Assembly: GCA_001931535.1 (NCBI GenBank)
Contig: CP016211.1
Span: 4,247,573 to 4,311,572 of the forward strand
From: Minicystis rosea
GTDB lineage: Bacteria; Myxococcota_A; Polyangia; Polyangiales; Polyangiaceae
Direction of reading: 5' to 3'
DNA length: 64,000 nucleotides
Both the position numbers and the translations under genes were made by a program. The notes under the pieces were generated by a model, which was not told the DNA's origin, ran no database searches, and was given only the letters and a program-made list of their open reading frames with translations. Position 1 is the first letter of the stretch, and the number at the start of each line of letters is the position of its first letter. Positions 1-64,000 of the stretch are shown here, piece by piece.

Positions 1-2818
1 CGAGCCCCAGACCCACGTACGATCCGCTCTGCACGCCCTGGCCCGGCACGCGATAGAAGCGCTCGAAGATGTGGGACAGTTGCTCGGCGGCGATGCCGGC
101 CCCCTCGTCGCGGACCGTCACGATCGCTTCCTGGCTCGACGCGCGCAGCGCCAGCGTGACCGGCCGATCCGGCGCCGAGTACTTGAACGCATTGGAGAGC
201 AGGTTGGACACCACTTCGCCGATGCGCTCGTCGTCCGCGACGGCGAGGACGGGCGCGTCGGGCAGCTCGAGCGAAAGCGCTCTCCGCGTGACCATCGACT
301 GCTCGGCCGCGGCGCTGCGGCAAACCTCGCCGAGATCGCAGGGCCGCTTCCGCACCGCGATCTGGCCACCGACGATCGCCGAGACGTTCAACATGTCCTC
401 GACCAAACGCGTCAGCCGATCGATCGACGTGTTCAGCTTCATGATCCGCGCACCGAGGACGGGATCGATCTTGTCGACCTTGTGCTGGACGAGCTGGACG
501 TTGAGCTTGAGGCACGTGAGCGGCGTCCGCAGCTCGTGGGACGCGAGCCCGAGGAAGACGTCCTTGAGCCTGGACTCGGCGGCATCGCGCCGCGCGCGCG
601 CGAGCTCCAAATGCGTACGCACGCGAGCCAAGAGCTCGCGGGCACCGAAGGGTTTCACGAGGTAGTCGTCGGCGCCCGAGCCGAGCGCCTCCACGGCGGC
701 GTCGTTGCCTCCACGTGCCGACAGGAGGATGACCGGGATGCTGGAAGTCCTCGAATCGTTGCGGAGCTCGTGCACCAGGCGAAGACCATCGAGCTCGGGC
801 ATGATGATGTCCGATAGGATCAGCGCCGGCGGATTCGCTTCCGCGCGCGCGAGGGCGACCGCGCCGTCCGGCACCGCCTCGACCTCGTAGATCGGTGCGA
901 GGAGCCGGACCAAATAGTCGCGCATCTCGGGATCATCCTCGGCGACGAGGATGCGCCCTGCGCCGGCGCTCCGCGCGGCGGCCGGCGCGGGCTCCAACGG
1001 CTCCGCGGGCCAGGCGAGCACATCGTTCGCGATCGACGCCGCGCGCGGCGGGCGGTTGGCCGACGACGTCGCCGCGACGGTGCGCTCCGGCGGCAAATGC
1101 CCCTTGCCTCGCGGGATCTCGATCACGAATGTCGTGCCCTGCCCCGGCGCGCTCTGCACGTGGATCGACCCTTTGTGGAGCCGGACAATCTGCTTCACCA
1201 GCGCGAGCCCGATGCCCAGGCCCTCCGCGTTCCGCGCCCGCGCATGGGGCACGCGATAGAAGCGCTCGAACAGGCGCGGCAGCGCGTCGGCGGGGATGCC
1301 CGTGCCGGTGTCGCGGACCGTGAGGCGCACGCGGTTGTCGAGCGCGCACAACCTCACCTCGATCGCTCCCTCGAAGGTGAATTTGAGCGCGTTCGAGACG
1401 AGGTTGAAGATGACTTGCTCCCACATGTTCGGAGCCACGAAGACTGGCTCGGGCAGCGATGGACAATCGATCGTGAGACCGAGCCCGGCCCGCGTCGCCG
1501 CCGGCTCGAACGCGCGCGCCGCCTCGCGCGTGAGGCCGGCGAGGTCGGTCGGCTCGTAGACGACCTTCACGCGGCCCACGTCGACCCGCGCGAAATCGAG
1601 CAGGGCCTCGACCTCGCGCATCAGTCGGTGGGCGTTGCGACGGACGCGATCGAGCTCGGCCCGCAGCGTCGGCGTGAGCGGCTCGGCGCCATCGGCGAGC
1701 ATGTCCTCGACCGGCCCGAGGATGAGCGTGAGCGGCGTGCGGAGCTCGTGGCCGACGTGGGTCAAGAACATCGTCTTCGCGCGGTCGAGCTCGAGCAGCG
1801 ACTCCGCGCGCCGGCGCGTCTCTTCCTGACGGCGCACGTCGACGAGCGCCGTCGCGATCTCGCGCGCGACGCGGCGCAGGAAGCAGCGGTATCCTTCGTC
1901 GAACGCGTTGACCGGGCTCAAGCCCGCGACCAGCGCGCCCAACGCGCGATCCTGCGCCGAGCAGGCCACGGGCACGACGACGGCGGACTGCGGCGCGCTG
2001 CCAAGCGCGATCGCGCTCAGCGACAGCGCATCTTCCTCGAAGCGGACCACGGCCATCTCGCCCGTCGCGATCACGCGGCCGACATCCCACTCACTCGAAG
2101 CGTCGTCCCGGAGATCCATCTTGCGGAAGCGCTCCGGCGCGTCGCCTGCGAGCCCCACGTCGGCACGGAGGGACGCCGTCGCCTTGCGCCGGTCGCGGAG
2201 ATACAGGAGCGCGAACGGGATGTCCTTGCTCGCCGCGGAGAGCGCGGCCTCGATGCGGCGGTGGAGATCGCTTTCGCTCCGAGCCGCGCCGAGCTCCTCG
2301 GCGAGCACGCGGAGCATGCGCTCACGCCGCTCGCTCACGACCGAGGCGGTCGTCTCGATGCCACAGGCGAGCGCACCAGAGACGCGTCCGTCGTCGTCCG
2401 TGATCGCGCTGAACGAGATTGAAGTGCTGATCTCCTCGATCTGCCCGCCGCGCTCGACGCGCAGCGAGAGATCCTTTCCGGTCACCGGTTGCCCCGTGTG
2501 CCACACGTGCGCGAGCGCCCACCCGAGGATGTCCCAGATCTCGGGCCACACCTCGCGCACCGTGAGACCGAGCGCCGTGGGATGCTTCTCGCCCAGGAAC
2601 GGGATGTACGCGTCGTTGTAGATCACGCGCGCGCTCGTCGGCGCCGAGCCCAGCATCAAGCAGAGCGGGAAGCCGCTTCCGAGCACCATCCGCACGGGGA
2701 CGGCGAGGCTCGCCGGCCAACCTTCGATGGGCCCGAGCGGCGTCGCCGACCAATCCAGCGAAGCCAAGAGCGCGCCGGTGGTGCCTGCGTGCGCGACGGC
2801 GGCCCGGAGATCCGTCAT
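1..2818 (-). CDS. Hybrid sensor histidine kinase, C-terminus truncated by the window start. Domain order is PAS/GAF sensor, HisKA, HATPase_c, REC, then a second HisKA and a partial second HATPase_c.
   Basis: Minus frame is open from the ATG at 2818 to the window start. H-box 1 reads FLTHVGHELRTPL (about 1700-1760). G-box 1 reads ERFYRVPHARARNAEGLGIGLA (about 1200-1290). REC reads RILVAEDDPEMRD...LILSDIIMPELDG (about 700-955). H-box 2 reads ASHELRTPLTCLKL (about 500-545). The second ATP-lid reads SHIFERFYRVPGQGVQSGSYVGLGL (1-80). The ORF track shows no complete ORF in this frame, consistent with a single ORF open at the edge. Confidence 0.8.
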   Translation of the reverse strand, partial: MTDLRAAVAHAGTTGALLASLDWSATPLGPIEGWPASLAVPVRMVLGSGFPLCLMLGSAPTSARVIYNDAYIPFLGEKHPTALGLTVREVWPEIWDILGWALAHVWHTGQPVTGKDLSLRVERGGQIEEISTSISFSAITDDDGRVSGALACGIETTASVVSERRERMLRVLAEELGAARSESDLHRRIEAALSAASKDIPFALLYLRDRRKATASLRADVGLAGDAPERFRKMDLRDDASSEWDVGRVIATGEMAVVRFEEDALSLSAIALGSAPQSAVVVPVACSAQDRALGALVAGLSPVNAFDEGYRCFLRRVAREIATALVDVRRQEETRRRAESLLELDRAKTMFLTHVGHELRTPLTLILGPVEDMLADGAEPLTPTLRAELDRVRRNAHRLMREVEALLDFARVDVGRVKVVYEPTDLAGLTREAARAFEPAATRAGLGLTIDCPSLPEPVFVAPNMWEQVIFNLVSNALKFTFEGAIEVRLCALDNRVRLTVRDTGTGIPADALPRLFERFYRVPHARARNAEGLGIGLALVKQIVRLHKGSIHVQSAPGQGTTFVIEIPRGKGHLPPERTVAATSSANRPPRAASIANDVLAWPAEPLEPAPAAARSAGAGRILVAEDDPEMRDYLVRLLAPIYEVEAVPDGAVALARAEANPPALILSDIIMPELDGLRLVHELRNDSRTSSIPVILLSARGGNDAAVEALGSGADDYLVKPFGARELLARVRTHLELARARRDAAESRLKDVFLGLASHELRTPLTCLKLNVQLVQHKVDKIDPVLGARIMKLNTSIDRLTRLVEDMLNVSAIVGGQIAVRKRPCDLGEVCRSAAAEQSMVTRRALSLELPDAPVLAVADDERIGEVVSNLLSNAFKYSAPDRPVTLALRASSQEAIVTVRDEGAGIAAEQLSHIFERFYRVPGQGVQSGSYVGLGL

Positions 2819-2845
2819 GGCCCAGCTCCACCGGAGCGGCCGCCC

Positions 2846-4036
2846 TCAAGCACCGGGCTGGAGGATGACTTTCGCGAAGCCATCGACGCGCCTGCTGAGC
2901 TTGGCGTAGGCCTCGGGCGCCTCTTCGAGGGGCACCCGATGGGTCACGACGAAGCTCGGGTGAGCCTGCCCCGAGACGACGAGATCGCGCAGGCCGCTGC
3001 AATAGCGCTTCACGGGCGTCTGGCCAGTCCCGAACGAGATCCCTTTTTCCCAGAGCTTGCCGAAGGAGATCTGGATCTCGCCCTTCTTGGCGTGCGGGTT
3101 GACCCCTCCGGGATCCTGCGGAACGTAGAGGCCGACGATGCCGATGTGTCCGGTCGGGTTGACGAGCCGGATGAGGTCCTCGATGACGCGATTCGGCTGC
3201 TCCGTGCCCGGATGCTCCCAGCTCATCGCTTGAAAGCCGACCGCCTCCACACCGCACATCACGCCGAGCATCTTGTCGCCCGCGCTGCTCGCGGCCGTTT
3301 CGCCCTCTCGCCGTCGCCGCGTGGCGACGATCTGCTCCACCGGATCCTTCCGCGAGAAGTCGATCGCCATGGCGCCCAGCGCCTCGGCCTTCGCCAGCCG
3401 ATCCGGGATGTAGTCGACGACGTAGATCTCGGTCGCACCGCGGAGGCGCGCACAGTACGCCGCCAGCAGCCCCACGGGCCCAGCGCCGAAGACGGCGACC
3501 GTCGTCCCGGGCCCGACGGCGGCGAGATCCGCTCCGAAGCAGCCGGTCGGAAAGACGTCTGCGAGCAGGACGAAGTCGTCCTCCCAACGGTCTCCCGGCT
3601 CTCCCGGCAGCGGTTGGCAATTCGTGTCGGCGAACGGGACGCGCAGATACTCCGCCTGCCCGCCGCGATAAGGGCCCATGCCGACATAACCGTACGCGCC
3701 GCCGTGCGCCTCGGGATTGACGTTGAGGCAGGCTGCCGTGTACCCGCGAACGCAATTGAAGCACGTCCCGCAGGAGATGTTGAAAGGCATCACCACCCGG
3801 TCGCCTTTCCGGACCTTCGTGACCTCCGGACCGACCTCCTCGACGACACCGAGCGGTTCGTGCCCGAGCACCGTGCCTGGCCGGACTGCCGTGCGCCCGT
3901 CGTACATGTGGAGATCACTCCCGCAAATGGCCGCCGAAGTGATCCGTATGATGGCGTCGGTCGGTTGCTCGATGACGGGATCCGGCACCTCCTCGACACA
4001 AACCGAGAAGGGCCCTCGATACACCACCGCTTTCAT
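2846..4036 (-). CDS. fdhA: Glutathione-independent formaldehyde dehydrogenase (Zn-dependent alcohol dehydrogenase family).
   Basis: Translation from the internal Met MKAVVYRG carries CGSDLHMY, GHEPLGVV, the structural-Zn Cys cluster CGTCFNCVRG, GGAYGYVGMGPYRGGQAEY, the GAGPVGL Rossmann motif and HTGQTPV. This matches P. putida FdhA closely. The upstream 113 codons of the track ORF are Arg-rich junk. Confidence 0.85.
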   Translation of the reverse strand: MKAVVYRGPFSVCVEEVPDPVIEQPTDAIIRITSAAICGSDLHMYDGRTAVRPGTVLGHEPLGVVEEVGPEVTKVRKGDRVVMPFNISCGTCFNCVRGYTAACLNVNPEAHGGAYGYVGMGPYRGGQAEYLRVPFADTNCQPLPGEPGDRWEDDFVLLADVFPTGCFGADLAAVGPGTTVAVFGAGPVGLLAAYCARLRGATEIYVVDYIPDRLAKAEALGAMAIDFSRKDPVEQIVATRRRREGETAASSAGDKMLGVMCGVEAVGFQAMSWEHPGTEQPNRVIEDLIRLVNPTGHIGIVGLYVPQDPGGVNPHAKKGEIQISFGKLWEKGISFGTGQTPVKRYCSGLRDLVVSGQAHPSFVVTHRVPLEEAPEAYAKLSRRVDGFAKVILQPGA

Positions 4037-4283
4037 GGCTCGTTCGCAGCACCCGTTGGGCTGCGCTTCCCCCTTCCTTCCGAGCATCGAGCATACCCCG
4101 AGCCACACACGGCACACGCACGCGACCGGCCTCATCCATCCAGGCCAGATACCGAGCGATGGAGCCCAACACCGTCGTCCCCCCTCGTGTCGTGGCCTCA
4201 CCTCGATGCTCTGCACGGCATCGTCAATCCAGGCTTTCCGAAGGTCGATACAATTGCCATTCTCCCGAGCCCAGCGAGACCTC

Positions 4284-4541
4284 ATGAAGACGAAACCCGC
4301 TCGAGATACGCTCACCCGCGCTCGCAATCCGATGCCCGCCTTCGTGCGCCGCGCCCTCGTGGAGCGCGCGCTCATGGATGCTTATCGCGGCCGCCCTCGC
4401 TATCAGCAGAACGACTATCTCGGGTGGATCGCGCGCGCCAAGCTCGACGCGACGAAGCAACGGCGGCTCGAGCAGATGCTGGACGAGCTCGCGCGCGGCG
4501 ACTGCTACATGAACATGCGCTGGAGCCCGGTGCGCCCCTGA
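4284..4541 (+). CDS. YdeI/OmpD-associated family small protein (about 85 aa).
   Basis: MKTKPARDTLTRARNPMPAFVRRALVERALMDAYRGRPRYQQNDYLGWIARAKLDATKQRRLEQMLDELARGD is the characteristic YdeI-family C-terminal signature. ATG at 4284. The rest of track ORF 3717..4541 upstream is antisense junk of fdhA. Confidence 0.55.
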   Translation: MKTKPARDTLTRARNPMPAFVRRALVERALMDAYRGRPRYQQNDYLGWIARAKLDATKQRRLEQMLDELARGDCYMNMRWSPVRP

Positions 4542-4634
4542 CGACGAGGGCGACGGCGCGCGGCGTCTTTCCTCTGCACGACGCCTGAGGACATGCGCTA
4601 GCGTATCGCCGCTCTTCACCGCCGAGGTGCCCGC

Positions 4635-6371
4635 GTGTCGCTTCACCATCGCTTCTTCGCGCCGACCGATGTCGTGTCCGATTTGCAGTGGGCCAAAGCT
4701 CGTTTGCTCGATCCGAGCGCGCCCGACGACGAGCGATCCCACGGCCGCGTGCACGACCTCGAGCTGATGCGGCGCTGGTCGGGGAGCGGGCGGCGGCCTG
4801 CTCGCGGCGGCCTCTTCTGTCAGGTGATCTTCGGGCCCATCGAGCCGCTCTCGTGCGCCTGCGGCGCGCTCCGCGGTCGAGCGCACGACGGCGAGACATG
4901 CGCAGAGTGCAGTGTCCTCTGCACCACGGCCGCGCTGCGGAGCCGGCGTCACGGCCACATCGAGGTGCGGGGCGTTCTTCATCCAGCGCTCGTCCCGCGC
5001 ATCGCCGAGACCCTGCGTTTGCCGCCCGGTCAGGTGTGGTCGATCGCGCGCGCCGAAGCATGGTTGGGAAGCGACGGCGTGCATGTCGTCGCGGATGGAG
5101 ATGATCCTCCGGACGGCGCCGCCACCGGCCCCGAAGCTCTGCGCGACGCGCTGCTCCGCGCGGGCGCCGATGCGCTGGCGGAGGTCGCAGTCCTCCAAGC
5201 CATCCCCGTGCCGCCGCCGAGCCTCCGGCCGTTCACCGGCGCGCTCAGCAAGGCCATGATCGATCCTTGGATTGGCCCGCTCAACGAGGCTTGGAGGGGG
5301 CTATTGATCGAGGCTGGCCAGCAGCAGAGGCTCGCCGAAATCGCGCCGCCGATGTTCGTGCACGACGCCCAACGCAAAGTGCAGGAGCTGTTCGCCACCG
5401 TCGTCCGCATGACGGTCTCACCGCCACCGCCGGCGCCCCCATGGCCCGCGTCCCGCGCTCCCGCGACGCCGCTCCCGCTGCAGCCGACGCCGGAGAACAT
5501 TCCAGAGGGTCTCTCGACGGACATCGTCTCGGTGCTCTTCGTCGACGAAGATCGCTTGTTCATCCAGCGCCCCCGCGGGTCGTGGCTCGTCACCACCAAG
5601 GGTGAAACCCTGGCCCAGTTTCCAACCTGTGGCCGAATCGCCACCAGCGTCCACGGATCGCGGATCCGCATGTCCTCGTGGATTGGGCAAGAGTGGGATT
5701 GGCTCCCCGACGGCGCGGAGCCCGACGTGCCGCAGACGAGCCTCGCCGTGCTCGATCTCGATACGGGACGATATCTCACCGACTACCCAACCGATCTCCC
5801 CCAACGCATCCTCGAAAACCATCAACCCGAGGATCTCGTGGCGGGGAGCGCGGGCGGTGAAGACGAGAGCATCCCGCTCCGGTGGGGTGGTGATCGGCCC
5901 GGTGTTTTGGCCGCAACCCGCGATGGATGCTTTGCCTGGGTCGGCGAGGGAGACGACGTCGCGGTCCTCGATCTCGACACCGGAGCGCCGGTTTTGGATC
6001 CGGTGATGCAAGGCTACTTCACGGAGGATGATCCGGTGTTGTCGCTCTCGTCCGACGAGGAGGCGGTGCGCAGCGACGGCGACGGCCACGAGACGGCCAC
6101 CGCCTTGGGAATCACGCCCGACAATGGGCTTCGCCTGCTTCACGACACAGGTGTGGTCAGCGACGGCGAGCGCCTGTGGTTCCGCATCGATGCCATGATC
6201 CTCGCGGCGGGCTTCAGCCCGAGCGCCGATGGCCTCGCGGTGGCCGTGGGGGACGAGATCGTGCTGCTCTCGGTGGCCGCCGATCCCGCAGTGCGCGGTC
6301 GCTTCCCTGCGCCCGGGCGCGAGGATGCGGGAGAAGGTTCACCGTCGGAAGATGATTCCAACGATGATTGA
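4635..6371 (+). CDS. Protein with an N-terminal domain homologous to the RNA polymerase beta-prime (RpoC) N-terminal Zn-binding/zipper region, fused to a PQQ/WD-like beta-propeller-like C-terminal region.
   Basis: GGLFCQVIFGPIEPLSCACGALRGRAHDGETCAECSV...RRHGHIEVRGVLHPALVPRIAETL aligns with E. coli beta-prime [38 protein letters not shown]...[29 protein letters not shown]. All four Zn Cys are kept. The C-terminal part has repeated VLDLDTG blocks and normal amino-acid composition. GTG start with no obvious SD. Confidence 0.6.
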   Translation: MSLHHRFFAPTDVVSDLQWAKARLLDPSAPDDERSHGRVHDLELMRRWSGSGRRPARGGLFCQVIFGPIEPLSCACGALRGRAHDGETCAECSVLCTTAALRSRRHGHIEVRGVLHPALVPRIAETLRLPPGQVWSIARAEAWLGSDGVHVVADGDDPPDGAATGPEALRDALLRAGADALAEVAVLQAIPVPPPSLRPFTGALSKAMIDPWIGPLNEAWRGLLIEAGQQQRLAEIAPPMFVHDAQRKVQELFATVVRMTVSPPPPAPPWPASRAPATPLPLQPTPENIPEGLSTDIVSVLFVDEDRLFIQRPRGSWLVTTKGETLAQFPTCGRIATSVHGSRIRMSSWIGQEWDWLPDGAEPDVPQTSLAVLDLDTGRYLTDYPTDLPQRILENHQPEDLVAGSAGGEDESIPLRWGGDRPGVLAATRDGCFAWVGEGDDVAVLDLDTGAPVLDPVMQGYFTEDDPVLSLSSDEEAVRSDGDGHETATALGITPDNGLRLLHDTGVVSDGERLWFRIDAMILAAGFSPSADGLAVAVGDEIVLLSVAADPAVRGRFPAPGREDAGEGSPSEDDSNDD

Positions 6372-6496
6372 CGGACTCGCCCGCCATCGCCGGCGCGCGG
6401 GCGCGCGTACGGACCGAGCGCACGCTGTGGACGATCGTGGATCGATGGCGCGCGGTCCGTGATATCGTCGCCGCCGCCATTCGAGGAGGCGCCCCG

Positions 6497-7081
6497 GTGA
6501 TTCGACGCATTGGTGCAGTGGCGATTGCGACCCTGTACATGGCCGTGAGCTGTGCACGTGGAACCGAGCTGGGGCCGGGCGGCGGCGGCGCGGGAGGCGC
6601 AGGCGGAAGCACGACGAGCTCGTGGTCGACGGGGTCGACGAGCTCGTCGAGCTCCAGCACCAGCGCGGTCTCGAGCTCGTCGAGCTCCAGCAGCTCGTCG
6701 AGCTCCAGCAGCTCGTCTTCCTCGAGCTCCAGCTCCTCCAGCTCGAGCAGCGGTACCGTCGACGCCGGCTCCCCCACTGGATTCGGCCCCTGCGTCACCG
6801 CAGCGGAGGTCGCGGCGCAAAGCACTCAGCTGTTGCAAGTCGGGTTCTGCTTCAACCCGTTTGCGTGCTTCCTCTGCGCTGACGATGCGGTGAATCCAGG
6901 CGACATCGTGTGCAGCCCCGCCTGTGTCTGCGCGGCGCTCCCGCCTTTCTGCGAGAGCGACGCGGGCACCGACGCGCCCGATGACGCTCCCGCCGACGCG
7001 CCCGATGATGCTCCGGTCGATGCCCCCGACGACGCATCGATCACCCTCGATGCCGGCGCCCCGGACGACGCCGGCCCGTGA
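6497..7081 (+). CDS. Secreted lipoprotein with a poly-Ser linker, a Cys-rich domain and a DAPDDAP-repeat tail.
   Basis: A GGAGG Shine-Dalgarno sits 6 nt before GTG 6497. The signal and lipobox read IRRIGAVAIATLYMAVSC. A 40-residue poly-Ser is encoded by a tandem agctcgtcgagctccagc DNA repeat (6640-6770). Eight Cys occur in about 60 aa. The longer track ORF starting at 6368 has no signal-peptide logic. Confidence 0.5.
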   Translation: MIRRIGAVAIATLYMAVSCARGTELGPGGGGAGGAGGSTTSSWSTGSTSSSSSSTSAVSSSSSSSSSSSSSSSSSSSSSSSSSSSGTVDAGSPTGFGPCVTAAEVAAQSTQLLQVGFCFNPFACFLCADDAVNPGDIVCSPACVCAALPPFCESDAGTDAPDDAPADAPDDAPVDAPDDASITLDAGAPDDAGP

Positions 7082-7234
7082 CGGCGATCCGACCGGCATG
7101 AAGGGATGACGACGCCGGCGGCCTTCGCTGGGTCGTGCGGCAAAGGCCCCTTCGCGATGATGATCGGAAACGGCCGGCATCGTCGCGTGTCGACGCCGTC
7201 GGGCGTGCTCTCAATCCAAAGGAAGGAAAAGCGA

Positions 7235-7452
7235 TGACGAGGTCGGCGCGGTTGCCCCAACGGCACCTCGGGGCGCTCCCAATCGCAGGTTGCGCGCCGT
7301 CTCCAGCCATGGGCGACATCGCCGAACAGCGACGGAGAAACATGCGTCCCGCCCTCCGGCAAGAGCAGATCGGAGCACGCCATCGACATCGACGCTTCGA
7401 CTTCATTCGACGCTCGAAAGCACATCACGTCGCCGTCGAGCTCGTCCCCTGA
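7235..7452 (+). CDS. Possible small lipoprotein ORF (72 aa) with a strong SD; low confidence.
   Basis: AAGGAAGGAAAAGCG precedes the ATG. The N-terminus MTRSARLPQRHLGALPIAGC has a lipobox-like LPIAGC. The remainder is Arg-rich, so it may be spurious. Confidence 0.25.
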
Positions 7453-7552
7453 AACGTAGATGCAGGGCCGGTCGACAAGCGACGATTCGCTGCCGTAACG
7501 TAACACCCACTATCCAAGCGGGGACTCGGGCGGCGCTCGGGCGGGGGACGAC

Positions 7553-7954
7553 ATGCAACGCTTCTCGTGGAAGTGCCACGGACCTCTTCTGCCCATGCTC
7601 GCGGCCCTCCAGCCGTATCATTGCCTCGCCGAGGCGCAGCTCGCCGACGTGCTGCTCGCCGAGGCGCGCATCGACGAAGCGCTGGAGCACGCATCCTCCG
7701 CGGCCGCGCGCCTCGAAACGTTAGGCACGATCGACGAGGGCGAGAGCCTCGTGCGCGTGGTCTACGCGGAGGCCTTGCGCGAAAACGGCGACGATGTCGG
7801 TTTCCGTGCCGCGCTCGCCACCGCACACGCACGGCTGCTCACGCGCGCCGCGCGCTTCCATCAAGACGCTGAGCGGCGCCGCTTTCCGGAGAACATCCCC
7901 GAGAACGCGCGTACCCTCGCGCTCGTCTCGCGCTGGTCGTCGTCGGCAGCCTGA
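7553..7954 (+). pseudogene. Gene remnant encoding only the C-terminal about 130 aa of a paralog of the kinase/AAA/TPR protein at 34343..38239.
   Basis: LGTIDEGESLVRVVYAEALRENGDDVGFRAALATAHARLLTRAARFHQDAERRRFPENIPENARTLAL parallels the C-terminus of the 1298-aa kinase, LGSIEDGEALVRLVHVEALAASGDREAFSRAATLARRRLLARAARIGDPAWRERFLTAVPENAQTLVL. There is no upstream kinase/AAA coding sequence. Confidence 0.45.
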
Positions 7955-8157
7955 CCCGGGCGCGGCTCGCGGCGCGTCGTGGAGCGCGGCCCGTCCTCGG
8001 GTGATTCGCGCGTCGCGGCCCGAGCGGAAGCTCGGCGTTGCGCGCGGCGAGCCTCCGATCAATAACGGGCCGCCCCGGGAGGCGCACGAGGGGCCGTCAT
8101 GTGGTGCACCGTGAAGACTGAGGAGCGTTCGGGAAAGCGGCCGCGGAGAGCGGGCGC

Positions 8158-10068
8158 ATGATCGTCCCTCAGCCCGGTGTCGTCATCGCGGGGAGGTACA
8201 CGCTCGTACGCCCTCTCGCGCGCGGCGGCATGGGCTCGGTCTGGATCGCGCACCACCGCGATCTCGAGGTCGACGTCACCGTGAAGTTCATGGCGCCGTC
8301 GCTCGTCGCGTCGCCCGATGCGCGCCTCCGCTTCGAGCGCGAGGCCAAAGGAGCGGCGCGGATCCGCAGCCAGCACGTGGTCCAAGTCCACGACTACGGC
8401 GTCGAGGACGAGACCCCTTACATCGTGATGGAGCTGCTCAAAGGCGAGAGCCTGTGGACGCGGCTCGCGCGGGAAGGTCGGCTCCCGCTCCCCGTCACGG
8501 CGCGCCTGCTCGTCCAAATCTGCAAGGCCCTGCGCACCGCACACGAGGCAGGCCTCGTGCATCGCGATCTCAAGCCCGGCAACATCTTCCTCGCGCTCAA
8601 GGACGACGACGAGGTGGTGACGGTCCTCGATTTCGGGATCGCCAAGACCTCGGGCATCGGCGACGCCACCGCCGACACCGACTCCGGGGTTCTGCTCGGC
8701 TCCGTGCACTACATGAGCCCGGAGCAGATCCGCAATTCACGCAAGGTCGATCTGCGCAGCGATCTCTGGGCCATCGGCGTCATCCTGTATCGCACGCTCG
8801 CCGGCCGCCTGCCCTTCCCCGGCGAGAACGTAGGCGACGTGCTCGTGCGCGTGTGCACCGATCCATGGCCCGCTCCGTCGACGATCTGCTCCGATCTCCC
8901 ATCACGGGTCGACGCGTTCTTCGAGCGCGCGCTGGCGCGTGATCCCGAGCGACGCTTCCAGTCCGCGCCGGAGATGGCCGAGGCCTTCAGCGCCATGGCG
9001 CTCGAAGCGGACGCCCCCGCATCGTCGGCCGCGCCCGCGCCGCCCTTCGTGGCCACGCCACCGGCCGCGCCCGCGCCGCCGGCATCGCAGCCACCGCCCT
9101 GGAGCCAGGTGGCACCGGCGAGCGCGCCCGCGCCTCGAGAAGCGGGCACGATGCGCATGAGCTCCGCCACCGCCGCGCAAGCAGCGCCGGCCTTCGCCCC
9201 GCAACGCGCAGCCTCGTCGCCCTCGATCGCACCGGCGGAGCCCATCGTGCCAGCGACGGCGCCCGCTCCGCCCACCTTCGCGCCGCCCACGCCGAGCGCC
9301 GGAGGGCGTTCGCTCCACGGCACCCTCATTCCCGCGCGCAGCGCCGTGGCCCAGCCCGCTCCGAGCCCCTTCGCGCAGGCCGCCCCGCCCCAACCCGCGC
9401 AACCGACTCAAAGCACCTTCGCGCCAAGCACGCTCGCGCAGGCCTCTCGAGACACTTTCTCGCCATCCACGCCGGCGCCGCAAAGCAACCTCGCTCGAAG
9501 CTCCTTCGACGAGCTGCCTCAAAGCACCTTCGGGCAAAGCACGCTCGCGCCGGCGCCGCAAAGCACCTTCGCGCCGCCCCCGCAGAGCACCCCGGCGCTG
9601 TCGATGCCAATCCCCAGCGCCCGCCCCGGCTCGAGCCCGATGCTCGCGCCGCCGAGCGAGCGGCCATCTCGCGTTCCTGCATCGGAGACGCTCCCCAAGC
9701 GCTCGTCCTCGCGCACCGTCGGCCTGGCGCTGGCGGCGACGGCGATCCTCGGTGTCCTCGGCGCCGCCATCCATTTCTCGGGCACATCACGCAGCGCCGC
9801 CACCGCGAGCACCGCTCCGCCGCCGGCCGCCACCCCGGCGCCGCCATCCGCCACCGCCGCGCCGCCGGCCGCCACCCTCGCACCAACGGCGAGCGCCACG
9901 TCCGAAGCCGAGCGCGCCACGCCTCCCACACCGAGCGCCACAGCGCTCTCCTCGGCGCCGGAGCCGCGCGCGCCCGAGCCCCCCAAGCGAGCCCCCACCG
10001 CGCCTACCGGTGCGCCGGCCAAGCCACCGTCGAAGCCGCGCAACAACCTCTTGGATCGCGCCGACTGA
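8158..10068 (+). CDS. Ser/Thr protein kinase (Hanks-type) with a Pro/Ala-rich linker, one TM helix and a Pro/Ala/Thr-rich C-terminal tail.
   Basis: The glycine loop reads LARGGMGSVW. The VAIK-like site reads VTVKFM. The catalytic loop reads HRDLKPGNIF, followed by DFGIAK and SPEQ. Imperfect QSTFAPSTLA repeats follow, then the TM segment VGLALAATAILGVLGAAIHF. Confidence 0.85.
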   Translation: MIVPQPGVVIAGRYTLVRPLARGGMGSVWIAHHRDLEVDVTVKFMAPSLVASPDARLRFEREAKGAARIRSQHVVQVHDYGVEDETPYIVMELLKGESLWTRLAREGRLPLPVTARLLVQICKALRTAHEAGLVHRDLKPGNIFLALKDDDEVVTVLDFGIAKTSGIGDATADTDSGVLLGSVHYMSPEQIRNSRKVDLRSDLWAIGVILYRTLAGRLPFPGENVGDVLVRVCTDPWPAPSTICSDLPSRVDAFFERALARDPERRFQSAPEMAEAFSAMALEADAPASSAAPAPPFVATPPAAPAPPASQPPPWSQVAPASAPAPREAGTMRMSSATAAQAAPAFAPQRAASSPSIAPAEPIVPATAPAPPTFAPPTPSAGGRSLHGTLIPARSAVAQPAPSPFAQAAPPQPAQPTQSTFAPSTLAQASRDTFSPSTPAPQSNLARSSFDELPQSTFGQSTLAPAPQSTFAPPPQSTPALSMPIPSARPGSSPMLAPPSERPSRVPASETLPKRSSSRTVGLALAATAILGVLGAAIHFSGTSRSAATASTAPPPAATPAPPSATAAPPAATLAPTASATSEAERATPPTPSATALSSAPEPRAPEPPKRAPTAPTGAPAKPPSKPRNNLLDRAD

Positions 10069-10087
10069 TCGAGCAAAAGGCCATGTG

Positions 10088-11020
10088 ATGCGCCAACTCC
10101 TCTGGCTCCCGGCGATCTTCCTCTGGACGCTCGTGCCCGCGGGCGCGCGCGCCCAGACCATCAGCCCCGAGGTCCACGCCCACGCGGAAGACACCTTCCG
10201 GCGCGGGCGCGACGCCTTCAACCAAGGTGAGTACAAGTCCGCGCTCCGGCTCTTTCGCACGAGCCAAGAGCTCGAAGCGGGCCGCGGCAAGCTCATCAAC
10301 ATCGCTTTTTGCGAAGAGAAGCTCGGCCTCGTGGCGTCGTCCGACAAGCACCTTCGCGAGGTCTTGCCGCAGCTCCCTACGGACGATCCGCGCATCGCGC
10401 TCGTGCAGCAGCACCTCGCCGAGCTTGCGCCGCGCATTCCTCATCTCCGCATCGTCCTCGCGGCCGGCGCGCCGCCCGGCACGCGTGTCAGCTACGATGA
10501 CACGCCCCTTCCCCAAACCTCGCTCGGCACCGAGATGGCCGTCGATCCAGGCACGCACGTGGTCAGCGCAAGCGCCCTCGGAAAACCGGAGAAGCGCTAC
10601 GAGGTGATCCTCGAAGAGGGCAAGCTCGTCGCCCTCACCGTCGATCCCGTGAACGCCGCACCACCACCGCCGCCGGCCGTCGCGCCGCCCTCGAACGAGA
10701 AGCGCACCGCCGGCTTCATCGTCGGAGGCTTCGGCGTCGCCGGCCTCGCCGCGGGCGCGGCCACGGGCATCGTCGCGCTCGTCGATCACGCCGCGATCGC
10801 GCGCGAGTGTCCCTCGCGCGTCAATTGCAGCCCCGAAGTCGTGCGCAAAGCCAACACCGGAAAGGCCTTATCCATCGCCAGCACGGCGACGTTCGCGGCG
10901 GGCGCCGCCGCCGTCGGGGTCGGGCTCTATCTCGTGCTCTCGAGCCGCTCACGCCCAACCACGGTGGGGATCTCGATCCTCCCCGACGGCGGACGCCTCG
11001 GCATCCAGGGGACTTACTGA
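10088..11020 (+). CDS. Secreted TPR-like/PEGA-domain protein with a C-terminal TM anchor.
   Basis: The signal peptide reads MRQLLWLPAIFLWTLVPAGARA. A TPR-like N-terminus follows (FNQGEYKSALRLF). The PEGA-like segment reads VSYDDTPLPQTSLGTEMAVDPGTHVVSASALG. A hydrophobic stretch AGFIVGGFGVAGLAAGAATGIVALV sits near the C-terminus. The ATG is 20 nt after the kinase stop. Confidence 0.7.
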   Translation: MRQLLWLPAIFLWTLVPAGARAQTISPEVHAHAEDTFRRGRDAFNQGEYKSALRLFRTSQELEAGRGKLINIAFCEEKLGLVASSDKHLREVLPQLPTDDPRIALVQQHLAELAPRIPHLRIVLAAGAPPGTRVSYDDTPLPQTSLGTEMAVDPGTHVVSASALGKPEKRYEVILEEGKLVALTVDPVNAAPPPPPAVAPPSNEKRTAGFIVGGFGVAGLAAGAATGIVALVDHAAIARECPSRVNCSPEVVRKANTGKALSIASTATFAAGAAAVGVGLYLVLSSRSRPTTVGISILPDGGRLGIQGTY

Positions 11021-11021
11021 C

Positions 11022-12386
11022 ATGAACCGAGCAAGCTGGAAGAGCTTCGGTCTCCTGATCCTTCCCACAGCCTGGGCCGGGTGCATCGCGCTCGAATGGG
11101 ACTACCGGGAAACATCTTCGTCCTCATCGTCCTCGTCTTCGTCGTCCTCGTCTTCGAGCGGCACCCCCAACGAATGCACCGGCGCCCCCGACGAAGTCGC
11201 ATGCGGCGTGGTCGGGCGCGTCTGTCGCAACGAGCAATGCGTCTGCGCGCAGGACGAGTGTGGCGGCCAATGCGTCGATCGGAACACGGATCCGAGCCAT
11301 TGCGGCAGTTGCGCCAACGCCTGCGGCAAGGGCATGACCTGTGTCGCGGGTGAATGCCAGTGCGGCCTCGGCCAATCGAAGTGCGACGGCAAGTGCGTGA
11401 GCACGGACAGCGACCCCGATCATTGCGGCGCCTGCAACCACGGTTGCCAGGGTGGAAAATGCGCGAGCTCGAAATGCGAGCCGCTCGTGCTCGCCAACGG
11501 GCAGACCGCGCCGGCCGGCATCGCCGTCGATGGTCAAAACGTCTATTGGACCAACTTCGGCAGTGGAACGGTGATGGCGATTCCCGTCGGTGGCAACGAC
11601 AACATGCCCACCACCTTGGCCGCGCCCGCGCCCGACGCCGGGCCTGCCGGCATCGCGGTCCAAGGCAATACGGTGTTCTGGGTGAACTACACCGCAGGCA
11701 CGGTGATGAGCGTACCCACCGGCGGCGGCCTATCCACCCCCCTCGCCACTGGGCAGAACAAGCCTTCCAGCATCGCCGTCGACGGCACCTACGTGTATTG
11801 GACCAACTATGGTGACGGCACCGTCATGAAGGTGCCCACGAAGAACGCCTCGGCCCCCGTCCCCCTCGCTTCGGGGCAGAGCTTTCCGCCGAAGCTCATC
11901 GATTCCGTGACGAGCGCCGTGCAGGGCCTCGCCGTCGACGGCACCCACGTCTATTGGACCAACTACGGTGACGGCAGCATCCGCAAAGTGGCCCTCGAGG
12001 GCGGCTCGGTGACGGCGATCGCCGAGAAGCAGAACAACCCTCAATGCCTCGCCGTGAACGGCACCAACGTCTATTGGACCAACCGGATCAGTGACTCGGA
12101 CGGCGCCGTCATGAAGGTCGCCACGAGCGGCGGTGAGCCCATCGTCCTCGCCGCCGGGCAGAGCGGCCCTTATGGCATCGCTTCGCAGGACCTGGCCGGC
12201 GTCTTCTGGACGAACAACAACCTCACCTTCGACAGCGGCACGGTGGCATCCGCGCCCCTCGCCGGCGGCGTCCACGTCTTCGTCGCCTCGGCACAAGCCC
12301 TCCCGACCGCCGTCGCCGTCGACGGCACCAGCGTTTACTGGCTGAATCACAACTTCGGCGGCTTCATCATGAAGGTCGCGAGATAG
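11022..12386 (+). CDS. Lipoprotein with a poly-Ser linker, a Cys-rich module and a six-bladed YWTD-type beta-propeller.
   Basis: The lipobox reads LLILPTAWAGC. Sixteen Ser are encoded by a tcgtcctcgtcttcg repeat. About 22 Cys follow in CxxC/CGxC patterns. Repeated blades read VYWTNFG, VFWVNYT, VYWTNYG (twice), VYWTNRI and VFWTNNN. The start is 1 nt after the previous stop. Confidence 0.75.
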   Translation: MNRASWKSFGLLILPTAWAGCIALEWDYRETSSSSSSSSSSSSSSSGTPNECTGAPDEVACGVVGRVCRNEQCVCAQDECGGQCVDRNTDPSHCGSCANACGKGMTCVAGECQCGLGQSKCDGKCVSTDSDPDHCGACNHGCQGGKCASSKCEPLVLANGQTAPAGIAVDGQNVYWTNFGSGTVMAIPVGGNDNMPTTLAAPAPDAGPAGIAVQGNTVFWVNYTAGTVMSVPTGGGLSTPLATGQNKPSSIAVDGTYVYWTNYGDGTVMKVPTKNASAPVPLASGQSFPPKLIDSVTSAVQGLAVDGTHVYWTNYGDGSIRKVALEGGSVTAIAEKQNNPQCLAVNGTNVYWTNRISDSDGAVMKVATSGGEPIVLAAGQSGPYGIASQDLAGVFWTNNNLTFDSGTVASAPLAGGVHVFVASAQALPTAVAVDGTSVYWLNHNFGGFIMKVAR

Positions 12387-12387
12387 C

Positions 12388-14199
12388 ATGCACGTCGTCT
12401 CCGCCTCTCCGCTCCGCGTCGCCTCGATCGTCTTTCAGCCGCGCAGAGGTGCCTTTGCGCTCACCGTCGTGTGCAAAGCCACCTTCCAGCTCGAGCCCGA
12501 CGTCTGCCGCCTCGCCGTCGCGCAGGAGGATCCGATCCAGGACGACATTCTCGGTGAGAGCGGCCTGCGCGCGCCGAGCGATCTCGTGCCCATGAAACCG
12601 CGCGCGGACGTCATCCTCGTGGGTCACGCCTTCGCTCCGGGAGGGCAGCCTGCGCGCACGGTGCGCGCGAGGCTCGTCGTGGGCGAGATCGACAAGTCCA
12701 TCGACGTCTTTTGCGATCGCATCTTTTGGCAGGACGGCCGGTTGCTCGAAGGACAGCCCTTCACCCAAATGCCAATCTCCTACGGGCGCGCCGCGTTCGG
12801 CCCGGAAAACCCGGCCGGCGTGCGCTTCGACGCGCCGCCCGACGCGAGCGGTGCGGTGCGGATTCCCAACCTGCAGCCCCAAGGCAGCCACATCGCCCGT
12901 CGCGGAGATACGTTTGCGCCCGTCGGATTCGGCCCCATCGCGCCGAGCTGGCCGGGCCGCGTGGAGAAGCTTCGACAGCACGCGGGCACGTGGTCGTTGC
13001 GGAGCCTCCGCGAATGGCCGCTCCCCGCCGAAATCGATCCTTCGTTCTTCAACGTCGCGCCGCGCGATCAACAGATGGAGGCAATTCAGCCCGACGAGCG
13101 GATCATCCTCGAAAACCTGTCCCCCGCTGCACCTCGCCTGGAGACGTGCCTGCCCGGCATTCAGCCCATCGCGCGCATGACGGCCGGCGGCCGGGCCGGC
13201 GAAGGGATGGCGCTCGTCGCCGACACGCTCACCATCGACACCGATCGATCCATCGTCACCGTGGTGTGGCGCGGGCGCGTGCCGCTCAACCACCCTGACG
13301 AATCCGGGCAGTTGGTGGTGACGATGGAAGGCGGCGACCTCCCCGGCGGCACAGCCATCCTCGGCGGCGAGGCCCACCCCGGCACCGTGCAGCTCGGCCC
13401 GGGCGGCGTCGCTCCTCCGATGCGAACGCCGTTTGCGGCCCCTTCGGGTGAAATCGAAACGCTCCTCGGCGGCAGCGGTGGTGGCCCAGCATTGCCGTTC
13501 ACCGCCGCCGGCAGCCCGTGGGTGGGTTTTCGCCCCAAGCCCCCTCCACCCAAGGACGCACCGCTGTCCGAGGGCACCGGCACGGTCTACGGCGTCAAGG
13601 GAAAGGCCAGAGACGTGCTGCCTTTCCCGGACGCCGCGCCCCGCGTCCCTCCGAGCGCGGCATTCGCACCGATGATCGATGTCGTGACGCCCGAGCCGCC
13701 CGCCCCGGAGGTGCGTGAGCCCGAGGCCCCGGAAACGCCTCCCCCACCCGAGCCGGAGCCGACGCCCAAAGCCGACATCGACATCTCGATCGAGCTTTGC
13801 GCGGCAATCCAAGCCTCCATCGACCGAAGCGGCGGGCAGAAGAAAGAGGTCTTGGAGAAACACGCTCTCTCCGACGACGTCTGGTCGGCCGCCGCCCAAC
13901 GCTGGGAAGCCGACATCGACACGGATGTCGAGCAGGGCAAAACCGATCTGCTCCAACGCTACGACGCGGCCTACATCGCGCAGATCGAAGAGGAGCGCGG
14001 GCCGATTCGACCCGAGGATTACGCGCGCCTCTCCGTCGCGGCGGAGCGCGGCACCACCGACGCCGTCCTCACCGAGCTCTCGATCCCCGAAGAGGCCGAG
14101 ATGCGCCTCGAGCGCGTTTGGCTCGACAAGGTGCTGCGCAGCCCGGCGCTCGCCAAACAGGTGCGCGAAGCGCGGGCCAAGGCCAGCGCCGAGGCCTGA
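12388..14199 (+). CDS. DUF2169 domain protein (T6SS-associated family) with an acidic/Pro-rich C-terminal half.
   Basis: The N-terminal core reads VASIVFQPRRGAFALTVVCKATFQLEPDV...DVILVGHAF...PVGFGPIAPSWPGR...FFNVAPRDQQ. It shares the (V/A)KATF / KGTF signature with the genes at 14204 and 45932. The ATG is 1 nt after the upstream stop. Confidence 0.75.
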   Translation: MHVVSASPLRVASIVFQPRRGAFALTVVCKATFQLEPDVCRLAVAQEDPIQDDILGESGLRAPSDLVPMKPRADVILVGHAFAPGGQPARTVRARLVVGEIDKSIDVFCDRIFWQDGRLLEGQPFTQMPISYGRAAFGPENPAGVRFDAPPDASGAVRIPNLQPQGSHIARRGDTFAPVGFGPIAPSWPGRVEKLRQHAGTWSLRSLREWPLPAEIDPSFFNVAPRDQQMEAIQPDERIILENLSPAAPRLETCLPGIQPIARMTAGGRAGEGMALVADTLTIDTDRSIVTVVWRGRVPLNHPDESGQLVVTMEGGDLPGGTAILGGEAHPGTVQLGPGGVAPPMRTPFAAPSGEIETLLGGSGGGPALPFTAAGSPWVGFRPKPPPPKDAPLSEGTGTVYGVKGKARDVLPFPDAAPRVPPSAAFAPMIDVVTPEPPAPEVREPEAPETPPPPEPEPTPKADIDISIELCAAIQASIDRSGGQKKEVLEKHALSDDVWSAAAQRWEADIDTDVEQGKTDLLQRYDAAYIAQIEEERGPIRPEDYARLSVAAERGTTDAVLTELSIPEEAEMRLERVWLDKVLRSPALAKQVREARAKASAEA

Positions 14200-14203
14200 T
14201 GTC

Positions 14204-15322
14204 ATGCCCACGAAGCGTGCTCCCGCGATCCCCGATCCGCGCCTGCAAACGATCAAGAACCTGACGCCGTTCGCCCTGTTCCAATGCGACAAGATGGGTG
14301 TCGGCCGCCGCTTTTACGATACGGTGACCGTCAAAGGCACCTTCGATTTGAAGCCGGGCTGCATGGAGCTCGCCCGCGAGCAGGCTCCAGTCCTGCTCGC
14401 GGACGATTATTGGGATCTGGAAACGCCCGAGCGCTCGAGCGTGAAGCGCGCCGGCGACGCGGTGCTCATCAAGCCCAGCACCGATGTCATCCTCACAGGC
14501 AGCGTGCATACGCCCGCAGGGAAGGCGCTCCGCGAATGGGACGCTGCCGTCCTCATCGAAGGACGCCGCGGCAAGGTCATCGACTACAGCGTTCAGGTCA
14601 CCGGACCACGCGTGTGGCGATACACCAGCACCCGCGGCTTCTCGCTCACGGATCCCGAGCCCACGGAGGAGGTTCCGATCCGTTACGAGCTTGCCTATGG
14701 CGGCGCCTACCTCGACCCGCGAAATGCTTCTCCCGAGGGCGATCCCAAGTGGATCGTCCACGAGCCCAACCCGAGCGGCACGGGCTTCTGTGACGAGCGC
14801 GCGCTGAGCCCAAACGAGCCCTACCGCGCACCACAATGGCAATCTCGCCTCGCGCCCGTGACGTCGCTCAACCACGATGTGCCCGTGTGCGGATTCGGCC
14901 CCATCTCCCGGCCCTGGAGCTCGCGCCTCCGCTACCAAGGCACCTGCGACGACGCTTGGGAGCAGGAGAACCGCGAGGCCGTCGCCAAAGGCCTTCCCGC
15001 CGACTATCCGGCCGACTTCGACGCTCGTTATTTCCAATGCGCGCATCCCTCCTTGATTGCCCCCGAGCACCTCGCGGGCGACGAGCACCTGGCCCTGGGT
15101 GGGATCGTCGCCGGTGAGGCTCGGTTCGTCACAGAGCTCCCTGGCATCGCCGTCGCGGCGCGCCTCCTCGACGGCTCCGGCGCATGGCACGACGAGCGGA
15201 TGCCGCTCGACACGGTGCACATCGATTTGGATGCAGGCGCCGTCCACCTGTGCTTTCGTCTCACCCTCGATCAAGCGCGCGACATCCTGGCGGCGGTGAT
15301 TTACACGACGGAGGCAACATGA
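14204..15322 (+). CDS. DUF2169 domain protein (second paralog).
   Basis: TPFALFQCDKMGVGRRFYDTVTVKGTFDLKPG...DVILTGSVHTP...VCGFGPISRPWSSR...YFQCAHPSL...LDTVHIDLDAG. The track ORF 13715..15322 begins inside the upstream gene. The ATG at 14204 follows the upstream stop by 4 nt. Confidence 0.75.
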   Translation: MPTKRAPAIPDPRLQTIKNLTPFALFQCDKMGVGRRFYDTVTVKGTFDLKPGCMELAREQAPVLLADDYWDLETPERSSVKRAGDAVLIKPSTDVILTGSVHTPAGKALREWDAAVLIEGRRGKVIDYSVQVTGPRVWRYTSTRGFSLTDPEPTEEVPIRYELAYGGAYLDPRNASPEGDPKWIVHEPNPSGTGFCDERALSPNEPYRAPQWQSRLAPVTSLNHDVPVCGFGPISRPWSSRLRYQGTCDDAWEQENREAVAKGLPADYPADFDARYFQCAHPSLIAPEHLAGDEHLALGGIVAGEARFVTELPGIAVAARLLDGSGAWHDERMPLDTVHIDLDAGAVHLCFRLTLDQARDILAAVIYTTEAT

Positions 15323-15669
15323 GCGAATCGCGACACATCGCCGATGCCGAAGCCGAGTTCCAAGTCGTCAACGTCACCCCCGACTTCTGCAAAGTGAACG
15401 GCAAGCGGGTGGCGTTCGACATCTTTCGGGATCTGACACCGCAGCGCGTGAACTATGCGAAGAAGGTCAGAGCGCGCGGCGTCCCCGTGCTGACGGTGGA
15501 CAGCGTCGTCGCCGGCGTGGTGGGGAACATGGGAGAGGGTGTGTTCTCGGGCGTGTCGAAGAGCTCGGGAGACGTGATCGTCGTTCAAGGCGTGGAGAAC
15601 GTCCGGGCCGAGCGCCGCTACGTGTGCCGAGATCAGGACATCTGTCTCATGAACGTGAAGGTGGGGTGA
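15319..15669 (+). CDS. PAAR-like protein (DUF4150 family) of 116 aa.
   Basis: GGAGG sits 5 nt before the ATG. The ATGA overlaps the previous stop. TPDFCKVNGKRVAF and GEGVFSGVSKSSGDVIVVQGVENV...NV resemble the DUF4150 (PAAR-like) PDVCKTP...GDEAG...GGV.S pattern. Confidence 0.6.
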   Translation: MSESRHIADAEAEFQVVNVTPDFCKVNGKRVAFDIFRDLTPQRVNYAKKVRARGVPVLTVDSVVAGVVGNMGEGVFSGVSKSSGDVIVVQGVENVRAERRYVCRDQDICLMNVKVG

Positions 15670-16634
15670 TGGCCGGCGCCCCCGACGACACCCTCGGTGG
15701 CTTGCTCCCACCGAGCTTCTCGAGCACCTTCCTGGCCAATGGCACCTTTGGGCGGATACGCACCGCGACCTGCCTCAAAGACGAGACCTACGAGCAGGGG
15801 CGAGCGCGTGAAGCGCTGGAGATCGCCGAGGAGCGATATCGCGCCGGCGGCCTCACCGGCCAGCAATCGCTACAACTTCGCGAGGAGATCGATCGCCTCT
15901 CCAAGATCGCTCGCCCCGGAATGGCCAACGCGTGGCCGCCGCTGAACGAAGCGGAGGTGCAAGCCATCGCGGACCAGCGGCGCGCCCTCAACACCGTAGG
16001 CATCTTTGCGGCCGGTCCGGTGATGGGCGCGCTCCCCGCGGCCGCGCGCATCGCCGGCGCCCCCGAGCCGGTGGTGGAAGCAGCAGCCCAGATCAACTTC
16101 GATCTGGCCACCTCCGGTGCCCTACACGGGCTCCCCAAAGGCACCGCCGAGCCGATCCCGATGGCGCGCACGATCACGGGCACGTACATCGAGCCGCACG
16201 TCGGAAAGCGCATCATCAAGATCAACGTCGATGCGTTCGCAGAGGGGCGCAACTTCCGCGACACCAACCAGGAGGCCCGCTCGCCCGAGGCCCGCGATCC
16301 CAACCGGGAGACGCCCATCGCCGAGCGCGTCAAGGCCAAGGAGGAGGCTTATTTCCTGAAGAAAGGCGAAGAAAGAGCGTTTCCCAACGGCAACATGGCG
16401 ACCGCACACGCCGAGATCGGCGCGCTCCAGCAGATCAACGAGGCCGGCCTCGCCAAAGGCAACGACATCCTCATCATCGTCTCGGGGGAGCGCGACGTGT
16501 GCTCTTTCTGCGTAGGCGACATCGCCGCCATGGGGCGCGAGATCGGCGCGCGCTCCATCACGGTCATCGACGTCTATCAAGGCAAGACCTTCTTCTGGAC
16601 AGAGGGCATGAGATCCATCGGAGATCCCCACTGA
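15669..16634 (+). CDS. Predicted T6SS-delivered polymorphic toxin. The N-terminal region is of unknown function. The C-terminal domain is a nucleic-acid/nucleotide deaminase (CDA fold).
   Basis: The start overlaps the PAAR-like stop (TGATG). Near the C-terminus the sequence reads NMATAHAEIGALQQINEAGLAKGNDILIIVSGERDVCSFCVGD. This places HAE 28 residues before CxxC, the zinc-deaminase signature (HAE at 16407-16415, CSFC at 16500-16511). Gene context: DUF2169, DUF2169, PAAR-like, toxin, then a small downstream ORF. Confidence 0.6.
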   Translation: MAGAPDDTLGGLLPPSFSSTFLANGTFGRIRTATCLKDETYEQGRAREALEIAEERYRAGGLTGQQSLQLREEIDRLSKIARPGMANAWPPLNEAEVQAIADQRRALNTVGIFAAGPVMGALPAAARIAGAPEPVVEAAAQINFDLATSGALHGLPKGTAEPIPMARTITGTYIEPHVGKRIIKINVDAFAEGRNFRDTNQEARSPEARDPNRETPIAERVKAKEEAYFLKKGEERAFPNGNMATAHAEIGALQQINEAGLAKGNDILIIVSGERDVCSFCVGDIAAMGREIGARSITVIDVYQGKTFFWTEGMRSIGDPH

Positions 16635-16647
16635 CAGGAGCATCCGC

Positions 16648-17061
16648 ATGAGCACCATGAGACTGTCGTGGGGTTTCGATCCCGGACCCAAAGCACGCGC
16701 CGAGCACCTGGCAGCGCCCACGTGGGCCGATGTCGAGGACAAGCTCGCTCGGCTCGCCGCCGCCCATACGGGCTCCATCAAGCTCGAGCTCCAACCGGCC
16801 CCCACGCTGGGCCCGCAGAGCCTCCAAGCCATCGCGGAGAATGGCACCTACCTCGTCATGCTGGGCGAGATGATCGAAGTCGACGGCGACGTCGATCACA
16901 ACGTGCGCACGCTCTACGATGCTTCCGCTACGCCGGGAAAGACGCTGATCATGGGCGATTTCTGGGACGCGCGCCAAACGTCGCGGGAGCCGGCCGTCGT
17001 GCGCGACGTCTTCAAAGACTTCTTCGAGACGGGCGACGTCTCCGCAGACAAGCTCTCTTGA
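16648..17061 (+). CDS. Putative cognate immunity protein (137 aa, cytoplasmic, acidic).
   Basis: It sits 13 nt downstream of the deaminase gene on the same strand and is of immunity-protein size. It contains LIMGDFWD with a conserved-looking Trp. The assignment is by position only. Confidence 0.45.
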   Translation: MSTMRLSWGFDPGPKARAEHLAAPTWADVEDKLARLAAAHTGSIKLELQPAPTLGPQSLQAIAENGTYLVMLGEMIEVDGDVDHNVRTLYDASATPGKTLIMGDFWDARQTSREPAVVRDVFKDFFETGDVSADKLS

Positions 17062-17171
17062 TGACGGGTTGTGCGGATGGCGCGCGGCGCGTTGCCCAGC
17101 GAAGGTGGCGAGTCGAGCGCGCGCACGATTGACCGAGAGAGCGGTGCACGGCCGCTCTCTCGGTCACATCT

Positions 17172-19490
17172 TCAGTTGAGGTCGATCGGATCGCCGATGA
17201 CCTGAACCTTGCCGCCTTGGAGCAGGGCGTCGGCTTCGGCCTTCACGGAGACCGCCTTCCCATCCACCTTCACCGAGTCCTTGCCCTTGACGATGATCTC
17301 GGTGCCTTCGAGCGTGATCTTCCCCGAGCTCTCCATCACGATCTTGGCCTTACCGCACTTGATCTCGATCTTCTTCCCGGCTTTGACGCTCTTCACGAGC
17401 CCGACCATCTCGTTGCTCATGAGGCCGACGGTCGTGCTCATGGCGCCGCCGACGGTCACCGAGTACATGCCGCCGACGGTCAGCGATTTGGCGAGGCCTA
17501 CCTTTTCGCTCGAGGCCTTTCCAACCGACTCGCTCTTCTGACCGCCGATCTTCACGCGCTGGCTCTTGCCGACCTTGACGCTCTCGTTCACGCCGACGAC
17601 GCGCGTGCGGCTCTTCCCCACCGTCTCGCGCTCGCTCCCCTTCACCTGCTTCACGCGGTCTTTGCCGATGGAGATCTCTTCGTCGTTCGCCACCACCTTT
17701 TGGCGATCGTGACCGATGACGACGGACTCGTCGTTCTTCACGAGCTTCTTCCGGTCGTGCTCGATGGTGATGGCCTCGTCGTTCTGGACGAGCTTCTGCC
17801 GATCGTGCGCGATGACGATGGTCTCGTCGTGGTTCACGATCCGCGTGCGATCGTGCTCGATCGTGATCTTCTCGTCGTGCTCGACCTTCTCCGTCCGGTC
17901 GTGGCCGATGGTGATGGTCTCGTCGTGCTTCACGAGCTTGTCGAGATCCTTCTCGGCTTGGATGTAGATCTGCTCGCGCCCCTTCGCGTCCTCCAAACGG
18001 ATCTCGTTGAAGCCGCCGCCGCCCGGGGAGGATTGGGTCTTCCACCCGCTCTGCGTCTTGTTGGCCGGCAAGGCGTAAGGCACGCGCTGCGTGGCCGTGT
18101 AGACACGGCCGGTGATCACGGGCCGATCCGGATCGCCGCCGAGGAAGTCGACGAGGACCTCCTGTCCGATGCGCGGCACGTTGATCATGCCGAAGCCGCC
18201 CCCGCTCCACGGGTGGCTCACGTGGATCCAACAAGAGCTGTTGTCATCCATCCGGCTCTCGCGATCCCAGTGGAAGTGCACGCGCACGCGCCCGAGCTCG
18301 TCGGTGTGGATCTCTTCGCCGGCGGGGCCGACCACCGTGGCGCTCTCCACACCGGAGATCTTCGGCCGCGGCGTCACGAGCGGCGGGCGGAAGGGCTGAT
18401 CCGTGCGGCGCGCCTCGCAACGATGGGTCCAGGCGCCGTCGTGCGTCCCGCGATGCGACGACTCGACCACGAGCACGGGCTTGCCTTTGCCGAGCTCGGC
18501 GCGCGGATGATCGAGGATGTCGAGCACCACCCCGGGGGCGAGATCGATGGCGTTGGTGTCGAACGAGCACACGCGCGCGCCGGCCCGCTTCGCTTCGAGG
18601 CGCTTCTTCGCGACGGACGCGCCCTCGCGCTCGTCGGTGCGCGTGCGGCCCTTGTCGTCGCCGAAGGGCGCGTCCCCCGCGGGCTCGGCGCCGAAGCTGA
18701 ACGCGCCGGGCACGTAGTGGAACCGCTCGAGCTTCGACTCCAGCCCGGCCTCCGGCGCGGAGGCCGCGGCGAGAAGCGCGTAGCCCGCGGGCAGGCGCGG
18801 GTCGTGATCGCGCACCGTGTAGCGGCCCGGGCGCACGCGTTGCCCGACGCGCACCTCGGTGACGTACTCGCGCGCGACGGCGCGGGTGGGTTTGTCTTCG
18901 AAGTGGAGGGACGGCCGAGCCTCGCCGGATTGCGGCGCGTCCGAGAGCACGAGGCGCGTCTCGGAGTCGCCCTGCTCGAAGAAGAACGAGATGCCCGCCT
19001 CCTCCAGCATCCGCGAGACGAAGGCGAAATCGGACTCGGCATATTGCACGCGATACTCGCGCTTCTTGTAGGTGCCCGAGATGCGGAGCTCGGGATCGAC
19101 GCCCCATTCCCGCAGAATCTTGCGCGCGATGTCGAGCTCGGAGAGCTGCTGGAACATGCGGTGATTGCGCCGCTGCGTGCTGAGCCAGAGGGCTGGGACG
19201 ATGTGAAGCTGATACGTCGAGAGGCCGGCCTCGGAGACCGCGACCTGCTGGATGTCCTTGCAGATCCCCGTCCAGAACCGGGTCGAGGAGAGCGCCGCCG
19301 TGCCGCCGTGCATGAGGAAGCTCGCCGGCCGGCCCACCACCGCATCGAAGTCGATGTTGGCCTGATCGGAGACCGCGACGATGACGATCTCGAAGAGCGC
19401 CGACATGCGCTCCTCCACCGCGAAGCTCCGGACGTCGAGCGCGTCACCGGAGTCGACGCGGACCACGAGGTTGCGCAGAGCGGCTGTCAT
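17172..19490 (-). CDS. vgrG: VgrG, the type VI secretion spike protein (Phage_GPD plus gp5-like C-terminal beta-helix repeats).
   Basis: The N-terminus MTAALRNLVVRVDSGDALDVRSFAVEERMSALFEIVIVAVSD is typical of VgrG. Also present are QLHIVPALWLSTQ..., the central GPD region and WIHVSHPWSGGGFGMINVPRIGQEV. A C-terminal array of 16-aa repeats (HDRTEKVEHDEKITIE, HDRTRIVNHDETIVIA, and so on) is encoded by DNA repeats at about 17600-17960. The start was chosen at the internal Met 19490 (the track start is 19607). Confidence 0.85.
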   Translation of the reverse strand: MTAALRNLVVRVDSGDALDVRSFAVEERMSALFEIVIVAVSDQANIDFDAVVGRPASFLMHGGTAALSSTRFWTGICKDIQQVAVSEAGLSTYQLHIVPALWLSTQRRNHRMFQQLSELDIARKILREWGVDPELRISGTYKKREYRVQYAESDFAFVSRMLEEAGISFFFEQGDSETRLVLSDAPQSGEARPSLHFEDKPTRAVAREYVTEVRVGQRVRPGRYTVRDHDPRLPAGYALLAAASAPEAGLESKLERFHYVPGAFSFGAEPAGDAPFGDDKGRTRTDEREGASVAKKRLEAKRAGARVCSFDTNAIDLAPGVVLDILDHPRAELGKGKPVLVVESSHRGTHDGAWTHRCEARRTDQPFRPPLVTPRPKISGVESATVVGPAGEEIHTDELGRVRVHFHWDRESRMDDNSSCWIHVSHPWSGGGFGMINVPRIGQEVLVDFLGGDPDRPVITGRVYTATQRVPYALPANKTQSGWKTQSSPGGGGFNEIRLEDAKGREQIYIQAEKDLDKLVKHDETITIGHDRTEKVEHDEKITIEHDRTRIVNHDETIVIAHDRQKLVQNDEAITIEHDRKKLVKNDESVVIGHDRQKVVANDEEISIGKDRVKQVKGSERETVGKSRTRVVGVNESVKVGKSQRVKIGGQKSESVGKASSEKVGLAKSLTVGGMYSVTVGGAMSTTVGLMSNEMVGLVKSVKAGKKIEIKCGKAKIVMESSGKITLEGTEIIVKGKDSVKVDGKAVSVKAEADALLQGGKVQVIGDPIDLN

Positions 19491-19642
19491 CTCCGCACCC
19501 CTGCTCGAGAACGAGGCAGCGTTCATCATTCCTCCCAAGGTGGGCCAAGCGACGAAGGGTGAAAGGGAGCTAACACGCTTCCCGGCGTCGCGAAAGCGCT
19601 GTCGCACGCGACGCCGTCACCCGCCCGTGATCACACTGCCTC

Positions 19643-20548
19643 CTACGCGCCGGCGAGGATGCGATCGCGCTGCTTCCGGTAGTCGACCTCGGCACCGATG
19701 GTGATTTGCGCCGCGGGAACGCGCGCACGGCTCACGAGACAACGCGAAGCGCCTCCCGCCTTCTCGCACAGCTCACGCATCGGAAGGAGGGTGACGCCGA
19801 GCCCCCAAGAGCGCATGAGATCCACGATGCGCAGAGGTGTGAGATGCGGCGCCAACACGTCGCGACCGACCGGCAGGCCGTTGGTCGCATAGAGCCTGAT
19901 CTCGTCGACGCTCACGGGCACGAGCGCGTCCGCGCCGAAGGCCCGCTCGAGCTGGGCCACGCCGTCGCCCGCGATCACCTCGGGGCACACCAGGATCTTG
20001 CCCACCGTTTCGAGCGGGAGCGCGGCCATGTTGCCGTGAAAGGCCGGTTGCTTGCACTCGAGGACGATCGCGTCGGCCGGGAACCAGGGTCGCACGGCGT
20101 CGAGCCCGGCGCGATCGGTGCGCCCGCCGAAGAACAGCAGCGTGCGCCCGCGCAGCTCGGCGACGTCGCCCTGCGCCTCCCAGAGGCCCGCGGGCAGATC
20201 GATGGGCCGGAGGCCGAGCGACGCGACGACGGGGCGCCACAGGTCGCGCTCGCGCACGCGATGAGGCGCGAACATGTTGGGCAGGAGGAACACGAGCTCG
20301 CCGTCGCGCTCGACCACCTGCCCGCATTCGGCCGCGTATGGCAGGCCGGTGAGCTCGGTGTCGGGCGGCGGGACGAGACACACCACGCGCCCTCCGCGCG
20401 CCTCGATGGCATCGGCGAGCCCAACCCACTCGCGGATCGCCGCGCGCGCATCGACGGGCGCGGCCGCCTCGCTGCGGAAATTGGCCCGGCCGCGAAGCCG
20501 CCACGTCGGCGCCGGCGGCGACATCAGGTAGAGATCGATCGCGTCCAT
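19643..20548 (-). CDS. Amidinotransferase-superfamily protein (DDAH/arginine-deiminase-like pentein fold).
   Basis: From the internal Met, MDAIDLYLMSPP... runs about 301 aa. A C-terminal GGASRCLVS matches the GGxxxC(M/L)(S/T) catalytic-Cys motif of this fold. The gene lies 36 nt upstream of vgrG on the same strand. The first 107 codons of the track ORF are low-complexity. Confidence 0.55.
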   Translation of the reverse strand: MDAIDLYLMSPPAPTWRLRGRANFRSEAAAPVDARAAIREWVGLADAIEARGGRVVCLVPPPDTELTGLPYAAECGQVVERDGELVFLLPNMFAPHRVRERDLWRPVVASLGLRPIDLPAGLWEAQGDVAELRGRTLLFFGGRTDRAGLDAVRPWFPADAIVLECKQPAFHGNMAALPLETVGKILVCPEVIAGDGVAQLERAFGADALVPVSVDEIRLYATNGLPVGRDVLAPHLTPLRIVDLMRSWGLGVTLLPMRELCEKAGGASRCLVSRARVPAAQITIGAEVDYRKQRDRILAGA

Positions 20549-21011
20549 GCCCGGACCATGCAACGACACCCGGCCCGCGCCAAGGCATGCCCGTACCGAA
20601 GAGGCGAGGCCGGCGCTCGTGCCGACGCAGCCGACACGACGATGCGCGACAATCACCCGTTGAATCAGGCAACTCGCAACGTCTCGTTCGTGCCCGGCCG
20701 CTCGCTCGGACCACAGCGCCGGCGGCGCGCGCTTGCACGCGCCCGCGTGCCCGGCAGATACGATATCTCCAACGACGCTGTCGACACCCGCGTCGGAGCA
20801 ACCCTGCTTCGACGAGGATCGACAGGACGACAACCAGATATCGAATCGGCCATCCGCCAACGCGAGCACCGAGATCCACGTCTCGAAATGGCGCGAGCCG
20901 GAGCAGCAACGCTACCCCGGCATCGCTCACGCTTGCTCGTAGAGCCTTGCACGTTGCCAAAAGACTTCTTCGCGCTCCGAATCGCCGGTCGCGACGTCTT
21001 TCAGTAGCTTG

Positions 21012-22160
21012 CTAGATCGTCAGCTCGTTCTCGATCTTGGAGAGCTGGTGGCGCGCCAAACCGAGGTTGCCGCGCTTGCGGTCGATGACGACGTAGAAGA
21101 AGAGCGACGTCCCGCCTTTTCGGAGCGGCCGGATGATGTGGTATTGCTTGCCCAGCGTGATCAGGAAGTCCTCGATGATGTCATCGAGCTTGAGCGCCTC
21201 GGCGACACGCATCTTGGCCCGGACGACCTCGGTGTTGCCCGCGGCGGCGACTTCGAGATCGAGGTTGGCACCGCCGCCCGCCGTGCCGAGCGTCATGCCG
21301 CTCTGCCAGTCCACGAGCGCGGCTCCGAGCGCGCCCTCGATCTCCATCGATGCCCGGAGGCTCTGCTGAATGGTCGCCATGTCGAACTCCTGTTGTCTCT
21401 TGTGGGCCTTGGTTGCTTCCTGAGCGGGGAGCAGCTCGATGTCCGCTTCCACGCCCAACATCTCCCAGTGCGCCGGCGAAGCCGCCGCGCTCTCCTCATC
21501 CCGGTACCGCGCCGATTCGAGCAAAAGGAACGAGAGTGGTTGGGTGATCGTCACCCGCTCCACCGGCACGGTGCCCAACACTTCGAGCGAAGTGTCGGGC
21601 AGGGAAAAGATCTCCATCGCTGCGGCGTCGCCCTGCGCTTCCACGGTGCGCGCGTCGATCAACGCTCCCTTCTCGAAGATGAGCGTCCCCGAGCCCGCGG
21701 TCGACGTGACGCGCAGCGCGCAACTCTGCTGCTCGACCTGAAGGAGCTGCACGAACCCCGCGATGGTCACCCCGCTCACGCGGGAGCGCGGGAGCTGGAG
21801 CATGCGCTCCACCGTTTGATGGAGCATGCCGAGGTCGATTGGCTTGTCGAGGCACGCGAGCGCGCCCAGCTCGCCCAGCGAGACGCGTGTCTCGTCGGTC
21901 GCGTGGGCCGAGACCACGATGACCTGCACGGGTAAGCGATGCGCGGCCACGTGCGCGACCAGATCGAGGCCGCTCCGCCCGGGCATTTGGAGATCGGTGA
22001 CGAGGACGTCGATGACCTCCCGCCCCAAGATCTCGAGCGCCTCGGTGCCCGTCGCCGCATCGAGGATTCGCACGCTCTTGAAGCGGGCGCGCAGACTGTC
22101 GACCGCGCTGGTCCGAAAGAGCGATTCGTCGTCGGCTACGAGGATGGTCCTGAGGGCCAT
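21012..22160 (-). CDS. Response regulator receiver plus DUF4388 plus a roadblock/LC7 (MglB-like) domain protein.
   Basis: The REC domain reads ILVADDE...DVLVTDLQMPGRSG...VIVVSAH. The DUF4388 segment reads GFVQLLQVEQQSCALRVTSTAGSGTLIFEKGALIDA. The roadblock-like C-terminus reads AAGNTEVVRAKMRVAEALKLDDIIEDFLITLGKQYHIIRP. Confidence 0.75.
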   Translation of the reverse strand: MALRTILVADDESLFRTSAVDSLRARFKSVRILDAATGTEALEILGREVIDVLVTDLQMPGRSGLDLVAHVAAHRLPVQVIVVSAHATDETRVSLGELGALACLDKPIDLGMLHQTVERMLQLPRSRVSGVTIAGFVQLLQVEQQSCALRVTSTAGSGTLIFEKGALIDARTVEAQGDAAAMEIFSLPDTSLEVLGTVPVERVTITQPLSFLLLESARYRDEESAAASPAHWEMLGVEADIELLPAQEATKAHKRQQEFDMATIQQSLRASMEIEGALGAALVDWQSGMTLGTAGGGANLDLEVAAAGNTEVVRAKMRVAEALKLDDIIEDFLITLGKQYHIIRPLRKGGTSLFFYVVIDRKRGNLGLARHQLSKIENELTI

Positions 22161-22233
22161 GCCGACGCCTCGAGCATGCGTCGTGCCGATCCGAGATCGC
22201 CTGAAATTCAGAGCCGCGCGGAGGCGCGCCGGA

Positions 22234-23646
22234 TCAAAGTGATCGCTCCGACGGATCGATTTGGTCGCTTACCACTCCATACTCGCGCAGCTTGCGCCGG
22301 AGGGTCGCGACGGAGACGCCGAGCGCGCGCGCCGCATGGGCGCGGTTGCCGCGCGAGCTTTCGAGCGCGGCGAGCACGTGCCGGCGCTCCAGCTCCGCGA
22401 GCGGGACGATCCCATCGTCACCGCGCGGCGGCGGGACCCGAGCGGTGTCCGTCCGCACGAGCGCGCCGTCGTCGATCGGCGGGGCCGATTCGGGAGCGCG
22501 ACGCGCGAGCAGCACCGAGGGCCGCAGAGGGCCCGGCCCCTGCAACACGAGGGCACGCTCCAGCACGTTGCGCAGCTCGCGCGTGTTGCCCGGCCAATCA
22601 TGGGCGGCGAGCGCGGCCAGCTCACCGTCCGCGAGCGTCGCGCCGCGCCCGCCGGTGAGCTGATCGAGCAAGTGCGCGCACAGCTCGGGCAGCTCCTCGA
22701 TGCGATGGCGGAGCGGCGGAAGATCGAGGCGCACGACGTTGAGGCGATAATAGAGATCGGCCCGCAGCGAGCCGCGCGTCACCGCCGTCTCCACATCCGC
22801 GTTGGTCGCCGCGATGATGCGAACCTCCACACGTCGCGGACGCGCGCCGCCCACGCGCCGCACCCAGCCCTCTTCGAGCGCCGTGAGCAGCTTGGCTTGG
22901 ATGGGCGCGTCGAGCTCGCCCACCTCGTCGAGGAAGAGCGTGCCTCCATCGGCCAGCTCGAAGAGCCCCTCGCGCGTCTGGCACGCGCCGGTGAACGAGC
23001 CGCGCTCCGATCCGAAGAGCTCGCTCTCCACGAGCCCCACCGGCAACGCGGCGCAGTTCACGTGCACGAACGGCCGCGAGGGCGATCCTTCCGCGTGAAT
23101 CGTCCGCGCGATCAGCGTCTTGCCCGTGCCCGTCTCACCGGTGATCAAGACCGGCGCGCGCACGTGCGCCGCGCGCGTGATCGTCTCGCGCAGCACGGCG
23201 GTCGCCGTGCTCCCGCCCAAGACGATGTCGCGACGCTCTGCGCTCCTGCGATGCTCGTCGGTGCCTTCACTCGAGATGGGCTCGAATTGGCGGAGCCCCC
23301 GGCGCACGGCCGCAGTGAGGACCGCGAGATCGACCGGCTTGGACAGGTAATCGAAGAGCCCGAGGCGGAGCGCCGCCACCGCGTTGTCGAGCTCCGGAAA
23401 GCCGGTGCACAGAATCACCTTCACCCGCGGATGCGCGCGAATCAGCTCGGGCACCAGCGACAGCCCGTCACCACCTTCGATGCGATTGTCGATGACGACG
23501 ACGGGGAACCCTTCGGTGGCGCGCGCCCGCGCTTCGTGGGCCGAGTGGGCCGGGACGACCGTGATGCCCTCGACGGCCAGCGCATCGACGAGCGCATCGC
23601 AGAAGAGGTCGTCGTCGTCGACGACGAGGATGCGGCGCGCGCTCAC
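22234..23646 (-). CDS. Sigma-54-dependent response regulator (NtrC family; REC, AAA+ sigma54-interaction and Fis HTH domains).
   Basis: The REC domain reads ILVVDDDDLF...VVVIDNRIEGGDG. The Walker A reads GETGTGKTLIA. The ESELFGSERGSFTGA (GAFTGA-like) loop is present. The C-terminal HTH reads RAHAARALGVSVATLRRKL. A 4-nt overlap with the upstream kinase indicates an operon. Confidence 0.9.
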   Translation of the reverse strand: MSARRILVVDDDDLFCDALVDALAVEGITVVPAHSAHEARARATEGFPVVVIDNRIEGGDGLSLVPELIRAHPRVKVILCTGFPELDNAVAALRLGLFDYLSKPVDLAVLTAAVRRGLRQFEPISSEGTDEHRRSAERRDIVLGGSTATAVLRETITRAAHVRAPVLITGETGTGKTLIARTIHAEGSPSRPFVHVNCAALPVGLVESELFGSERGSFTGACQTREGLFELADGGTLFLDEVGELDAPIQAKLLTALEEGWVRRVGGARPRRVEVRIIAATNADVETAVTRGSLRADLYYRLNVVRLDLPPLRHRIEELPELCAHLLDQLTGGRGATLADGELAALAAHDWPGNTRELRNVLERALVLQGPGPLRPSVLLARRAPESAPPIDDGALVRTDTARVPPPRGDDGIVPLAELERRHVLAALESSRGNRAHAARALGVSVATLRRKLREYGVVSDQIDPSERSL

Positions 23647-25217
23647 GGCGCCCCTCGCAGCGGCGGCGGCCGCACCGTCACCGGCGCTCTCTGCATGCTG
23701 CCGTCCGCGATCTCGGCGTCCAGCGAGACGACGAAGGCCGTCTCGCTGGCGCTCGTGGGATCGAGCTCGATGGTGCCGCGCATCATCGTCACGAGCTTGC
23801 GCGTGATGGCGAGCCCGAGCCCCGTCCCCTTGGTCTTCGTGGTGTGGAACGGCTTGAAGATGTGGACGCGTCGATCGGGCGGGATGCCTGGACCATTGTC
23901 GGCGATGGTGAGGAACACGTGCGTTCCGCGGCGCCGTGCGCTGATCCGGAGGCGCGGCGCCGGCCTCCCCGTGAGCGCGTCGAGCGCGTTGGTCACGAGG
24001 TTCAAGAGCACCTGATGGAGCGCCCGCGCGTCGGCGATCATCGCCCCCGTCCCCTCGTCGATCTGCACGACGAGCCGCACGCCGCGGCGCTCCACGTCAC
24101 GCTGGATGATGGTCGCGAGGCGCGTCAGGAACGGGCCGACGGGGATGGGCTCGAGCACCTGCCGCTGCGTGGCGTTGAAGCTCTGCATCGACCGGAGCAG
24201 ATACTCGACGCGCCCCACCTCCTGGAGCACGCGATCGAGGTAGTCCTCGACGCGCTCCGCGGGCAAGGTCCACAGGTTTTGCCGGAGGACGGTGAGCGCC
24301 GTCTTGATCGAGTTGATCGGATTGCCGAGCTCGTGCCGGAGCCCGGCGAAGACGTAGCCCACGTTCTCCACCAGGTTGGCCGCGTCGGCGATGTACTCGA
24401 GGCGTCGTTGGTGCGTGACGTCGCGCGCATCGACGATGAAGCGCAGCTCGGGCTCGAGGGTCGGGACGCGGGTGATGGAGACCGCGAGCCGGCGCGGCTC
24501 TCCGCGACGCCCGCTGGCCTCGTACTCGCCGTGCCACTCGTGGTCCGTGGAGAGGGCCGCGATGATCTCGCGGTACACGCGGAGCCGGCGCGGCGTGAGC
24601 CCCGTCGCCCGCGCCTCCTGCCCCAAGAGCTCGTCGAGCGGCGCGCCCACCATGGCCGCGCACGCGGGGTTCGCATGCAATACCCGGCCGAGCTCGTCGA
24701 GGATGAGGATGGCGTCCGCCGTGTGCTCGAACGCCGCGAGGAAGAGCAGGCTCGTCACCTCGCGGTTGCGCTCCTCGGTCGCGTCGCGCTGCACGTCGAC
24801 GAAGTGCGAGAGCCGTCCCGCGCGATCGCGCACGGGGACGACGTACCAAGACATCATGAACTCGCTGCCGTCGCGGCGATAATGAATGGCCTCGGCGCGC
24901 CCCTCACGCCCCTCGCGGAGATCTCGTTTGAGGGACTCGAGCACCGCGAGGCTCGTCTTCGGCCCGCGCAGGACCTCCGATGTCCGGCCGACGACCTCCT
25001 CCGGCGCGTAGCCGGTGAGCCGCGTAAAAGCCTCGTTGACGTACAGGATGCTGGGCCCGGGCTCGAGATCGGCGGTCGTGATGCAGATCGAATCGTGCAT
25101 CGTCGCCGCGACCGCGGCCAACGTCGCGAGATCCAGCCTGGGCGCCACGCAGGGCGTCTCCGGAGGTATGGACAATGGCAGATCCTGACTTCCGATCGAG
25201 TAGACCATAGTCACCAA
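23643..25217 (-). CDS. Cytoplasmic PAS-domain sensor histidine kinase, partner of the NtrC-family regulator.
   Basis: PAS repeats are present (ICITTADLEPGPSILYVNEAF...). The H-box reads AGLRHELGNPINSI. The N-box reads LLNLVTNALDA. The G-boxes read DNGPGIP and GTGLGLAI. Confidence 0.85.
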   Translation of the reverse strand: MVTMVYSIGSQDLPLSIPPETPCVAPRLDLATLAAVAATMHDSICITTADLEPGPSILYVNEAFTRLTGYAPEEVVGRTSEVLRGPKTSLAVLESLKRDLREGREGRAEAIHYRRDGSEFMMSWYVVPVRDRAGRLSHFVDVQRDATEERNREVTSLLFLAAFEHTADAILILDELGRVLHANPACAAMVGAPLDELLGQEARATGLTPRRLRVYREIIAALSTDHEWHGEYEASGRRGEPRRLAVSITRVPTLEPELRFIVDARDVTHQRRLEYIADAANLVENVGYVFAGLRHELGNPINSIKTALTVLRQNLWTLPAERVEDYLDRVLQEVGRVEYLLRSMQSFNATQRQVLEPIPVGPFLTRLATIIQRDVERRGVRLVVQIDEGTGAMIADARALHQVLLNLVTNALDALTGRPAPRLRISARRRGTHVFLTIADNGPGIPPDRRVHIFKPFHTTKTKGTGLGLAITRKLVTMMRGTIELDPTSASETAFVVSLDAEIADGSMQRAPVTVRPPPLRGAP

Positions 25218-26148
25218 CCCATCACGTTAGGCCCACGACGCACCGCAACGTCACCTCACCCGAAGCGCCACGGGTGAGGCCCCGCCCACACCAACTGCGC
25301 AAGGCATGGTCCGGCGCGCAACCGCTGCTGCGAAATCCCTTCGGAATAGCGCGGGAGCGCGGGAAGAGCAGAAGCTCCGCGTCCCCAACGCGTGAGCGCA
25401 GCTCGCCACCGAGCCATCGCATGACACCCCTTCCCTATTTCAACACACGATACAGCATCATCCCTCACGGGTGGAGTCCCTAAGCGCGCCGTGACGCGCC
25501 ATGACGTTTCATCGATATCCGGTAGGTGCCCAACGCATTTGCAGGACACATCACCTATGTGTGCTCGGATGTCGCACGAGCCTCGGGATACGGTGTTCCC
25601 CTCATCAATCGCACCTCCCGTGTCGTCGAGCCGAGCCCGCACGAACGTCCTCAGCCGATGTCATCCCCCATCCGTCGACACCGTTCAAGCGACTTCAGAG
25701 TGCCGATCTTCAGACTGTTGGACGGCTTACCCACAACACGCGCTGAGGGTGACATTGCATGCCCCCACCGCAATCGAAGTCACGATGCGACACCAACACC
25801 GAGGCTCGTGCCTGTGCCCGACATCCCTCGTCGAAGACGCCAATCGGTAAGCGCAGCGACCATGGAACGTCTCGATGGTAACGCGCGCTGCACGCATGTC
25901 TGAACATCGACGATGCACCCGATAAGAGCGCTCTCCGATCCACCACGGACACCACAGCGCTCGAGCCCGATGACACGTGTTCGGGCTCGCACGTCGGGCA
26001 GGCTCGAAGCGCGTCTTCGGCAATGGCACGATGGGCGTCATCGAAGGTGACCTCCCATCTCCTCAGGTCTATTCCAAAACACTTTCTTTCGGCGCCACCA
26101 TCGCTCGGGCGTCGATAGGAAGCGCCGGCGCGCCTCGTGTGTCGGGTG

Positions 26149-27606
26149 TCACGTCGCCTTCTTCGAAGCGTCGGTCCGATGCTCTTTCCCCTTGTCCCAC
26201 TCCATGTGGAAGGTGCCCGGCCGGTCGGTGCGCTGATAGGTGTGCGCGCCGAAGAGATCGCGTTGCGCCTGGATGAGGTTCGCCGGCAGGCGCTCACTTC
26301 GATACGTGTCGTAATAGGCAATCGACGCGGTGAGCCCCGGCGCGGGGAGACCGCTTTGGACGGCGCCCATGAGCGTCCTCCGCCAAGCATCCTGTCGGGC
26401 CGCCGCGGCGTCGCGGAAGCGGGCGGAGAGGAGCATGTTGGCGAGGCCCGGCTCCTCGCGGAACGTCTTCTTGATCTCGTCGAGGAACACCGCGCGGATG
26501 ATGCAACCGCCCTTCCAGATGCGGGCAATCTCGTCGAGCTTGATGCCGTATCCATATTGCCGATCGGCCGCCGCGATGAGCGCCATCCCTTGCGCGTACG
26601 AGCAGATCTTGCTGCAGTAGAGCGCCGCCTGCGCGTCGTCGACGAGCCCGGTGACGTCGCGTGCGGAGACGGCTTTGGGCCGCGGCCCCTCCAGCAGTGG
26701 CGCCGCGCGGCCCCGCTCTTCCTTCGCCGCCGAGAGCGTCCGTGCATCGACCGCTGCGGTGATGGTGGGAATGGCGACGCCGAGATCGAGCGCCGTTTGG
26801 GTCGTCCACCGCCCCGTGCCCTTCTGTCCGGCCGCGTCCAAGATGACGTCGATGAGATCACGGCCGCTGCCGCTGGGATCGGGCACGGCCACGACCTTGG
26901 CGGTGATCTCGATGAGGAAGCTCTGGAGCTCACCCTGGTTCCACCGCGAAAAGACGTCACGGAGCGTGCGGTTGTCGAGCCCGCCGCGCAGCCGCAGGAC
27001 ATCGTACGTCTCGGCGATGAGCTGCATGTCGCCGTACTCGATGCCGTTGTGCACCATCTTCACGAAATGCCCAGCGCCCTTGTCACCGACGTAGGTCACA
27101 CACGGCCCATCCTCGGTCTGCGCGGCGATTTTCGTGAGGATCGGCTCGAGGTGCCGATACGAATCTCGATCTCCACCGGGCATGAGGCTCGGCCCCCACA
27201 AGGCCCCTTCCTCACCGCCGGAGATGCCCATGCCGAAGAATTTGATGCCCGTGGGCGCGATGCGCGCGACGCGTCGTTCGGTGTCGAGGAAGTGCGAGTT
27301 GCCCCCGTCGATCACCACGTCTCCCGGCTCGAGCAGCGGGAGGATCTCGTCGATGACCTGATCCACCGGCTTGCCCGCCTGCACCATGAGGAGGATGCGC
27401 CGCGGCCGCTCCAGGATGCGCACGAAGTCGGCCGGCGTGCGCGCGCCCTCGATGCGCTTCCCCTTGGCCTCGGCCGCGAGAAACTGCTCGGTCTTCTCCC
27501 AGGTCCGGTTATGGACCGCGACCGGAAAACCGTTGCGCTCGATGTTGAGAGCGATGTTGCGCCCCATCACGCCGAGCCCGATGACACCGAACGCTTGTCC
27601 CGCCAT
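26149..27606 (-). CDS. gnd: 6-phosphogluconate dehydrogenase (decarboxylating, NADP-dependent).
   Basis: From the internal Met, MAGQAFGVIGLGVMGRNIALN (Rossmann fold) is followed by LLEPGDVVIDGGNSHF, GISGGEEGALWGPSLMPGG, HFVKMVHNGIEYGDMQLIAE and WRGGCIIR. The protein is 485 aa. Confidence 0.9.
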   Translation of the reverse strand: MAGQAFGVIGLGVMGRNIALNIERNGFPVAVHNRTWEKTEQFLAAEAKGKRIEGARTPADFVRILERPRRILLMVQAGKPVDQVIDEILPLLEPGDVVIDGGNSHFLDTERRVARIAPTGIKFFGMGISGGEEGALWGPSLMPGGDRDSYRHLEPILTKIAAQTEDGPCVTYVGDKGAGHFVKMVHNGIEYGDMQLIAETYDVLRLRGGLDNRTLRDVFSRWNQGELQSFLIEITAKVVAVPDPSGSGRDLIDVILDAAGQKGTGRWTTQTALDLGVAIPTITAAVDARTLSAAKEERGRAAPLLEGPRPKAVSARDVTGLVDDAQAALYCSKICSYAQGMALIAAADRQYGYGIKLDEIARIWKGGCIIRAVFLDEIKKTFREEPGLANMLLSARFRDAAAARQDAWRRTLMGAVQSGLPAPGLTASIAYYDTYRSERLPANLIQAQRDLFGAHTYQRTDRPGTFHMEWDKGKEHRTDASKKAT

Positions 27607-27718
27607 GGTGCCCGCCGCATGGAGCCTCGCCCGGCCGATGACAAGCGGCCGCGCTGCGCCCGCATCATCGATCGAGCGCGCTCGGGTTGCGCGGGTCACC
27701 CGCGCTCGGCGCGATGCT

Positions 27719-28654
27719 CTACGCTTCGAGCTTCATCCGCGACCACTCTTGCCCGAAGGTGACGATGCCCGTCTCCTCGGAGATGGCATTGCGCTCCATG
27801 AGCTCGATGTTCTTCACGAGGTCCGGCGAGGGTGGTTTGCGCGCCGCCTCGGTGGAGATGAAATCGATGACGGTCATGAGCGTGCCCTCTTTGGCCAAGA
27901 GGCGATGGAGAAAGGCATGTGCGGGGCAGTGAATGCGGGTGACCGCGCCCTTCGCGACGGCGCTGTCGGCCCCGACGTCCCACGTGAAGGCGCCGGAATG
28001 ATTCAAGAGGTCCAAAGCCTCTTCGATCAAGGTTTGATCGACGGTGAAGACCTCGCTCCCCGTGCGCCTCCGCCCGGCGACGAAGAGCGCGATGTTGACG
28101 AACTTGAGCACGTTCTTCGGCGCCCACTGCCGCGCGAAAGGCACGAGCATCTCCGCGGCTTCGGGGGACCGCCGCGCCACGATGTGGCGAAGGCCCTCGA
28201 TGTACCCTTCCACGAGCTGCACGAGATGCGCGATGGCCACCGCGATCCGCGGCTCCCGCTGATTCCAGCGCAGGCAATCGAGGGCTTCTTGCTGGGTGAA
28301 TTTCTTCATCGGGCTCTGCCGCCGCGTGGCCGCGTCGCTCCCGGCGATGGCTTCATCGATGGTGAAGCCAGGGACCAAATCGGCATGCCGCCCCTCCGGA
28401 AACAGGCGCATCGAGCACGCTTGCAGGACGAAGCGATGAACCATGCCCGTGGGCATGAGCCGTTCGGTGAGCTTGGAGAAGGCAAGCGCAGCGTCGTCCA
28501 CGTCCGCCTGCGTGACGGGCGCGCCCTCGTGCAGGAGCTGGAAGAAGCTCCGATGACACATCGGGCCCATCTCCGCATCGATGGTCGCCGCCGAAACACC
28601 GCGGGCGATCTCGTCCAAGCTCTGCGCCAGCGCTCGACGTGCTTCATTGTCCAC
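27719..28654 (-). CDS. Hypothetical protein (311 aa, cytoplasmic, helical composition).
   Basis: It is a clean ORF with balanced amino-acid composition, sitting between gnd and a lipoprotein gene. I recognise no family. The overlapping plus-strand ORFs are Arg/Gly-rich. Confidence 0.55.
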   Translation of the reverse strand: MDNEARRALAQSLDEIARGVSAATIDAEMGPMCHRSFFQLLHEGAPVTQADVDDAALAFSKLTERLMPTGMVHRFVLQACSMRLFPEGRHADLVPGFTIDEAIAGSDAATRRQSPMKKFTQQEALDCLRWNQREPRIAVAIAHLVQLVEGYIEGLRHIVARRSPEAAEMLVPFARQWAPKNVLKFVNIALFVAGRRRTGSEVFTVDQTLIEEALDLLNHSGAFTWDVGADSAVAKGAVTRIHCPAHAFLHRLLAKEGTLMTVIDFISTEAARKPPSPDLVKNIELMERNAISEETGIVTFGQEWSRMKLEA

Positions 28655-28814
28655 GAATCATCACCTCTGCTGCCCCGAAGCCATCGAGATGGCCGCGGGG
28701 AATGACGTCTTCACGCTCACGATGGGTCACCCGTGACCCTATCCGAAGACTTCGGACCTCAGGAAGCTCGATGTTCTCGACGCTCGCAAAGCGGGATTGT
28801 GGATCCGGAGGACA

Positions 28815-29402
28815 TCAAGGCGCATGCGCTCCTCGGGGAACGACGGTGATGGTGCGTGAAGCGTGCTTGCCCTTCATCGAGGCTCGAAGCGTCACGGTCC
28901 CCGGCTCCCGTGGGGAAGCCGTCTGGATCTGCCCGGCTCCGACGAAGCCCGAGCACACGGCTGCCATGTGCCCACAACGGGGTTGTCTCAAGCCAAAGGA
29001 CTCGGGAGCAGCCCACGCGATCTCCGATCCGAAGTCGAGATCCATCTCCCGCCCGCCGGCGTCATAGCCTTTGAGCCGATACTCGGGCGAAGGCACACTA
29101 CCCACCTCGACCCGATCGGGCCCTTCGATCTCGAGCCTCGCGAGCTCCACGATTTCGAAGGTGATGGTGGAGCTCGGGCAGCGCACCGTCGCCGACCCGA
29201 GCTGTTTGGTGCTGAAGCCTGCGGCGCTCACGTCATTGTGAACCTCGAGCGCGTCCTTGCTCCAGAAGCCCAGCTTGCACGGATACCCGGCACCGGATGG
29301 GAAGATCCCATGCGCGCCGAGCGGCACCCGATACTCCAGCGAGCCGCCACCACATGCCGTGAGCAGCACCAGGAAGAGGGCATGGGGGACGATGCGAGCC
29401 AT
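28815..29402 (-). CDS. Lipoprotein (about 195 aa).
   Basis: The internal Met gives MARIVPHALFLVLLTACGGG, a signal peptide with an LTAC lipobox. The mature part has normal composition. Upstream track codons are not signal-like. Confidence 0.6.
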   Translation of the reverse strand: MARIVPHALFLVLLTACGGGSLEYRVPLGAHGIFPSGAGYPCKLGFWSKDALEVHNDVSAAGFSTKQLGSATVRCPSSTITFEIVELARLEIEGPDRVEVGSVPSPEYRLKGYDAGGREMDLDFGSEIAWAAPESFGLRQPRCGHMAAVCSGFVGAGQIQTASPREPGTVTLRASMKGKHASRTITVVPRGAHAP

Positions 29403-29736
29403 GGGTGAGCCGGATCTCAGCACGAACGCGCCCGCGACGTGAGCCACGTCGGCGCAGCGCTCGTCCGAGCCCGTTCGCCGCACGCTCCCAAACGGGGCTC
29501 ACCAAACGCACGTCGAGCCAACGACCGCGACTGGGCGGTTGCCGTATCGCGCTCTCGAGGCATCCCCATGCCCGGACCACAGCGAATGACGTGGACTCGA
29601 GTCAGCCCGAACCTCCGCCACTTTCGTGACAGAAGGCGCTGACGCAACTTCCAAGACCGACTCAATCGCTACAAGCAGCCATCAATGGCAAGCGCTCGCA
29701 GACATGAATCACGGCTGGCCCCGCCAGCCGGGGGTT

Positions 29737-29754
29737 TGGGGCCGCTTGCGGCCC
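29737..29754 (-). terminator. GC-rich hairpin (GGGGCCGCAAGCGGCCCC on the minus strand) directly 3' of tRNA-Gly; a member of a conserved hairpin family.
   Basis: An 8-bp perfect stem with a 2-nt loop begins 14 nt after the tRNA 3' end. The motif CGCTTGCGGCCCCATCAC recurs at 33476-33498 and 34311-34336. No U-tract follows, as expected in high GC. Confidence 0.4.
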
Positions 29755-29768
29755 CATCACAAAATCAG

Positions 29769-29841
29769 AGCGGGACACGAGGTTCGAACTCGCGACCCTC
29801 AGCTTGGGAAGCTGATGCTCTACCAACTGAGCTAGTCCCGC
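29769..29841 (-). tRNA. tRNA-Gly (anticodon CCC).
   Basis: GCGGGACTAGCTCAGTTGGTAGAGCATCAGCTTCCCAAGCTGAGGGTCGCGAGTTCGAACCTCGTGTCCCGCT folds as a 7-bp acceptor stem, GCTC/GAGC D-stem, TCAGC/GCTGA anticodon stem with loop TTCCCAA, 5-nt variable loop and GTTCGAA T-loop. A GC hairpin follows immediately at 29737-29754. Confidence 0.85.
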
Positions 29842-29966
29842 GCTCTTCGAAGGACCTCATACCCAATCCCGGTCGCTTGCGCAACACCCTTCGCCATCTT
29901 GTTCGGTTCGTTCGAACGTGATGCGGCGGCTGCCCGCGGATGGCGGAGTTGTATTAAGGTCGCCTC

Positions 29967-31280
29967 GTGTCGCTCCGCCGCCTGATCGTCCTCGCGCCCG
30001 TCGCGTTCGCAGCGCTCGCCGGGCTCGCTTGTGGCTCGAAGACTCCGCCCGCCGGCACGCCGGCCGGGCCCACGATGACGTGCCCGCCGCCGATCGGCGT
30101 CGTGCCCAAGGAAGACTGTCACGAGATCTCCGAAGACTTCGGCGCGCTCGACGTCAACGGCGCGCTCCCGCTGGCGAGCCAAGGCAAGGGCGCAGAGCCG
30201 CGCATCGCCGCCATCAAGGCAGTCGGCGCGCTGGCCGCGTCGATCAAGGAGCAGCGGGTCAAGCTCTGCGAGCAGACGCAGAAGTGCAAGGTCTCCGCGG
30301 CCGAGCACGAAGAGCAGGACAAGAAGCTCACGAGCGCGATGCGCTCGCTCATCGATCTCTGGAACAAGCGGCGCTTCTCCGGCACGGACGAGGTCATCCG
30401 CTTCCGCGAAGCGGTGCGCGCGATCGACATGCGGGTCAACGGCAACGACGGCGTCGCCCCCGCGGCCGCCGCCAAGCCGCCGCGCACCTTCAAGGCCGAG
30501 GAAGCGTTCAGCCGCGTGGAGGACGCGGGCGTGGCGTTCCGCGTGGCGGGTACGTCGATCACGGTGAGCGCCACCGCCGCCGGCAACCGCGATGCGCTCC
30601 GCACCAAGGGCGACGCGGTCACGCTCGTCGGCGGGCATCGCTACCGCGTGAAGGTGATGGGTCAGTACACGCCGACGACGGCGCCCGTGATCCAACCGGG
30701 AGACGAGCTCACCGCGCGCTTCAAGTACCGCGCGGCGCAGGCTGCCGATCTCCAAGTCGCGCTGCGCTCGCTCGAGGATCCGGAGGGTGAGGGCGCGGAG
30801 AGCATCCGCGTCGGCGCCGGCGAGAAGAACGCGCGCGAGCTGAAGCTCACCGCCGATCCGCAGCAGACGGGCTTCTTTCTGGGCTTCGCGGTGAAGGGCG
30901 CGCCCGTGGAGCTCGATGACGTCGAGCTGCTCCGCGGCGGCAAGGTGATCTTGGCCGCGCGTGGTGAAGGCGCCGAGGACGCGGGCGTGAAGTCGGAGTG
31001 CTCGGTGTCGAAGGACAAGCCGCTCTCCGGCAAGGGCTCGCTGCAGTGCGCGCCGGGCAACGGCGATCGGCTGACGCTCGGCAAGCCCGAGGGCTACCTC
31101 GTCATCACGCTGCGCGATTCGGCGGGCGAGCGATCGACGCTGCGCACGCTGTCGCTCGCCGGCGGTCGCAGCGTCGACGCCGCGCTGCGCGAGGACGGCG
31201 GAGAGGTGACGATCTCGCTGGTGGGCGCAGGCTCGGCGACGATCGATCAGATCGAGGTCACCGATCTCGGCAGCGGCTGA
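29967..31280 (+). CDS. Lipoprotein (437 aa) of unknown function.
   Basis: GTG start with AAGGT upstream. The signal peptide MSLRRLIVLAPVAFAALAGLACGS has a lipobox AGLAC. Composition is normal throughout, with Cys pairs and a C-terminal beta-rich region. Confidence 0.7.
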   Translation: MSLRRLIVLAPVAFAALAGLACGSKTPPAGTPAGPTMTCPPPIGVVPKEDCHEISEDFGALDVNGALPLASQGKGAEPRIAAIKAVGALAASIKEQRVKLCEQTQKCKVSAAEHEEQDKKLTSAMRSLIDLWNKRRFSGTDEVIRFREAVRAIDMRVNGNDGVAPAAAAKPPRTFKAEEAFSRVEDAGVAFRVAGTSITVSATAAGNRDALRTKGDAVTLVGGHRYRVKVMGQYTPTTAPVIQPGDELTARFKYRAAQAADLQVALRSLEDPEGEGAESIRVGAGEKNARELKLTADPQQTGFFLGFAVKGAPVELDDVELLRGGKVILAARGEGAEDAGVKSECSVSKDKPLSGKGSLQCAPGNGDRLTLGKPEGYLVITLRDSAGERSTLRTLSLAGGRSVDAALREDGGEVTISLVGAGSATIDQIEVTDLGSG

Positions 31281-31425
31281 GAGAGAACCCCATCGGTGAG
31301 GCACGGTACCGCCACGAGCGCTGCTCGTGGCTGGGTCGCCGAGCCATGTGCCGAAGGTGGGAAGTGAGCGCGCGAACGATGGGTCGCGTTCCGGCGCGGC
31401 TCAATCGTTTGAGCTCAAACGATTG

Positions 31426-31953
31426 TCACTCGCCGCCGGCGTGGCGCGCGGGGGCGAAGGCGGTCGGCCACGTGGCGTCGGCGACCAGCTCGAAGGCGGC
31501 CATCGCCTCGCCGACGGCACGGGCGACCTCGGAAGAGGACGCATCCGGCGTGACCCACGGGAGCTCGCGGAGCGAGGCTGCGGAGGCCGGGATCCAGCGG
31601 AGGCTGCGGGTGACGAGCACCACCGGGAGGCCTTGCTTGCGCAGCTCCTGCGCGAGGCGAACACCGCCGGCGGGCGCAGGCGGGAGATCGAGGCAGACCA
31701 AGCACAAATCGAAGCGCGAGGCGGCTGCGGGTGAAGGCGCGTCGATGAGGCTGCCACGCAGCACGTCGCGCGCGTCGTCGACCGAGGGAGACTCGTAGAT
31801 GTCGACGTTGCCGAGCGCGTCCTCGATCGACTCGATGAGCGCGTTGCACGTGGAGGCGGTGGCGTCGTGCGCCAAGAGGAGCCGCCACCTGCGCGCGAGG
31901 CGCGTTCCGGATCCAGGTTCCACGAGCTCTTCCAACTTGTGACCCGTTCCCAT
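31426..31953 (-). CDS. Stand-alone receiver (REC)-like domain protein, probably atypical.
   Basis: From the internal Met (GGAGG upstream of the ATGATG), the sequence RLLLAHDATAS...FDLCLVCLDLPP...LPVVLVT resembles a CheY-like fold. It has a single acidic residue at the first acidic pair (HD rather than DD) and no clear conserved Lys. Confidence 0.45.
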   Translation of the reverse strand: MGTGHKLEELVEPGSGTRLARRWRLLLAHDATASTCNALIESIEDALGNVDIYESPSVDDARDVLRGSLIDAPSPAAASRFDLCLVCLDLPPAPAGGVRLAQELRKQGLPVVLVTRSLRWIPASAASLRELPWVTPDASSSEVARAVGEAMAAFELVADATWPTAFAPARHAGGE

Positions 31954-32303
31954 CATTCCCTCCAAAGCGCGACCGTGATCGGATTGTTCGGGATACGTGA
32001 GCGGCACGAACCACCTGCGCTCGCAACGACGGCGGTCCAGAGCCTCGGATGGTACCAGCCCTTGAGCCGAGCCCACCGACCATTTATAGGGAACCGCGCC
32101 GCGGCTCACCTAGTGGAATGCACGCGGTCCTTCGGCCGACGCGGCGCATCCACGTGGCCGACATCACGGCGATCGTGATGGTCTCATGAGCGTCCCCACG
32201 CGCTACGGGACACGCCTTAGGGCCTAAGGCACGCATCCCGACAGCCAAAGCAAGACGGCACGAACCACGACGTCGGCGAAGCCGGCGCAGAAGCGAGAAG
32301 ACG

Positions 32304-32576
32304 ATGAACCGACTGCAAGCCACGAGCAGGTGCGAGTGCCAGGCGATCCTCACCGCGGTGCTCGACGACAAGCGGCACGTGCTTCAGGGCACGGCGAGCC
32401 GGCTCGGGGCGAAGGAGACGGCGCCCGCGCACAGCATCGGTGCCGATCGCGAGAACTTCGACATCGGCTGGCTCTGCCCGTTCTGCGGTCGCAACACGCT
32501 GCGGACCTTCTCGGCAGGCGCGCTCCGCACGATCGCCGCGAGCGAGCCGGCCGACACCGCCGGCAAATCTGCCTGA
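32304..32576 (+). CDS. Small zinc-ribbon-like protein (90 aa).
   Basis: Two Cys pairs are present: CECQ near the N-terminus and CPFCGRN 45 residues later. It is the only frame in this region with non-Arg-rich composition. Confidence 0.35.
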   Translation: MNRLQATSRCECQAILTAVLDDKRHVLQGTASRLGAKETAPAHSIGADRENFDIGWLCPFCGRNTLRTFSAGALRTIAASEPADTAGKSA

Positions 32577-32696
32577 CGCAACGCAGGGCACGAGAGCTCG
32601 GCCGGCTGCCGCTCCGAGCGAGCCGGCGCCCGCGAGCCGTCATCGAGCGTCCCGTGTACCCGATGAGGCGTGCGGGACGCTCTCCGGCCGATCATC

Positions 32697-32832
32697 GATC
32701 GGTTGGAGCTCGAACGAATCCTCTCACCATCGAGCGCGAAGGACGGAAGGTCGAGATTGTTGGAGCTCCAACGAATCGCGGCGGTGGTGCAGCGCGCCGG
32801 ACGGATGGGAATGTTGGAGCTTCGACGAATGG
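32697..32832. repeat. Three spaced copies (period about 56 bp) of a palindromic element, TTGGAGCTC(C/G/T)(A/G)ACGAAT, whose perfect core is TTGGAGCTCCAA.
   Basis: Cores lie at 32703-32714 (ttggagctcgaa), 32759-32770 (ttggagctccaa, perfect) and 32814-32825 (ttggagcttcga). They are intergenic, between convergent small ORFs. The same core with the same flanks (atcgTTGGAGCTCCAAcga) recurs at 47706-47717 and 47748-47759. Confidence 0.6.
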
Positions 32833-32844
32833 CGGGCAGCGCTG

Positions 32845-33192
32845 TCAGGCCGCGGCCGAGAGGGCGGCGGCGAGGCGGGCAGTGACGGCGGCGCGCGCTT
32901 GGTCACCGGCGCGCGTGCGGAGCCAACGGGCTTGATGCAACGCGCGGGCAGCCTCGTCGACGAGACCCTGACGCGCGGCCTCGGCCCCGAGCAGCGTGTA
33001 CGTACGGGCGCGCCACTCGTCGAGCGCGCAGGCGCGGCGAAGGAACACCAGGGCACCGCGATCATCCCCCTTGCGACGCGCACGACGCGCGCGGGCGACG
33101 AGCGCCTCGACGGGATCGTCCGGCGAAAGCGCGGGCTCCGCGGGCCTCGAATCCATTTGCTGACGCTTCGCCGCTGATCGTCTCCGACTCAT
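32845..33192 (-). CDS. Small TPR-like protein (115 aa).
   Basis: GALVFLRRACALDEWRARTYTLLGAEAARQGLVDEAARALHQARWL looks like a single TPR unit. Composition is moderate but Arg/Ala-biased, so confidence is limited. Confidence 0.35.
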   Translation of the reverse strand: MSRRRSAAKRQQMDSRPAEPALSPDDPVEALVARARRARRKGDDRGALVFLRRACALDEWRARTYTLLGAEAARQGLVDEAARALHQARWLRTRAGDQARAAVTARLAAALSAAA

Positions 33193-33386
33193 GCCCCCAC
33201 CCCCCCAGGAGGCGATGCATCACGTCGGCCAACCTTGGGCAACTTTTCCGAGCACGCGATCGGGGGCTCGATGCGCGATTCGATGCGAGGGTGCGCACGA
33301 AAGGCGCAGGCCGCGCGCTCGAACGTCGCTGACGGTGGAGAAGATCGGGTGCCGAGGTGACGGCGAGACGAGATGGCGCGCGGAGC

Positions 33387-33510
33387 GAGATCAGCGCCGA
33401 CTCGTTCTGTGCGGGGTTCGGGGCCGCTTGCGACCCCATCGTGAGATCAGCGCCGGCTCGTCCGGCGCGGGGGTTAGGGCTGCTTGCGGCCCCATCACGC
33501 GGCGCGCTTG
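33387..33510. repeat. Tandem duplication of a roughly 57-bp hairpin-containing unit at the 3' end of the hydroxylase gene.
   Basis: Unit 1 reads gagatcagcgccgactcgttctgtgcggggttcggggccgcttgcgaccccatcgt. Unit 2 reads gagatcagcgccggctcgtccggcgcgggggttagggctgcttgcggccccatcac. Related copies lie at 34270-34340 and 29713-29760. Confidence 0.55.
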
Positions 33511-34136
33511 GTGTCGTCGCCCATCGTGCCGAAGACCCAGTCCCAGAGCGGGGACGAGACGCCGTAGCGAGCCTCGAGGCCGGTGTGGTGATGGATCATG
33601 TGATAGCGCTTGATCCAACGGCCCCAGCCCGAGCCCATGCGGAAGTGATGCACGGCGTAGTGCGTGCCGTCGTAGGCGAGGTAGCCGATGCCGAAGCCGA
33701 CGAAGAGCGGGTCGACGTAGGTCGCGCCGGCGACGATGCGGAAGAGGATGTAGAAGACGACGCCGAGCGGGATGCTCGCGCCCAGCGGCATCACCAAGCG
33801 ATCGCTGTCCTGCGGGAAATCGTGGTGGACGCCGTGGAGGACGAAGAACATGCGCCGCTGCCACGGACGCGGGCCGCTGAAGTGGAAGACCCAGCGGTGG
33901 AGCGTGTACTCGGCGAAGGTCCACACGAGGAGGCCGAGGAGGAAGAGGCCGACGAAGGCCATCGCTCCGACGCCGGCGCGCACGGCGTGGTACGCCACGT
34001 ACGCGAGCACCGGGAGCCAGAAGACGAAGGGCGTGGCCGGATGGATGCGTGAGAAGCGCTCGATGAGCGGGGTCTCGAACATCTGACACGTGACCGGACG
34101 CGTTGCGTTCGGGCGGTCCTGGACGGAGGCCGACAT
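33495..34136 (-). CDS. Fatty acid hydroxylase superfamily (sterol desaturase/CrtZ-like) integral membrane di-iron enzyme.
   Basis: The histidine boxes are HRWVFH, HGVHHDFP, HYAVHHF and HMIHHH, set in hydrophobic segments. The protein is 213 aa. Confidence 0.8.
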   Translation of the reverse strand: MSASVQDRPNATRPVTCQMFETPLIERFSRIHPATPFVFWLPVLAYVAYHAVRAGVGAMAFVGLFLLGLLVWTFAEYTLHRWVFHFSGPRPWQRRMFFVLHGVHHDFPQDSDRLVMPLGASIPLGVVFYILFRIVAGATYVDPLFVGFGIGYLAYDGTHYAVHHFRMGSGWGRWIKRYHMIHHHTGLEARYGVSSPLWDWVFGTMGDDTKRAA

Positions 34137-34310
34137 GGAGATCGTCCTAACGCAATCGGCGTGTGTCGGCCAGACTTCGTGACGAGGATTCGACGGTGCG
34201 TAGCGGGCTACGCTCGATCACGGACGTGGCTTGGGAGGCGCGATCGGAGTGAGGGCGTAGGCCGGCTTGTCCGGTGCGGGGCTTGGGCGCAGCGTGCTCA
34301 GCGCGGGATT

Positions 34311-34336
34311 GCCCGCCGCTTGCGGCCCGATCGTGG
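34311..34336 (-). terminator. GC hairpin of the CGCTTGCGGCCC family immediately 3' of the kinase/AAA/TPR gene.
   Basis: gcccgccgcttgcggcccgatcgtgg begins 7 nt after the stop at 34343. It is preceded by a second related block, gtgcggggcttgggc, at 34275-34290. Confidence 0.4.
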
Positions 34337-34342
34337 TCATGA

Positions 34343-37300
34343 TCAGGAGCGAAGGTCGGCGGACGAGAGGGAGCCGCCGGTGAGGACGAGCGTCTGGGCG
34401 TTCTCCGGGACGGCGGTGAGGAAGCGCTCGCGCCAAGCCGGGTCGCCGATGCGCGCGGCGCGCGCCAGGAGGCGGCGGCGCGCGAGGGTAGCAGCGCGGG
34501 AGAAGGCTTCGCGATCGCCCGACGCGGCGAGCGCTTCGACGTGAACGAGGCGGACGAGGGCTTCACCGTCTTCGATGGAGCCGAGCTCGTCGACGATGGC
34601 GAGCGCTTCGCGCGCGAGGACGAGCGCTTCGGCGGCGCGACCTTGGCGGAGGACGGCGCGCGCATGCAACGCCAAGGCAGGCGCACGAAGAGGCGGCGTG
34701 GTGCGGAGCAGATCGGTCGCGGCCGCGGCCTCGCGTTCGGCGCGGGCCGGATCGGCGGCGGAGAGCGCGATCTCGGCGAGGTAGCTGCGCGCGGCACCTT
34801 CGTGGCGCGGGTCCCCGAGGCGGCGGAAAGCGTCGGCGGCGCGCAGCTCGAGCTGCTCGGCTTCCTCCAAGCGGCCGAGGTGCGCGAGCGTGCGGCCGAG
34901 GTTCTGCGCGGCGGCGCTGGCGACGTCGACGAGGCCCATGCGCTCCGCGGCGGCGAGGGCGGCGCGCAGGGCGTCCTCGGCGCTGTCGAAGTCGCCGAGC
35001 TGCGCGAAGTTGCAGCCGAGGTTGGAGCGGACGGCGCAGGCGTTGCGACGATCGCCGGCGCTCTCCAGCGAGGCGAGCGAGGCTTCGAAGCGCGCGAGGC
35101 TCTCGCCCGGATCACCGGCGAGGCAGGCGCGAATGGCGGCGAGCTGCTCGAGCGCGGCGGCGACGGGCGCTTCGAGCATCGAGGGATCGGGCGCGACTTT
35201 GCGGAGGCGATCGATCATCCCATCGGCGGCGGCGTAGCGGCCGGCCATGACGAGGACGGTGGCGCACTCGCAGAGGCAGACGAGCTGCGCGCTGGCGGCA
35301 CCGCGGGCCGGCGCGGTGCGCGCGACGAGGGACATGCGATCCTCGACGCGATCGTAGCCGGCGAGGCGCCCGGCCGCGACCACGCTGAAGCCCACGGCGC
35401 GGAACCACGCGGCGGTGCCGATCGGTAAGAGCGCGGTGGCACCGGCGGCGCTCGCCTCCGCCTCCGCGAGCGCGCCGCGCCAGAGATGCGCTTCGGCTTG
35501 GATCAAGCGGAGGTAGCCGAGCTCTTCGCCTTCGGCGCCGCAGTCGACGCCGAAGGCGGCGCGCTCGACGGCGACGGTGAGATCGTCGGCTTCGAGGGCG
35601 AGCTCGGCCGCGCGACGGAACCAGCGGGCCGCGCGAGCTGGATCGGCGCCGCGACGGAAGTGCTCTGCGAGCGTCATGGCGTCCGCGTGCGCGTTGCGCT
35701 CGAGCCACTCGCCCGCGAGCATGTGGCCGAGCGCGCGATCCGGGCCGGTGAGCGTGGCGTAGGCGGCCTCGCGGACGAGGGCGTGCGCGAAGACGTAGAC
35801 CGCGTCGCCGGTGGGATCGGAGGCGCTCACCGGGATGACGATCTCGCGCGCGGCGAGCGCGTCGAGGGACGCGGCGACCTCGGCCTCGGATCGGCCGGGG
35901 ACCATGGCGAGGATGCCGCCGCGCGTGAAGCGTCGACCGAAGACGCTGGCCGCGCGCAGGACCCGCTTGGCCTCAGGGCCTTCGGCGTCGAGGCGCGCTT
36001 CGACGGTGCCGAGCACCGAGTCGGGCAGCGTCGCCTCGCGGCCCGCGGCGACGGCGCGCACCAGCTCTTCGAGGTAGAAAGGGTTGCCGTCGGCGCGATC
36101 GAGGACGCGGGCCACCACCTTCGCGTCAGCCTCGGCGCCGAGCGCGGTGCACACGAGCTGCTCGGAGGCCCGGCGTGGAAGCGGGCCCAACCGGATGAGC
36201 TGCACGTCGCGCTCGGCCCAGAGATCCGGGAAGCGATCGTGGATCTCGGGGCGCGCCAGCGCGAAGAACATGAGCGGCAGATCGCGGAGGTTGCGCAGCG
36301 TCGAGTCGACGAGGCGCATCGATGCGGCGTCGCTCCACTGGAGGTTGTCGAGGATCACGAGGACGGGCTGAGCGGCGCACTCCGCGGCGAGCCACTCCTC
36401 CCACGCGGCGCGCATGCCGTCGCCCATCAAGCGCGCGCTCTCGCGGGCCGCGCGGATGGCGCCGTCGCCGCCGTCCGGAAAGGGCGTGCCCGCGAGCTCG
36501 CCGAGGAACGCCGACGCGCGCGCCGCGACGGCGCGATCGAGGTGGCGCGCGACGCGGGCGCGCAGCTTGGCCTGACGGGCGGCGAGCGGCTCGCCGTCGA
36601 GGATGCCCGCGGCGCGGCGGACCAGATCGGCGATGATCGCGAAGGCCGAGCCGGCGCCGAGGCCTTCGCACGATCCGATGAGCACCTCCACGCGCTCGCT
36701 GCGCCGGCGCAGCGAGGTGAGGAGCTCGTGGCGGAGGCGGGTCTTGCCCATGCCCGCGTCGCCCACGACGAGGATGGCGCTCGCCGCCGGCTCGGAGACG
36801 CATCCATTGAAGATGCCCTCGAGCATCGCGAGCTCTCTCGCGCGGCCGATGCAGGGCATGGTGCGGCCGAGGAGAAGCGGCACGCCGTCGAACGCAGCGC
36901 GCTCGGGTTGGATGAAGCCGCCGGGGCCTTGTCGATCGACGCGGATGCGCCCCCCGATGAGCTCGGCGGTGGCCTCGTCGACATAGGCGCCCGTGGTGCG
37001 ACCGGCGCCGAGGGAGAGCACGGCGCGCTCGATCAAATCGCCGTCCACCACCTGCGCGGACACCTCGCCGCGGCCGCTGATCACGCACACGGGGAGCCCG
37101 CCGAAGCGCTCCTTGATGGCGAGGGCGCAGCGCGCGGCGCGCTCGGCGCGATCCACCGCGCTGCCCTCGCCCCACTGCGTGACGAGGAGCGAGCCACCGG
37201 CGAGCGCCATGGCCCGACCACCATGCGGCTCGACCGCGGCCTTGATGGCCGCGAGGCTCGGACGCCGGCGGCGGGCGGTGTCGTCGTCGACGCTGGGATC

Positions 37301-38239
37301 ACCGGCGAGGACGAGCGTCACGAGGCGCTGCTCGGAGAGCGTGAGCGAGGGCAAGGCCGCCGGCGGCGTGGAGACCGTGGCCGTGGGCGCGCCCAATCCA
37401 CGCACGAGATCGAGCGACTCCAACCGATCGAGCTCGGTGAGCACGGCCGCGGCATCGGATGGACGCGCGGCCGGATCGCGCGCCATCATGCGGGCCACGA
37501 GATCGTCGATCGGCTCGGGGATCGAAGGGCGGAGGATACGCAGGCGCGGCACCTCCTGCAGGAGGATCTTGGCCAGCATCGCCATGACCGTCGTCCCCTC
37601 GAACGCGGGGCGACCGGCGAGGCACTCGAAGAGGACGCATCCGAGCGAGAACAGATCCGCGCGCGGATCGTGCGCGGGCGCGCCCAGGATCTGCTCCGGC
37701 GCGATGTAGCCCGGGGTGCCGAGGAGCGCGCCGGTGCTGGTGAGGCGCTTGCCGTTCTCGCGACCGAGGCGGGCGATGCCGAAGTCGACGATCTTCACCC
37801 GCGCCACGTCGCCGCCGACGAGAAACAAGTTGCTCGGCTTGAGATCGCGGTGCACGAGGCCGCGCGCGTGCGCGAAGGCGAGCGCGTCGAGAGCGCGGCG
37901 GGCCAGCGTCAGCGTCTCGGCCGCGGTGAGCCCGCGGCGCAGCAAGCGAGCCGCGAGGTCCTCCCCGTCGAGCCATTCCATGGCCAGGTAGTGCTCGCCG
38001 GCGGCGGTGACGCCGTGGGCCACGTGCCGCACGATCCCCGGGTGGGAGAGGCCGGCGAGGATGTCGCCCTCGCGCGCGAAGCGCTCGACGTCGTGCGCAT
38101 CCTCTTCGCGGAGGATCTTCACCGCGACCCAGCCCCCGCCGACGCGGTCGCGCGCGCGGAACACGGTGCCCATCGCGCCTGCACCCGCTCTGCGCAAGGC
38201 CTCGAAGCGCTCCTCGAACACCACCGCAGTGACCACCAA
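34343..38239 (-). CDS. Ser/Thr protein kinase fused to a cyclase-like segment, a P-loop NTPase (AAA/STAND) domain and C-terminal TPR repeats (1298 aa).
   Basis: The glycine loop reads GAGAMGTVF, with VAVK, HRDLKPSNLF, DFGIAR and APEQ. The P-loop reads GDAGMGKTRL. A long helical/TPR C-terminus ends ...RERFLTAVPENAQTLVL. The overlapping 2009-aa plus-strand ORF is antisense junk. Confidence 0.85.
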   Translation of the reverse strand: MVVTAVVFEERFEALRRAGAGAMGTVFRARDRVGGGWVAVKILREEDAHDVERFAREGDILAGLSHPGIVRHVAHGVTAAGEHYLAMEWLDGEDLAARLLRRGLTAAETLTLARRALDALAFAHARGLVHRDLKPSNLFLVGGDVARVKIVDFGIARLGRENGKRLTSTGALLGTPGYIAPEQILGAPAHDPRADLFSLGCVLFECLAGRPAFEGTTVMAMLAKILLQEVPRLRILRPSIPEPIDDLVARMMARDPAARPSDAAAVLTELDRLESLDLVRGLGAPTATVSTPPAALPSLTLSEQRLVTLVLAGDPSVDDDTARRRRPSLAAIKAAVEPHGGRAMALAGGSLLVTQWGEGSAVDRAERAARCALAIKERFGGLPVCVISGRGEVSAQVVDGDLIERAVLSLGAGRTTGAYVDEATAELIGGRIRVDRQGPGGFIQPERAAFDGVPLLLGRTMPCIGRARELAMLEGIFNGCVSEPAASAILVVGDAGMGKTRLRHELLTSLRRRSERVEVLIGSCEGLGAGSAFAIIADLVRRAAGILDGEPLAARQAKLRARVARHLDRAVAARASAFLGELAGTPFPDGGDGAIRAARESARLMGDGMRAAWEEWLAAECAAQPVLVILDNLQWSDAASMRLVDSTLRNLRDLPLMFFALARPEIHDRFPDLWAERDVQLIRLGPLPRRASEQLVCTALGAEADAKVVARVLDRADGNPFYLEELVRAVAAGREATLPDSVLGTVEARLDAEGPEAKRVLRAASVFGRRFTRGGILAMVPGRSEAEVAASLDALAAREIVIPVSASDPTGDAVYVFAHALVREAAYATLTGPDRALGHMLAGEWLERNAHADAMTLAEHFRRGADPARAARWFRRAAELALEADDLTVAVERAAFGVDCGAEGEELGYLRLIQAEAHLWRGALAEAEASAAGATALLPIGTAAWFRAVGFSVVAAGRLAGYDRVEDRMSLVARTAPARGAASAQLVCLCECATVLVMAGRYAAADGMIDRLRKVAPDPSMLEAPVAAALEQLAAIRACLAGDPGESLARFEASLASLESAGDRRNACAVRSNLGCNFAQLGDFDSAEDALRAALAAAERMGLVDVASAAAQNLGRTLAHLGRLEEAEQLELRAADAFRRLGDPRHEGAARSYLAEIALSAADPARAEREAAAATDLLRTTPPLRAPALALHARAVLRQGRAAEALVLAREALAIVDELGSIEDGEALVRLVHVEALAASGDREAFSRAATLARRRLLARAARIGDPAWRERFLTAVPENAQTLVLTGGSLSSADLRS

Positions 38240-38389
38240 CGCTCACGTGTACCGGAGATCCGCGGGCGCCGGGAGCGGAAAGTGGCTGCCCTCGCATCGA
38301 GATGCGAGCGCCCGATGTCTCACCTGCGGCGGCTCCCGCTGCCCTCGCCCGCGCCGCGCGCCGGAGACCGCGGCTTCGAGCGCTGGATC

Positions 38390-40522
38390 TCAGCGTTTCT
38401 GTGCGGCCGCCCAGAACGTCGCCACGTCCTCGAGGCGGTCGGTCCGGCGCGCGGGCGGCAGCACCGACATCATCGTCGTGCCGTAACCACGGGTCCGGAT
38501 GCGCCGATCGAGGATGGCCACGATCCCGCGATCGCTGCGCGCCCGGATCAACCGGCCGAACCCCTGCTTCAGCGTGATCGCTGCCTCGGGCACGCTGTAG
38601 CTGACGAACGGGTTGCCTCCGGATTCCTCGATGGCCCGGCAGCGCGCCGCCACGACCGGGTCCGTCGGCACGGCGAAGGGCAGCTTGTCGATCACCACCA
38701 AGCGGAGCGCGTCGCCCGGCACGTCGACCCCTTCCCAAAAGCTCATGGTGGCGATGAGGACGCCGTCTCCCGAGGCCCGGAAGCGCCGCACCAACATCAG
38801 CTTGGGCGCGTCGCCCTGAACCAACGCCGGCCGCGGCGTGCGACCGCGCAGCGCCGCCGCGAAGGCATGCATGGCCCGCACGGACGTGCACAGCACGAAG
38901 GCGCCTCCGCCGGTGATGGCCACGAGCTCGGCGATGCGATCGGCGGCGCGCTCGACGAAGGCAGGATCGTTCACCTCCGGAAGATCGCGCGGGGTGTAGA
39001 GGAGGGCCGCGCTCTTGTAGTCGAAGGGAGACGGCACCTCGAGCTCGTCGATGGGCACCGTCGTCGTCTCCACGAGGCCCATGCGCGATCGCAGGAAGCG
39101 GAACGGGCTGCCCCCGGAGGCGCTGGCGGCGGAGGTGGTGAGCGTCGCGCTGGTGAGCACCACCGCGCCGATGGGCTCGATCACGCGCTCGCGGAAGAGG
39201 CTCCCCACGTGGATCGGCGACGCTCCCACCGAGATCGATCGAGGCCTTACCTCGAGCCACGTCACTTGGTTCTGTGTGATGTCGACGATGCGCGCCGCGT
39301 CGGCGCGGAGCTGCGTGGCCCGCTGCGCGATCATGCGCACGCCCTCGTCCTTGCCCATCGCCTGCGCGTAGTTGGCGAGCGCCTCGAGGACTTCGTCGAA
39401 CGTGTGGTACGCGTCGGCAACCTCACCCGTCCACGCCTCCGGACCGAGCGTGATGCGCCCCTCCGGGCGGCCGACCTCGCCGTTCGCCGTCACGAGCTTC
39501 GCGAGCGCGTCGAAGAAGGCCTCGGCGGCCTCTTGCACGATAGCGGTGAGCGCCGTCCCCTCCCCCTTCGCGCGCACCGGATCGGCGAGGCCCGCGGCCA
39601 CGAATGCGCGATCCGCGTCGCGCAAGAGCGACTCCAAGCGAGCCCGCGAGAGGCGCACGCCGAAGAAGTCCGTGGCCACGCTCTCCAGCTCGTGGGCCTC
39701 GTCGAAGATGACCGCGTCGTACGGCGGCAACGCGCCGGCGCCGCCGAAGCCGCGGCCCTCGGCGGCCATCTTCACCGAGAGATCGGCGAAGAAGAGGTGA
39801 TGGTTGACGATGATGAGGCGGGCCTCTTCGAGATCGCGCTTCATGCGCGTCACGAAGCAGCGATCGTAGAAGGCGCAGTTCTGACCGACGCGCGTCTCGC
39901 TCGAAGAGCAGACCTCGCGCCAGATGGGATCGCCCTCCGGCAGCGAGACGAGCTCGGCCATGTCGCCCGTCTCCGTGTCCTCGGCCCACGCTTCGAGCAG
40001 CGGCAGCGAGCGCCGCACGTTGGCATCGGCGAGCGCGTTCGCGCTCTTCCTGAGCTCGTCGTAGCGCCGCAGGCACAGGTAGTTGCCGAGCCCCTTGCCC
40101 AGCGCAGCCTGCGGATCGAGGCCCAGATGCTCGGCGATGAGCGGGATGTCCTTGGTGATGATCTGCTCTTGCAGCGCCTTGGTCGCGGTGGAGACGACCA
40201 CCTTCTTCCCGCTCAGGATGGCCGGCACCAAGTACGCGAGCGTCTTGCCCGTGCCCGTGCCCGCCTCGCAGAGCAGCGTGCGATCGTGCGCGAGCGCGCG
40301 CTCGACCGCGTCGGCCATGGCGAGCTGGCCCTCGCGCTCTTCGTAGCCGGGGAAGGCCTTCGACAGCGGACCGGCAGGCCCGAGCAGGCGCCGCGAAGCG
40401 CCCATGAGAACGGGCCCAGCGCCGGCGCGCGACGATCCCCGCGGTGCCTCGTCCGCCTCCATGCCGCGAGGCTTAGCAGCTCGGTGAGCGTCTGGTGCGC
40501 GCTCCCAATCGTCGGTCGCCAT
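38390..40522 (-). CDS. dinG: DinG-family (Rad3-related) ATP-dependent DNA helicase with an Fe-S cluster; start codon uncertain.
   Basis: The Walker A reads CEAGTGTGKTLAYL. The four-Cys Fe-S module reads CSSSETRVGQNCAFYDRC. The DEAH box reads VIFDEAHELE, and the C-terminal motifs are present. Candidate starts lie at 40522, 40462 and 40405, none with a good SD. Confidence 0.85.
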   Translation of the reverse strand: MATDDWERAPDAHRAAKPRGMEADEAPRGSSRAGAGPVLMGASRRLLGPAGPLSKAFPGYEEREGQLAMADAVERALAHDRTLLCEAGTGTGKTLAYLVPAILSGKKVVVSTATKALQEQIITKDIPLIAEHLGLDPQAALGKGLGNYLCLRRYDELRKSANALADANVRRSLPLLEAWAEDTETGDMAELVSLPEGDPIWREVCSSSETRVGQNCAFYDRCFVTRMKRDLEEARLIIVNHHLFFADLSVKMAAEGRGFGGAGALPPYDAVIFDEAHELESVATDFFGVRLSRARLESLLRDADRAFVAAGLADPVRAKGEGTALTAIVQEAAEAFFDALAKLVTANGEVGRPEGRITLGPEAWTGEVADAYHTFDEVLEALANYAQAMGKDEGVRMIAQRATQLRADAARIVDITQNQVTWLEVRPRSISVGASPIHVGSLFRERVIEPIGAVVLTSATLTTSAASASGGSPFRFLRSRMGLVETTTVPIDELEVPSPFDYKSAALLYTPRDLPEVNDPAFVERAADRIAELVAITGGGAFVLCTSVRAMHAFAAALRGRTPRPALVQGDAPKLMLVRRFRASGDGVLIATMSFWEGVDVPGDALRLVVIDKLPFAVPTDPVVAARCRAIEESGGNPFVSYSVPEAAITLKQGFGRLIRARSDRGIVAILDRRIRTRGYGTTMMSVLPPARRTDRLEDVATFWAAAQKR

Positions 40523-40570
40523 TCCTCGACATCACCGACGATTTCGTGGCAGTCCGCGCGGCGCGAACCG

Positions 40571-41044
40571 TCAGCGCGCCGCGCCGGGCTCGCCCACCGG
40601 CGTGCCGTCGACCGTCGGCGGCGCCGCCTTCTCGATGGACAGGGCGAAGCGCGCCTCGGTGACGGCGGCCTCGAGATCGGCCACGGCCTTCTCGAACGAG
40701 ACCTCGCACCACGTGTCGAGCGTGCGCTGCCCATCGCCGGGATCGACCACGCGGCGGACCTCGGCCGAGGCCTCCTCGTAGCCGCGATCGACGGCGGGCG
40801 CCGCGAGACGGCGGGCACGCTCGAAGAGATGCGCTTCCCCTTCGTTGGGGAAATCGTTGTGCTGGGCGCGCACGACGAAGCCCACCCGCGTGGCCGGCGG
40901 CTCGCCGGCGCGGATGAAGATCTGCGCATCCATCAGCAGGTTTTCGCGCACCCGATCCGCGAGGTGCACCGTGTTCCCTCGCGTCTGGTAGATCTCGAGC
41001 CCAGCTTCACGCAGGGCCTTCTTGATTTCTGCAGGCGTCGGCAT
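40571..41044 (-). CDS. Hypothetical protein (157 aa).
   Basis: It is a clean ORF with normal composition downstream of the PilZ gene on the same strand. I recognise no family. Confidence 0.5.
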   Translation of the reverse strand: MPTPAEIKKALREAGLEIYQTRGNTVHLADRVRENLLMDAQIFIRAGEPPATRVGFVVRAQHNDFPNEGEAHLFERARRLAAPAVDRGYEEASAEVRRVVDPGDGQRTLDTWCEVSFEKAVADLEAAVTEARFALSIEKAAPPTVDGTPVGEPGAAR

Positions 41045-41130
41045 CGACCGTGTCCGCGTGCCGGATGGGCCGGCGCATGCACTTTTCGCAAATTCCTGCG
41101 GTCCCCGTCAAGCAGAGGGACCGGGCGCCG

Positions 41131-41634
41131 TCACGGTTCTCCGTCGCGGGAGCTCTCCGCCGGCGCTTCGAGGGCCTGTTTCAGCTCCTCGGGGGTCAGG
41201 TCGAGCTGCCTCGCCAGCGCGGCCGGGGAGATCTCGATCGACGAATCCAGCTCCACGCCGGGCGGCGCCGCATGGAGCCGCTCGAGGAACTCCACGCCGA
41301 CGATCATCCCGTCCGGCTCCTCCTGCGTCCACACGATGCGCCCGCGGTGGCGGAGCCCCTCCTCCGCGATGTCGACGTCGAGCTCCTCGCCGAGGTCGAC
41401 GCGATCCTCGACGATCGCGCGCAGGCCGCCGCGGCTGATGTTCAACGCCCAGCCGGGCAGCTCGAGCGGGCTCCCATCCGCGCCCGCCGGATCGCGGAAG
41501 AACGAGACGCGATAACTGACGTTGCGCCGCGCTCCACCGGTGGCACGGCGCGTCGGCGGCAGGCCCGGGACCGGGATCCCGATCGGTGGCGTGAGGTTAC
41601 GACGGTTCACGAGGGTAACGTGTAGGATACACAC
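41131..41634 (-). CDS. PilZ domain protein (c-di-GMP binding); true start possibly internal.
   Basis: The RRxxxR motif reads ARRNVSYRV and the (D/N)xSxxG motif reads ALNISRGGLRAIV. The first 30 codons from the track Met look non-coding. Confidence 0.6.
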   Translation of the reverse strand: MCILHVTLVNRRNLTPPIGIPVPGLPPTRRATGGARRNVSYRVSFFRDPAGADGSPLELPGWALNISRGGLRAIVEDRVDLGEELDVDIAEEGLRHRGRIVWTQEEPDGMIVGVEFLERLHAAPPGVELDSSIEISPAALARQLDLTPEELKQALEAPAESSRDGEP

Positions 41635-41918
41635 GGCTCCGCACTGCTGGCGAGGCTGAACGCCGGGCGCCCAGAGACACGACGTTCAGGATCCATCGAA
41701 AGACGAAGCCTCATCCATCGAGAGGCCGAATGCCACGCGCCTCACCGATCCACCGCGAGGAGAGCGCGATCGAGCCTCGAAATCCCCTGCAGATCGATGC
41801 AGCGTGCGACGAAGGTCGAAGGAAGCCGGCGCGTAACCGAGGAGGTCGACGTGAGGCCGGGAGCGGCGCGGGCGGTTCGAGGTTGGGGAGATGGGAAAGA
41901 GCGGCTCTTTCCCGAAGC

Positions 41919-42440
41919 TCAGTGCGAGGGGCCGGTCGGGTGCTCGCTGCCGTCGCCGGGCTCGTTGTAGATGACGGCCGGCTCGAGGATGCTGAGCTGC
42001 TCGCGCTTGATGCCGACGCCCTTGTCCGAGAAGAAGAGGTCGTTCTCGCTGAGCGTGGGGCGCACGCGGGCGATGAAGAGGATGGCGTCGGCGCTGCGGG
42101 TGTAGCCGAGCTGCACGATCGAGCCCTTGGGCCAGGAGCCGCCGTCGAAGGTGAGCTCGCGGCGGAGCGTGTAGAAGCCTTGGTCCGGCATCTTCTCGAG
42201 CGACTCGACCCAGCTCGGGCTGCGGATGTCGTTGATCGCCGTCTCGACGTGGAAGTGCCAGCGGTTGTGGACGTTGTGATCCGGCGGGATCACGCTCGGC
42301 AGCGGCCGCCCGCTGTCCGTCGCGTGGTGATTGTGGAAGTAGACCAGGGTGCCGGCCGGCACCGCCGCCTCGTTGCCAGGGAGCGCCTTGGTCGCCCGGT
42401 AGAGGCCGCAATCGCGCGTTTGATTCTTGGGGGTCGCCAT
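41919..42440 (-). CDS. Hypothetical protein (173 aa) rich in His/Trp motifs.
   Basis: From the internal Met, MATPKNQTRDCGLYRATKALPG...YFHNHHATD...DHNVHNRWHFHVE has normal composition. The upstream 59 track codons are Arg/Pro-rich. Confidence 0.5.
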   Translation of the reverse strand: MATPKNQTRDCGLYRATKALPGNEAAVPAGTLVYFHNHHATDSGRPLPSVIPPDHNVHNRWHFHVETAINDIRSPSWVESLEKMPDQGFYTLRRELTFDGGSWPKGSIVQLGYTRSADAILFIARVRPTLSENDLFFSDKGVGIKREQLSILEPAVIYNEPGDGSEHPTGPSH

Positions 42441-42712
42441 GAGTCCGCCCGACCTAACGCCGCCGGGCGTCGCAGTAAAGGTAGGCCGAACGAATTTGGC
42501 GCGGCCGGTCGAAGCCCCCAAGCGCGGCGAAAGCGGGCAGATGGTCGCGCGCGTGGGAGGCACGACAGACGAGGCGCGGGCCGGGTGGCGGAGATTTTCG
42601 TCACGCCCCACGTCCACGCGGGCATCCGACTGGACGCGTTCGCTTGGCCGACGCGAAACGTGTGTGTGTGGTCGGGGCCGTCTCGTGCTATGCCGGCCGC
42701 GCTGGAGCGCCC

Positions 42713-44515
42713 GTGAACAAACTCACCTCCGTCCTCGGTGCCGCCGCCGTCATTGCGATCGCGGTGGTTTTCATTCTCCAATTCCGACCCGCCAGCAACG
42801 CGGGCCGCAGCGACAGCGGTCCAACCTGCGCGGTCGAGGTGCACGGGAGCTGCGCCGTCACAGCGACGGAGTTCCAAGCAGCCTATCGGCTCGTCGCTTG
42901 GAACTTCGATCCGGGCCGGCTCAAGGCCATGGGCCTCCGGCGGCACGTCGCCGACGGCTTGCTCGAGCGCTGGCTGTTGACGCAGGACGCGAAGCGCCTC
43001 GGCATCAGCATCTCGGACGACGACCTCACCGCCGAGCTGGGTCACGGCCGCGCGCACGTCTCGCTCCCGGCCGCCGACATGAGCCCGACCGCGCCGCTCG
43101 GCCGCAACCTCGGCCTCGGGGACGACATGTTCCGCGTCCTCCCGGTCAAGAACCCGAAGACCAAGAAGTACGACCCCAAGGTCTACGACAAGCAGGTCCG
43201 CCAGATCACGCGCCTCTCGACGCCTGATTTCCGCGCCTACCAGCGCGAGGAGATCGTCGCGGCCCGCATGCGCGATCTCATCCGCGGCCGCGCGCGCATC
43301 GGCGAGAACGAGGCCTTCGAGCAGTACGCCCGCGACAAGTCGTCGGTGACGCTCGACTACGCGCGGTTCGATCGCCGCTTCTACGCGGACCTCGTCGTCG
43401 ATCAGTCCCCCAAGGCCATCGAGGCCTGGGCCGACGCGCACAAGGACGATCTCGACAAGGTGTGGGAGGCGCGCAAGGCGCAGATCCTCCCCGAGTGCCG
43501 CAGCGTGCGCGAGATCGTCTTCAAGCTCGACGGCACCACCGCGACCGACGAGGAGAAGGCCAAGGTCAAGGCTCGCATCGAGCGCGCCAAGGATCGTCTC
43601 GCCAAGGGTGAGGACTTCGCCGACGTGGCCCGCAGCATGAGCGATGGCACCACGGCGAACCGCGGCGGCGAGGTCGGCTGCCTCCTCAAGGGCAAGGCGC
43701 CGAAGCCGCTGGAGGACGCGGTGAACGCGCTCGCCGCCGGCAAGGTGAGCGACGTCGTCACCACGGAGCACGCGCTCTACCTGCTCAAGATCGACACCAT
43801 CGCCAAGGACGCGGACGCCGAGAAGCTCGGCCGCCTGCAGACGGCCCGCGAGCTGTACGTGACGCAGGAGGCCGATCGCCTGGCGCTCGAGGCGTCGAAG
43901 AAGGTGAGCGCCGCCGCCAAGGGCGGGAAGTCGCTCAAGGACGCGCTCGATCAGTACCTCGCCGAGCTCGCCAAGACGAAGGCGCCGGCCGAGGGCGAGA
44001 AGAAGAAGGACAAGAAGGCCGACGAGAAGAAGGCCGACAAGGGCGACAAGAAGGCTGACGAGAAGAAGGCCGACGAGAAGAAGGTCGACGAGGATCGCGA
44101 GCCGCTCACGATCGCGAACCACCCGAACCGGCCCACGCTCGAGACGACGATGCCCTTCAACATCGCGGGCGAGCCGATCACCGGCGTGCGCTCCAGCGCC
44201 GAGCTGACCAAGATCGCGTTCGGGCTGGAGAAGCCGGGCGATGCGGCGAGCGACGCCCTCGCGTTCGAGGATGGGTACCTCTCCATCGCGCTCAAGGAGA
44301 AGGCGCCGGCGTCGAAGGAGTCGTGGGAGAAGGAGCGCGAGTACTACGTCGCCAACATGCGCGCGTACAAGGCGAGCGACTCGCTCACCGCGTACGTGAA
44401 GCGCCTCCAGAGCACGCTCGCGAGCGACGCCAAGTACACGAAGGAGCTCGTCGAGGAGCCGAAGGGTCAAAGCTCCGAGTCGGGCCCGGCGCCCCTCGAG
44501 GACGACGGCGAGTAG
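42713..44515 (+). CDS. Periplasmic chaperone/peptidyl-prolyl isomerase of the PpiD/SurA family (N-terminal anchor, SurA-N-like domain, parvulin domain, Lys-rich linker).
   Basis: GTG start with GGAG 5 nt upstream. The TM segment reads LTSVLGAAAVIAIAVVFIL. The parvulin block reads GGEVGCLLKGKAPKPLEDAVNALAAGKVSDVVTTEHALYLLKI. A K/D/E-rich KKADEKKAD repeat follows. Confidence 0.8.
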   Translation: MNKLTSVLGAAAVIAIAVVFILQFRPASNAGRSDSGPTCAVEVHGSCAVTATEFQAAYRLVAWNFDPGRLKAMGLRRHVADGLLERWLLTQDAKRLGISISDDDLTAELGHGRAHVSLPAADMSPTAPLGRNLGLGDDMFRVLPVKNPKTKKYDPKVYDKQVRQITRLSTPDFRAYQREEIVAARMRDLIRGRARIGENEAFEQYARDKSSVTLDYARFDRRFYADLVVDQSPKAIEAWADAHKDDLDKVWEARKAQILPECRSVREIVFKLDGTTATDEEKAKVKARIERAKDRLAKGEDFADVARSMSDGTTANRGGEVGCLLKGKAPKPLEDAVNALAAGKVSDVVTTEHALYLLKIDTIAKDADAEKLGRLQTARELYVTQEADRLALEASKKVSAAAKGGKSLKDALDQYLAELAKTKAPAEGEKKKDKKADEKKADKGDKKADEKKADEKKVDEDREPLTIANHPNRPTLETTMPFNIAGEPITGVRSSAELTKIAFGLEKPGDAASDALAFEDGYLSIALKEKAPASKESWEKEREYYVANMRAYKASDSLTAYVKRLQSTLASDAKYTKELVEEPKGQSSESGPAPLEDDGE

Positions 44516-44521
44516 CCGCTG

Positions 44522-45802
44522 ATGCTCGCCCACCACGACACGGTCCTGCCGAACGGCCTCCGGGTCGTGCTCGTCCCGATGCCGGGCGTGCATCGCGCGG
44601 TCGCCTCGCTCTACCTCCGGGTCGGCTCGCGCTTCGAGACGGCCGAGAACAACGGGATCTCCCACTTCCTCGAGCACATGGTCTTCCGCGGCACGGCCTC
44701 GCTGCCGAGCGCGCATGATCAGGCGCTCGCCTTCGAGCGGCTCGGCGCCACGCTCTACGCGGCCACGCACGTGGACCACGGCTTGATGACGGTCTCGGTC
44801 CCGCCGCAGAACCTGGAGCGCGTGCTCGCGCTCCTCGGTGAGGTGACGATCGCGCCGCGCTTCACGGACATCGAGGTCGAGCGCGGCATCGTGCACGAAG
44901 AGATCCTCGAGGATCTCGACGACGACGGCCGCGACATCGACGCCGACAACCTGGCCCGCGCGCTCATCTACGAGGGGCACCCGCTCGGCTTCACCATCAC
45001 CGGCGACATCAAGACGCTGGCCCGCTTCGACGATCGCATGCTGCGCGCGCACCACGCGCAGCACTACACGGGCGAGAACGCGGTGCTCTGCGTGGCCGGG
45101 AAGATCGGCGATCTCGACGGGACCATGCGCACCGTGGAGCGCTGCTTCGGATCCATGCCGCGCGGCAAGCGGGCCGCGATCACGCCGCCGCCCGATGGGC
45201 AGAAGAAGGCGCGCTTCTCCTTCGTGGAGAACACCTCGAGCCAAACGGATCTGCGCATCGCCTTCCGCGCCGCCAGCGAGCGCGATCCGCACGAGCCGGC
45301 CGTGGAGATGCTGCTCCGCATCCTCGACGACGGCATGTCCACGCGCCTCTACGAGCGCATCTGCGATCGCCTCGGGCTCTGCTACGACGTGTCCGGCATG
45401 TTCGAGGCCTACGAGGACGACGGCGTCCTCGACATCGCCGCCGGCGCCGCGCACGAGCGCGCGCTCGTGGTGACGCGCGAGATCTTCTCGCTGCTCCGCG
45501 ACGTGTCGCAGAACGGACCGACCGAGGACGAGCTCGCGAAGGCGCGCGATCGGCACCAATGGTCGCTGGAGGCGATGCTCGACGACGCCGACGGCGTGGC
45601 CGGTTTCTACGGCCTCGCGGCCCTCGCCGACATCGCTCGCACCCCGACGGAGCGGCACGCCGAGCTCGCGCGCGTCACGCGCGAGGACGTGCGCGCCGCC
45701 GCGCAGTCGGTGTTCCGCGCCGACCGCATGAGCGTCGTGGCCGTGGGCCTGCTCAGCGACGGCGACGAGCGGAAGCTCGAGAAGCTCGTGAAGGCTTTCT
45801 AG
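44522..45802 (+). CDS. M16-family (pitrilysin-like) zinc metallopeptidase.
   Basis: The inverted zincin motif HFLEH is present (NNGISHFLEHMVFRGT), followed by the downstream Glu region and a second M16 C-terminal half. The gene lies 7 nt after the PpiD-like stop. Confidence 0.85.
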   Translation: MLAHHDTVLPNGLRVVLVPMPGVHRAVASLYLRVGSRFETAENNGISHFLEHMVFRGTASLPSAHDQALAFERLGATLYAATHVDHGLMTVSVPPQNLERVLALLGEVTIAPRFTDIEVERGIVHEEILEDLDDDGRDIDADNLARALIYEGHPLGFTITGDIKTLARFDDRMLRAHHAQHYTGENAVLCVAGKIGDLDGTMRTVERCFGSMPRGKRAAITPPPDGQKKARFSFVENTSSQTDLRIAFRAASERDPHEPAVEMLLRILDDGMSTRLYERICDRLGLCYDVSGMFEAYEDDGVLDIAAGAAHERALVVTREIFSLLRDVSQNGPTEDELAKARDRHQWSLEAMLDDADGVAGFYGLAALADIARTPTERHAELARVTREDVRAAAQSVFRADRMSVVAVGLLSDGDERKLEKLVKAF

Positions 45803-45931
45803 ACGCTGCCCAACGCCGTCACGAGCGCACCGGAGCTACGTGAAGCGCGAGCAGAGCGCTGCCTCCTGGATGCGGCGCTCGCCCCGGTCGCGGCCCTGTT
45901 CAGGTTCAGGGCTCGCCGGTAGAGTGGGCAC

Positions 45932-47911
45932 GTGCCACTGCTTTGGCCGATCGCCGTCGTCGCGCTGAGGCCCATTTCGTGCGGCGCGGTGCGATGGCGG
46001 GCGGGCGGCGTGCCGCGGGTCAGCATCATCGCCAAGGCCACCTTCGGGATGGTGCACGAAGGTCGAGCACGGCTGCTCCCGCCGCTCGATGTGATCAGCG
46101 AAGATCGCATGCGCGCGTCCGGCGCCCTCGACGAAGCTTCCGATCTCGCGCCTTACCTCCCGTGCGCCGGTGTGACGCTGAGCGGCCACGCGCATGCGCC
46201 GGGCGGCCGGCCCGCGACGGCCACGATGGTGCGGCTCTCCATTCATCGAGAGCAGCGCACGTTGCTGGACAAGAAGCTTCACGTCTTCGGTCATCGGCCG
46301 CTCGGGTCGAGCGCTGCGCCGCAACCGTTCCGCACGATCCCGCTGACGTGGGAGCACGCGCACGGCGGCCCCGGCGTCGACGACAACCCCGCCGGCTGTG
46401 GATTGCGCGGGCTGCCGAACATCGTCGATCCCGCCGCCGCGGCGCGCTCGGCGGGCTTCGCTCCGATCGCCCGCACGTGGGGCTCACGGCGCCGGCTCGC
46501 AGGCGCGATCGATCCGGCCGCGCTGCTGAGACCTGCGCCGGAGCTGCCCGATGGATTCGATTTCCGCTGGTTTCATGCGGCGCCCCGCGACCAGCACATC
46601 GAGCTGCTCCGCGGTGACGAGCACGTCGTCCTCGAGGGCATGCACGCCGCGCTTCCGCGCATGTCCACCCGGCTTCCTTCGGCGCGCGTCGAGGCACGCG
46701 TGCACGCGCCCGGCGCGCCGCCACGTCCGGTGGAGATGCTCGCCGACACGCTGGTCATCGACGCCGATCGCCAGACGTTGGCCGTGGTGTGGCGCGGGAG
46801 CTTCGCCGTCGACGCGGCCTTCGGCGACACGCTCGCGCATCTCCGAGCCTACGTCGGGCTGGAGCTGCCGGGCCATCCATGCACGTGGCCCGACGCGGGT
46901 GACATCGCGATGTCCGGCGCGCTGCAGCGGCCGGGATATCCAGCGCCGCCCATGCCGCTGCGCACGACGACGCCGGCCGCCGAGCCGACGCGCACTCCAT
47001 CGGGATACCCCGCGCCGCCCATCCCCATGCGCGCCCAAGCTCCCGCCGCCGATCCTCGCGCGGCCGCGCGCCCCACGGACACGCCGCGACCGCGCTTCTT
47101 CGACGACGCCGAGAAACGCGGCGACCCCAAGGCGATCTCCATCACGGGCATGCGACACGCGAGCGACGCGCATCCATTCCGGCCATCACCGAGCGCCGCG
47201 ATGCCATCCGCGCCCTTCGTCGCGGGATACCCGCCTCCGCCGGCACCGAACGCTGTGATGCCGTCAGCACCGTTCGGAGCTGGATACCCGCCTTCGCCGG
47301 CACCAAACGCTGTGATGCCGTCAGCGCCGTTCGGAGCTGGATACCCGCCTCCGCCGGCACCGAACGCGGCGATGCCATCGGCACCCTTCGTTGCGGGATA
47401 CCCACCTCCGCCCGCGCCGAGCGCAGCGATGGATCCCTCACCGCGAGCGGTGGCCTTCGACGATGACGACCGAACCACGATGCTCGATCTCGGGCCGGCC
47501 CAGGCTCCGCGGCGCACGCCTTTCGCCATCACGGAGCCGGGCGCGCGGCCGTCGGGGCCTTCCCTTCCGCTGCCCGGCGCACCGTGGAGCCCGCGCGTGG
47601 ACGCGCCCGTGCCGCCGCTCGCCGGCGACGAGACCTTGGAAACGAAGGCCGTCGACGTGCTCACGACAGCAGCGCCAACGCCCGTCGTCCCGCCGGCTCC
47701 AATCGTTGGAGCTCCAACGATCGACCAGCCGACGGCCGCGCCAATCGTTGGAGCTCAAACGATCGACGTCCTCGCGCACGCCAACCTGGAGGCGACCGAT
47801 CTGCGCGACGCCGATCTGGAGCGGGCCAACCTCTTCGCGGCGAAACGCGCCACCACGAACCTGAACGGTGCCAACACCGCGGACGTGATCGAGATCGATC
47901 CGGAAGCATGA
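45932..47911 (+). CDS. DUF2169 domain protein (third paralog) with internal 19-aa tandem repeats and a C-terminal pentapeptide-repeat segment.
   Basis: The N-terminal core reads VSIIAKATFGMVHEG...VTLSGHAHAPGG...FAPIARTWGSR...RWFHAAPRDQH. Four copies of MPSAPF(V/G)AGYPP(P/S)PAP(N/S)A(V/A) are encoded by 57-bp DNA repeats (47195-47430). The C-terminus reads LAHANLEATDLRDADLERANLFAAKRATTNLNGANTADV, typical of pentapeptide repeats. GTG start. Confidence 0.75.
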   Translation: MPLLWPIAVVALRPISCGAVRWRAGGVPRVSIIAKATFGMVHEGRARLLPPLDVISEDRMRASGALDEASDLAPYLPCAGVTLSGHAHAPGGRPATATMVRLSIHREQRTLLDKKLHVFGHRPLGSSAAPQPFRTIPLTWEHAHGGPGVDDNPAGCGLRGLPNIVDPAAAARSAGFAPIARTWGSRRRLAGAIDPAALLRPAPELPDGFDFRWFHAAPRDQHIELLRGDEHVVLEGMHAALPRMSTRLPSARVEARVHAPGAPPRPVEMLADTLVIDADRQTLAVVWRGSFAVDAAFGDTLAHLRAYVGLELPGHPCTWPDAGDIAMSGALQRPGYPAPPMPLRTTTPAAEPTRTPSGYPAPPIPMRAQAPAADPRAAARPTDTPRPRFFDDAEKRGDPKAISITGMRHASDAHPFRPSPSAAMPSAPFVAGYPPPPAPNAVMPSAPFGAGYPPSPAPNAVMPSAPFGAGYPPPPAPNAAMPSAPFVAGYPPPPAPSAAMDPSPRAVAFDDDDRTTMLDLGPAQAPRRTPFAITEPGARPSGPSLPLPGAPWSPRVDAPVPPLAGDETLETKAVDVLTTAAPTPVVPPAPIVGAPTIDQPTAAPIVGAQTIDVLAHANLEATDLRDADLERANLFAAKRATTNLNGANTADVIEIDPEA

Positions 47912-49041
47912 AGCCGGCGGGGCGCCGGCCGAGCGGTTCGGCTATCCTCGCGCGCATGGCCTTCCGCTTTCCTTGGGTCGCCTTCACGATCGTGTCGCTC
48001 GTGGCAGCGTGCTCCGGTCGCGAGAGCGGGCCTCCGGGCAACAGCTCCACGTCGGGCGGCGACGGCGGCGAGGGTGGCGGCACCGGCGGCCATGGCGGCG
48101 CCGGCGGCCATGGCGGCGCGACGACGAGCACCAGCAGCGCGACCTCCGCGAGCAGCAGCTCCGGCAAGCCGATGGACGACGCGGGCGCCGATGCCTCGGA
48201 CGGCGGTGACTACGACTGCATGGTCTCGGGCGTGCCGGGCCAGTGCCTCGACGTCTCCGACTGCGCGGCGCTCGGCGATCATCACTCGACCCCGGGCTTC
48301 TGCCCCGGCCCCACCCAAATCCAGTGCTGCACGCCCTACGGCGAAGCGCTGTGCGATCCGATGGTCCACGTCTTCCCCAACGCCGGGAAGACCACCGAAG
48401 CGCCCGGCGGCGGCAACTGCCCCGCGGGGATGATCGCGGTGAGCAATTTCTGCATCGACAAGTACGAGGCCACGTTGGTGCGCGGCGACGACGGGACCTC
48501 GTGGTCGCCGTACTTCAACCCGGGCGACATTCCGATGATCGCCGTCTCCGTCGCGGGCGCGGTGCCGCAGGGCTACATCGACGGCGTGCAGGCCGGCGAG
48601 GCCTGCCTCAACGCGGGCAAGCGGCTCTGCACCGATACGGAGTGGCTACGCGCGTGCCGCGGTCCGAACGGGACGACCTATCCGTACGGCAACACGAAGA
48701 TGCTCGGCGTCTGCAACGATCATCGCGACGTGCACCCGGCCGTCGAATACTTCGGGACGAGCGATTCGTGGATCTGGTCGCACATCGACAACGCGTGCAT
48801 CAACCAGATCCCCGAGTCGGTGGACACGACGGGCGCGCGGACGGGCTGCGTCACCGCCGAGGGCGCGTTCGACATGATGGGGAACGTGCACGAGTGGACG
48901 GCCGACCCGGCCGGCACGTTCCGCGGCGGCTACTACGTGGACACGGTGCTGAACGGCAACGGCTGTCTCTACGTGACGACCGCGCACAACACGCTGCACT
49001 GGGACTACTCGACGGGCTTCCGCTGCTGCGCGGATCCGTGA
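47908..49041 (+). CDS. Lipoprotein with a Gly-rich linker, a Cys-rich segment and a formylglycine-generating-enzyme (FGE/SUMF1)-type sulfatase-modifying domain.
   Basis: The ATGA overlaps the upstream stop. The lipobox reads FTIVSLVAACSG. The FGE-domain signatures are CIDKYEAT, CTDTEWLRACRG, YPYGN and GNVHEWTADPAGTFRGGYY. Confidence 0.8.
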   Translation: MKPAGRRPSGSAILARMAFRFPWVAFTIVSLVAACSGRESGPPGNSSTSGGDGGEGGGTGGHGGAGGHGGATTSTSSATSASSSSGKPMDDAGADASDGGDYDCMVSGVPGQCLDVSDCAALGDHHSTPGFCPGPTQIQCCTPYGEALCDPMVHVFPNAGKTTEAPGGGNCPAGMIAVSNFCIDKYEATLVRGDDGTSWSPYFNPGDIPMIAVSVAGAVPQGYIDGVQAGEACLNAGKRLCTDTEWLRACRGPNGTTYPYGNTKMLGVCNDHRDVHPAVEYFGTSDSWIWSHIDNACINQIPESVDTTGARTGCVTAEGAFDMMGNVHEWTADPAGTFRGGYYVDTVLNGNGCLYVTTAHNTLHWDYSTGFRCCADP

Positions 49042-49113
49042 GGCATCACGCGCGCCGCGGTGATCGCGAGACGCCGGCCGGCGAAGCGGCCACGGCCGGC
49101 GTCACCGACGCAA

Positions 49114-49428
49114 TCAGCTCTTCGGGGTGAGGAGCTTCTGCAGCTCGCCGTTCTGGAACATCTCCATGATGATGTCGCTGCCGCCGACGAACTGGCCATC
49201 GACGTAGACCTGCGGGATCGTCGGCCAGTTGGAGAAGTCCTTGATGCCCTGGCGCAGCGCCGGATCGGCGAGGACGTTGACGTCCTTGAAGTCGGCGCCG
49301 CACTTCTTCAGCACCTCGACGGCGCGCGCCGAGAAGCCGCACTGCGGGAAGTTCTTCGTCCCCTTCATGAAGAGGACGACCCGGTTCTTCTCCACGGTCT
49401 CGCGAATGGTGCTCTGAATGTCGCTCAT
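49114..49428 (-). CDS. grxD: Monothiol glutaredoxin (Grx4/GrxD type, CGFS active site).
   Basis: [24 protein letters not shown]...[19 protein letters not shown] is 104 aa and matches the family closely. Confidence 0.9.
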
Positions 49429-49804
49429 AGGCCCCTGTTTGCACGAAGTCGCGGCGTATGCCAGCCGCGCTTTCCTCCTCGCCTTTCCTTCGTGCGCGCC
49501 GGGCTGTCAACCGGTCCCCCGTCGCGGCGGACCGCACCGCGACGGTGGTGGTGGTCACGCCACAGGCCGGACGATCGCGTGGGACCGTGAAAGGTGGGCC
49601 CGCCCGGCCCCGTTGCTCCCAGGGCCCGTCGCGATCGTGCATCTCCTTTCTGCGCTGCCGCGAACGGGTGTAGAACAGCCCCGTACATCGAACGTCTACC
49701 CGAGCAGGCCGACCCGGAAGCATGAGCCCTCGGCGGCGCGACGCGCGTCCATGTGACCGCATCCTCCCGCCGGCCGGTGAAGCCGTACCAACCAAGGAGA
49801 CCGT

Positions 49805-50551
49805 ATGCGCTTGTCCCTCCTCGTTCCTGCGACGCTGCTCTTCCTGCTGCCGATCGGCTGCGGCGGAAACGAGCAGCCGCCCATGGATCCCAGCCAGCAG
49901 CAATACGGTCAGCCCGGTGGCTACGGCCAGCCCGGCCAGCCGGGACAGCCCGGTGGCTACGGCCAGCCAGGGCAGCCCGGTGGCTATGGCCAGCCCGGCG
50001 GTTACGGGCAGCCCGGTGGCTACGCCCAGCCGGGACAGCCCGGCGGCTACGGCCAGCCCGGCGGCTATGGGCAGCCCGGTGGCTATGGCCAGCCCGGCGG
50101 TTACGGGCAGCCCGGCGCGCAGCCGCCCGCAGGTGGTGGTCAGGCGCAGCCGATCGCGCCCGCGGCGGCCGCGGCGGCGTCGCCCGTGTTGATCGGCCTC
50201 GGTGCGAGCGAAGCGCCCGGCGCGCGCCCGAACGGCGGCGTCATCGCCGGCCAGTTCCAGGAAGGGCAAACGCTGGAGCAGCCCATCAACGTCGAGCCCG
50301 GCAAGTGTTACACGGTCGTCGCGATGGGGATGGGCATCCAGCAGCTCGACGTGCAGCTCGTCGCGCAGCCGATGCCGAACTTCCCGCCGACGGTGCTCGC
50401 GCAATCGCAGGGTCAGGGCCCGCAGGCGACCCTCGGCGGCAAGGCCGCCGGTTGCTGGAAGAACCCGCTCCCCATCGGCGGTCCGGCGAAGGTCGTGATT
50501 CGCGCGACGCGCGGCGCCGGCATGGCGGCCGCGCAGGTCTACACGAAGTAA
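49805..50551 (+). CDS. Lipoprotein with a long GGYGQPGQP low-complexity repeat and a conserved C-terminal domain.
   Basis: The lipobox reads LLFLLPIGC. About 16 (G)GYGQPG(QP) units are encoded by tandem cagcccggtggctacggc DNA repeats (49910-50110). The C-terminal 110 aa has normal composition. Confidence 0.7.
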
Positions 50552-50755
50552 GCCCTTCGCAGAAACGTCGCGAGCGCCATCACGCTCGTCCTCGCGTTCG
50601 CGACGCTCGTCCCCGTCATCCTTCCCACGCCGCACGCACCGTCGAGCGTGCCTCCGATGCGCCTCCGGTTTCCGTTCCGGAGGCGTGAGGGGCAGCGCTC
50701 GGCGTGCACACAGAGGTCGGCCCGCGGTTCGCTACGGTGGAAGCTGGAGCGCCAT

Positions 50756-52744
50756 GTGAGCGAGTCCAGCCAACCTATCTTCGCCCCGGACGCGGCCCGT
50801 CCGGAGGTCACATCCCCCATCGAACGCAGGATCGCGTTGCACCTCGGAGACCTCCGCTGTCGGGGGTGCGGCCGGCGTGCAGAAACGATCCTCCGCGCCA
50901 TCCCCGGCGTGCGGACCGCGACGGTTCGCTGGCGCGAGGAGCGCGCGGACGTTCGCTTCGACGTCCAGCGAACGTCGGAGAGCGATCTCGCGGCAGCGCT
51001 GATCCGCGCCGGCTACGACGTCAGGGACACGTCGCGCGCCGCGCGCGCACCGGGCGTCGATCTCGCCATCGCGCTGGTGGCGCTCGCCAACATCATGCTG
51101 CTCGCGGTGCGCGGCGGATCCGGGCGAGCCGTCTTCGTCGCGGAGCTCGCCCTCGCGAGCATCGCGGTGCTCGCCGCCGGCGCGGCGCTCGGCCGGCGCG
51201 CGATCGCGCTGCTGCGTCGCGGGCTCCTCGATCGCGACGCCCTCGCGCTGGCCGCGGCGACCGCTGTGCTCGGCCTCGGCTTGCACGATCTGCTCGCGCA
51301 TCGAGCGCCCAGCGGCGGCCTCGCCGGGCTCGGGCTGCGCCTCGCGCCGCGGCCACCGGAGCCGGGATCCGGCTTCGTGGCGGCGGCCGCCATCGCGGTG
51401 GCGGCGCTCGCCATGCGCTTCGTCGAGGACGCGCTGCGACGACGCGCGCGCCGCGATCTGGACGCGGCGCTCGAGGATCGCGCGCCGGCAGGTCGCAGCG
51501 ACGCAGGCGACGCCGAGGTCAGGGCCGCGCTCGCGCGCCTCACCGAGGCCGAAGCCACACCGCCCGATGGCACGTGGGAGGACGCCGCCGTGCGCGGGAT
51601 CATCACCGCGGCGCTCGGCTGCGCGTCCTTCGCGCTCGTCACGCATGGCTGCTTGGGCGGAGGTCCGCTCGGGCCGCTCGCCGTCACCGCCGCCATCGCC
51701 GTGCTCGTGGTCGCGTCGCCGTCGATGATCCTCGCCGCCGCGCCGGCGGCGCGCGCCATCGCGGTGCTGCGCGCGCGGGCCGCCGGCGTGATCGTGAAGG
51801 ATCCGGCGGCGCTCGTGGCCCTCGCCGCCGTCGACGTCGCGTGCTTGGAGAAGAACGGGACGGTCACCTCCGCGCGACGCCACGTGCGCGACGTGGTGTG
51901 GATGCCCGGCGTCCTGCCCGATCTGCAGCTCATCGCCGACGTGGCCGCGCTCGAGCAGCTCTCTGCGCACCCGGCCGGGCGCGCCGTCGCCGCCTACCTC
52001 GCCGCGGCCCGCGTCGATCCCACGCCGCTCGGCGCCGACGCGCGCGTGACGGAGTCGCCCAACGGCATCGCCGGCCGCATGCGCGGCGCGCTCGTCGAGG
52101 TGGGATCACCGGCGCGCTTCGGCCTCGCGGATCACGACGGAACGGCCGGCACGAGCGCCGTGGTGTTCGGTCGCAACGGCGTCGCCCATGGCCGCTTCGA
52201 GCTGCACACGCCGCTCCGCGAGAACGCGATCGCCGCGATCCAGGCGCTCTCCGCGCGCGGCGTGCGCCCCTTGCTGCTCAGCGGCGACGCGCCCGCGGCC
52301 ACCGCGCAGGCGGCGCGCCACCTCGGCATCCCGGCCTCGGGCGGCCTCGGGCCCGCGGAAAAGGCGCTCGCCATCCGCGACCTCCAGGTCCGCGGCGCGC
52401 GCGTGCTCCTCGTCGGTGACGGCTCGCGCGACGCGGCCTTCGGAGCGCAGGCCGACGTGAGCATCGCGGTGGCGCCGGACACGCTCCCGGGCGCGGTCCG
52501 CGCGCGCATCGTCCTCACCGACGATCGCATCGATCGCCTCCCTGCGCTCGTGGACCTCGGCCGATCGCTGCGCGCCGTGCTCCGCCAGAACGCGGCCTTC
52601 GCCACCGTGTACAACGCCGTGCTGATCCCGGCCGCCGCGCTCGGCTACGTGCCGCCGCTGCTCGCCGCCGGGCTCGCGCTCCTGGAGACCATGCTCGGCC
52701 TCGCCAACGCCGCGCGCCTCCTCCGCGCGCGCGTCGGCGCGTGA
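50756..52744 (+). CDS. P1B-type (heavy-metal) ATPase homolog with an N-terminal HMA domain whose core catalytic motifs are all degenerate; a probable pseudo-ATPase.
   Basis: GGAG sits 7 nt before GTG 50756. The HMA domain reads LGDLRCRGCG. The fold aligns with CopA/ZntA (LSAHPAGRAVAAYL; LLSGDAPAATAQAARHLGI; PAEKALAIRDLQ). However, the TM6 CPC motif is SPS (about 51708), DKTGT is EKNGT (51845-51868), TGDN is SGDA, and GDGxNDxP is GDGSRDAA (52415-52432). Confidence 0.7.
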   Translation: MSESSQPIFAPDAARPEVTSPIERRIALHLGDLRCRGCGRRAETILRAIPGVRTATVRWREERADVRFDVQRTSESDLAAALIRAGYDVRDTSRAARAPGVDLAIALVALANIMLLAVRGGSGRAVFVAELALASIAVLAAGAALGRRAIALLRRGLLDRDALALAAATAVLGLGLHDLLAHRAPSGGLAGLGLRLAPRPPEPGSGFVAAAAIAVAALAMRFVEDALRRRARRDLDAALEDRAPAGRSDAGDAEVRAALARLTEAEATPPDGTWEDAAVRGIITAALGCASFALVTHGCLGGGPLGPLAVTAAIAVLVVASPSMILAAAPAARAIAVLRARAAGVIVKDPAALVALAAVDVACLEKNGTVTSARRHVRDVVWMPGVLPDLQLIADVAALEQLSAHPAGRAVAAYLAAARVDPTPLGADARVTESPNGIAGRMRGALVEVGSPARFGLADHDGTAGTSAVVFGRNGVAHGRFELHTPLRENAIAAIQALSARGVRPLLLSGDAPAATAQAARHLGIPASGGLGPAEKALAIRDLQVRGARVLLVGDGSRDAAFGAQADVSIAVAPDTLPGAVRARIVLTDDRIDRLPALVDLGRSLRAVLRQNAAFATVYNAVLIPAAALGYVPPLLAAGLALLETMLGLANAARLLRARVGA

Positions 52745-52748
52745 GCGA

Positions 52749-53933
52749 TCAACCGAGCGTCTTGAAGGATCGCGACGACGGCGCCGGGTTGGTGTTGCCG
52801 GGGATCGGCAGCAGCACCCGCAACGCGAACCCACCGGAGGGCGTGCGCTCGCCCGTGATGCGACCGCCGTGCGCGCTCACCAGCTCGCGCGCGAGGAACA
52901 AGCCGAGCCCTGCACCGCGCCGGCGGCGCTCGGCGCCCGGCGCCAGACCGCGGCGCCAGGGCTCGAAGAGCTGATCCACGTCGTCGCTGCGGAGACCGGG
53001 GCCATCGTCCTTCACCAAGATGCAGGCGCCTTCGCGACCGAGGGCCGAGACCTCCACCGTGACGGCGGCGGTGTCGCTGCTCTGGCAAGCGCTCGTCACC
53101 AAGGTCGTGAGGATGCGAAGGATCGCCTCGTCGTCCCAGAGGCCCGGCACCTCGACCACGTTCACGCGGAGCGGCGGGTGCTTGCCGACGTCGATGCGCT
53201 CGCAGGCGAGCTTCACGATCGTGCCCAGATCGCCGTGTCGCAGGCTGAGGCGGGCGCCGCCGGCGGCGCTGCTCCGCCGCGCGAACGCGCCCATGTCGTC
53301 GATGAGCCGATCCATGAGGCGCGTCAGCTCGATCACGCGATCCATGTCCTCGACACAGCGCTCGCGGGTCGGCTTGGGGAGCCGCGCGAGCCGCTCGGCC
53401 ACGACCTGGATGCCGATCGTGGGCTCGCGCAGATCCTGCCCGAGCGCGCCGATGATGCGCCGGGCCGGCTCGACGACGACCCCCGCATCCATGAACATGC
53501 CGAGCGCGCCTTTGGCGCCGCTCGGCCCGTAGACCGGCAGGAGCCAACCGAGATGCGAATCGCCGCTCCCTTCCGGCCCGCCGGAGAGCGCCGAGCCGTC
53601 GAGGGTGGCGCTGCTGCCCGCATAGACGAGATCGAGCTTGGCGCGCCAAGCGCGCTCGACCTCGGGCTGCGAGCGAAAGAGCGGCTTGCCCACCACGCTC
53701 ACGCGCAGCGCGGCGAGCGATCGATACTGGCGGTTGTGCGCGAGGCACAGGACCTCGGGGCCCCACACCAGAAACGCGGCGCCGGGAGCGCTCGAAACGA
53801 TCGACACGTTGGCGTCCACCACCGCGCGATCGGCGGCGCTCACCAGCTCGTCGAGGCTCGCCACCGAGACACCGGAGCGCGCCGAATCAGGGGTCACTCC
53901 GGACCGGTTCGAAGGCGTCATTTCCTGAGTCAC
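52749..53933 (-). CDS. Histidine-kinase-like protein with HATPase_c G-boxes but no phospho-acceptor His and a degenerate N-box.
   Basis: G1 reads VKDDGPGL and G2 reads GAGLGLFLAREL. At the H-box position the sequence is GALGQDLREPTIGIQVV (53401-53450), where canonical kinases have SHELRTPL. At the N-box position it is LVTSACQS, with no Asn. The N-terminal region is PAS-like. Confidence 0.6.
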   Translation of the reverse strand: MTQEMTPSNRSGVTPDSARSGVSVASLDELVSAADRAVVDANVSIVSSAPGAAFLVWGPEVLCLAHNRQYRSLAALRVSVVGKPLFRSQPEVERAWRAKLDLVYAGSSATLDGSALSGGPEGSGDSHLGWLLPVYGPSGAKGALGMFMDAGVVVEPARRIIGALGQDLREPTIGIQVVAERLARLPKPTRERCVEDMDRVIELTRLMDRLIDDMGAFARRSSAAGGARLSLRHGDLGTIVKLACERIDVGKHPPLRVNVVEVPGLWDDEAILRILTTLVTSACQSSDTAAVTVEVSALGREGACILVKDDGPGLRSDDVDQLFEPWRRGLAPGAERRRRGAGLGLFLARELVSAHGGRITGERTPSGGFALRVLLPIPGNTNPAPSSRSFKTLG

Positions 53934-54089
53934 TCCGGAGCGTGGGCGCCCAGCGGAGTATGGAAGACTCTACCAGAGCGTCAGCGCGCCGACCGATCTT
54001 TCTTCCCACAGCGGCCTGCGCGCCGAGACTGCGGCCGCTCTCGAGACTTCGCCCGCTCCCCGCGAGCGCGCTATCATCGCTCTGCTTTC

Positions 54090-55670
54090 ATGCGCGCATT
54101 TCGGCTTGGCATCGTGATGGCCCTCGTGCTGTGCGGGGCGCTCCCCGCCTGCGGCGCAGGGGAAGCCGGCTCCAGCACCGGGGGCAGCGGCGGTGGCACC
54201 ACGGTGCCGCCCAACCATGCGTCCGTGCGCTTCGACGAGACGGGCACCCTCGCGCTCGCGCCAGGATCCACGCACGTGCTCGGCGTCGTCGGCGAGCCGG
54301 CCGCGCCCTACGCGATCGCGTTCACGTTGCTCGGATCGCCGCTCGACGGCTGGCTCGATCCGCCCGTCACCACCGCCGGCTCGACGGGTCACGCCGGCGT
54401 GGAGCTCCACGCGCCTTCGCAGGCCACCACGTTCCACGTCCGCGCCTCGCTGCTCGACGAAAAGGGCGCGCCCGGCGCCAGCGCGGAGCGCGCGGTCGCC
54501 GTCAGCGATCAAGGCTTCGGCTCGATCCGCGTCGAGCCCATGTACGGCGGCCACCGGACCGTGACGGAGTGGACGGCGAGCGTCGTCGCCGGTCCCACCT
54601 GCAACGATCTCGCGACGACCCTGCCCGAGGAACCGCCCGGCGCGCTCGGCGCCACGGCCCCCGCCGGCGCGGTGCCCATCATCAAGAACGCGCCCGTCGG
54701 CCCCAACCTCGCCGTCGTCATCCGCGCCGGCCACTTCGCGTGGGGCTGCGCCAACACCACCGCGCTCACGCCCGGCGGCACCGTGACCGTCCCCGTGAAG
54801 GTCATCGACAAAGCCCTCGATCTCACGGGCGCGAGCCTCCTCACGACCTTCGATTTCAGCGGGGCCGCGGCGGCGCTCTCGCCGCTCCTCGCGGCCGCCG
54901 GCGCGCTCGTCGCCGAGACCTTCCTCCCGAGCAACGGCAAGGAAGGGTCGGTGATCTTGAACGCCATGGCGGCGTTGGTCCCCAGCAGCAGCACGGCAGC
55001 GTTCTCCACGCAGCGCATCGACAAGGGATGGGATGCGCTCGCGACCGCGCACTTCTCCAAGCTCGCGCCCGGCCTGCGCGATCGGCTCGTCCTCTGGTCC
55101 TCCGCCGGCCTCGCGTCGCAGTCGCTGTCGCTCGACGCGCTCCTCGCCTCCGGCAACCCAGGCCCCGCGACGGCGACCGTGACGCGCTTCGGTGACGTCG
55201 ACGGCGCGGCCGCCGGCGCCTCCAAGAGCGTCCCGCTCACGTGGAGCGCGGAGCCGCAGGACAAAGTGATCCTCAGCGCCGACATCGGGTGGGAGCCGTC
55301 CCGCTTCGCCGGCAATGCCGCGCTCGCGGCGGCGCAGGTGGACGTGCCCGACGCCGCCTCCGTGTCCGACGCGCTCGTCGCGGTCGCCGACTGCCCCGGC
55401 CTCGCGTACGCCCTCGGCAGCTTCGGTACCTGCGACGCCGCCTGCATCGAGCAGCTCTGCGAGAAGGCCATCGGCACCCGCTTCGGCGCGGCCCTCGATG
55501 CCTCGCTCAAGACCGCGGCGCTCGGCACCCTGTCCATCAAAGCCTCGGCCGACGCCACGGTCGGGGACACCGCGCAGCCCACCGGCCTCTCGGGCCACTG
55601 GCTCGGCGACCTCGCGGTCGGGGGAACGAGCATCTCCCTGAGCGGCACGCTCACCGCGCCCGCGCCGTAG
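54090..55670 (+). CDS. Large lipoprotein (526 aa), Ala/Gly/Ser/Thr-rich, of unknown function.
   Basis: The lipobox reads MALVLCGALPACGAG. Beta-rich composition is consistent across the ORF. The track ORF 52869..55670 extends far upstream through antisense of the kinase-like gene. The ATG at 54090 fits the signal peptide. Confidence 0.65.
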   Translation: MRAFRLGIVMALVLCGALPACGAGEAGSSTGGSGGGTTVPPNHASVRFDETGTLALAPGSTHVLGVVGEPAAPYAIAFTLLGSPLDGWLDPPVTTAGSTGHAGVELHAPSQATTFHVRASLLDEKGAPGASAERAVAVSDQGFGSIRVEPMYGGHRTVTEWTASVVAGPTCNDLATTLPEEPPGALGATAPAGAVPIIKNAPVGPNLAVVIRAGHFAWGCANTTALTPGGTVTVPVKVIDKALDLTGASLLTTFDFSGAAAALSPLLAAAGALVAETFLPSNGKEGSVILNAMAALVPSSSTAAFSTQRIDKGWDALATAHFSKLAPGLRDRLVLWSSAGLASQSLSLDALLASGNPGPATATVTRFGDVDGAAAGASKSVPLTWSAEPQDKVILSADIGWEPSRFAGNAALAAAQVDVPDAASVSDALVAVADCPGLAYALGSFGTCDAACIEQLCEKAIGTRFGAALDASLKTAALGTLSIKASADATVGDTAQPTGLSGHWLGDLAVGGTSISLSGTLTAPAP

Positions 55671-55804
55671 CCCGCCGCGCGAACGACGGGCTTCGGCTCC
55701 TGCGGCGCGTCGTAGCTCCGGTCGTCCGGGCCGGCGGTGCCGGCGAAAAGATTCCTGTTTTCGGCCTTCTCGTGCGGTCGACACGTCCCGTATGCTGGCG
55801 CGCC

Positions 55805-58800
55805 ATGCGGACGTCTTTCTTGTTCGGCTCCTGCGCGCTCCTCGCACTTGGCACCGGCCTCGGCTTTGGAGCGCTCGCCGCGAGCTGCGGCGGCACCACA
55901 CCCGTGGGCTCCGGTGGTTCAGGCAGCACGGGCACCGGCGGGACCGGCGGCTCCGTCGAGCAGCCGATGCCCGGTGAGATCTGCACCGATTCGACGCTGG
56001 ATCCTTCGCAGATCAAGATCCGCGTCACGCCCGCGAAGATCTTCCTGCCGACCTGCGCCGATGGAGCGTCGGGCTGTACCACGCGCACGGTGAAGGTCTT
56101 CGTCGATCCCGACACGTGCCAGCCGAGCCCGGTCACCTTCGAGGTGCCGAGCGATCAGCAGGACATCGTGCGCACGCCGGCGGCGACGCAGGTCTCGCTC
56201 CACCACGACGAGGTCCCCGTCACCATCACCGCCGGCTCGAAGCCGGGCACCGCGACGATCACCGTGAAGGTCGCCGTCCAGCCCGATCCCGCGAACAAGG
56301 ACGCGAAGCCCGTCGAGGTCACCACGCCCATCACGGTCGAGGTGCTCGACCCCGCGGTGCCCACCTGCACCGGGACGCCGGCCTCGGGCACCGTGCACGC
56401 GGACGCCGTGCCCGTCGCGCTCGGCGCCGCGAGCATCCGCCTGCCCAAGGGCGCCGACACCGCGCCGTACAACAGCTTCCTCTGGAGCGTGCCGGCCTTC
56501 GACGCGACCGTCGGGTGCTCCGCCGATCTGTCGATGCCCGGCCACGTCGCGCTCGGGCCCGCCATCACGTTCGGCCCTGAAACGAAGGTCTTCCCGCGCG
56601 AGGTGCCGCTCTCGATCCCGGTGAACCCCGGGCTCTTCCCGAGCACGGCGCGCCTGCGTCACCTCGTGGTCGCGTACTCGGGCCCGGCCTTCAAGAAGCC
56701 GCGCGCCATCCCGATCGCCGACGCGCACTTCGAGCAGGTCAACGGCCAGTGGGCGCTCCGGTTCATGGCGCCGCGCCTCGGCACGTACCAAGCGTTCGTG
56801 CCCACCGACGCGGGCACCAAGTCGATCAAGCGCCAGCTCAGCTACCGCGGCGTCACCGGCGTCTCCATGGGCGGCGGCGGCTCGGCCACGTTCGGCCTGC
56901 GCCACCACGATCTCTTCGACGTCATCGCGCCGCTCGGCGGCCCCGTCGATTGGACGTGGCTGCTCAACTACATCGAGACGAACCACCTCGGCGGCTTCCG
57001 TCCCATCACCAAGGGGACCACGCTCCCGCAGATCCAGCTCGCCGCCACCGCGTGCACCGTCGACACCGACTGCCAGAACGACGAGAAGTGCATCGGCCCG
57101 ATGGGCAACCCGCCGGGCAAGTGCGTGCTCATGCCCAAGCCCACGGAGCCGTACCTCCACCCGCAGACGTTCAACACCTGGTGGTACGAATACCCGCGCG
57201 CCGGCAACGGCGGCAGCTTCGCGCGCGACGACTACTCGCAGATCTTCCGCGACCTCGCGCTCATGTACGGCAACCCGAACGGCGACAACTTCTCGCCCAA
57301 CGGAGAGAACCTGCCGGCCGGCGTGCCGCCCGATCACGGCAGCGTCGTCGGCGATCATCCGAACCGCGAGTGCGCCGTCTGGGTCGATCCGCTCGACTGC
57401 GCCGACGGGACGGACACCTGCCCCGAGAAGCAGAAGCAGCAGGAGATCCACAACAACTGCCCGCACGAGCGCTGCAGCCACACGCTCACGCTCAACAACT
57501 ATTACGACGACGAGTACAACCCCGACGGCATCTTCCCGGTCATCACGGTCTGCGACGGCAGCCCGCAGAACCAGTCGCTCACGCCGTACGCCAACACCTG
57601 GAGCGCGGGCACGAACGACTACCCGCTCGAGGTCGGCCTGGCCGTCGACTACAACGGGAATGGGGTCCGCGACGAGCTCGAGCCCATCATCCGCGCGGGT
57701 CACGAGCCGTGGCGCGACGTCGGCACCGACGGCGTTCCGAGCTCGCAGGAGCCCGGCTACGTGGCCGGCGTGAACGAGGACCCGGCCGGCGACGACTACG
57801 ACGCGCAGTACAACCCGACCGGCACCGAAGGCGATCACCGCTACCAGCAGGGCGAGCCCTTCGACGACTACGGCCTCGACGGCGTGCAGGGCACGAAGCA
57901 GCAGCCCGCCGACGGCTGGAAGAAGCCGGGCGACGGCTACGACGTCGGCGAGGGCGACGGGAAGTTCACCGTCTCGCGCGGCCTCCAGCGCTTCTGGGAC
58001 GGCGACGCGCACTCGATCGTCCGCCGCATGGTCGATCCGAGCAAGGTGCCCGGCGGCGACCTCGGTGACGACGCGCTCTCCCGCATCGACTTCTGGACCG
58101 ACGGCGGCCTGCGCGACCTCTTCAACTTCGGCGTCGACGCGCAGCACCTCATCGGCACGTTCGCGGCCCGCGGCCGCGGCGTCACGTACCTGACCGGCTT
58201 CGGCCAGGCGCCCGGCCTCGATCCGTCGATGCCCAGCGCCTACGATCCCAAGCTCGTCGACTTCGACGATCTCCCGGGCGTCGTCTTCCAGCGCTACGGC
58301 AAGATCGATCCGACGGCGACCGACATCGAGAACGGCAGCGGCCAGCACGTCGGCACCGGCCTCGAGGTGGCGTCGCGTCTCGAAGCGGCGTTCTACTTCA
58401 TCGCCTCGCGCTGGCGGCACCGCACCGATCTGACCCTCCGCGTCGAGGACAGCGACGACACCAACTCGATCCCCGACTGCCTCGAAGGCAGCCACACCAT
58501 CACGTTCCCGCCGGAGGGCACGGCCACCGGCCCCTCGGGTCGCCGCGCCCCCATGGGCATCAGCTTCCCGCCCGGGTACTGCAACAAGCACCTGCAGAAC
58601 ATCCGCTACCCGGTCATCTACCTGCTCCACGGCTACGGCCAGGGGCCGGAAGATCTCGAGGCGACCATCGTCCTCCTGAAGAACTGGATGAACGACTCCC
58701 GCCTCAGCGGCGCCCGCCGCCTGCCCAAGGCCATCATCGTCTACGTCGACGGCCGCTGCCGCACCAACCCCGACGGCTCCGCCGAGTGCATCCGCGGCAG

Positions 58801-58924
58801 CTTCTTCACCGACAGCGTGCGCAAGACCGGCGCCCAGGACGAGCAGTGGTGGCTCGAGCTCAGCGACTACGTGAGCAAGACCTACCGCACGCTCCCGGGC
58901 GAATCGATCGAGTGGACGCCGTAG
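55805..58924 (+). CDS. Large lipoprotein (1039 aa) with N-terminal Ig-like beta domains, Cys-rich inserts and an esterase-family alpha/beta-hydrolase module.
   Basis: The lipobox reads LGFGALAASCGG. The nucleophile elbow reads GVSMGGGGS (GxSxG). The motif YLLHGYGQGPED is typical of the putative-esterase family. Many paired Cys are present. Confidence 0.75.
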   Translation: MRTSFLFGSCALLALGTGLGFGALAASCGGTTPVGSGGSGSTGTGGTGGSVEQPMPGEICTDSTLDPSQIKIRVTPAKIFLPTCADGASGCTTRTVKVFVDPDTCQPSPVTFEVPSDQQDIVRTPAATQVSLHHDEVPVTITAGSKPGTATITVKVAVQPDPANKDAKPVEVTTPITVEVLDPAVPTCTGTPASGTVHADAVPVALGAASIRLPKGADTAPYNSFLWSVPAFDATVGCSADLSMPGHVALGPAITFGPETKVFPREVPLSIPVNPGLFPSTARLRHLVVAYSGPAFKKPRAIPIADAHFEQVNGQWALRFMAPRLGTYQAFVPTDAGTKSIKRQLSYRGVTGVSMGGGGSATFGLRHHDLFDVIAPLGGPVDWTWLLNYIETNHLGGFRPITKGTTLPQIQLAATACTVDTDCQNDEKCIGPMGNPPGKCVLMPKPTEPYLHPQTFNTWWYEYPRAGNGGSFARDDYSQIFRDLALMYGNPNGDNFSPNGENLPAGVPPDHGSVVGDHPNRECAVWVDPLDCADGTDTCPEKQKQQEIHNNCPHERCSHTLTLNNYYDDEYNPDGIFPVITVCDGSPQNQSLTPYANTWSAGTNDYPLEVGLAVDYNGNGVRDELEPIIRAGHEPWRDVGTDGVPSSQEPGYVAGVNEDPAGDDYDAQYNPTGTEGDHRYQQGEPFDDYGLDGVQGTKQQPADGWKKPGDGYDVGEGDGKFTVSRGLQRFWDGDAHSIVRRMVDPSKVPGGDLGDDALSRIDFWTDGGLRDLFNFGVDAQHLIGTFAARGRGVTYLTGFGQAPGLDPSMPSAYDPKLVDFDDLPGVVFQRYGKIDPTATDIENGSGQHVGTGLEVASRLEAAFYFIASRWRHRTDLTLRVEDSDDTNSIPDCLEGSHTITFPPEGTATGPSGRRAPMGISFPPGYCNKHLQNIRYPVIYLLHGYGQGPEDLEATIVLLKNWMNDSRLSGARRLPKAIIVYVDGRCRTNPDGSAECIRGSFFTDSVRKTGAQDEQWWLELSDYVSKTYRTLPGESIEWTP

Positions 58925-59039
58925 CGCGCCCCCGCGCCGGCTTCGCCCTCCTCGCGAAGCCGGCGCACCACGGCTCCCCCCGAGCCGCTGTCTCCAATCC
59001 CTCCCCGATCCGTCGAACCCAACCCACTGCCAACGGCGG

Positions 59040-59257
59040 AGGTGTGCTGCGCGTTGGGCGACCCGGTGGAAGCGTTCCGGAGGGTGTCCTGCGCGTTGGG
59101 CGACCCGGTGGAAGCGTTCCGGAGGGTGTCCTGCGCGTTGGGCGACCCGGTGGAAGCGTTCCAGAGGGTGTGCCGCGCGTTGGGTGACCCGGTGGAACCG
59201 TTCCGGAGGGTGTGCTGCGCGTTGGGCGACCCGGTGGAACCGTTCCGGAGGGTCCGG
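59040..59257. repeat. 39-bp tandem repeat, about 5.6 copies, in a convergent intergenic region.
   Basis: The unit gt(c/g)ctgcgcgttgggcgacccggtggaa(g/c)cgttcc(g/a)gagggt starts at 59040, 59079, 59118, 59157 and 59196, plus a partial copy. It contains a near-palindrome GGAAGCGTTCC. No frame gives a plausible protein. Confidence 0.8.
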
Positions 59258-59413
59258 TAACGCCGTCGCCACCACGGAAGTGGCGGAAGCCGGCGTCGGT
59301 GACGCCGTTTCCACCGAGGGAGCGGCGAAATCGGCGCCCAAGCTGGCGAGCTCGAGCGCCGAGGGTGGCGACTTCCGTGGCGGCGGGTCGGTGCGGTGGA
59401 GACGGCGGGGCGA

Positions 59414-60331
59414 TCAGACCGTCTGACAGACGTCCTGCACGAGGCCGCGGAACCAGGCGTGCGCAGGGTCGTGGGTCTGGCGCTCGTGCCAGAAGGCGCT
59501 GACCGTGAAGTCGGACAGCTCGATGGGTGGGGCCACCATCGTGAGGGGCAGCATCGCGGCGAAGCCGCGGGCGATGCGCTCGGGGAGCGTGAGGAGCAGA
59601 TCCGACTGCGCGACCACGAGGGGCGCGGCCAGAAAGTGCGGGATCATCAGGGCGACGCGACGCTTCTTGCCGAGGCCGTGGAGCGCGGTGTCGACGAAGC
59701 CGCCGCGCCGCCCGCGCGGGGAGATGAGCGCGTGATCGAGCGCGACGAACTCGTCCAAGGAGAGCGCGCCGTGCACCTTCGGGTGCCCCGTGCGCGCGAT
59801 GCACACGAAGCGCTCGTGGAAGAGGCGGCGCGACACCATCCAGGGATCGTCGGCGTCGTAGAGCACGCCCACCGCGAGATCGACCTCGCCGTCGGCGAGC
59901 TGCTTCTCGATGGTCTCCATGCGGAGCTGCCGCACCACGAGATCGACGGCGGGCGCGTCGGTGCGCAGGCGCGCGAGGAGCGGAGGCACGAGCACGAACG
60001 AGCCGAAGTCCACACACGCGAGGACGAACGGGCGCCGCGCCTCCCGCGGCTCGAAGCGGGGCGTTTGATGGAGCGCGCGATCGATCTCGCCGAGCGCGCG
60101 GCGCACGGGCTCGACCAGCTCGAGCGCGCGCGGCGTCGGCACCATGCCCTGCGGCGTGCGCACGAAGAGCGGATCGCCCACCAGCTTGCGCAGCCGTCCG
60201 AGCGCGTGGCTCATTGCCGGCTGCGTCAGGCCCACGCGCTCGGCGGCGCGGGTGACGTGGCCCTCTGCGACCAGCGCGTCGAAGACCACGAGCAGGTTGA
60301 GATCGGTCGTGGAGAGCCGCGGCGCGTGCAT
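59414..60331 (-). CDS. LysR-family transcriptional regulator.
   Basis: From the internal Met, the N-terminal wHTH reads LNLLVVFDALVAEGHVTRAAERVGLTQPAMSHALGRLR, followed by a LysR substrate-binding domain. The upstream 35 track codons are Gly/Arg junk. Confidence 0.85.
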   Translation of the reverse strand: MHAPRLSTTDLNLLVVFDALVAEGHVTRAAERVGLTQPAMSHALGRLRKLVGDPLFVRTPQGMVPTPRALELVEPVRRALGEIDRALHQTPRFEPREARRPFVLACVDFGSFVLVPPLLARLRTDAPAVDLVVRQLRMETIEKQLADGEVDLAVGVLYDADDPWMVSRRLFHERFVCIARTGHPKVHGALSLDEFVALDHALISPRGRRGGFVDTALHGLGKKRRVALMIPHFLAAPLVVAQSDLLLTLPERIARGFAAMLPLTMVAPPIELSDFTVSAFWHERQTHDPAHAWFRGLVQDVCQTV

Positions 60332-60333
60332 GC

Positions 60334-61695
60334 TCAACGGCGGCGACGGCGGCGCATGGCCGCGAGCAGACCGACGAGCGCCGCGCCCGAGGCCGCCATC
60401 GAGGCCGCGCCCGTCGCCGGTGCCGCCGTGGCGCACCCGCTGTCGCCGCCCCCGGCGCCGGACGACGACGACGCACCACCACCGGACGACCCGCTCGTCG
60501 CGCTGCCGCTCGCGCCTCCATCGGGCGCGTCACAGCTCACCGCGCTGATGTTGGCGGCCGTCACCGGCCACTGCGAGACGCAGTGCTGCGCGACGTTGCT
60601 CGACGGATCGCAGGTCAGCGGCCCGCACAGACCGCCGAGGTGCATGAGCGGCGTGAACGTCTTGCCTTGGTCCTTCGAGATCCCGGCGGTGAAGCCGTCG
60701 ATGAACTCGTCCGCGCAGGCGTAGAGCCCATCCGCCGTCCACGTCAGGCACTTCGCGCCCACGCTCGAGACCTTGGTGAACGCGAGCGTGCTCGTGGGCG
60801 CGGTCCACACGCCGTCCTTGTCGCCGCCCACCGCCACCGTGGCCCCGTCCGGCGAGAGCGCGAAGCCGAAGAGATCACCCGTGCTCTCGAAGACCTTCGT
60901 CCACGTCTGCCCGCCGTCCTTCGTGACGACGAGCTGATCCTGCGGCGCGCCGTCGAGGCGCACGTACACGATGTCGGGGTTGTTCGGATCGATGGCGCCG
61001 ACATAGGGCAGGTGCGTGTCGTCGCTGCCCGGGATCGGCTTCTCCTGCCAGGTCGCGCCGCGATCGTCGGAGCGGTGGAGCACGCCCGCGTAGTTCGGCG
61101 GCCCCATGCGCCCGCTCACGTAGACGCGGTTGCGATCGGACGGCCCCGTCTCGACCGTCAGCGCGAGGAACTGCTTCGGCAGATCGGTCCCTGCCTGCGT
61201 CCACGTCTTGCCGTTGTCGGCCGTCTGCCAGAGCTGCCCCAAGAAGACCGGCTGCCCGGCGTCGTCCTGGCCGGTGCTGTTGGAGACGACGAGCACGCCC
61301 TTGGTCGCGTCGACCTTGTCGACCGCGAGATCGACGACGTACCGCTTGTCGATCCCGCCGCCGACGAACGACCAACCGCAACCATGATCGCGGGAGACGC
61401 TGAGCCCCTCGAAGATGCCCGCGAGGATGGTGCCGTCCGCCATGAACGACATCATCGGATCTTCCGATCCGGAGAAGCCCACCGCGGATTCGCAGACCCA
61501 CTCCCAACGCTGCCCAGCGTTCTTCGTGAACAGGATGCCGTAGGTGGCGCGCACCATGATCGTACCTGGATTCGCAGGATCCAGCGCGATCTGGCCGGCG
61601 GCGGGGTACCGCCCGTTGGCCGCGGCGCCCGCGGAGAAGGTGAGGGTCGCCGCCAACACGGAGAGGGCGGCCGTTCGGCTAGGAGAAGCTCGCAT
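60334..61695 (-). CDS. Secreted BNR/sialidase-like beta-propeller protein with a MYXO-CTERM-type sorting tail.
   Basis: The signal peptide reads MRASPSRTAALSVLAATLTFSAGAAA. Repeated SxDxGxTW BNR-like motifs are present (TADNGKTW, SDDRGATW, TKDGGQTW, SKDQGKTF). The C-terminus reads GCATAAPATGAASMAASGAALVGLLAAMRRRRRR, that is Cys, then a hydrophobic helix, then a poly-Arg tail. Confidence 0.8.
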   Translation of the reverse strand: MRASPSRTAALSVLAATLTFSAGAAANGRYPAAGQIALDPANPGTIMVRATYGILFTKNAGQRWEWVCESAVGFSGSEDPMMSFMADGTILAGIFEGLSVSRDHGCGWSFVGGGIDKRYVVDLAVDKVDATKGVLVVSNSTGQDDAGQPVFLGQLWQTADNGKTWTQAGTDLPKQFLALTVETGPSDRNRVYVSGRMGPPNYAGVLHRSDDRGATWQEKPIPGSDDTHLPYVGAIDPNNPDIVYVRLDGAPQDQLVVTKDGGQTWTKVFESTGDLFGFALSPDGATVAVGGDKDGVWTAPTSTLAFTKVSSVGAKCLTWTADGLYACADEFIDGFTAGISKDQGKTFTPLMHLGGLCGPLTCDPSSNVAQHCVSQWPVTAANISAVSCDAPDGGASGSATSGSSGGGASSSSGAGGGDSGCATAAPATGAASMAASGAALVGLLAAMRRRRRR

Positions 61696-61734
61696 CGCGC
61701 GCAGTGTACCGCGAAGCGAGCGATCGGGCGGCGG

Positions 61735-62064
61735 TCAGCGGCTCGGATAACCGTGGAACGGCGCCCGATAGCGACCTTGCCCCATCAGCGTGCGCTGGCG
61801 GGAGAGCTCCACGGGCTCGCGGCGGAAGATCATCCAGCCGTCCGGCGTCGGATAGAACCAGCGGCCGTCCACCAGGTACACGTACGAACCGCCGAAGGCC
61901 ACGTGCGGATAGGCCCAGATGTTCGGCGGCACCACGTCGGCGCGCACCATCCAGTCCCCGTCCGCGTAGGCGACCGAGAAGGCCCTGGCCGGCTGAATCG
62001 TGGCCTCGCACCCCGCCGCAGCCAGCGCCGCGATCGCCGCGAGCGCGACCCCGCCCACGCGCAT
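61735..62064 (-). CDS. Small lipoprotein (about 109 aa).
   Basis: The internal Met gives MRVGGVALAAIAALAAAGCEAT with an AAGC lipobox. The mature part is W/Y-rich (WMVRADVVPPNIWAYPHVAFGGSYVYLVDGRWFYP). Confidence 0.45.
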   Translation of the reverse strand: MRVGGVALAAIAALAAAGCEATIQPARAFSVAYADGDWMVRADVVPPNIWAYPHVAFGGSYVYLVDGRWFYPTPDGWMIFRREPVELSRQRTLMGQGRYRAPFHGYPSR

Positions 62065-62393
62065 CCAGGGGACTACCCAACGCGGCGCGGAATCCTCGCG
62101 CCGCGCGCCGTTCGCATCGGTGGCGTTGGTCGACACAGTTCCCTCCTCGGGGCGGGGCGGAGAGCAACGCGGGTGCCATGGGCGGCCGTCCGGTTCGTGC
62201 TCTGCCCACGCTGAGCTTGGCCCTCCGCGCCGCCTGGGGCTAAACCGGAACATGCCGAACGCGGAGGGATCGTGGGCCGTACGGGTTCCGGTCTTCCGTC
62301 GCGTCCCGGCTTGGACTACGAGCTAGCCTCGAACCTGCCCGGCCGGCAAACTGGGCGCGCGGCTCGCACGAGCCGGCCTCGAAAGGAATCAGC

Positions 62394-62615
62394 ATGAAGA
62401 TCGTCGCCCGTGTCCTGCCCCTCGTGCTCGCGCTGATGGTGCCTTCGCTCGCCTTCGCGGGGACGCCGAACGCGAAGAAGTCGCACGCGGGCCAGACCAC
62501 GAAGCGCGTCAAGGCGCAGGCCAAGCCGCACAAGGCCGTGAAGGCCAAGGCGCCCAAGGCCGCGAAGAAGGCGCCCAAGGCGCCCAAGGCCGCGAAGAAG
62601 GCCGCCATCAAGTGA
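62394..62615 (+). CDS. Small secreted, highly basic Lys/Ala-repeat protein (73 aa, histone-H1/AlgP-like KPAA repeats).
   Basis: AAGGAA sits 6 nt before the ATG. The signal peptide reads MKIVARVLPLVLALMVPSLAFA. The mature part reads KAQAKPHKAVKAKAPKAAKKAPKAPKAAKKAAIK. Confidence 0.5.
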   Translation: MKIVARVLPLVLALMVPSLAFAGTPNAKKSHAGQTTKRVKAQAKPHKAVKAKAPKAAKKAPKAPKAAKKAAIK

Positions 62616-62904
62616 TGGGCTCGTCCGGACGAGCTCGCGCGGTGTAGCACCGGGCGGTCGCCGTCATCATCACCGAGCGCGCCTCGGTCGACCTCCTCCG
62701 CGCTTCGTTTCACGCATTTCCGGACACATCGACAGCGGACGTCTCCGTGGTGATCACGATGGGACCGTGAGCGGGCCCATCCTCGTGCTGCCATGGCCGC
62801 GCGCCGGAGCAAGATTCCGTTGCCGCGCCCACGAATGGCGGCGCTTCCTGCGCGTCGAAGCAAGTAGGTAACGGTCTCCTACCGAGGATAGAGGGGTCTC
62901 GAAA

Positions 62905-63347
62905 ATGAATCGCAAACGATCCATGACGGTGGCCGCAGCGGCGCTCCTCCCGGTGATGCTGCTCATGTTCGGCAACGGTTGCTCGAGCTGCAAAAAGGAC
63001 GACGACGACAAGCCCGCCACGACGGCGAGCGCGGCTCCGCCTCCGGCGCCGACGCCCTCGGCGCCCGCCACGGTCACCCCGAAGAGCCGGTCGACGCCGG
63101 CACCGATGCCGGCGATGCGGGCCTCGACGCGGGCAAGCCGGGCGGCGGCTCGGCGGCGGGCAGCATCGCCAAGTGCTGTGCCGCGCTCCAGCAGAACGCC
63201 AACTCGGCGCCGCTCGATCAGAAGCCCTACTACATGGCCGCGGCCAACGCCTGCAACGGCATGCGCAACACGCCGAGCGCGCAACAGGCGTTCGCGCAGC
63301 TCCGCATGTTCCTCGCCGGCGCGAAGATGCCCGGCGCCTGCAAGTAG
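62905..63347 (+). pseudogene. Lipoprotein gene disrupted by an apparent -1/+2 frameshift near 63040-63090 (a pseudogene or a sequencing error).
   Basis: Frame A begins with the lipoprotein signal MNRKRSMTVAAAALLPVMLLMFGNGCSSC, then turns Arg-rich after about 63100. Frame B (track ORF 62979..63347) carries the plausible C-terminus DAGTDAGDAGLDAG...IAKCCAALQQNANSAPLDQKPYYMAAANACNGMRNTPSAQQAFAQLRMF but has no signal peptide and no credible start. Confidence 0.4.
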
Positions 63348-63446
63348 CGCCGCGCCCGAGGCCCTCGGGCCTCTGCATCGCATCCCGCTTCATCGCCTCG
63401 CCGGCCGCTCCATGCGACGGCGGGGCGATGCTCGTTCCATGGGTCG

Positions 63447-64000
63447 TCAGTCGATGCCGGCTTGGTCACCGTCGTCGTCGCAGGTCGCCCACGACATCGT
63501 CGCCGTCGATCGCGCGAAGCCCCAGCGTCCTTCGCGATCCACGGCGATGACGCCGCCGGTCGCGCCGACGCGCGCGCGGAGCTCGTCGATCGTGGAGCGG
63601 GCCGCGTCCTCCGCCGCGATGCCCGCGGCCATCCGCAGCGTCACGAGGCGCGCCACGCCGAGCCGGATCATGCCTTCGCCGTGGCCCGTGGTCGACACGG
63701 CGCCCGCGAGATCGTCCGCGTACGTGCCCGCGCCGATGAGCGGCGAGTCCCCTACCCGACCGACGCGCTTGTTGATCATCCCGCCCGTGCTCGTCGCCGC
63801 GGCGACGTTGCCGGCGCGATCGCGCGCCACCGCGCCGACCGTGCCGCCGGCCCAGCCCGTCGCGCCGCCCAACGCGCGCGCAGCCTCGAAGGCCACGCGG
63901 GCAGCGGGCGTGATCAACGCTTCCTCCGCTACCTCGACGAAGCCGCGCGCGAGCGCGAAGCGATGCGCGCCGTGTGCGGCGTAGAGCACGTGCCGCCCAT
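63447..64000 (-). CDS. Isoaspartyl peptidase / L-asparaginase (Ntn-hydrolase, plant-type asparaginase family). The N-terminus lies beyond the window end.
   Basis: The C-terminal (beta-subunit) signatures are GTVGAVARDRAGNVAAATSTGGMINKRVGRVGDSPLIGAGTYAD...AVSTTGHGE. The ORF is open at the window edge. Confidence 0.8.
   Translation of the reverse strand, partial: GRHVLYAAHGAHRFALARGFVEVAEEALITPAARVAFEAARALGGATGWAGGTVGAVARDRAGNVAAATSTGGMINKRVGRVGDSPLIGAGTYADDLAGAVSTTGHGEGMIRLGVARLVTLRMAAGIAAEDAARSTIDELRARVGATGGVIAVDREGRWGFARSTATMSWATCDDDGDQAGID

What the first reader, a model, noticed from the sequence alone, without database searches (positions are those of the whole stretch)
32697..32832. Palindromic 16-bp element (core CGTTGGAGCTCCAACG) present as spaced arrays at two distant loci, one intergenic and one inside a DUF2169 gene
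Three copies with about 56-bp spacing lie in an intergenic region here, at 32703-32714, 32759-32770 and 32814-32825. Two more with 42-bp spacing lie at 47706-47717 and 47748-47759. The flanks are also shared (atcgTTGGAGCTCCAAcgatcg). Within the DUF2169-pentapeptide gene the element is in frame (PIVGAPTID, twice). Strikingly, one frame of the intergenic locus reads SVGARTN / IVGAPTN / NVGASTN. Possible explanations:
- a dimeric-regulator operator array;
- a REP/MITE-like mobile palindrome;
- a decayed copy of the same C-terminal coding repeat.
A 12-16-bp perfect palindrome occurring five times in 64 kb of 70% GC DNA is not expected by chance.
Basis: seen in the sequence. Interest (0 to 1): 0.55.

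Follow-up and report, generated by a model that had tools for sequence, protein, structure and literature searches.

The report
Dispersed 20-bp palindromic motif in myxobacteria
The repeated palindrome is real and belongs to an apparently undescribed family of 20-24 bp symmetric DNA motifs scattered through some myxobacterial genomes. It is kept at the nucleotide level even inside conserved enzyme genes, so it is most likely a binding site for an unknown dimeric protein rather than a protein repeat or a jumping element.

Summary
The consensus is (cg)ATCGTTKGAGCTCMAACGAT(cg).

The window is Minicystis rosea. Collection scans found the same 20-mer about 80 more times, almost all in Polyangiaceae-type Myxococcota. 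About 76% of sites lie outside genes or at gene edges, and 24% lie inside genes, in all three reading frames.

Several results show a constraint on the nucleic acid sequence:
- **Ortholog conservation:** the 20 nt stay identical between orthologues whose genes are only about 76% identical.
- **No insertion in PanC:** in pantothenate synthetase (PanC) the motif lies on an ungapped catalytic segment. It was built stepwise by substitutions, some of which changed amino acids (7, 4, 1, then 0 mismatches).
- **Independent half-sites:** the two halves vary independently of each other.

The intergenic copies in M. rosea are lineage-specific. Four syntenic relatives have gaps of 1-36 bp without the motif at both convergent gene junctions, except one whose second junction could not be delimited. 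Only the palindrome is shared between loci, not a larger unit.

The decayed-coding-repeat idea is rejected. REP/MITE insertion is rejected for the coding copies. A classical promoter operator does not fit the positions.

Best reading (about 0.45): a selected binding site for an unidentified homodimeric protein, with a chromosomal rather than promoter role. The protein and the genome-wide copy number are unknown.

The parts
31404..31423 (.). Perfect consensus copy of the T/T type, ATCGTTTGAGCTCAAACGAT, inside the 22-bp palindrome 31403-31424. It lies 2 bp beyond the stop codon of the minus-strand gene 31426-32109, in the 145-bp gap facing the plus-strand gene 29967-31280.
   Evidence: The RNA hairpin is -11.9 kcal/mol, z -3.2. 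The corresponding gaps in relatives L153-L156 are 1-28 bp and lack the motif.
32699..32718 (.). Array copy 1, degenerate: TCGGTTGGAGCTCGAACGAA, 5 of 20 mismatches to the consensus.
   Evidence: It does not fold better than shuffles (z +0.48).
32756..32775 (.). Array copy 2: ATTGTTGGAGCTCCAACGAA, 2 of 20 mismatches, with a perfect 14-bp core GTTGGAGCTCCAAC at 32759-32772.
   Evidence: The hairpin with its flanks is -15.3 kcal/mol, z -3.2.
32810..32829 (.). Array copy 3, degenerate: AATGTTGGAGCTTCGACGAA, 5 of 20 mismatches.
   Evidence: It does not fold (z +1.1).
32577..32844 (.). A 268-bp spacer specific to M. rosea, between the convergent genes 32304-32576 (+, 90 aa, four-Cys protein) and 32845-33192 (-, 115 aa). 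It holds the three tandem units of about 55 bp.
   Evidence: Both genes are conserved (72% and 68% identity to L153). The same junction is 4 bp in L153, 31 bp in L154 and 36 bp in L155, with no motif. Only the palindrome matches other loci.
47702..47721 (.). Perfect copy of the G/G type, ATCGTTGGAGCTCCAACGAT, a 20-bp perfect palindrome. It lies in frame in the linker of DUF2169 gene 45932-47911 and is read as IVGAPT with rare A/T-ending codons.
   Evidence: Third-position GC dips locally. The hairpin is -10.6 kcal/mol.
47744..47763 (.). Perfect copy of the G/T type, ATCGTTGGAGCTCAAACGAT, read as IVGAQT. It lies 42 bp after the previous copy and shares its CCA...GAC flanks, so it looks like a local duplication. 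What remains of the pentapeptide-repeat domain begins two codons downstream.
   Evidence: The same 21 nt occur at the equivalent linker site of a homologue with 39% identity (L001 10226).

Best explanation
The copies are members of a dispersed family of a 20-24 bp dyad-symmetric motif with consensus (cg)ATCGTTKGAGCTCMAACGAT(cg). The family is restricted to certain Myxococcota: Minicystis-, Byssovorax- and Polyangium-type Polyangiaceae, with sporadic hits in other families.

**Shown.**
- The motif is kept by selection on the nucleotide sequence itself.
- It occurs in non-coding DNA and in all three reading frames.
- It stays identical between diverged orthologues.
- Inside PanC it was assembled in place by point substitutions, some of which changed amino acids.

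**Inferred.** The motif is the recognition site of an unidentified homodimeric, sequence-specific DNA-binding protein. Each monomer would read a half-site of 10-12 bp, ATCGTT(T/G)GAG. Because sites ignore promoters and show no common regulon, the role would be chromosomal (architecture, a roadblock or boundary at gene ends, or similar) rather than classical operator control.

**In this window.** The intergenic copies were gained in the M. rosea lineage and multiplied by local tandem duplication. Two of the three array copies are now decaying. The two copies in the DUF2169 gene sit in a tolerant linker, and the PIVGAPTID / PIVGAQTID peptides are a by-product of the DNA motif.
For: **The family is real and lineage-restricted.**
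- The genome scan gave 44 loci, about 33 of them Myxococcota, with up to 6 exact hits per MAG. I estimate well under one chance hit for Myxococcota genomes.
- The metagenome scan gave 47 non-redundant high-GC instances.

**It does not depend on reading frame.** Copies are read as IVGA[PQ]T, LEL[KQ]R or WSSND, and others lie outside genes.

**Selection acts on the nucleotides.**
- All 20 nt are identical in PanC orthologues that are only 75.8% identical overall. Just 3.3% of 20-nt windows in that pair are fully identical.
- The same holds for the ApbA, kinase and TPR pairs (9%, 17%, 17%).
- In the L029/L045 intergenic pair the motif is a conserved island downstream of a separate canonical terminator.

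**Coding copies arose in place, not by insertion.**
- The PanC segment IEIVGAPTIREPDGLAMSSRN aligns without gaps to solved PanC structures.
- Other copies lie inside ApbA, ABC_membrane and DUF3536 domains.
- The usual Polyangiaceae peptide at the PanC site is (V/I)VG(L/M)RTV.
- The DNA runs from 7 mismatches (L159) to 4 (L158), 1 (L157) and 0 (L006, L080). The P/Q difference falls exactly on the motif's degenerate position.

**The half-sites behave independently.** The counts were T/T 21, G/T 14 and G/G 5. Matching pairs numbered 26 against 23.6 expected, p = 0.48.

**Only the palindrome is shared.** No larger unit recurs between loci.

**No regulon and no recurrent mobile-element gene.** The 142 flanking ORFs fall into 119 Pfam families, and none recurs beyond orthologous pairs.
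Against: - No cognate protein was identified. Nothing nearby is a recurrent DNA binder.
- DNA-level and RNA-level recognition cannot be separated, because a palindrome gives the same transcript in either direction.
- Sites are about six-fold enriched outside coding sequence (76%, against my assumed ~12% non-coding DNA in such genomes). Many sit within a few bases of stop codons between convergent genes, which is typical of REP elements.
- About 13% of copies have flanks that extend the hairpin by at least 4 bp: 11 observed against 1.7 expected. That suggests selection on structure at some sites.
- The distribution is patchy. No exact hits came from Sorangium genomes, and there were none in 42.6 kb of four syntenic relatives. 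This needs an accessory partner protein, or a drive mechanism.
- The window holds 6 copies in 16 kb, while MAGs gave only 3-6 exact hits each. The true copy number in M. rosea is unknown.
Confidence: 0.45

Rival explanations
1. REP-like selfish palindrome. A short extragenic repeat is spread or maintained by a dedicated enzyme (such as a RAYT-type Y1 transposase) or by another drive mechanism. Hairpin formation at the 3' ends of genes would be its main physical property.
For: - 76% of copies are non-coding or at gene edges.
- Many lie just past stop codons between convergent genes: window 31404, L009, L020, L033, L032, L136.
- M. rosea gained them in gaps that are 1-36 bp in relatives.
- Copies form irregular tandem clusters spaced 15, 24, 26, 30, 42 and 54-57 bp apart.
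- A subset has extended hairpin flanks.
- The phylogenetic distribution is patchy.
Against: - Coding copies overlay conserved domains; PanC, the one aligned residue by residue, has no indel and was built by graded substitution.
- Copies are held identical between diverged orthologues.
- The motif is perfectly dyad-symmetric, with no asymmetric GT[AG]G-type head.
- Nothing beyond 20-24 bp is shared between loci, and the flanks show no repeat beyond a preferred self-complementary CG, so a target-site duplication cannot be told apart from palindrome extension.
- No Y1/RAYT signature appeared in 520 neighbouring ORFs, and none was among the Pfam families listed (the 25 with most members, of 119) for 142 flanking ORFs.
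- Exact copies per MAG are few.
Confidence: 0.22
2. RNA-level element. The transcribed palindrome forms a hairpin (an 8-bp stem with an AGCU loop) that a trans-acting RNA-binding protein or RNase recognises, or that acts as a 3'-end, stability or termination signal without a U-tract.
For: - Perfect copies fold at -10.6 to -15.3 kcal/mol with z about -2.5 to -3.2.
- Many copies lie in 3' regions.
- Some have covarying extended stems and G-T positions: L001 7857 and L033.
- The degenerate K/M position could lie in an enlarged loop.
Against: - About 45% of copies carry a mismatch at the fourth pair from the apex, with no depletion relative to independence.
- No U-tract terminator was detected in 31200-33300.
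- In L029/L045 a canonical terminator already precedes the motif.
- All 20 positions are conserved, including the 'loop', across unrelated genes, and there is no Rfam match.
- Hairpins inside catalytic-domain coding sequence have no obvious role.
Confidence: 0.13
3. Classical operator array for a dimeric transcription factor that controls the adjacent genes.
For: - The motif has dyad symmetry and independent half-sites.
- It forms arrays.
- Some copies lie on the 5' side of genes (18 of 85); in one case the motif ends 1 nt before a start codon (L034).
Against: - The intergenic window copies lie between the stop codons of convergent genes, and the others lie inside a gene.
- No promoter-like sites were found there.
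- Neighbouring genes share no function (119 families among 142 ORFs).
- A quarter of sites are deep inside ORFs.
Confidence: 0.07
4. Uptake-signal-like molecular drive. The motif would be favoured by a DNA-uptake or recombination bias, as with DUS/USS, and so accumulate by point mutation even in coding DNA.
For: - The PanC site evolved in place, stepwise, with amino-acid changes.
- A subset forms terminator-like inverted structures.
- The motif is lineage-restricted.
Against: - In MAG loci the density is orders of magnitude below the roughly 1 per kb I recall for known uptake sequences.
- The motif is itself a long palindrome, unlike DUS/USS.
- No competence link was tested.
Confidence: 0.05
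5. Decayed paralogous coding repeat or plain chance. The intergenic array would be a remnant of the DUF2169 C-terminal repeat.
For: One frame of the spacer reads SVGARTN / IVGAPTN / NVGASTN.
Against: - That frame has the lowest third-position GC.
- The spacer lies between conserved convergent genes that nearly abut in relatives.
- Only the palindrome is shared with the gene.
- The motif occurs in three frames and outside genes in many genomes.
- Chance is excluded.
Confidence: 0.01

Closest known systems
Dispersed palindromic chromosomal binding sites (ParB-parS, Noc-NBS, SlmA-SBS, MatP-matS)
   Same: Short, fully conserved palindromes read by dimeric proteins. They are present at a few to tens of copies and are placed regardless of coding status. 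They overlay genes without indels and are conserved at orthologous positions. The description of these systems rests on my own knowledge; the properties of this motif come.
   Different: - The sequence is unrelated to the parS consensus TGTTNCACGTGAAACA as I recall it.
- It is longer (20-24 bp) and strongly enriched outside coding sequence.
- Its distribution within the phylum is patchy.
- No cognate protein and no regional (origin or terminus) clustering could be shown.
REP / BIME elements with RAYT transposases
   Same: A short palindrome that prefers extragenic DNA, is often found at 3' ends between convergent genes, forms irregular local clusters, has hairpin potential, and shows lineage-specific expansion.
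   Different: - It is perfectly symmetric, with no asymmetric head.
- A quarter of copies lie inside ORFs, and these overlay conserved domains rather than being inserted.
- At least one copy was built by graded point substitution.
- Copies are conserved between diverged orthologues.
- No RAYT was seen near any copy.
DNA uptake sequences (Neisseria DUS, Pasteurellaceae USS)
   Same: A motif that accumulates by point mutation, is imposed on coding sequence and shapes the encoded peptide. It also occurs as inverted structures at gene ends (my own knowledge for DUS/USS; for this motif).
   Different: DUS/USS are 9-12 bp, not palindromic, and occur at about one per kb. This motif is a 20-bp palindrome that was found only a few times per MAG.
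Rickettsia palindromic elements (RPE)
   Same: A palindromic repeat found both between genes and in frame within protein-coding genes.
   Different: RPEs are 100-150 bp insertions that add residues. Here the copies are 20 bp and replace existing codons without any length change.

Membership tests
REP/RAYT elements | Strictly extragenic location | tested here: not met
   20 of 85 non-redundant copies continue one reading frame on both sides. Several lie inside Pfam domains.
REP/RAYT elements | Imperfect palindrome with a conserved asymmetric head (GT[AG]G) | tested here: not met
   The consensus is fully dyad-symmetric. The preferred flanks G..C and C..G only extend the palindrome.
REP/RAYT elements | Associated RAYT (Y1 transposase) gene flanked by the repeat | tested here: inconclusive
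   No Y1/RAYT motif in 520 neighbouring ORFs (crude regex). No such family among the 25 families listed (of 119) for 142 flanking ORFs; families hit by a single ORF were mostly not shown.
REP/RAYT elements | High copy number (hundreds per genome) | not testable with these tools
   3-6 exact hits per MAG against 6 copies in 16 kb of this window. No mismatch-tolerant whole-genome scan was possible.
MITE | A defined unit of about 50-500 bp with terminal inverted repeats and target-site duplications | tested here: not met
   BLAST of both spacers against the window and all loci found only the 20-24 bp palindrome shared. The flanks show no repeat beyond a preferred self-complementary CG, which reads equally as palindrome extension, so this is not a clear target-site duplication.
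Rickettsia-type in-frame palindromic insertions | The element adds residues relative to homologues without it | tested here: not met
   The PanC segment carrying the motif aligns without gaps to the PDB PanC chains 2ejc and 7tot. Homologues have the same length at the site.
Transcription-factor operator | Located in promoter regions of a functionally coherent regulon | tested here: not met
   The window copies lie between convergent stop codons or inside a gene. No promoter-like sites were found. Neighbours span 119 unrelated families.
Transcription-factor operator / dimeric binding site | Dyad symmetry with half-sites that vary independently | tested here: met
   Among 47 instances there were 26 homotypic pairs against 23.6 expected, p = 0.48.
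parS/NBS/matS-type chromosomal sites | A palindrome placed irrespective of coding status and conserved at orthologous positions | tested here: met
   The motif is also a conserved island in the L029/L045 intergenic DNA.
parS/NBS/matS-type chromosomal sites | A cognate ParB/Noc/SlmA/MatP-like protein and regional clustering on the chromosome | not testable with these tools
   No such gene was found in the window. GC skew in the window shows no origin or terminus switch. Chromosome-wide positions were unavailable.
DNA uptake sequences | Very high density (about 1 per kb) of a short non-palindromic motif | tested here: not met
   Only 12 of about 85 high-GC loci held a second copy within several kb, and the motif is a 20-bp palindrome.
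Intrinsic terminator | GC-rich hairpin followed by a U-tract | tested here: not met
   No terminator-like site in 31200-33300. In L029/L045 a separate canonical terminator lies upstream of the motif.
Protein-coding repeat (DUF2169 linker / pentapeptide) | All copies lie in paralogous coding repeats in one frame | tested here: not met
   Copies occur in three frames and outside genes. The codons used are rare A/T-ending ones in genes with third-position GC of 0.77-0.94.
Rfam RNA families | Match to a curated covariance model | tested here: not met
   No hit at E <= 1 in 31000-35000.

The most novel reading that the evidence does not exclude
Some Polyangiaceae-type myxobacteria, including the 16-Mb Minicystis rosea, carry an undescribed accessory system. 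In it a dimeric protein binds a 20-24 bp palindrome scattered over the core chromosome. Selection for these sites would be strong enough to change residues in a conserved enzyme, PanC. Such a system would be a functional analogue of Noc-NBS, SlmA-SBS or MatP-matS (or a new kind of boundary or roadblock factor at gene ends) in a phylum where none is known.
Probability: 0.3. Interest if true: 0.75.

Novelty: new variant of a known kind. Interest (0 to 1): 0.55.

Why it matters
**What it would add.** If the motif is a protein-binding site, it marks an unknown DNA-organising or boundary system in bacteria with some of the largest known genomes. It also gives a ready handle for finding the protein: a 24-bp duplex for pull-down or DAP-seq.

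**A clear example of DNA-level selection.** The PanC series shows a DNA motif being written into a catalytic-domain coding sequence step by step, with amino-acid replacements. That makes it a clean natural case of nucleotide-level selection overriding protein-level conservation.

**A practical warning for annotation.** The peptides IVGA(P/Q)TI, LEL(K/Q)R and WSSND in these genomes can be by-products of a DNA motif rather than protein motifs.

**If it is REP-like instead.** It would be the first such family described for myxobacteria, going by the literature searches I could run.

Tried and rejected
- **Rfam.** A scan of 31000-35000 at E <= 1 gave no match.
- **Tandem Repeats Finder.** It did not detect the arrays because the units are too diverged. 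The repeat finder did detect them.
- **Viral contigs.** The scan gave 0 hits, so there is no sign of a phage origin.
- **Literature.** Searches for the 12-mer, for 'Minicystis rosea' with 'palindromic', and for myxobacteria with REP found nothing relevant.
- **Exact-protein look-ups for M. rosea.** They failed, so the official gene calls and the rest of the genome could not be read. The window genome is also absent from the genome collection scan.
- **A larger mobile unit.** The search found only the palindrome shared between loci.
- **Recurrent neighbouring genes.** All-versus-all BLAST of 520 ORFs found only large paralogous families: histidine kinases and response regulators, Ser/Thr kinases, and DUF2169. 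Pfam on 142 flanking ORFs found no recurrent family. A RAYT regex found nothing.
- **DUF2169 association.** Three unbiased loci (L026, L051/L087, L101), plus L001 and the window, carry the motif in or beside a DUF2169 gene. This is suggestive, but I could not show it is more than tolerance of long linkers in a large gene family.
- **Restriction-site idea.** GAGCTC is not avoided: 82 sites against 22 expected.
- **Origin or terminus clustering.** GC skew across the window shows no switch.
- **CRISPR-like array.** I considered and dropped this on inspection without a dedicated test. The repeats are unequal, the period is irregular, and no cas-type genes were found among the window ORFs I scanned with Pfam.
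- **An unrelated locus.** The 50 low-GC metagenome hits are one conserved locus, mostly from contigs labelled human gut metagenome, with a different variant (ATCGTTAGAGCTCTAACGAT). They are unrelated to this family.
Full report
**1. Checking the observation**

The five copies exist, but they are less perfect than described. TTGGAGCTCCAA is exact only at 32760-32771 and 47706-47717. The copies at 32703 and 47748 have one mismatch, and the copy at 32814 has two. The enrichment is real. The 12-mer with up to 2 mismatches occurs 9 times against 1.41 expected, and none of 100 shuffles reach 9.

Extending the alignment gives a 20-bp consensus, ATCGTTKGAGCTCMAACGAT. With up to 3 mismatches it occurs 4 times in the window against 0.005 in shuffles. 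It lies within a 22-bp perfect palindrome.

The intergenic array is three diverged tandem units of about 55 bp. Its outer copies carry 5 of 20 mismatches and no longer fold. The perfect copies fold at -10.6 to -15.3 kcal/mol.

**2. Local context**

The window comes from Minicystis rosea. Its fatty-acid hydroxylase is 100% identical to the M. rosea protein on a 16.04-Mb contig.

Third-position GC plots and homology show that the array lies in a 268-bp spacer between two real convergent genes. These are 32304-32576 (+, 90 aa) and 32845-33192 (-, 115 aa). They are 72% and 68% identical to their counterparts in a syntenic relative. The copy at 31404 lies 2 bp past the stop codon of gene 31426-32109, again in a convergent gap.

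The gene copies lie in the linker of a DUF2169 protein. They use a run of rare A/T-ending codons (GTT GGA GCT CCA/CAA), which causes a local dip in third-position GC.

The rest of the window is ordinary chromosome: kinases, two-component proteins, VgrG, a second DUF2169 gene, 6-phosphogluconate dehydrogenase and a DinG-like helicase. No promoter-like or terminator-like sites and no Rfam match were found around the array.

**3. A family, not a local oddity**

A DUF2169 homologue that is only 39% identical carries PPPIVGAQTIS at the equivalent linker position. The DNA there is 21 nt identical to window copy 5, including the rare codons.

A scan of one genome per species with ATYGTTGGAGCTCMAACGA returned 44 loci. 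About 33 are Myxococcota, mostly Byssovorax-, Polyangium- and Polyangiaceae-labelled MAGs, with up to 6 hits per MAG. The remainder scatter across unrelated phyla at about chance level. No hit came from the Sorangium genomes. The window's own genome is not in that collection.

A metagenome scan with both degenerate positions left free gave 106 loci. Fifty are one unrelated low-GC locus. After removing redundancy, 47 high-GC instances remain. Viral contigs gave none, and literature searches found no description.

**4. Anatomy of the family**

- **Shared unit.** Only the 20-24 bp palindrome is shared between loci. The rest of the M. rosea spacers matches nothing.
- **Flanks.** They prefer G..C and then C..G, giving CGATCG...CGATCG.
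- **Degenerate position.** The half-site base is T (65%), G (28%), C (6%) or A (1%). The two halves combine as expected under independence: 26 homotypic pairs against 23.6 expected, p = 0.48. Base pairing at that position is therefore not selected. If that pair lies in an enlarged loop, this alone does not exclude a hairpin.
- **Extended flanks.** About 13% of copies have flanks that extend the palindrome by at least 4 bp with unrelated sequence, 11 against 1.7 expected.
- **Location.** Of 85 classifiable copies, 20 (24%) continue one reading frame on both sides. The other 65 lie outside coding sequence or at gene edges. Of those, 21 are on a 3' side, 18 on a 5' side, 22 have no coding signal on either side, and 4 lie between co-directional coding flanks in different frames. 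This is about six-fold enrichment outside genes, if I assume about 12% non-coding DNA.
- **Clusters.** Second copies within a few kb are common, at irregular spacings of 15, 24, 26, 30, 42 and 54-57 bp. In L032, two copies 42 bp apart sit between convergent genes, and one of them supplies the stop codon of a PP2C gene.

**5. Gain in the M. rosea lineage**

Four syntenic relatives (L153-L156) have hydroxylases 78-86% identical to the window's and keep the same gene order. Their convergent gaps are 1-36 bp; the one exception is L156, where the gene corresponding to the 115-aa ORF was not called, so that junction could not be measured. None has the motif with up to 5 mismatches anywhere in 42.6 kb. 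The 268-bp and 145-bp spacers and their copies are therefore specific to M. rosea. The nearest DUF2169 homologue, 67% identical, also lacks the motif in its protein sequence.

**6. Selection on the nucleotide sequence**

Where orthologous pairs are available, the 20 nt are identical although the genes have diverged.

| Pair | Overall nt identity | Share of 20-nt windows fully identical |
|---|---|---|
| PanC, L006/L080 | 75.8% | 3.3% |
| ApbA, L102/L088 | 85.6% | 9.2% |
| Kinase, L016/L041 | 89.4% | 17% |
| TPR protein, L025/L036 | 89.1% | 17% |

In the L029/L045 intergenic pair, a canonical hairpin-plus-T-tract terminator follows the stop codon. The motif then appears as an island of identity in otherwise diverged DNA.

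**7. Coding copies are overlaid, not inserted**

Embedded copies lie inside Pantoate_ligase, ApbA, ABC_membrane and DUF3536 domains. The PanC segment IEIVGAPTIREPDGLAMSSRN aligns without gaps to solved PanC structures.

Among 120 PanC homologues the usual Polyangiaceae peptide at this site is (V/I)VG(L/M)RTV. Only the closest relatives of L006 read IVGAPTI or IVGAQTI. The DNA forms a graded series.

| Locus | Sequence | Mismatches | Peptide |
|---|---|---|---|
| L159 | ATCGTGGGCGCGCGGACCGT | 7 | IVGARTV |
| L158 | ATCGTCGGAGCTGCGACGGT | 4 | IVGAATV |
| L157 | ATCGTTGGAGCACAAACGAT | 1 | IVGAQTI |
| L006, L080 | perfect | 0 | IVGAPTI |

The motif was therefore built in place by point substitutions, some of which changed amino acids. 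The P/Q difference coincides with the motif's own degenerate position. This is hard to reconcile with transposition of a REP or MITE, or with an RPE-type insertion. It is what stepwise selection for a recognition sequence would produce.

**8. No regulon and no mobile-element genes**

All-versus-all comparison of 520 ORFs from the loci recovered only large paralogous families and orthologous pairs. Pfam on 142 flanking ORFs gave 119 families, and none recurs beyond orthologous pairs. These are housekeeping genes such as PanC, PanE, LpxB, GAPDH and LigD. A crude RAYT motif search was negative.

Three unbiased loci, plus L001 and the window, carry the motif in or beside a DUF2169 gene. I could not tell a real association from tolerance of long linkers.

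**9. Interpretation**

The decayed-coding-repeat reading is refuted. A classical operator fits the symmetry but not the positions or the neighbouring genes. REP-like behaviour fits the non-coding preference, the 3'-end positions, the clusters and the lineage-specific gain. It fails on symmetry, on the absence of a larger unit or transposase, on conservation between orthologues, and above all on how the PanC copy arose in place.

The reading that accounts for most results is a selected recognition site for a homodimeric sequence-specific protein. That protein would act on the chromosome irrespective of promoters. The non-coding preference follows from the difficulty of fitting 20 fixed bases into coding sequence. 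The hairpin-extended subset may reflect secondary use at gene ends.

Recognition at the RNA level and a drive mechanism remain possible. The protein partner, the genome-wide copy number in M. rosea and the chromosomal distribution are unknown.

**10. Verdict**

This is a genuine and, as far as I could find, undescribed dispersed palindromic motif family. It is a new variant of known kinds: architectural binding palindromes, or REP-like repeats. Interest is moderate (0.55). Confidence in the binding-site mechanism is about 0.45.

Noticed in passing
window 31404-31423: A sixth copy of the motif, in the commonest T/T form and within a 22-bp perfect palindrome. It lies 2 bp past a stop codon in a convergent gap.
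   Followed up: yes
window 45932-47911: The DUF2169 protein (659 aa) keeps only the last ~35 residues of the pentapeptide-repeat domain. Homologues (P0001, 820 aa; P0011, 994 aa) have about 200-250 aa of it. The remnant begins two codons after the second motif copy. No identical protein was returned from the protein collection, although other M. rosea proteins are there.
   Followed up: partly
window 47187-47431: A 57-bp tandem repeat of 4.3 copies inside the DUF2169 gene. It encodes a 19-aa Pro-rich repeat, NA(V/A)MPSAPF(G/V)AGYPP(P/S)PAP, and coincides with a local dip in third-position GC.
   Followed up: no
window 33387-33496: A 56-bp tandem repeat of 2 copies (83% matches) between the fatty-acid hydroxylase gene and the 115-aa gene. 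Its period is similar to that of the palindrome array, but it does not contain the palindrome.
   Followed up: no
window 59037-59253: A well-preserved 42-bp tandem repeat of 5.2 copies (94% matches), inside a 112-aa ORF at 58925-59260.
   Followed up: no
window 34343-38239: A 1298-aa Ser/Thr kinase with AAA and TPR domains lies between the helicase and the hydroxylase in M. rosea. A similar gene sits immediately upstream of the hydroxylase in L155 (the helicase is not within that locus); it is absent from that position in syntenic L153 and L154. This is gene-content variation next to the motif-bearing spacers.
   Followed up: partly
window 12373-14199, 17172-19616, 45932-47911: Two DUF2169 genes and a VgrG gene lie within 35 kb, so the region is rich in type VI secretion accessory genes. 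Other loci (L001, L026, L051/L087, L101) also carry the motif in or next to DUF2169 genes.
   Followed up: partly
L032 6998-7059; L026 6592-6611: The motif sits at the 3' end of orthologous PP2C phosphatase genes in two genera, with two copies in L032 and one in L026. In L032 the TGA of the T-type half-site (ATC GTT TGA) serves as the gene's stop codon.
   Followed up: partly
L097 317-366: Three overlapping partial copies with a 15-bp period (TGGAGCTCAAACGAT-like), just past a stop codon. This suggests slippage-type local amplification of the motif.
   Followed up: no
L006/L080 (PanC) and L102/L088 (ApbA/PanE): Two of the embedded copies lie in two different pantothenate-pathway genes. This may be coincidence and was not tested.
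   Followed up: no
L054, L056, L060-L062 and about 45 further metagenome loci: A different variant, ATCGTTAGAGCTCTAACGAT, with identical flanks recurs in 50 metagenome contigs of 49-60% GC; those with descriptive names are labelled human gut metagenome. It is one conserved locus of a common organism and is unrelated to the myxobacterial family.
   Followed up: no
L001 10170-10200: Upstream of the perfect copy in the L001 DUF2169 gene, a neighbouring linker repeat (PPPIVGRKI) is encoded by GATCGTCGGACGGAAGATC. This could be a proto-copy or a decayed copy of the motif.
   Followed up: no

What the first reader, a model, noticed from the sequence alone, without database searches (positions are those of the whole stretch)
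50756..52744. Full-length heavy-metal P-type ATPase homolog with every catalytic motif degenerate
The protein keeps the HMA CxxC metal-binding domain and the overall CopA/ZntA fold. Its signature motifs are all changed:
- the CPC ion-transduction motif is SPS;
- DKTGT is EKNGT (phospho-Asp replaced);
- TGDN is SGDA;
- GDGxNDxP is GDGSRDAA.
Loss of every phosphorylation/ATP-hydrolysis signature in an otherwise intact 662-aa ORF suggests a repurposed pseudo-transporter, such as a sensor or scaffold, rather than random decay.
Basis: seen in the sequence. Interest (0 to 1): 0.6.

Follow-up and report, generated by a model that had tools for sequence, protein, structure and literature searches.

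The report
Dead copper-pump homolog kept by selection
This Minicystis rosea gene, annotated as a heavy-metal pump, belongs to a small clade of myxobacterial copper-pump relatives that have lost the parts needed to pump but are still preserved by selection, so they probably have a different, unknown membrane role.

Summary
Two corrections apply.

- The protein is not full-length. The actuator (A) domain with its TGE loop is deleted (about 80 aa).
- Not every motif is degenerate. SGD and the trailing "AA" occur in working pumps, and the HP nucleotide motif and the P-domain Lys are intact.

The gene belongs to a monophyletic clade of about 35-40 clusters at 50% identity (Minicystis, Polyangium, related MAGs). 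It appears to derive from Cu(I)-type P1B ATPases.

- Every member lacks CPC and TGE.
- A and N domains were removed repeatedly by in-frame deletions.
- The eight-helix membrane core is kept, and the HMA CxxC is kept wherever that region is present.
- The new residues Ser321 and Glu644 are conserved.

dN/dS is 0.32 (Minicystis pair) and 0.20 (Polyangium pair), and indels are in frame.

It is therefore a non-pumping, selectively maintained pseudo-ATPase, mis-annotated as a "Lead, cadmium, zinc and mercury transporting ATPase". Its actual function (sensor, scaffold or passive pathway) is inferred, not shown. Sorangium lacks the gene at the syntenic site.

The parts
50756..52744 (+). Whole ORF, 662 aa: P1B-ATPase-derived pseudo-pump. 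The NCBI model (611 aa) starts 51 codons downstream and cuts into the HMA domain.
50746..50749 (+). GGAG ribosome-binding site, 6 nt before the GTG start. The N-terminus 'SESSQP' is shared with orthologs P0002 and P0003.
50822..51028 (+). N-terminal HMA (ferredoxin-like beta-alpha-beta-beta-alpha-beta) domain, with CxxC = CRGC at aa 35-38 (nt 50858-50869). The first Cys is kept in all 27 family members that have this region, the second in 25.
51056..51478 (+). Helices MA, MB, M1, M2. The P1B-specific eight-helix topology is retained.
51479..51574 (+). Stump replacing the actuator (A) domain: about 32 aa with one short helix. About 80 aa are deleted, including the TGE dephosphorylation loop.
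51575..51781 (+). M3-M4, the most conserved block of the family. SPS (aa 321-323, nt 51716-51724) replaces CPC. The model still breaks the M4 helix at Ser321-Pro322.
51848..51862 (+). EKNGT in place of DKTGT (phospho-Asp -> Glu; first Thr -> Asn).
51896..52210 (+). Nucleotide-binding (N) domain, present here with SAHP (aa 403-406) intact. It is deleted in about 60% of the family and is the least constrained part (dN/dS 0.51).
52280..52291 (+). SGDA. S/T-G-D is within canonical variation; only the following Asn is lost.
52415..52438 (+). GDGSRDAA. GDG and the second Asp are kept; the invariant Asn is Arg558.
52529..52714 (+). M5-M6. YN (aa 619-620) is kept. MxxSS is replaced by ALLET (aa 641-645), with Glu644 conserved in 37 of 44 family members where canonical pumps have Ser (23 of 23).
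49805..50551 (+). LP1, the upstream co-directional lipoprotein: lipobox, QPGGYG-rich linker and a beta-sandwich domain. It sits next to the pseudo-ATPase in 7 of 8 loci that carry the gene.
52749..53933 (-). Convergent cytoplasmic histidine-kinase-like gene, 4 nt from the ATPase stop. It is adjacent in the Minicystis-type loci but not in Polyangium. The H-box His is Gln here.
54090..55670 (+). LP2, a 526-aa lipoprotein with no family assignment. It is a conserved downstream partner in Minicystis- and Polyangium-type loci.
55805..58924 (+). EstL, a ~1040-aa lipoprotein with a faint esterase-fold signal. It is conserved downstream of LP2.

Best explanation
The gene encodes a catalytically dead descendant of a Cu(I)-type (P1B-1, probably CopA2/FixI-like) P-type ATPase. 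It belongs to a Polyangiaceae-restricted clade that stopped being ATP-driven pumps but is still kept by selection.

Shown:
- It lacks the A domain and TGE loop, so the aspartyl-phosphate could not be hydrolysed.
- The phospho-Asp is Glu.
- All three sulfur ligands of the intramembrane Cu(I) site are gone (Cys321Ser, Cys323Ser, Met641Ala).
- A Post-Albers E1/E2 transport cycle is therefore not possible.

What selection keeps across the clade:
- the eight-helix membrane domain with its M4 proline kink;
- a re-tooled all-oxygen polar cluster (Ser321, Tyr619, Asn620, Glu644, Thr645);
- the stalk and P-domain core;
- in most members, the cytosolic HMA domain with CxxC.

Inferred: the protein works as a non-catalytic membrane module. 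The HMA domain binds a soft metal such as Cu(I) in the cytoplasm and docks on the vestigial headpiece. The membrane core acts as a signalling or protein-interaction platform for the envelope lipoproteins encoded beside it (LP1, LP2, EstL), and in Minicystis-type genomes possibly for the adjacent kinase-like protein.

The public annotation as a lead/cadmium/zinc/mercury-transporting ATPase is wrong in function.
For: Homology and fold:
- HMA and HAD Pfam hits but no PF00122.
- Below the NCBIfam cut-offs for P1B families: TIGR01525 195 vs 346; TIGR01511 145 vs 397.
- AF2 model with pLDDT 81.5 and pTM 0.72. Its best Foldseek matches are ATP7B, CopA and ZntA.

Motif losses. A-domain deletion.

Clade:
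- 16 relatives at 262-1218 bits, all lacking PF00122, then a drop to 143 bits for canonical pumps.
- A profile search of 1.84 billion representatives puts 31 clusters above the first canonical pump.
- All lack CPC and TGE, whereas all 23 canonical sequences have every motif.
- The clade is monophyletic in an NJ tree, next to SGD-type Cu pumps.

Selection:
- dN/dS 0.32 (CI 0.26-0.40) against the Minicystis sp. ortholog and 0.20 (0.15-0.26) for the Polyangium pair. Neighbouring genes range 0.14-0.48.
- Nucleotide indels are multiples of 3.
- Domain deletions are in frame and preserve topology.

Gain of family-specific conserved residues: E644 37/44, S321 41/43, R339 42/43, R333 39/43, H297 36/41.

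CxxC is kept wherever the HMA region exists.

Conserved LP1-pATPase-(HK)-LP2-EstL order across lineages whose ATPases share as little as 38-50% identity.
Against: - No experiment or expression data exist, so the positive function is inference only.
- HMA is absent in several members (P0009, P0012, P0016). P0009 has no out-of-frame remnant, so metal binding by HMA cannot be the universal function.
- N and A domains are lost repeatedly, and the N domain here is weakly constrained (dN/dS 0.51, CI to 0.94).
- Sorangium So ce385 has LP1 and LP2 adjacent with no ATPase between them, and Byssovorax has LP2-EstL without it. The partners therefore do not need it.
- Much of the synteny may simply reflect vertical inheritance of a stable chromosomal region (SurA, M16 peptidase, FGE-sulfatase and Grx are also syntenic).
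- The LP1 fold is a generic beta-sandwich with no link to metals.
- NG86 dN/dS in a genome with 91% GC3 is approximate.
Confidence: 0.6

Rival explanations
1. Pump-to-pathway conversion. The membrane domain, freed of the ATPase engine, acts as an ATP-independent channel or carrier for a hard cation or protons. The new all-oxygen site (Ser321, Ser323, Tyr619, Asn620, Glu644, Thr645) would form the pathway, possibly gated by the HMA domain and vestigial headpiece.
For: - The membrane core M3-M6 is the only part present in 95-100% of members, and it is the most conserved.
- Soft S ligands are replaced by conserved O ligands, with a gained carboxylate in M6 (E644 37/44 against Ser 23/23 in pumps).
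- The M4 helix break at Ser-Pro is retained in the model.
- Members that have lost HMA, A and N domains still keep the membrane core.
Against: - No precedent was found for a bacterial P-type ATPase acting as a passive pathway (literature searches found none).
- No coordinates of the model were available to check whether the residues line a cavity.
- The position after Pro322 is Ala in most members (24/43), so the site is not uniformly polar.
- There is no transport-related gene context.
Confidence: 0.15
2. Slow-motion gene death. The clade is an eroding relic of a redundant Cu pump with no present function. The ORF persists because stop codons are rare in 75% GC DNA and because loss of a membrane protein's reading frame is mildly deleterious.
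For: - Losses are progressive and lineage-specific. Polyangium keeps DKTGT, an A-sized remnant and the N domain. Minicystis lacks A and has EKNGT. Others lack N or HMA. Sorangium So ce385 lacks the gene altogether at the syntenic site.
- Catalytic columns are highly variable within the clade.
- The N-domain dN/dS confidence interval reaches 0.94.
- Very long shadow ORFs exist in other frames at this very locus (571 aa and 412 aa), so ORF length alone is weak evidence.
Against: - Overall dN/dS is 0.20-0.32, with confidence intervals far below 1 and equal to neighbouring bona fide genes.
- All clearly resolved indels are in frame.
- Deletions excise whole domains while preserving the helix count.
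- New residues became fixed and conserved (E644, R333, R339, S321).
- The clade has persisted down to 38-45% pairwise identity without a single stop.
Confidence: 0.17
3. It is still an ATP-driven transporter that uses non-canonical chemistry (glutamyl-phosphate, no A domain) and moves a non-thiophilic metal.
For: - The N-domain HP motif, P-domain Lys536, S-G-D and two Asp residues of GDGxxD are retained.
- Polyangium relatives retain an intact DKTGT.
Against: - The A domain with TGE is absent from every member. In all studied P-type ATPases that loop is required for E2P hydrolysis (established knowledge; also stated for the P4 module in PMC13466520).
- Asp->Glu at the phosphorylation site is inactivating in studied P-type ATPases (own knowledge for SERCA). 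Asp->Glu in the Toxoplasma P4-GC module gave non-viable parasites (PMC13466520).
- Most of the clade lacks the N domain altogether.
Confidence: 0.03

Closest known systems
P1B-1 Cu(I)-exporting P-type ATPases (CopA; A. fulgidus 3J09, L. pneumophila 3RFU/4BBJ), especially the CopA2/FixI/CcoI-like 'SGD' subtype
   Same: - N-terminal HMA domain with CxxC.
- Eight-helix MA, MB, M1-M6 topology with an M4 proline kink.
- M5 YN, the P-domain Rossmann core, N-domain HP motif, S-G-D and the P-domain Lys.
- Best sequence and structure matches, and nearest canonical neighbours in the NJ tree.
   Different: - No A domain or TGE.
- CPC->SPS, MxxSS->ALLET, DKTGT->EKNGT, and N->R in GDGxND.
- Fails the curated NCBIfam cut-offs for every P1B family.
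- Cannot cycle.
P1B subgroups with non-CPC M4 motifs (P1B-4 'SPC' with an M6 HEGxT motif; P1B-5, -6, -7). Motifs are from my own knowledge of the Arguello and Smith-Rosenzweig classifications; the subgroup list is in PMC7558416.
   Same: A Ser-Pro start to the M4 motif and a Glu in M6 recall P1B-4. P0037, an SPC/HEGST pump, is in the alignment.
   Different: - Those subgroups keep a Cys in M4 and all catalytic motifs (TGE, DKTGT, GDGxND), and they are active pumps.
- P1B-4 lacks MA/MB and M5 YN, whereas this clade has both.
- The resemblance is therefore convergent at most.
P4-ATPase-like module of alveolate guanylate cyclases (P4GC), where DKTGT Asp and DGET Glu are degenerate in Cryptosporidium, P4GC-beta and others (PMC13466520)
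   Same: A P-type ATPase body is retained as a module after loss of the phosphorylation and dephosphorylation residues in some lineages, and it is proposed to serve a regulatory or structural role.
   Different: - Eukaryotic, a P4 (lipid flippase) lineage, fused to a cyclase.
- A and N domains are structurally retained.
- No metal-binding domain.
- No homology beyond the superfamily.
Small HMA metallochaperones and membrane-tethered HMA proteins (CopZ, MerP, MerTP)
   Same: The HMA fold with CxxC. NCBIfam gives weak hits to CopZ, MerP and MerTP models.
   Different: - All those hits are below their cut-offs.
- The canonical GMTCxxC context is DLRCRGC here.
- The domain is fused to a large P-type membrane body.

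Membership tests
Functional P-type ATPase (Post-Albers pump) | DKTGT with phosphorylatable Asp | tested here: not met
   EKNGT at aa 365-369. The alignment to 23 canonical sequences, all with DKTGT, is unambiguous.
Functional P-type ATPase (Post-Albers pump) | Actuator domain with the TGE(S) dephosphorylation loop (Pfam PF00122) | tested here: not met
   No PF00122 hit. The M2-M3 span is 84 aa against 160-170. There is no TGE anywhere in the protein or the family.
Functional P-type ATPase (Post-Albers pump) | P-domain motifs (T/S)GD, conserved Lys, GDGxND | tested here: inconclusive
   SGD, K536, GDG and D559 are present. The invariant Asn is Arg558, and the Asn after SGD is Ala.
Functional P-type ATPase (Post-Albers pump) | ATP hydrolysis and phosphoenzyme formation | not testable with these tools
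   Needs purified protein and [gamma-32P]ATP.
P1B-1 Cu(I) ATPase (CopA/CopA2) | M4 CPC | tested here: not met
   SPS at aa 321-323. The family has S at the first position in 41 of 43 members and never Cys.
P1B-1 Cu(I) ATPase (CopA/CopA2) | M5 YN and M6 MxxSS | tested here: not met
   YN is kept (aa 619-620), but M6 is ALLET (M->A, S->E, S->T).
P1B-1 Cu(I) ATPase (CopA/CopA2) | N-terminal HMA with CxxC and eight TM helices (MA, MB, M1-M6) | tested here: met
   Pfam HMA 30.3 bits against a cut-off of 24.8. CRGC at aa 35-38. The AF2 model has the eight helices.
P1B-1 Cu(I) ATPase (CopA/CopA2) | Curated family score (NCBIfam TIGR01511, TIGR01525) | tested here: not met
   144.7 against 397, and 195.3 against 346.25. 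Only the generic TIGR01494 'HAD-IC family P-type ATPase' model passes (103.3 against 62.3).
P1B-1 Cu(I) ATPase (CopA/CopA2) | N-domain HP nucleotide motif (SEHP) | tested here: met
   SAHP at aa 403-406, with a Glu five residues upstream retained.
HAD-superfamily fold | Rossmannoid fold; nucleophilic Asp in motif I | tested here: inconclusive
   The fold is met (PF00702 60.1 bits against 26.4; AF2 and Foldseek to CopA/CopB P-N domains). The nucleophile is not met (Glu365).
Unitary pseudogene (non-functional relic) | Frameshifts or stops in this gene or its orthologs; dN/dS near 1 | tested here: not met
   There are no stops. The five window-L001 and five L001-L002 indels are all multiples of 3; window-L002 has five such indels plus one 1+2 nt pair, probably a split 3-nt indel. 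dN/dS is 0.32 (0.26-0.40) and 0.20 (0.15-0.26).
Two-component metal sensor module (pseudo-pump plus adjacent kinase) | Obligate co-occurrence with the kinase; intact phospho-acceptor His; cognate response regulator nearby | tested here: not met
   The kinase is absent from the Polyangium loci. The H-box His is Gln in the window, L001 and L002. No response regulator lies in the immediate neighbourhood.

The most novel reading that the evidence does not exclude
A bacterial P-type pump lineage has been converted into an ATP-independent membrane device. This could be a metal-gated cation or proton pathway, or a transmembrane receptor ('transceptor'). The ion site is re-tooled from Cys/Cys/Met to Ser/Asn/Tyr/Glu/Thr. 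The now useless A, N and even HMA domains are being shed independently in different lineages. If so, the clade is a natural dissection series showing the minimal functional core of a P-type ATPase membrane domain.
Probability: 0.2. Interest if true: 0.85.

Novelty: new variant of a known kind. Interest (0 to 1): 0.6.

Why it matters
P-type ATPases are textbook obligate ATP-driven pumps, and pseudoenzyme versions are barely documented. The only analogue I found is the degenerate flippase module of some alveolate guanylate cyclases.

- **A comparative system.** A bacterial clade lost the engine (A domain, phospho-Asp, Cu thiolates) but keeps the membrane core under purifying selection and has evolved new conserved residues. 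It shows what a P-type membrane domain can do without ATP.
- **A natural deletion series.** The four architectures (A+N+, A-N+, A+N-, A-N-) give ready-made constructs for structural and biophysical work.
- **An annotation problem.** These proteins are named heavy-metal-translocating ATPases in public records. That inflates metal-resistance gene counts in myxobacterial genomes and soil metagenomes.

Tried and rejected
- **Genome-contig scan.** The full family alignment (A1) had no stretch conserved enough. Species distribution therefore rests on protein searches.
- **Canonical paralog in M. rosea.** This could not be tested. No other P-type ATPase lies in the 64-kb window, and no tool searches that genome alone.
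- **LP1 structure.** The model was confident, but the fold is a generic beta-sandwich (C. perfringens enterotoxin C-terminal domain, PliG, collagen-binding-like; E about 5e-4) with no metal clue.
- **Family searches for neighbours.** Pfam and NCBIfam gave nothing for LP1 and LP2, and only a sub-threshold Esterase (PF00756) hit in Pfam for EstL.
- **RNA and promoter scans.** Rfam found nothing in 49400-54200. The promoter scan found nothing, and the terminator-like sites were within chance.
- **Literature searches.** No paper on bacterial pseudo-P-type ATPases was found. Subscription journals are not covered.
- **afdb50 fold library.** It was unavailable.
- **Kinase-coupled sensor idea, downgraded.** The kinase is absent in Polyangium, and its phospho-acceptor His is Gln in the Minicystis clade.
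- **Glutaredoxin partner idea, rejected.** It is a CGFS monothiol, housekeeping-type Grx that is syntenic even where the ATPase is missing.
- **Alternative GTG start at 50648, rejected.** The extra 36 aa are not shared by orthologs, and the RBS sits before 50756.
Full report
**Source and gene model.** The window is Minicystis rosea (Polyangiaceae, 16-Mb genome). The protein is 100% identical to an NCBI entry named 'Lead, cadmium, zinc and mercury transporting ATPase'. The ORF 50756..52744 (+) is open and has coding-type codon-position GC (GC1/2/3 = 0.80/0.58/0.91). Its GTG start is preceded by GGAG at a 6-nt spacing, and its N-terminus (SESSQP) is shared with orthologs. The NCBI model (611 aa) starts 51 codons later and truncates the HMA domain. 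A longer start at 50648 is not supported by orthologs.

**Checking the observation.**
- Pfam finds an HMA domain (aa 30-88) and the HAD-hydrolase fold (aa 366-567), but not PF00122, the E1-E2 ATPase/actuator model.
- NCBIfam places the protein below the cut-off of every P1B family: TIGR01525 at 195 against 346, and TIGR01511 at 145 against 397. Only the generic P-type model passes.
- phmmer against PDB aligns it with A. fulgidus CopA (E=1e-30), rice HMA4 and ZntA.
CRGC (35-38) lies at the canonical beta1-alpha1 position of the HMA fold.
- No shifted canonical motif exists.

**Corrections to the observation.**
- The protein is not full-length. The M2-M3 span is 84 aa, against 160-170 aa in 22 of 23 canonical sequences (one has 193). 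The A domain, including the TGE loop that hydrolyses the aspartyl-phosphate, is deleted. The AF2 model (pLDDT 81.5, pTM 0.72) shows only a short helix there.
- SGD is not degenerate, because 11 of 23 canonical pumps have it. GDGxNDAA also occurs in canonical pumps. In those two motifs only the two Asn residues are really lost.
- The HP nucleotide motif (SAHP), the Glu five residues before it, and the P-domain Lys536 are intact.
All three sulfur ligands of the intramembrane Cu(I) site are therefore gone. The residue mapping to the LpCopA ligands is from my own knowledge.

**It is a family, not a one-off.**
- The word-indexed search returned 16 relatives (262-1218 bits), none with PF00122, followed by a sharp drop to canonical pumps at 143 bits.
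- A profile search of 1.84 billion cluster representatives put 31 clusters above the first canonical pump, plus a few fragments below it.
- In a joint alignment, every family member lacks CPC (S-P-[A/S] typically) and TGE. All 23 canonical sequences have TGE, CPC, DKTGT, xxHP, [ST]GD, GDGxND and MxxSS, and 22 of 23 have YN (one has FN).
- The clade is monophyletic in an NJ tree, and its nearest canonical neighbours are SGD-type Cu pumps (a rough tree).
- Named sources are Minicystis, Polyangium (sp. 15x6, mundeleinium) and 'delta proteobacterium' or Polyangiaceae MAGs.

**Architecture varies in a structured way.**
- The M2-M3 span is bimodal (about 165 aa or about 55-108 aa). The DKTGT-to-TGD span is also bimodal (about 141-155 aa or about 19-42 aa). 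This gives A+N+, A-N+ (this gene), A+N- and A-N- forms.
- Even the A-sized remnants have no TGE.
- Polyangium proteins (780 aa) still have a perfect DKTGT but carry SPA, no TGE, ATHR for SEHP and SDGQED for GDGxND.
- Loss of CPC and TGE is therefore ancestral to the clade. Loss of the phospho-Asp and of whole domains came later and independently.
- HMA is present in about 60-70% of members, the N domain in about 40%, and M3-M6 in 95-100%. The most conserved block is M4 and its continuation into the P domain.

**Selection.**
- NG86 dN/dS against the Minicystis sp. ortholog (77% aa identity) is 0.32 (bootstrap 95% CI 0.26-0.40).
- The Polyangium pair gives 0.20 (0.15-0.26).
- By region: HMA 0.22, membrane helices 0.29, P domain 0.30, N domain 0.51 (CI to 0.94).
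- Neighbouring genes in the same comparison give 0.14-0.48.
- Nucleotide alignments show only indels that are multiples of 3. One 1+2 nt pair is probably a split 3-nt indel.
- The clade has fixed residues that canonical pumps do not have: Ser321 (41/43), Arg333 (39/43), Arg339 (42/43), His297 (36/41) and Glu644 (37/44, where pumps have Ser in 23/23).
- ORF length alone would be weak evidence in 75% GC DNA, because shadow ORFs of 571 and 412 aa overlap this gene. The other lines argue against a neutral relic.

**Genomic context.**
- The order Grx(-) | LP1(+) | pseudo-ATPase(+) | kinase-like(-) | LP2(+) | EstL(+) recurs in the window and in four fetched Minicystis-type loci. The contig carrying P0014 shows the same order up to its end in a gene at the LP2 position.
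- Polyangium has LP1 | pseudo-ATPase | LP2 | EstL with 57-198-nt gaps and no kinase.
- LP1, LP2 and EstL all have lipoprotein signal peptides.
- LP1 has a confident beta-sandwich domain of a generic binding type.
- LP2 has no family assignment. EstL has only a faint Esterase (PF00756) signal, below the Pfam cut-off.
- The link is not obligate. Sorangium So ce385 has Grx | LP1 | LP2 with nothing in between. S. cellulosum So0157-2 has LP1 followed by a Ser/Thr kinase. Byssovorax has LP2-EstL alone. One HMA-less member (P0009) sits elsewhere.
- A larger stretch (SurA-like, M16 peptidase, FGE-sulfatase) is also syntenic, so vertical inheritance explains part of the conservation.

**Mechanism, shown.** Without the TGE loop, without a nucleophilic Asp, without the conserved Asn of GDGxND and without the Cu thiolates, the protein cannot run the E1-E1P-E2P-E2 cycle or occlude Cu(I). 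The roles of these residues are established knowledge. The general statements on the DKTGT Asp and the A-domain Glu are also in PMC13466520, and the P1B domain functions in PMC7558416.

**Mechanism, inferred.** What is conserved points to the membrane core plus a stalk and P-domain stub as the functional unit, usually coupled to a cytosolic CxxC metal-binding domain. My preferred reading is a non-catalytic metal-binding or signalling scaffold in the inner membrane. About 0.35 of the 0.6 I give to the 'maintained dead pump' statement goes to this specific role. The main rivals are an ATP-independent cation or proton pathway using the new oxygen-ligand site (0.15) and a slowly eroding relic (0.17). 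Residual ATPase activity is very unlikely (0.03).

**Comparison with known systems.**
- It works like none of the described P1B subgroups. Those with non-CPC M4 motifs (P1B-4 to -7) keep all catalytic motifs.
- It fails the membership tests for a functional P-type ATPase and for P1B-1, while clearly descending from them.
- The nearest conceptual analogue is the P4-ATPase-like module of alveolate guanylate cyclases, in which the DKTGT Asp and DGET Glu are degenerate in some lineages (PMC13466520).
- I found no paper describing a bacterial pseudo-P-type ATPase clade in the searchable library. That library omits most subscription journals.

**Verdict.** The sequence observation is right in its core and wrong in two details: the protein is not full-length, and not every motif is degenerate. 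The interpretation 'repurposed rather than randomly decayed' is supported by family-wide conservation and purifying selection, but the proposed sensor or scaffold role remains untested. This is a new variant of a known kind, of moderate-to-good interest (0.6). It also corrects a functional mis-annotation.

Noticed in passing
window 52749..53933 (-): The convergent histidine-kinase-like gene (HATPase_c only; no HisKA hit, no TM segment) has Gln where the H-box phospho-acceptor His should be ('GQDLREP'). The same holds in L001 and L002. The more distant L003 ortholog keeps His ('AHDFREP'). It may be a second pseudoenzyme next to the pseudo-pump. dN/dS is 0.30.
   Followed up: partly
window 49805..50551 (+): LP1 is a lipoprotein with a ~90-aa disordered QPGGYG-repeat linker and a confidently modelled C-terminal beta-sandwich with two invariant Cys. 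It has more than 380 homologs across Polyangium, Sorangium and Minicystis and no family assignment. It is strongly constrained (dN/dS 0.14).
   Followed up: partly
window 50660..50685 (+): A 9-bp GC-rich inverted repeat (stem 50660-50668 / 50677-50685, 8-nt loop) lies in the 205-nt gap between LP1 and the pseudo-ATPase, about 70 nt before the start codon. It has no T-run. Conservation in orthologous loci was not checked.
   Followed up: no
window 50756..50908: The public NCBI gene model for this protein (611 aa) starts 51 codons downstream. It therefore lacks the CxxC half of the HMA domain, and its product name asserts Pb/Cd/Zn/Hg transport.
   Followed up: yes
window 54090..55670 (+) and 55805..58924 (+): Two further lipoproteins: LP2 (526 aa) and EstL (~1040 aa, faint PF00756 esterase signal). 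Neither has a family assignment. They travel together downstream of the pseudo-ATPase in Minicystis- and Polyangium-type loci, and without it in Byssovorax.
   Followed up: partly
L009 6093..9566 (Sorangium sp. So ce385): The syntenic locus has UDG, Grx(-), LP1 and LP2 directly adjacent (a 240-nt gap), with neither the pseudo-ATPase nor the kinase-like gene. This is either complete loss or the ancestral state.
   Followed up: partly
L005 6864..9206 and L008 10843..13185 (Polyangium spp.): The 780-aa family members keep a perfect DKTGT and an A-domain-sized insert, but have no TGE, SPA for CPC and SDGQED for GDGxND. They are an intermediate stage that might still be phosphorylated but could not turn over.
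   Followed up: partly
window 49114..49428 (-): The divergent neighbour is a monothiol CGFS glutaredoxin (Grx4/GrxD type). It is syntenic in all related loci, including those without the ATPase, so it is probably unrelated to the finding.
   Followed up: yes
window 50704..52419 (+) and 50732..51970 (-): Shadow ORFs of 571 aa and 412 aa overlap the gene in other frames. They are typical of 75% GC DNA and a reminder that ORF length alone is weak evidence of coding here.
   Followed up: no
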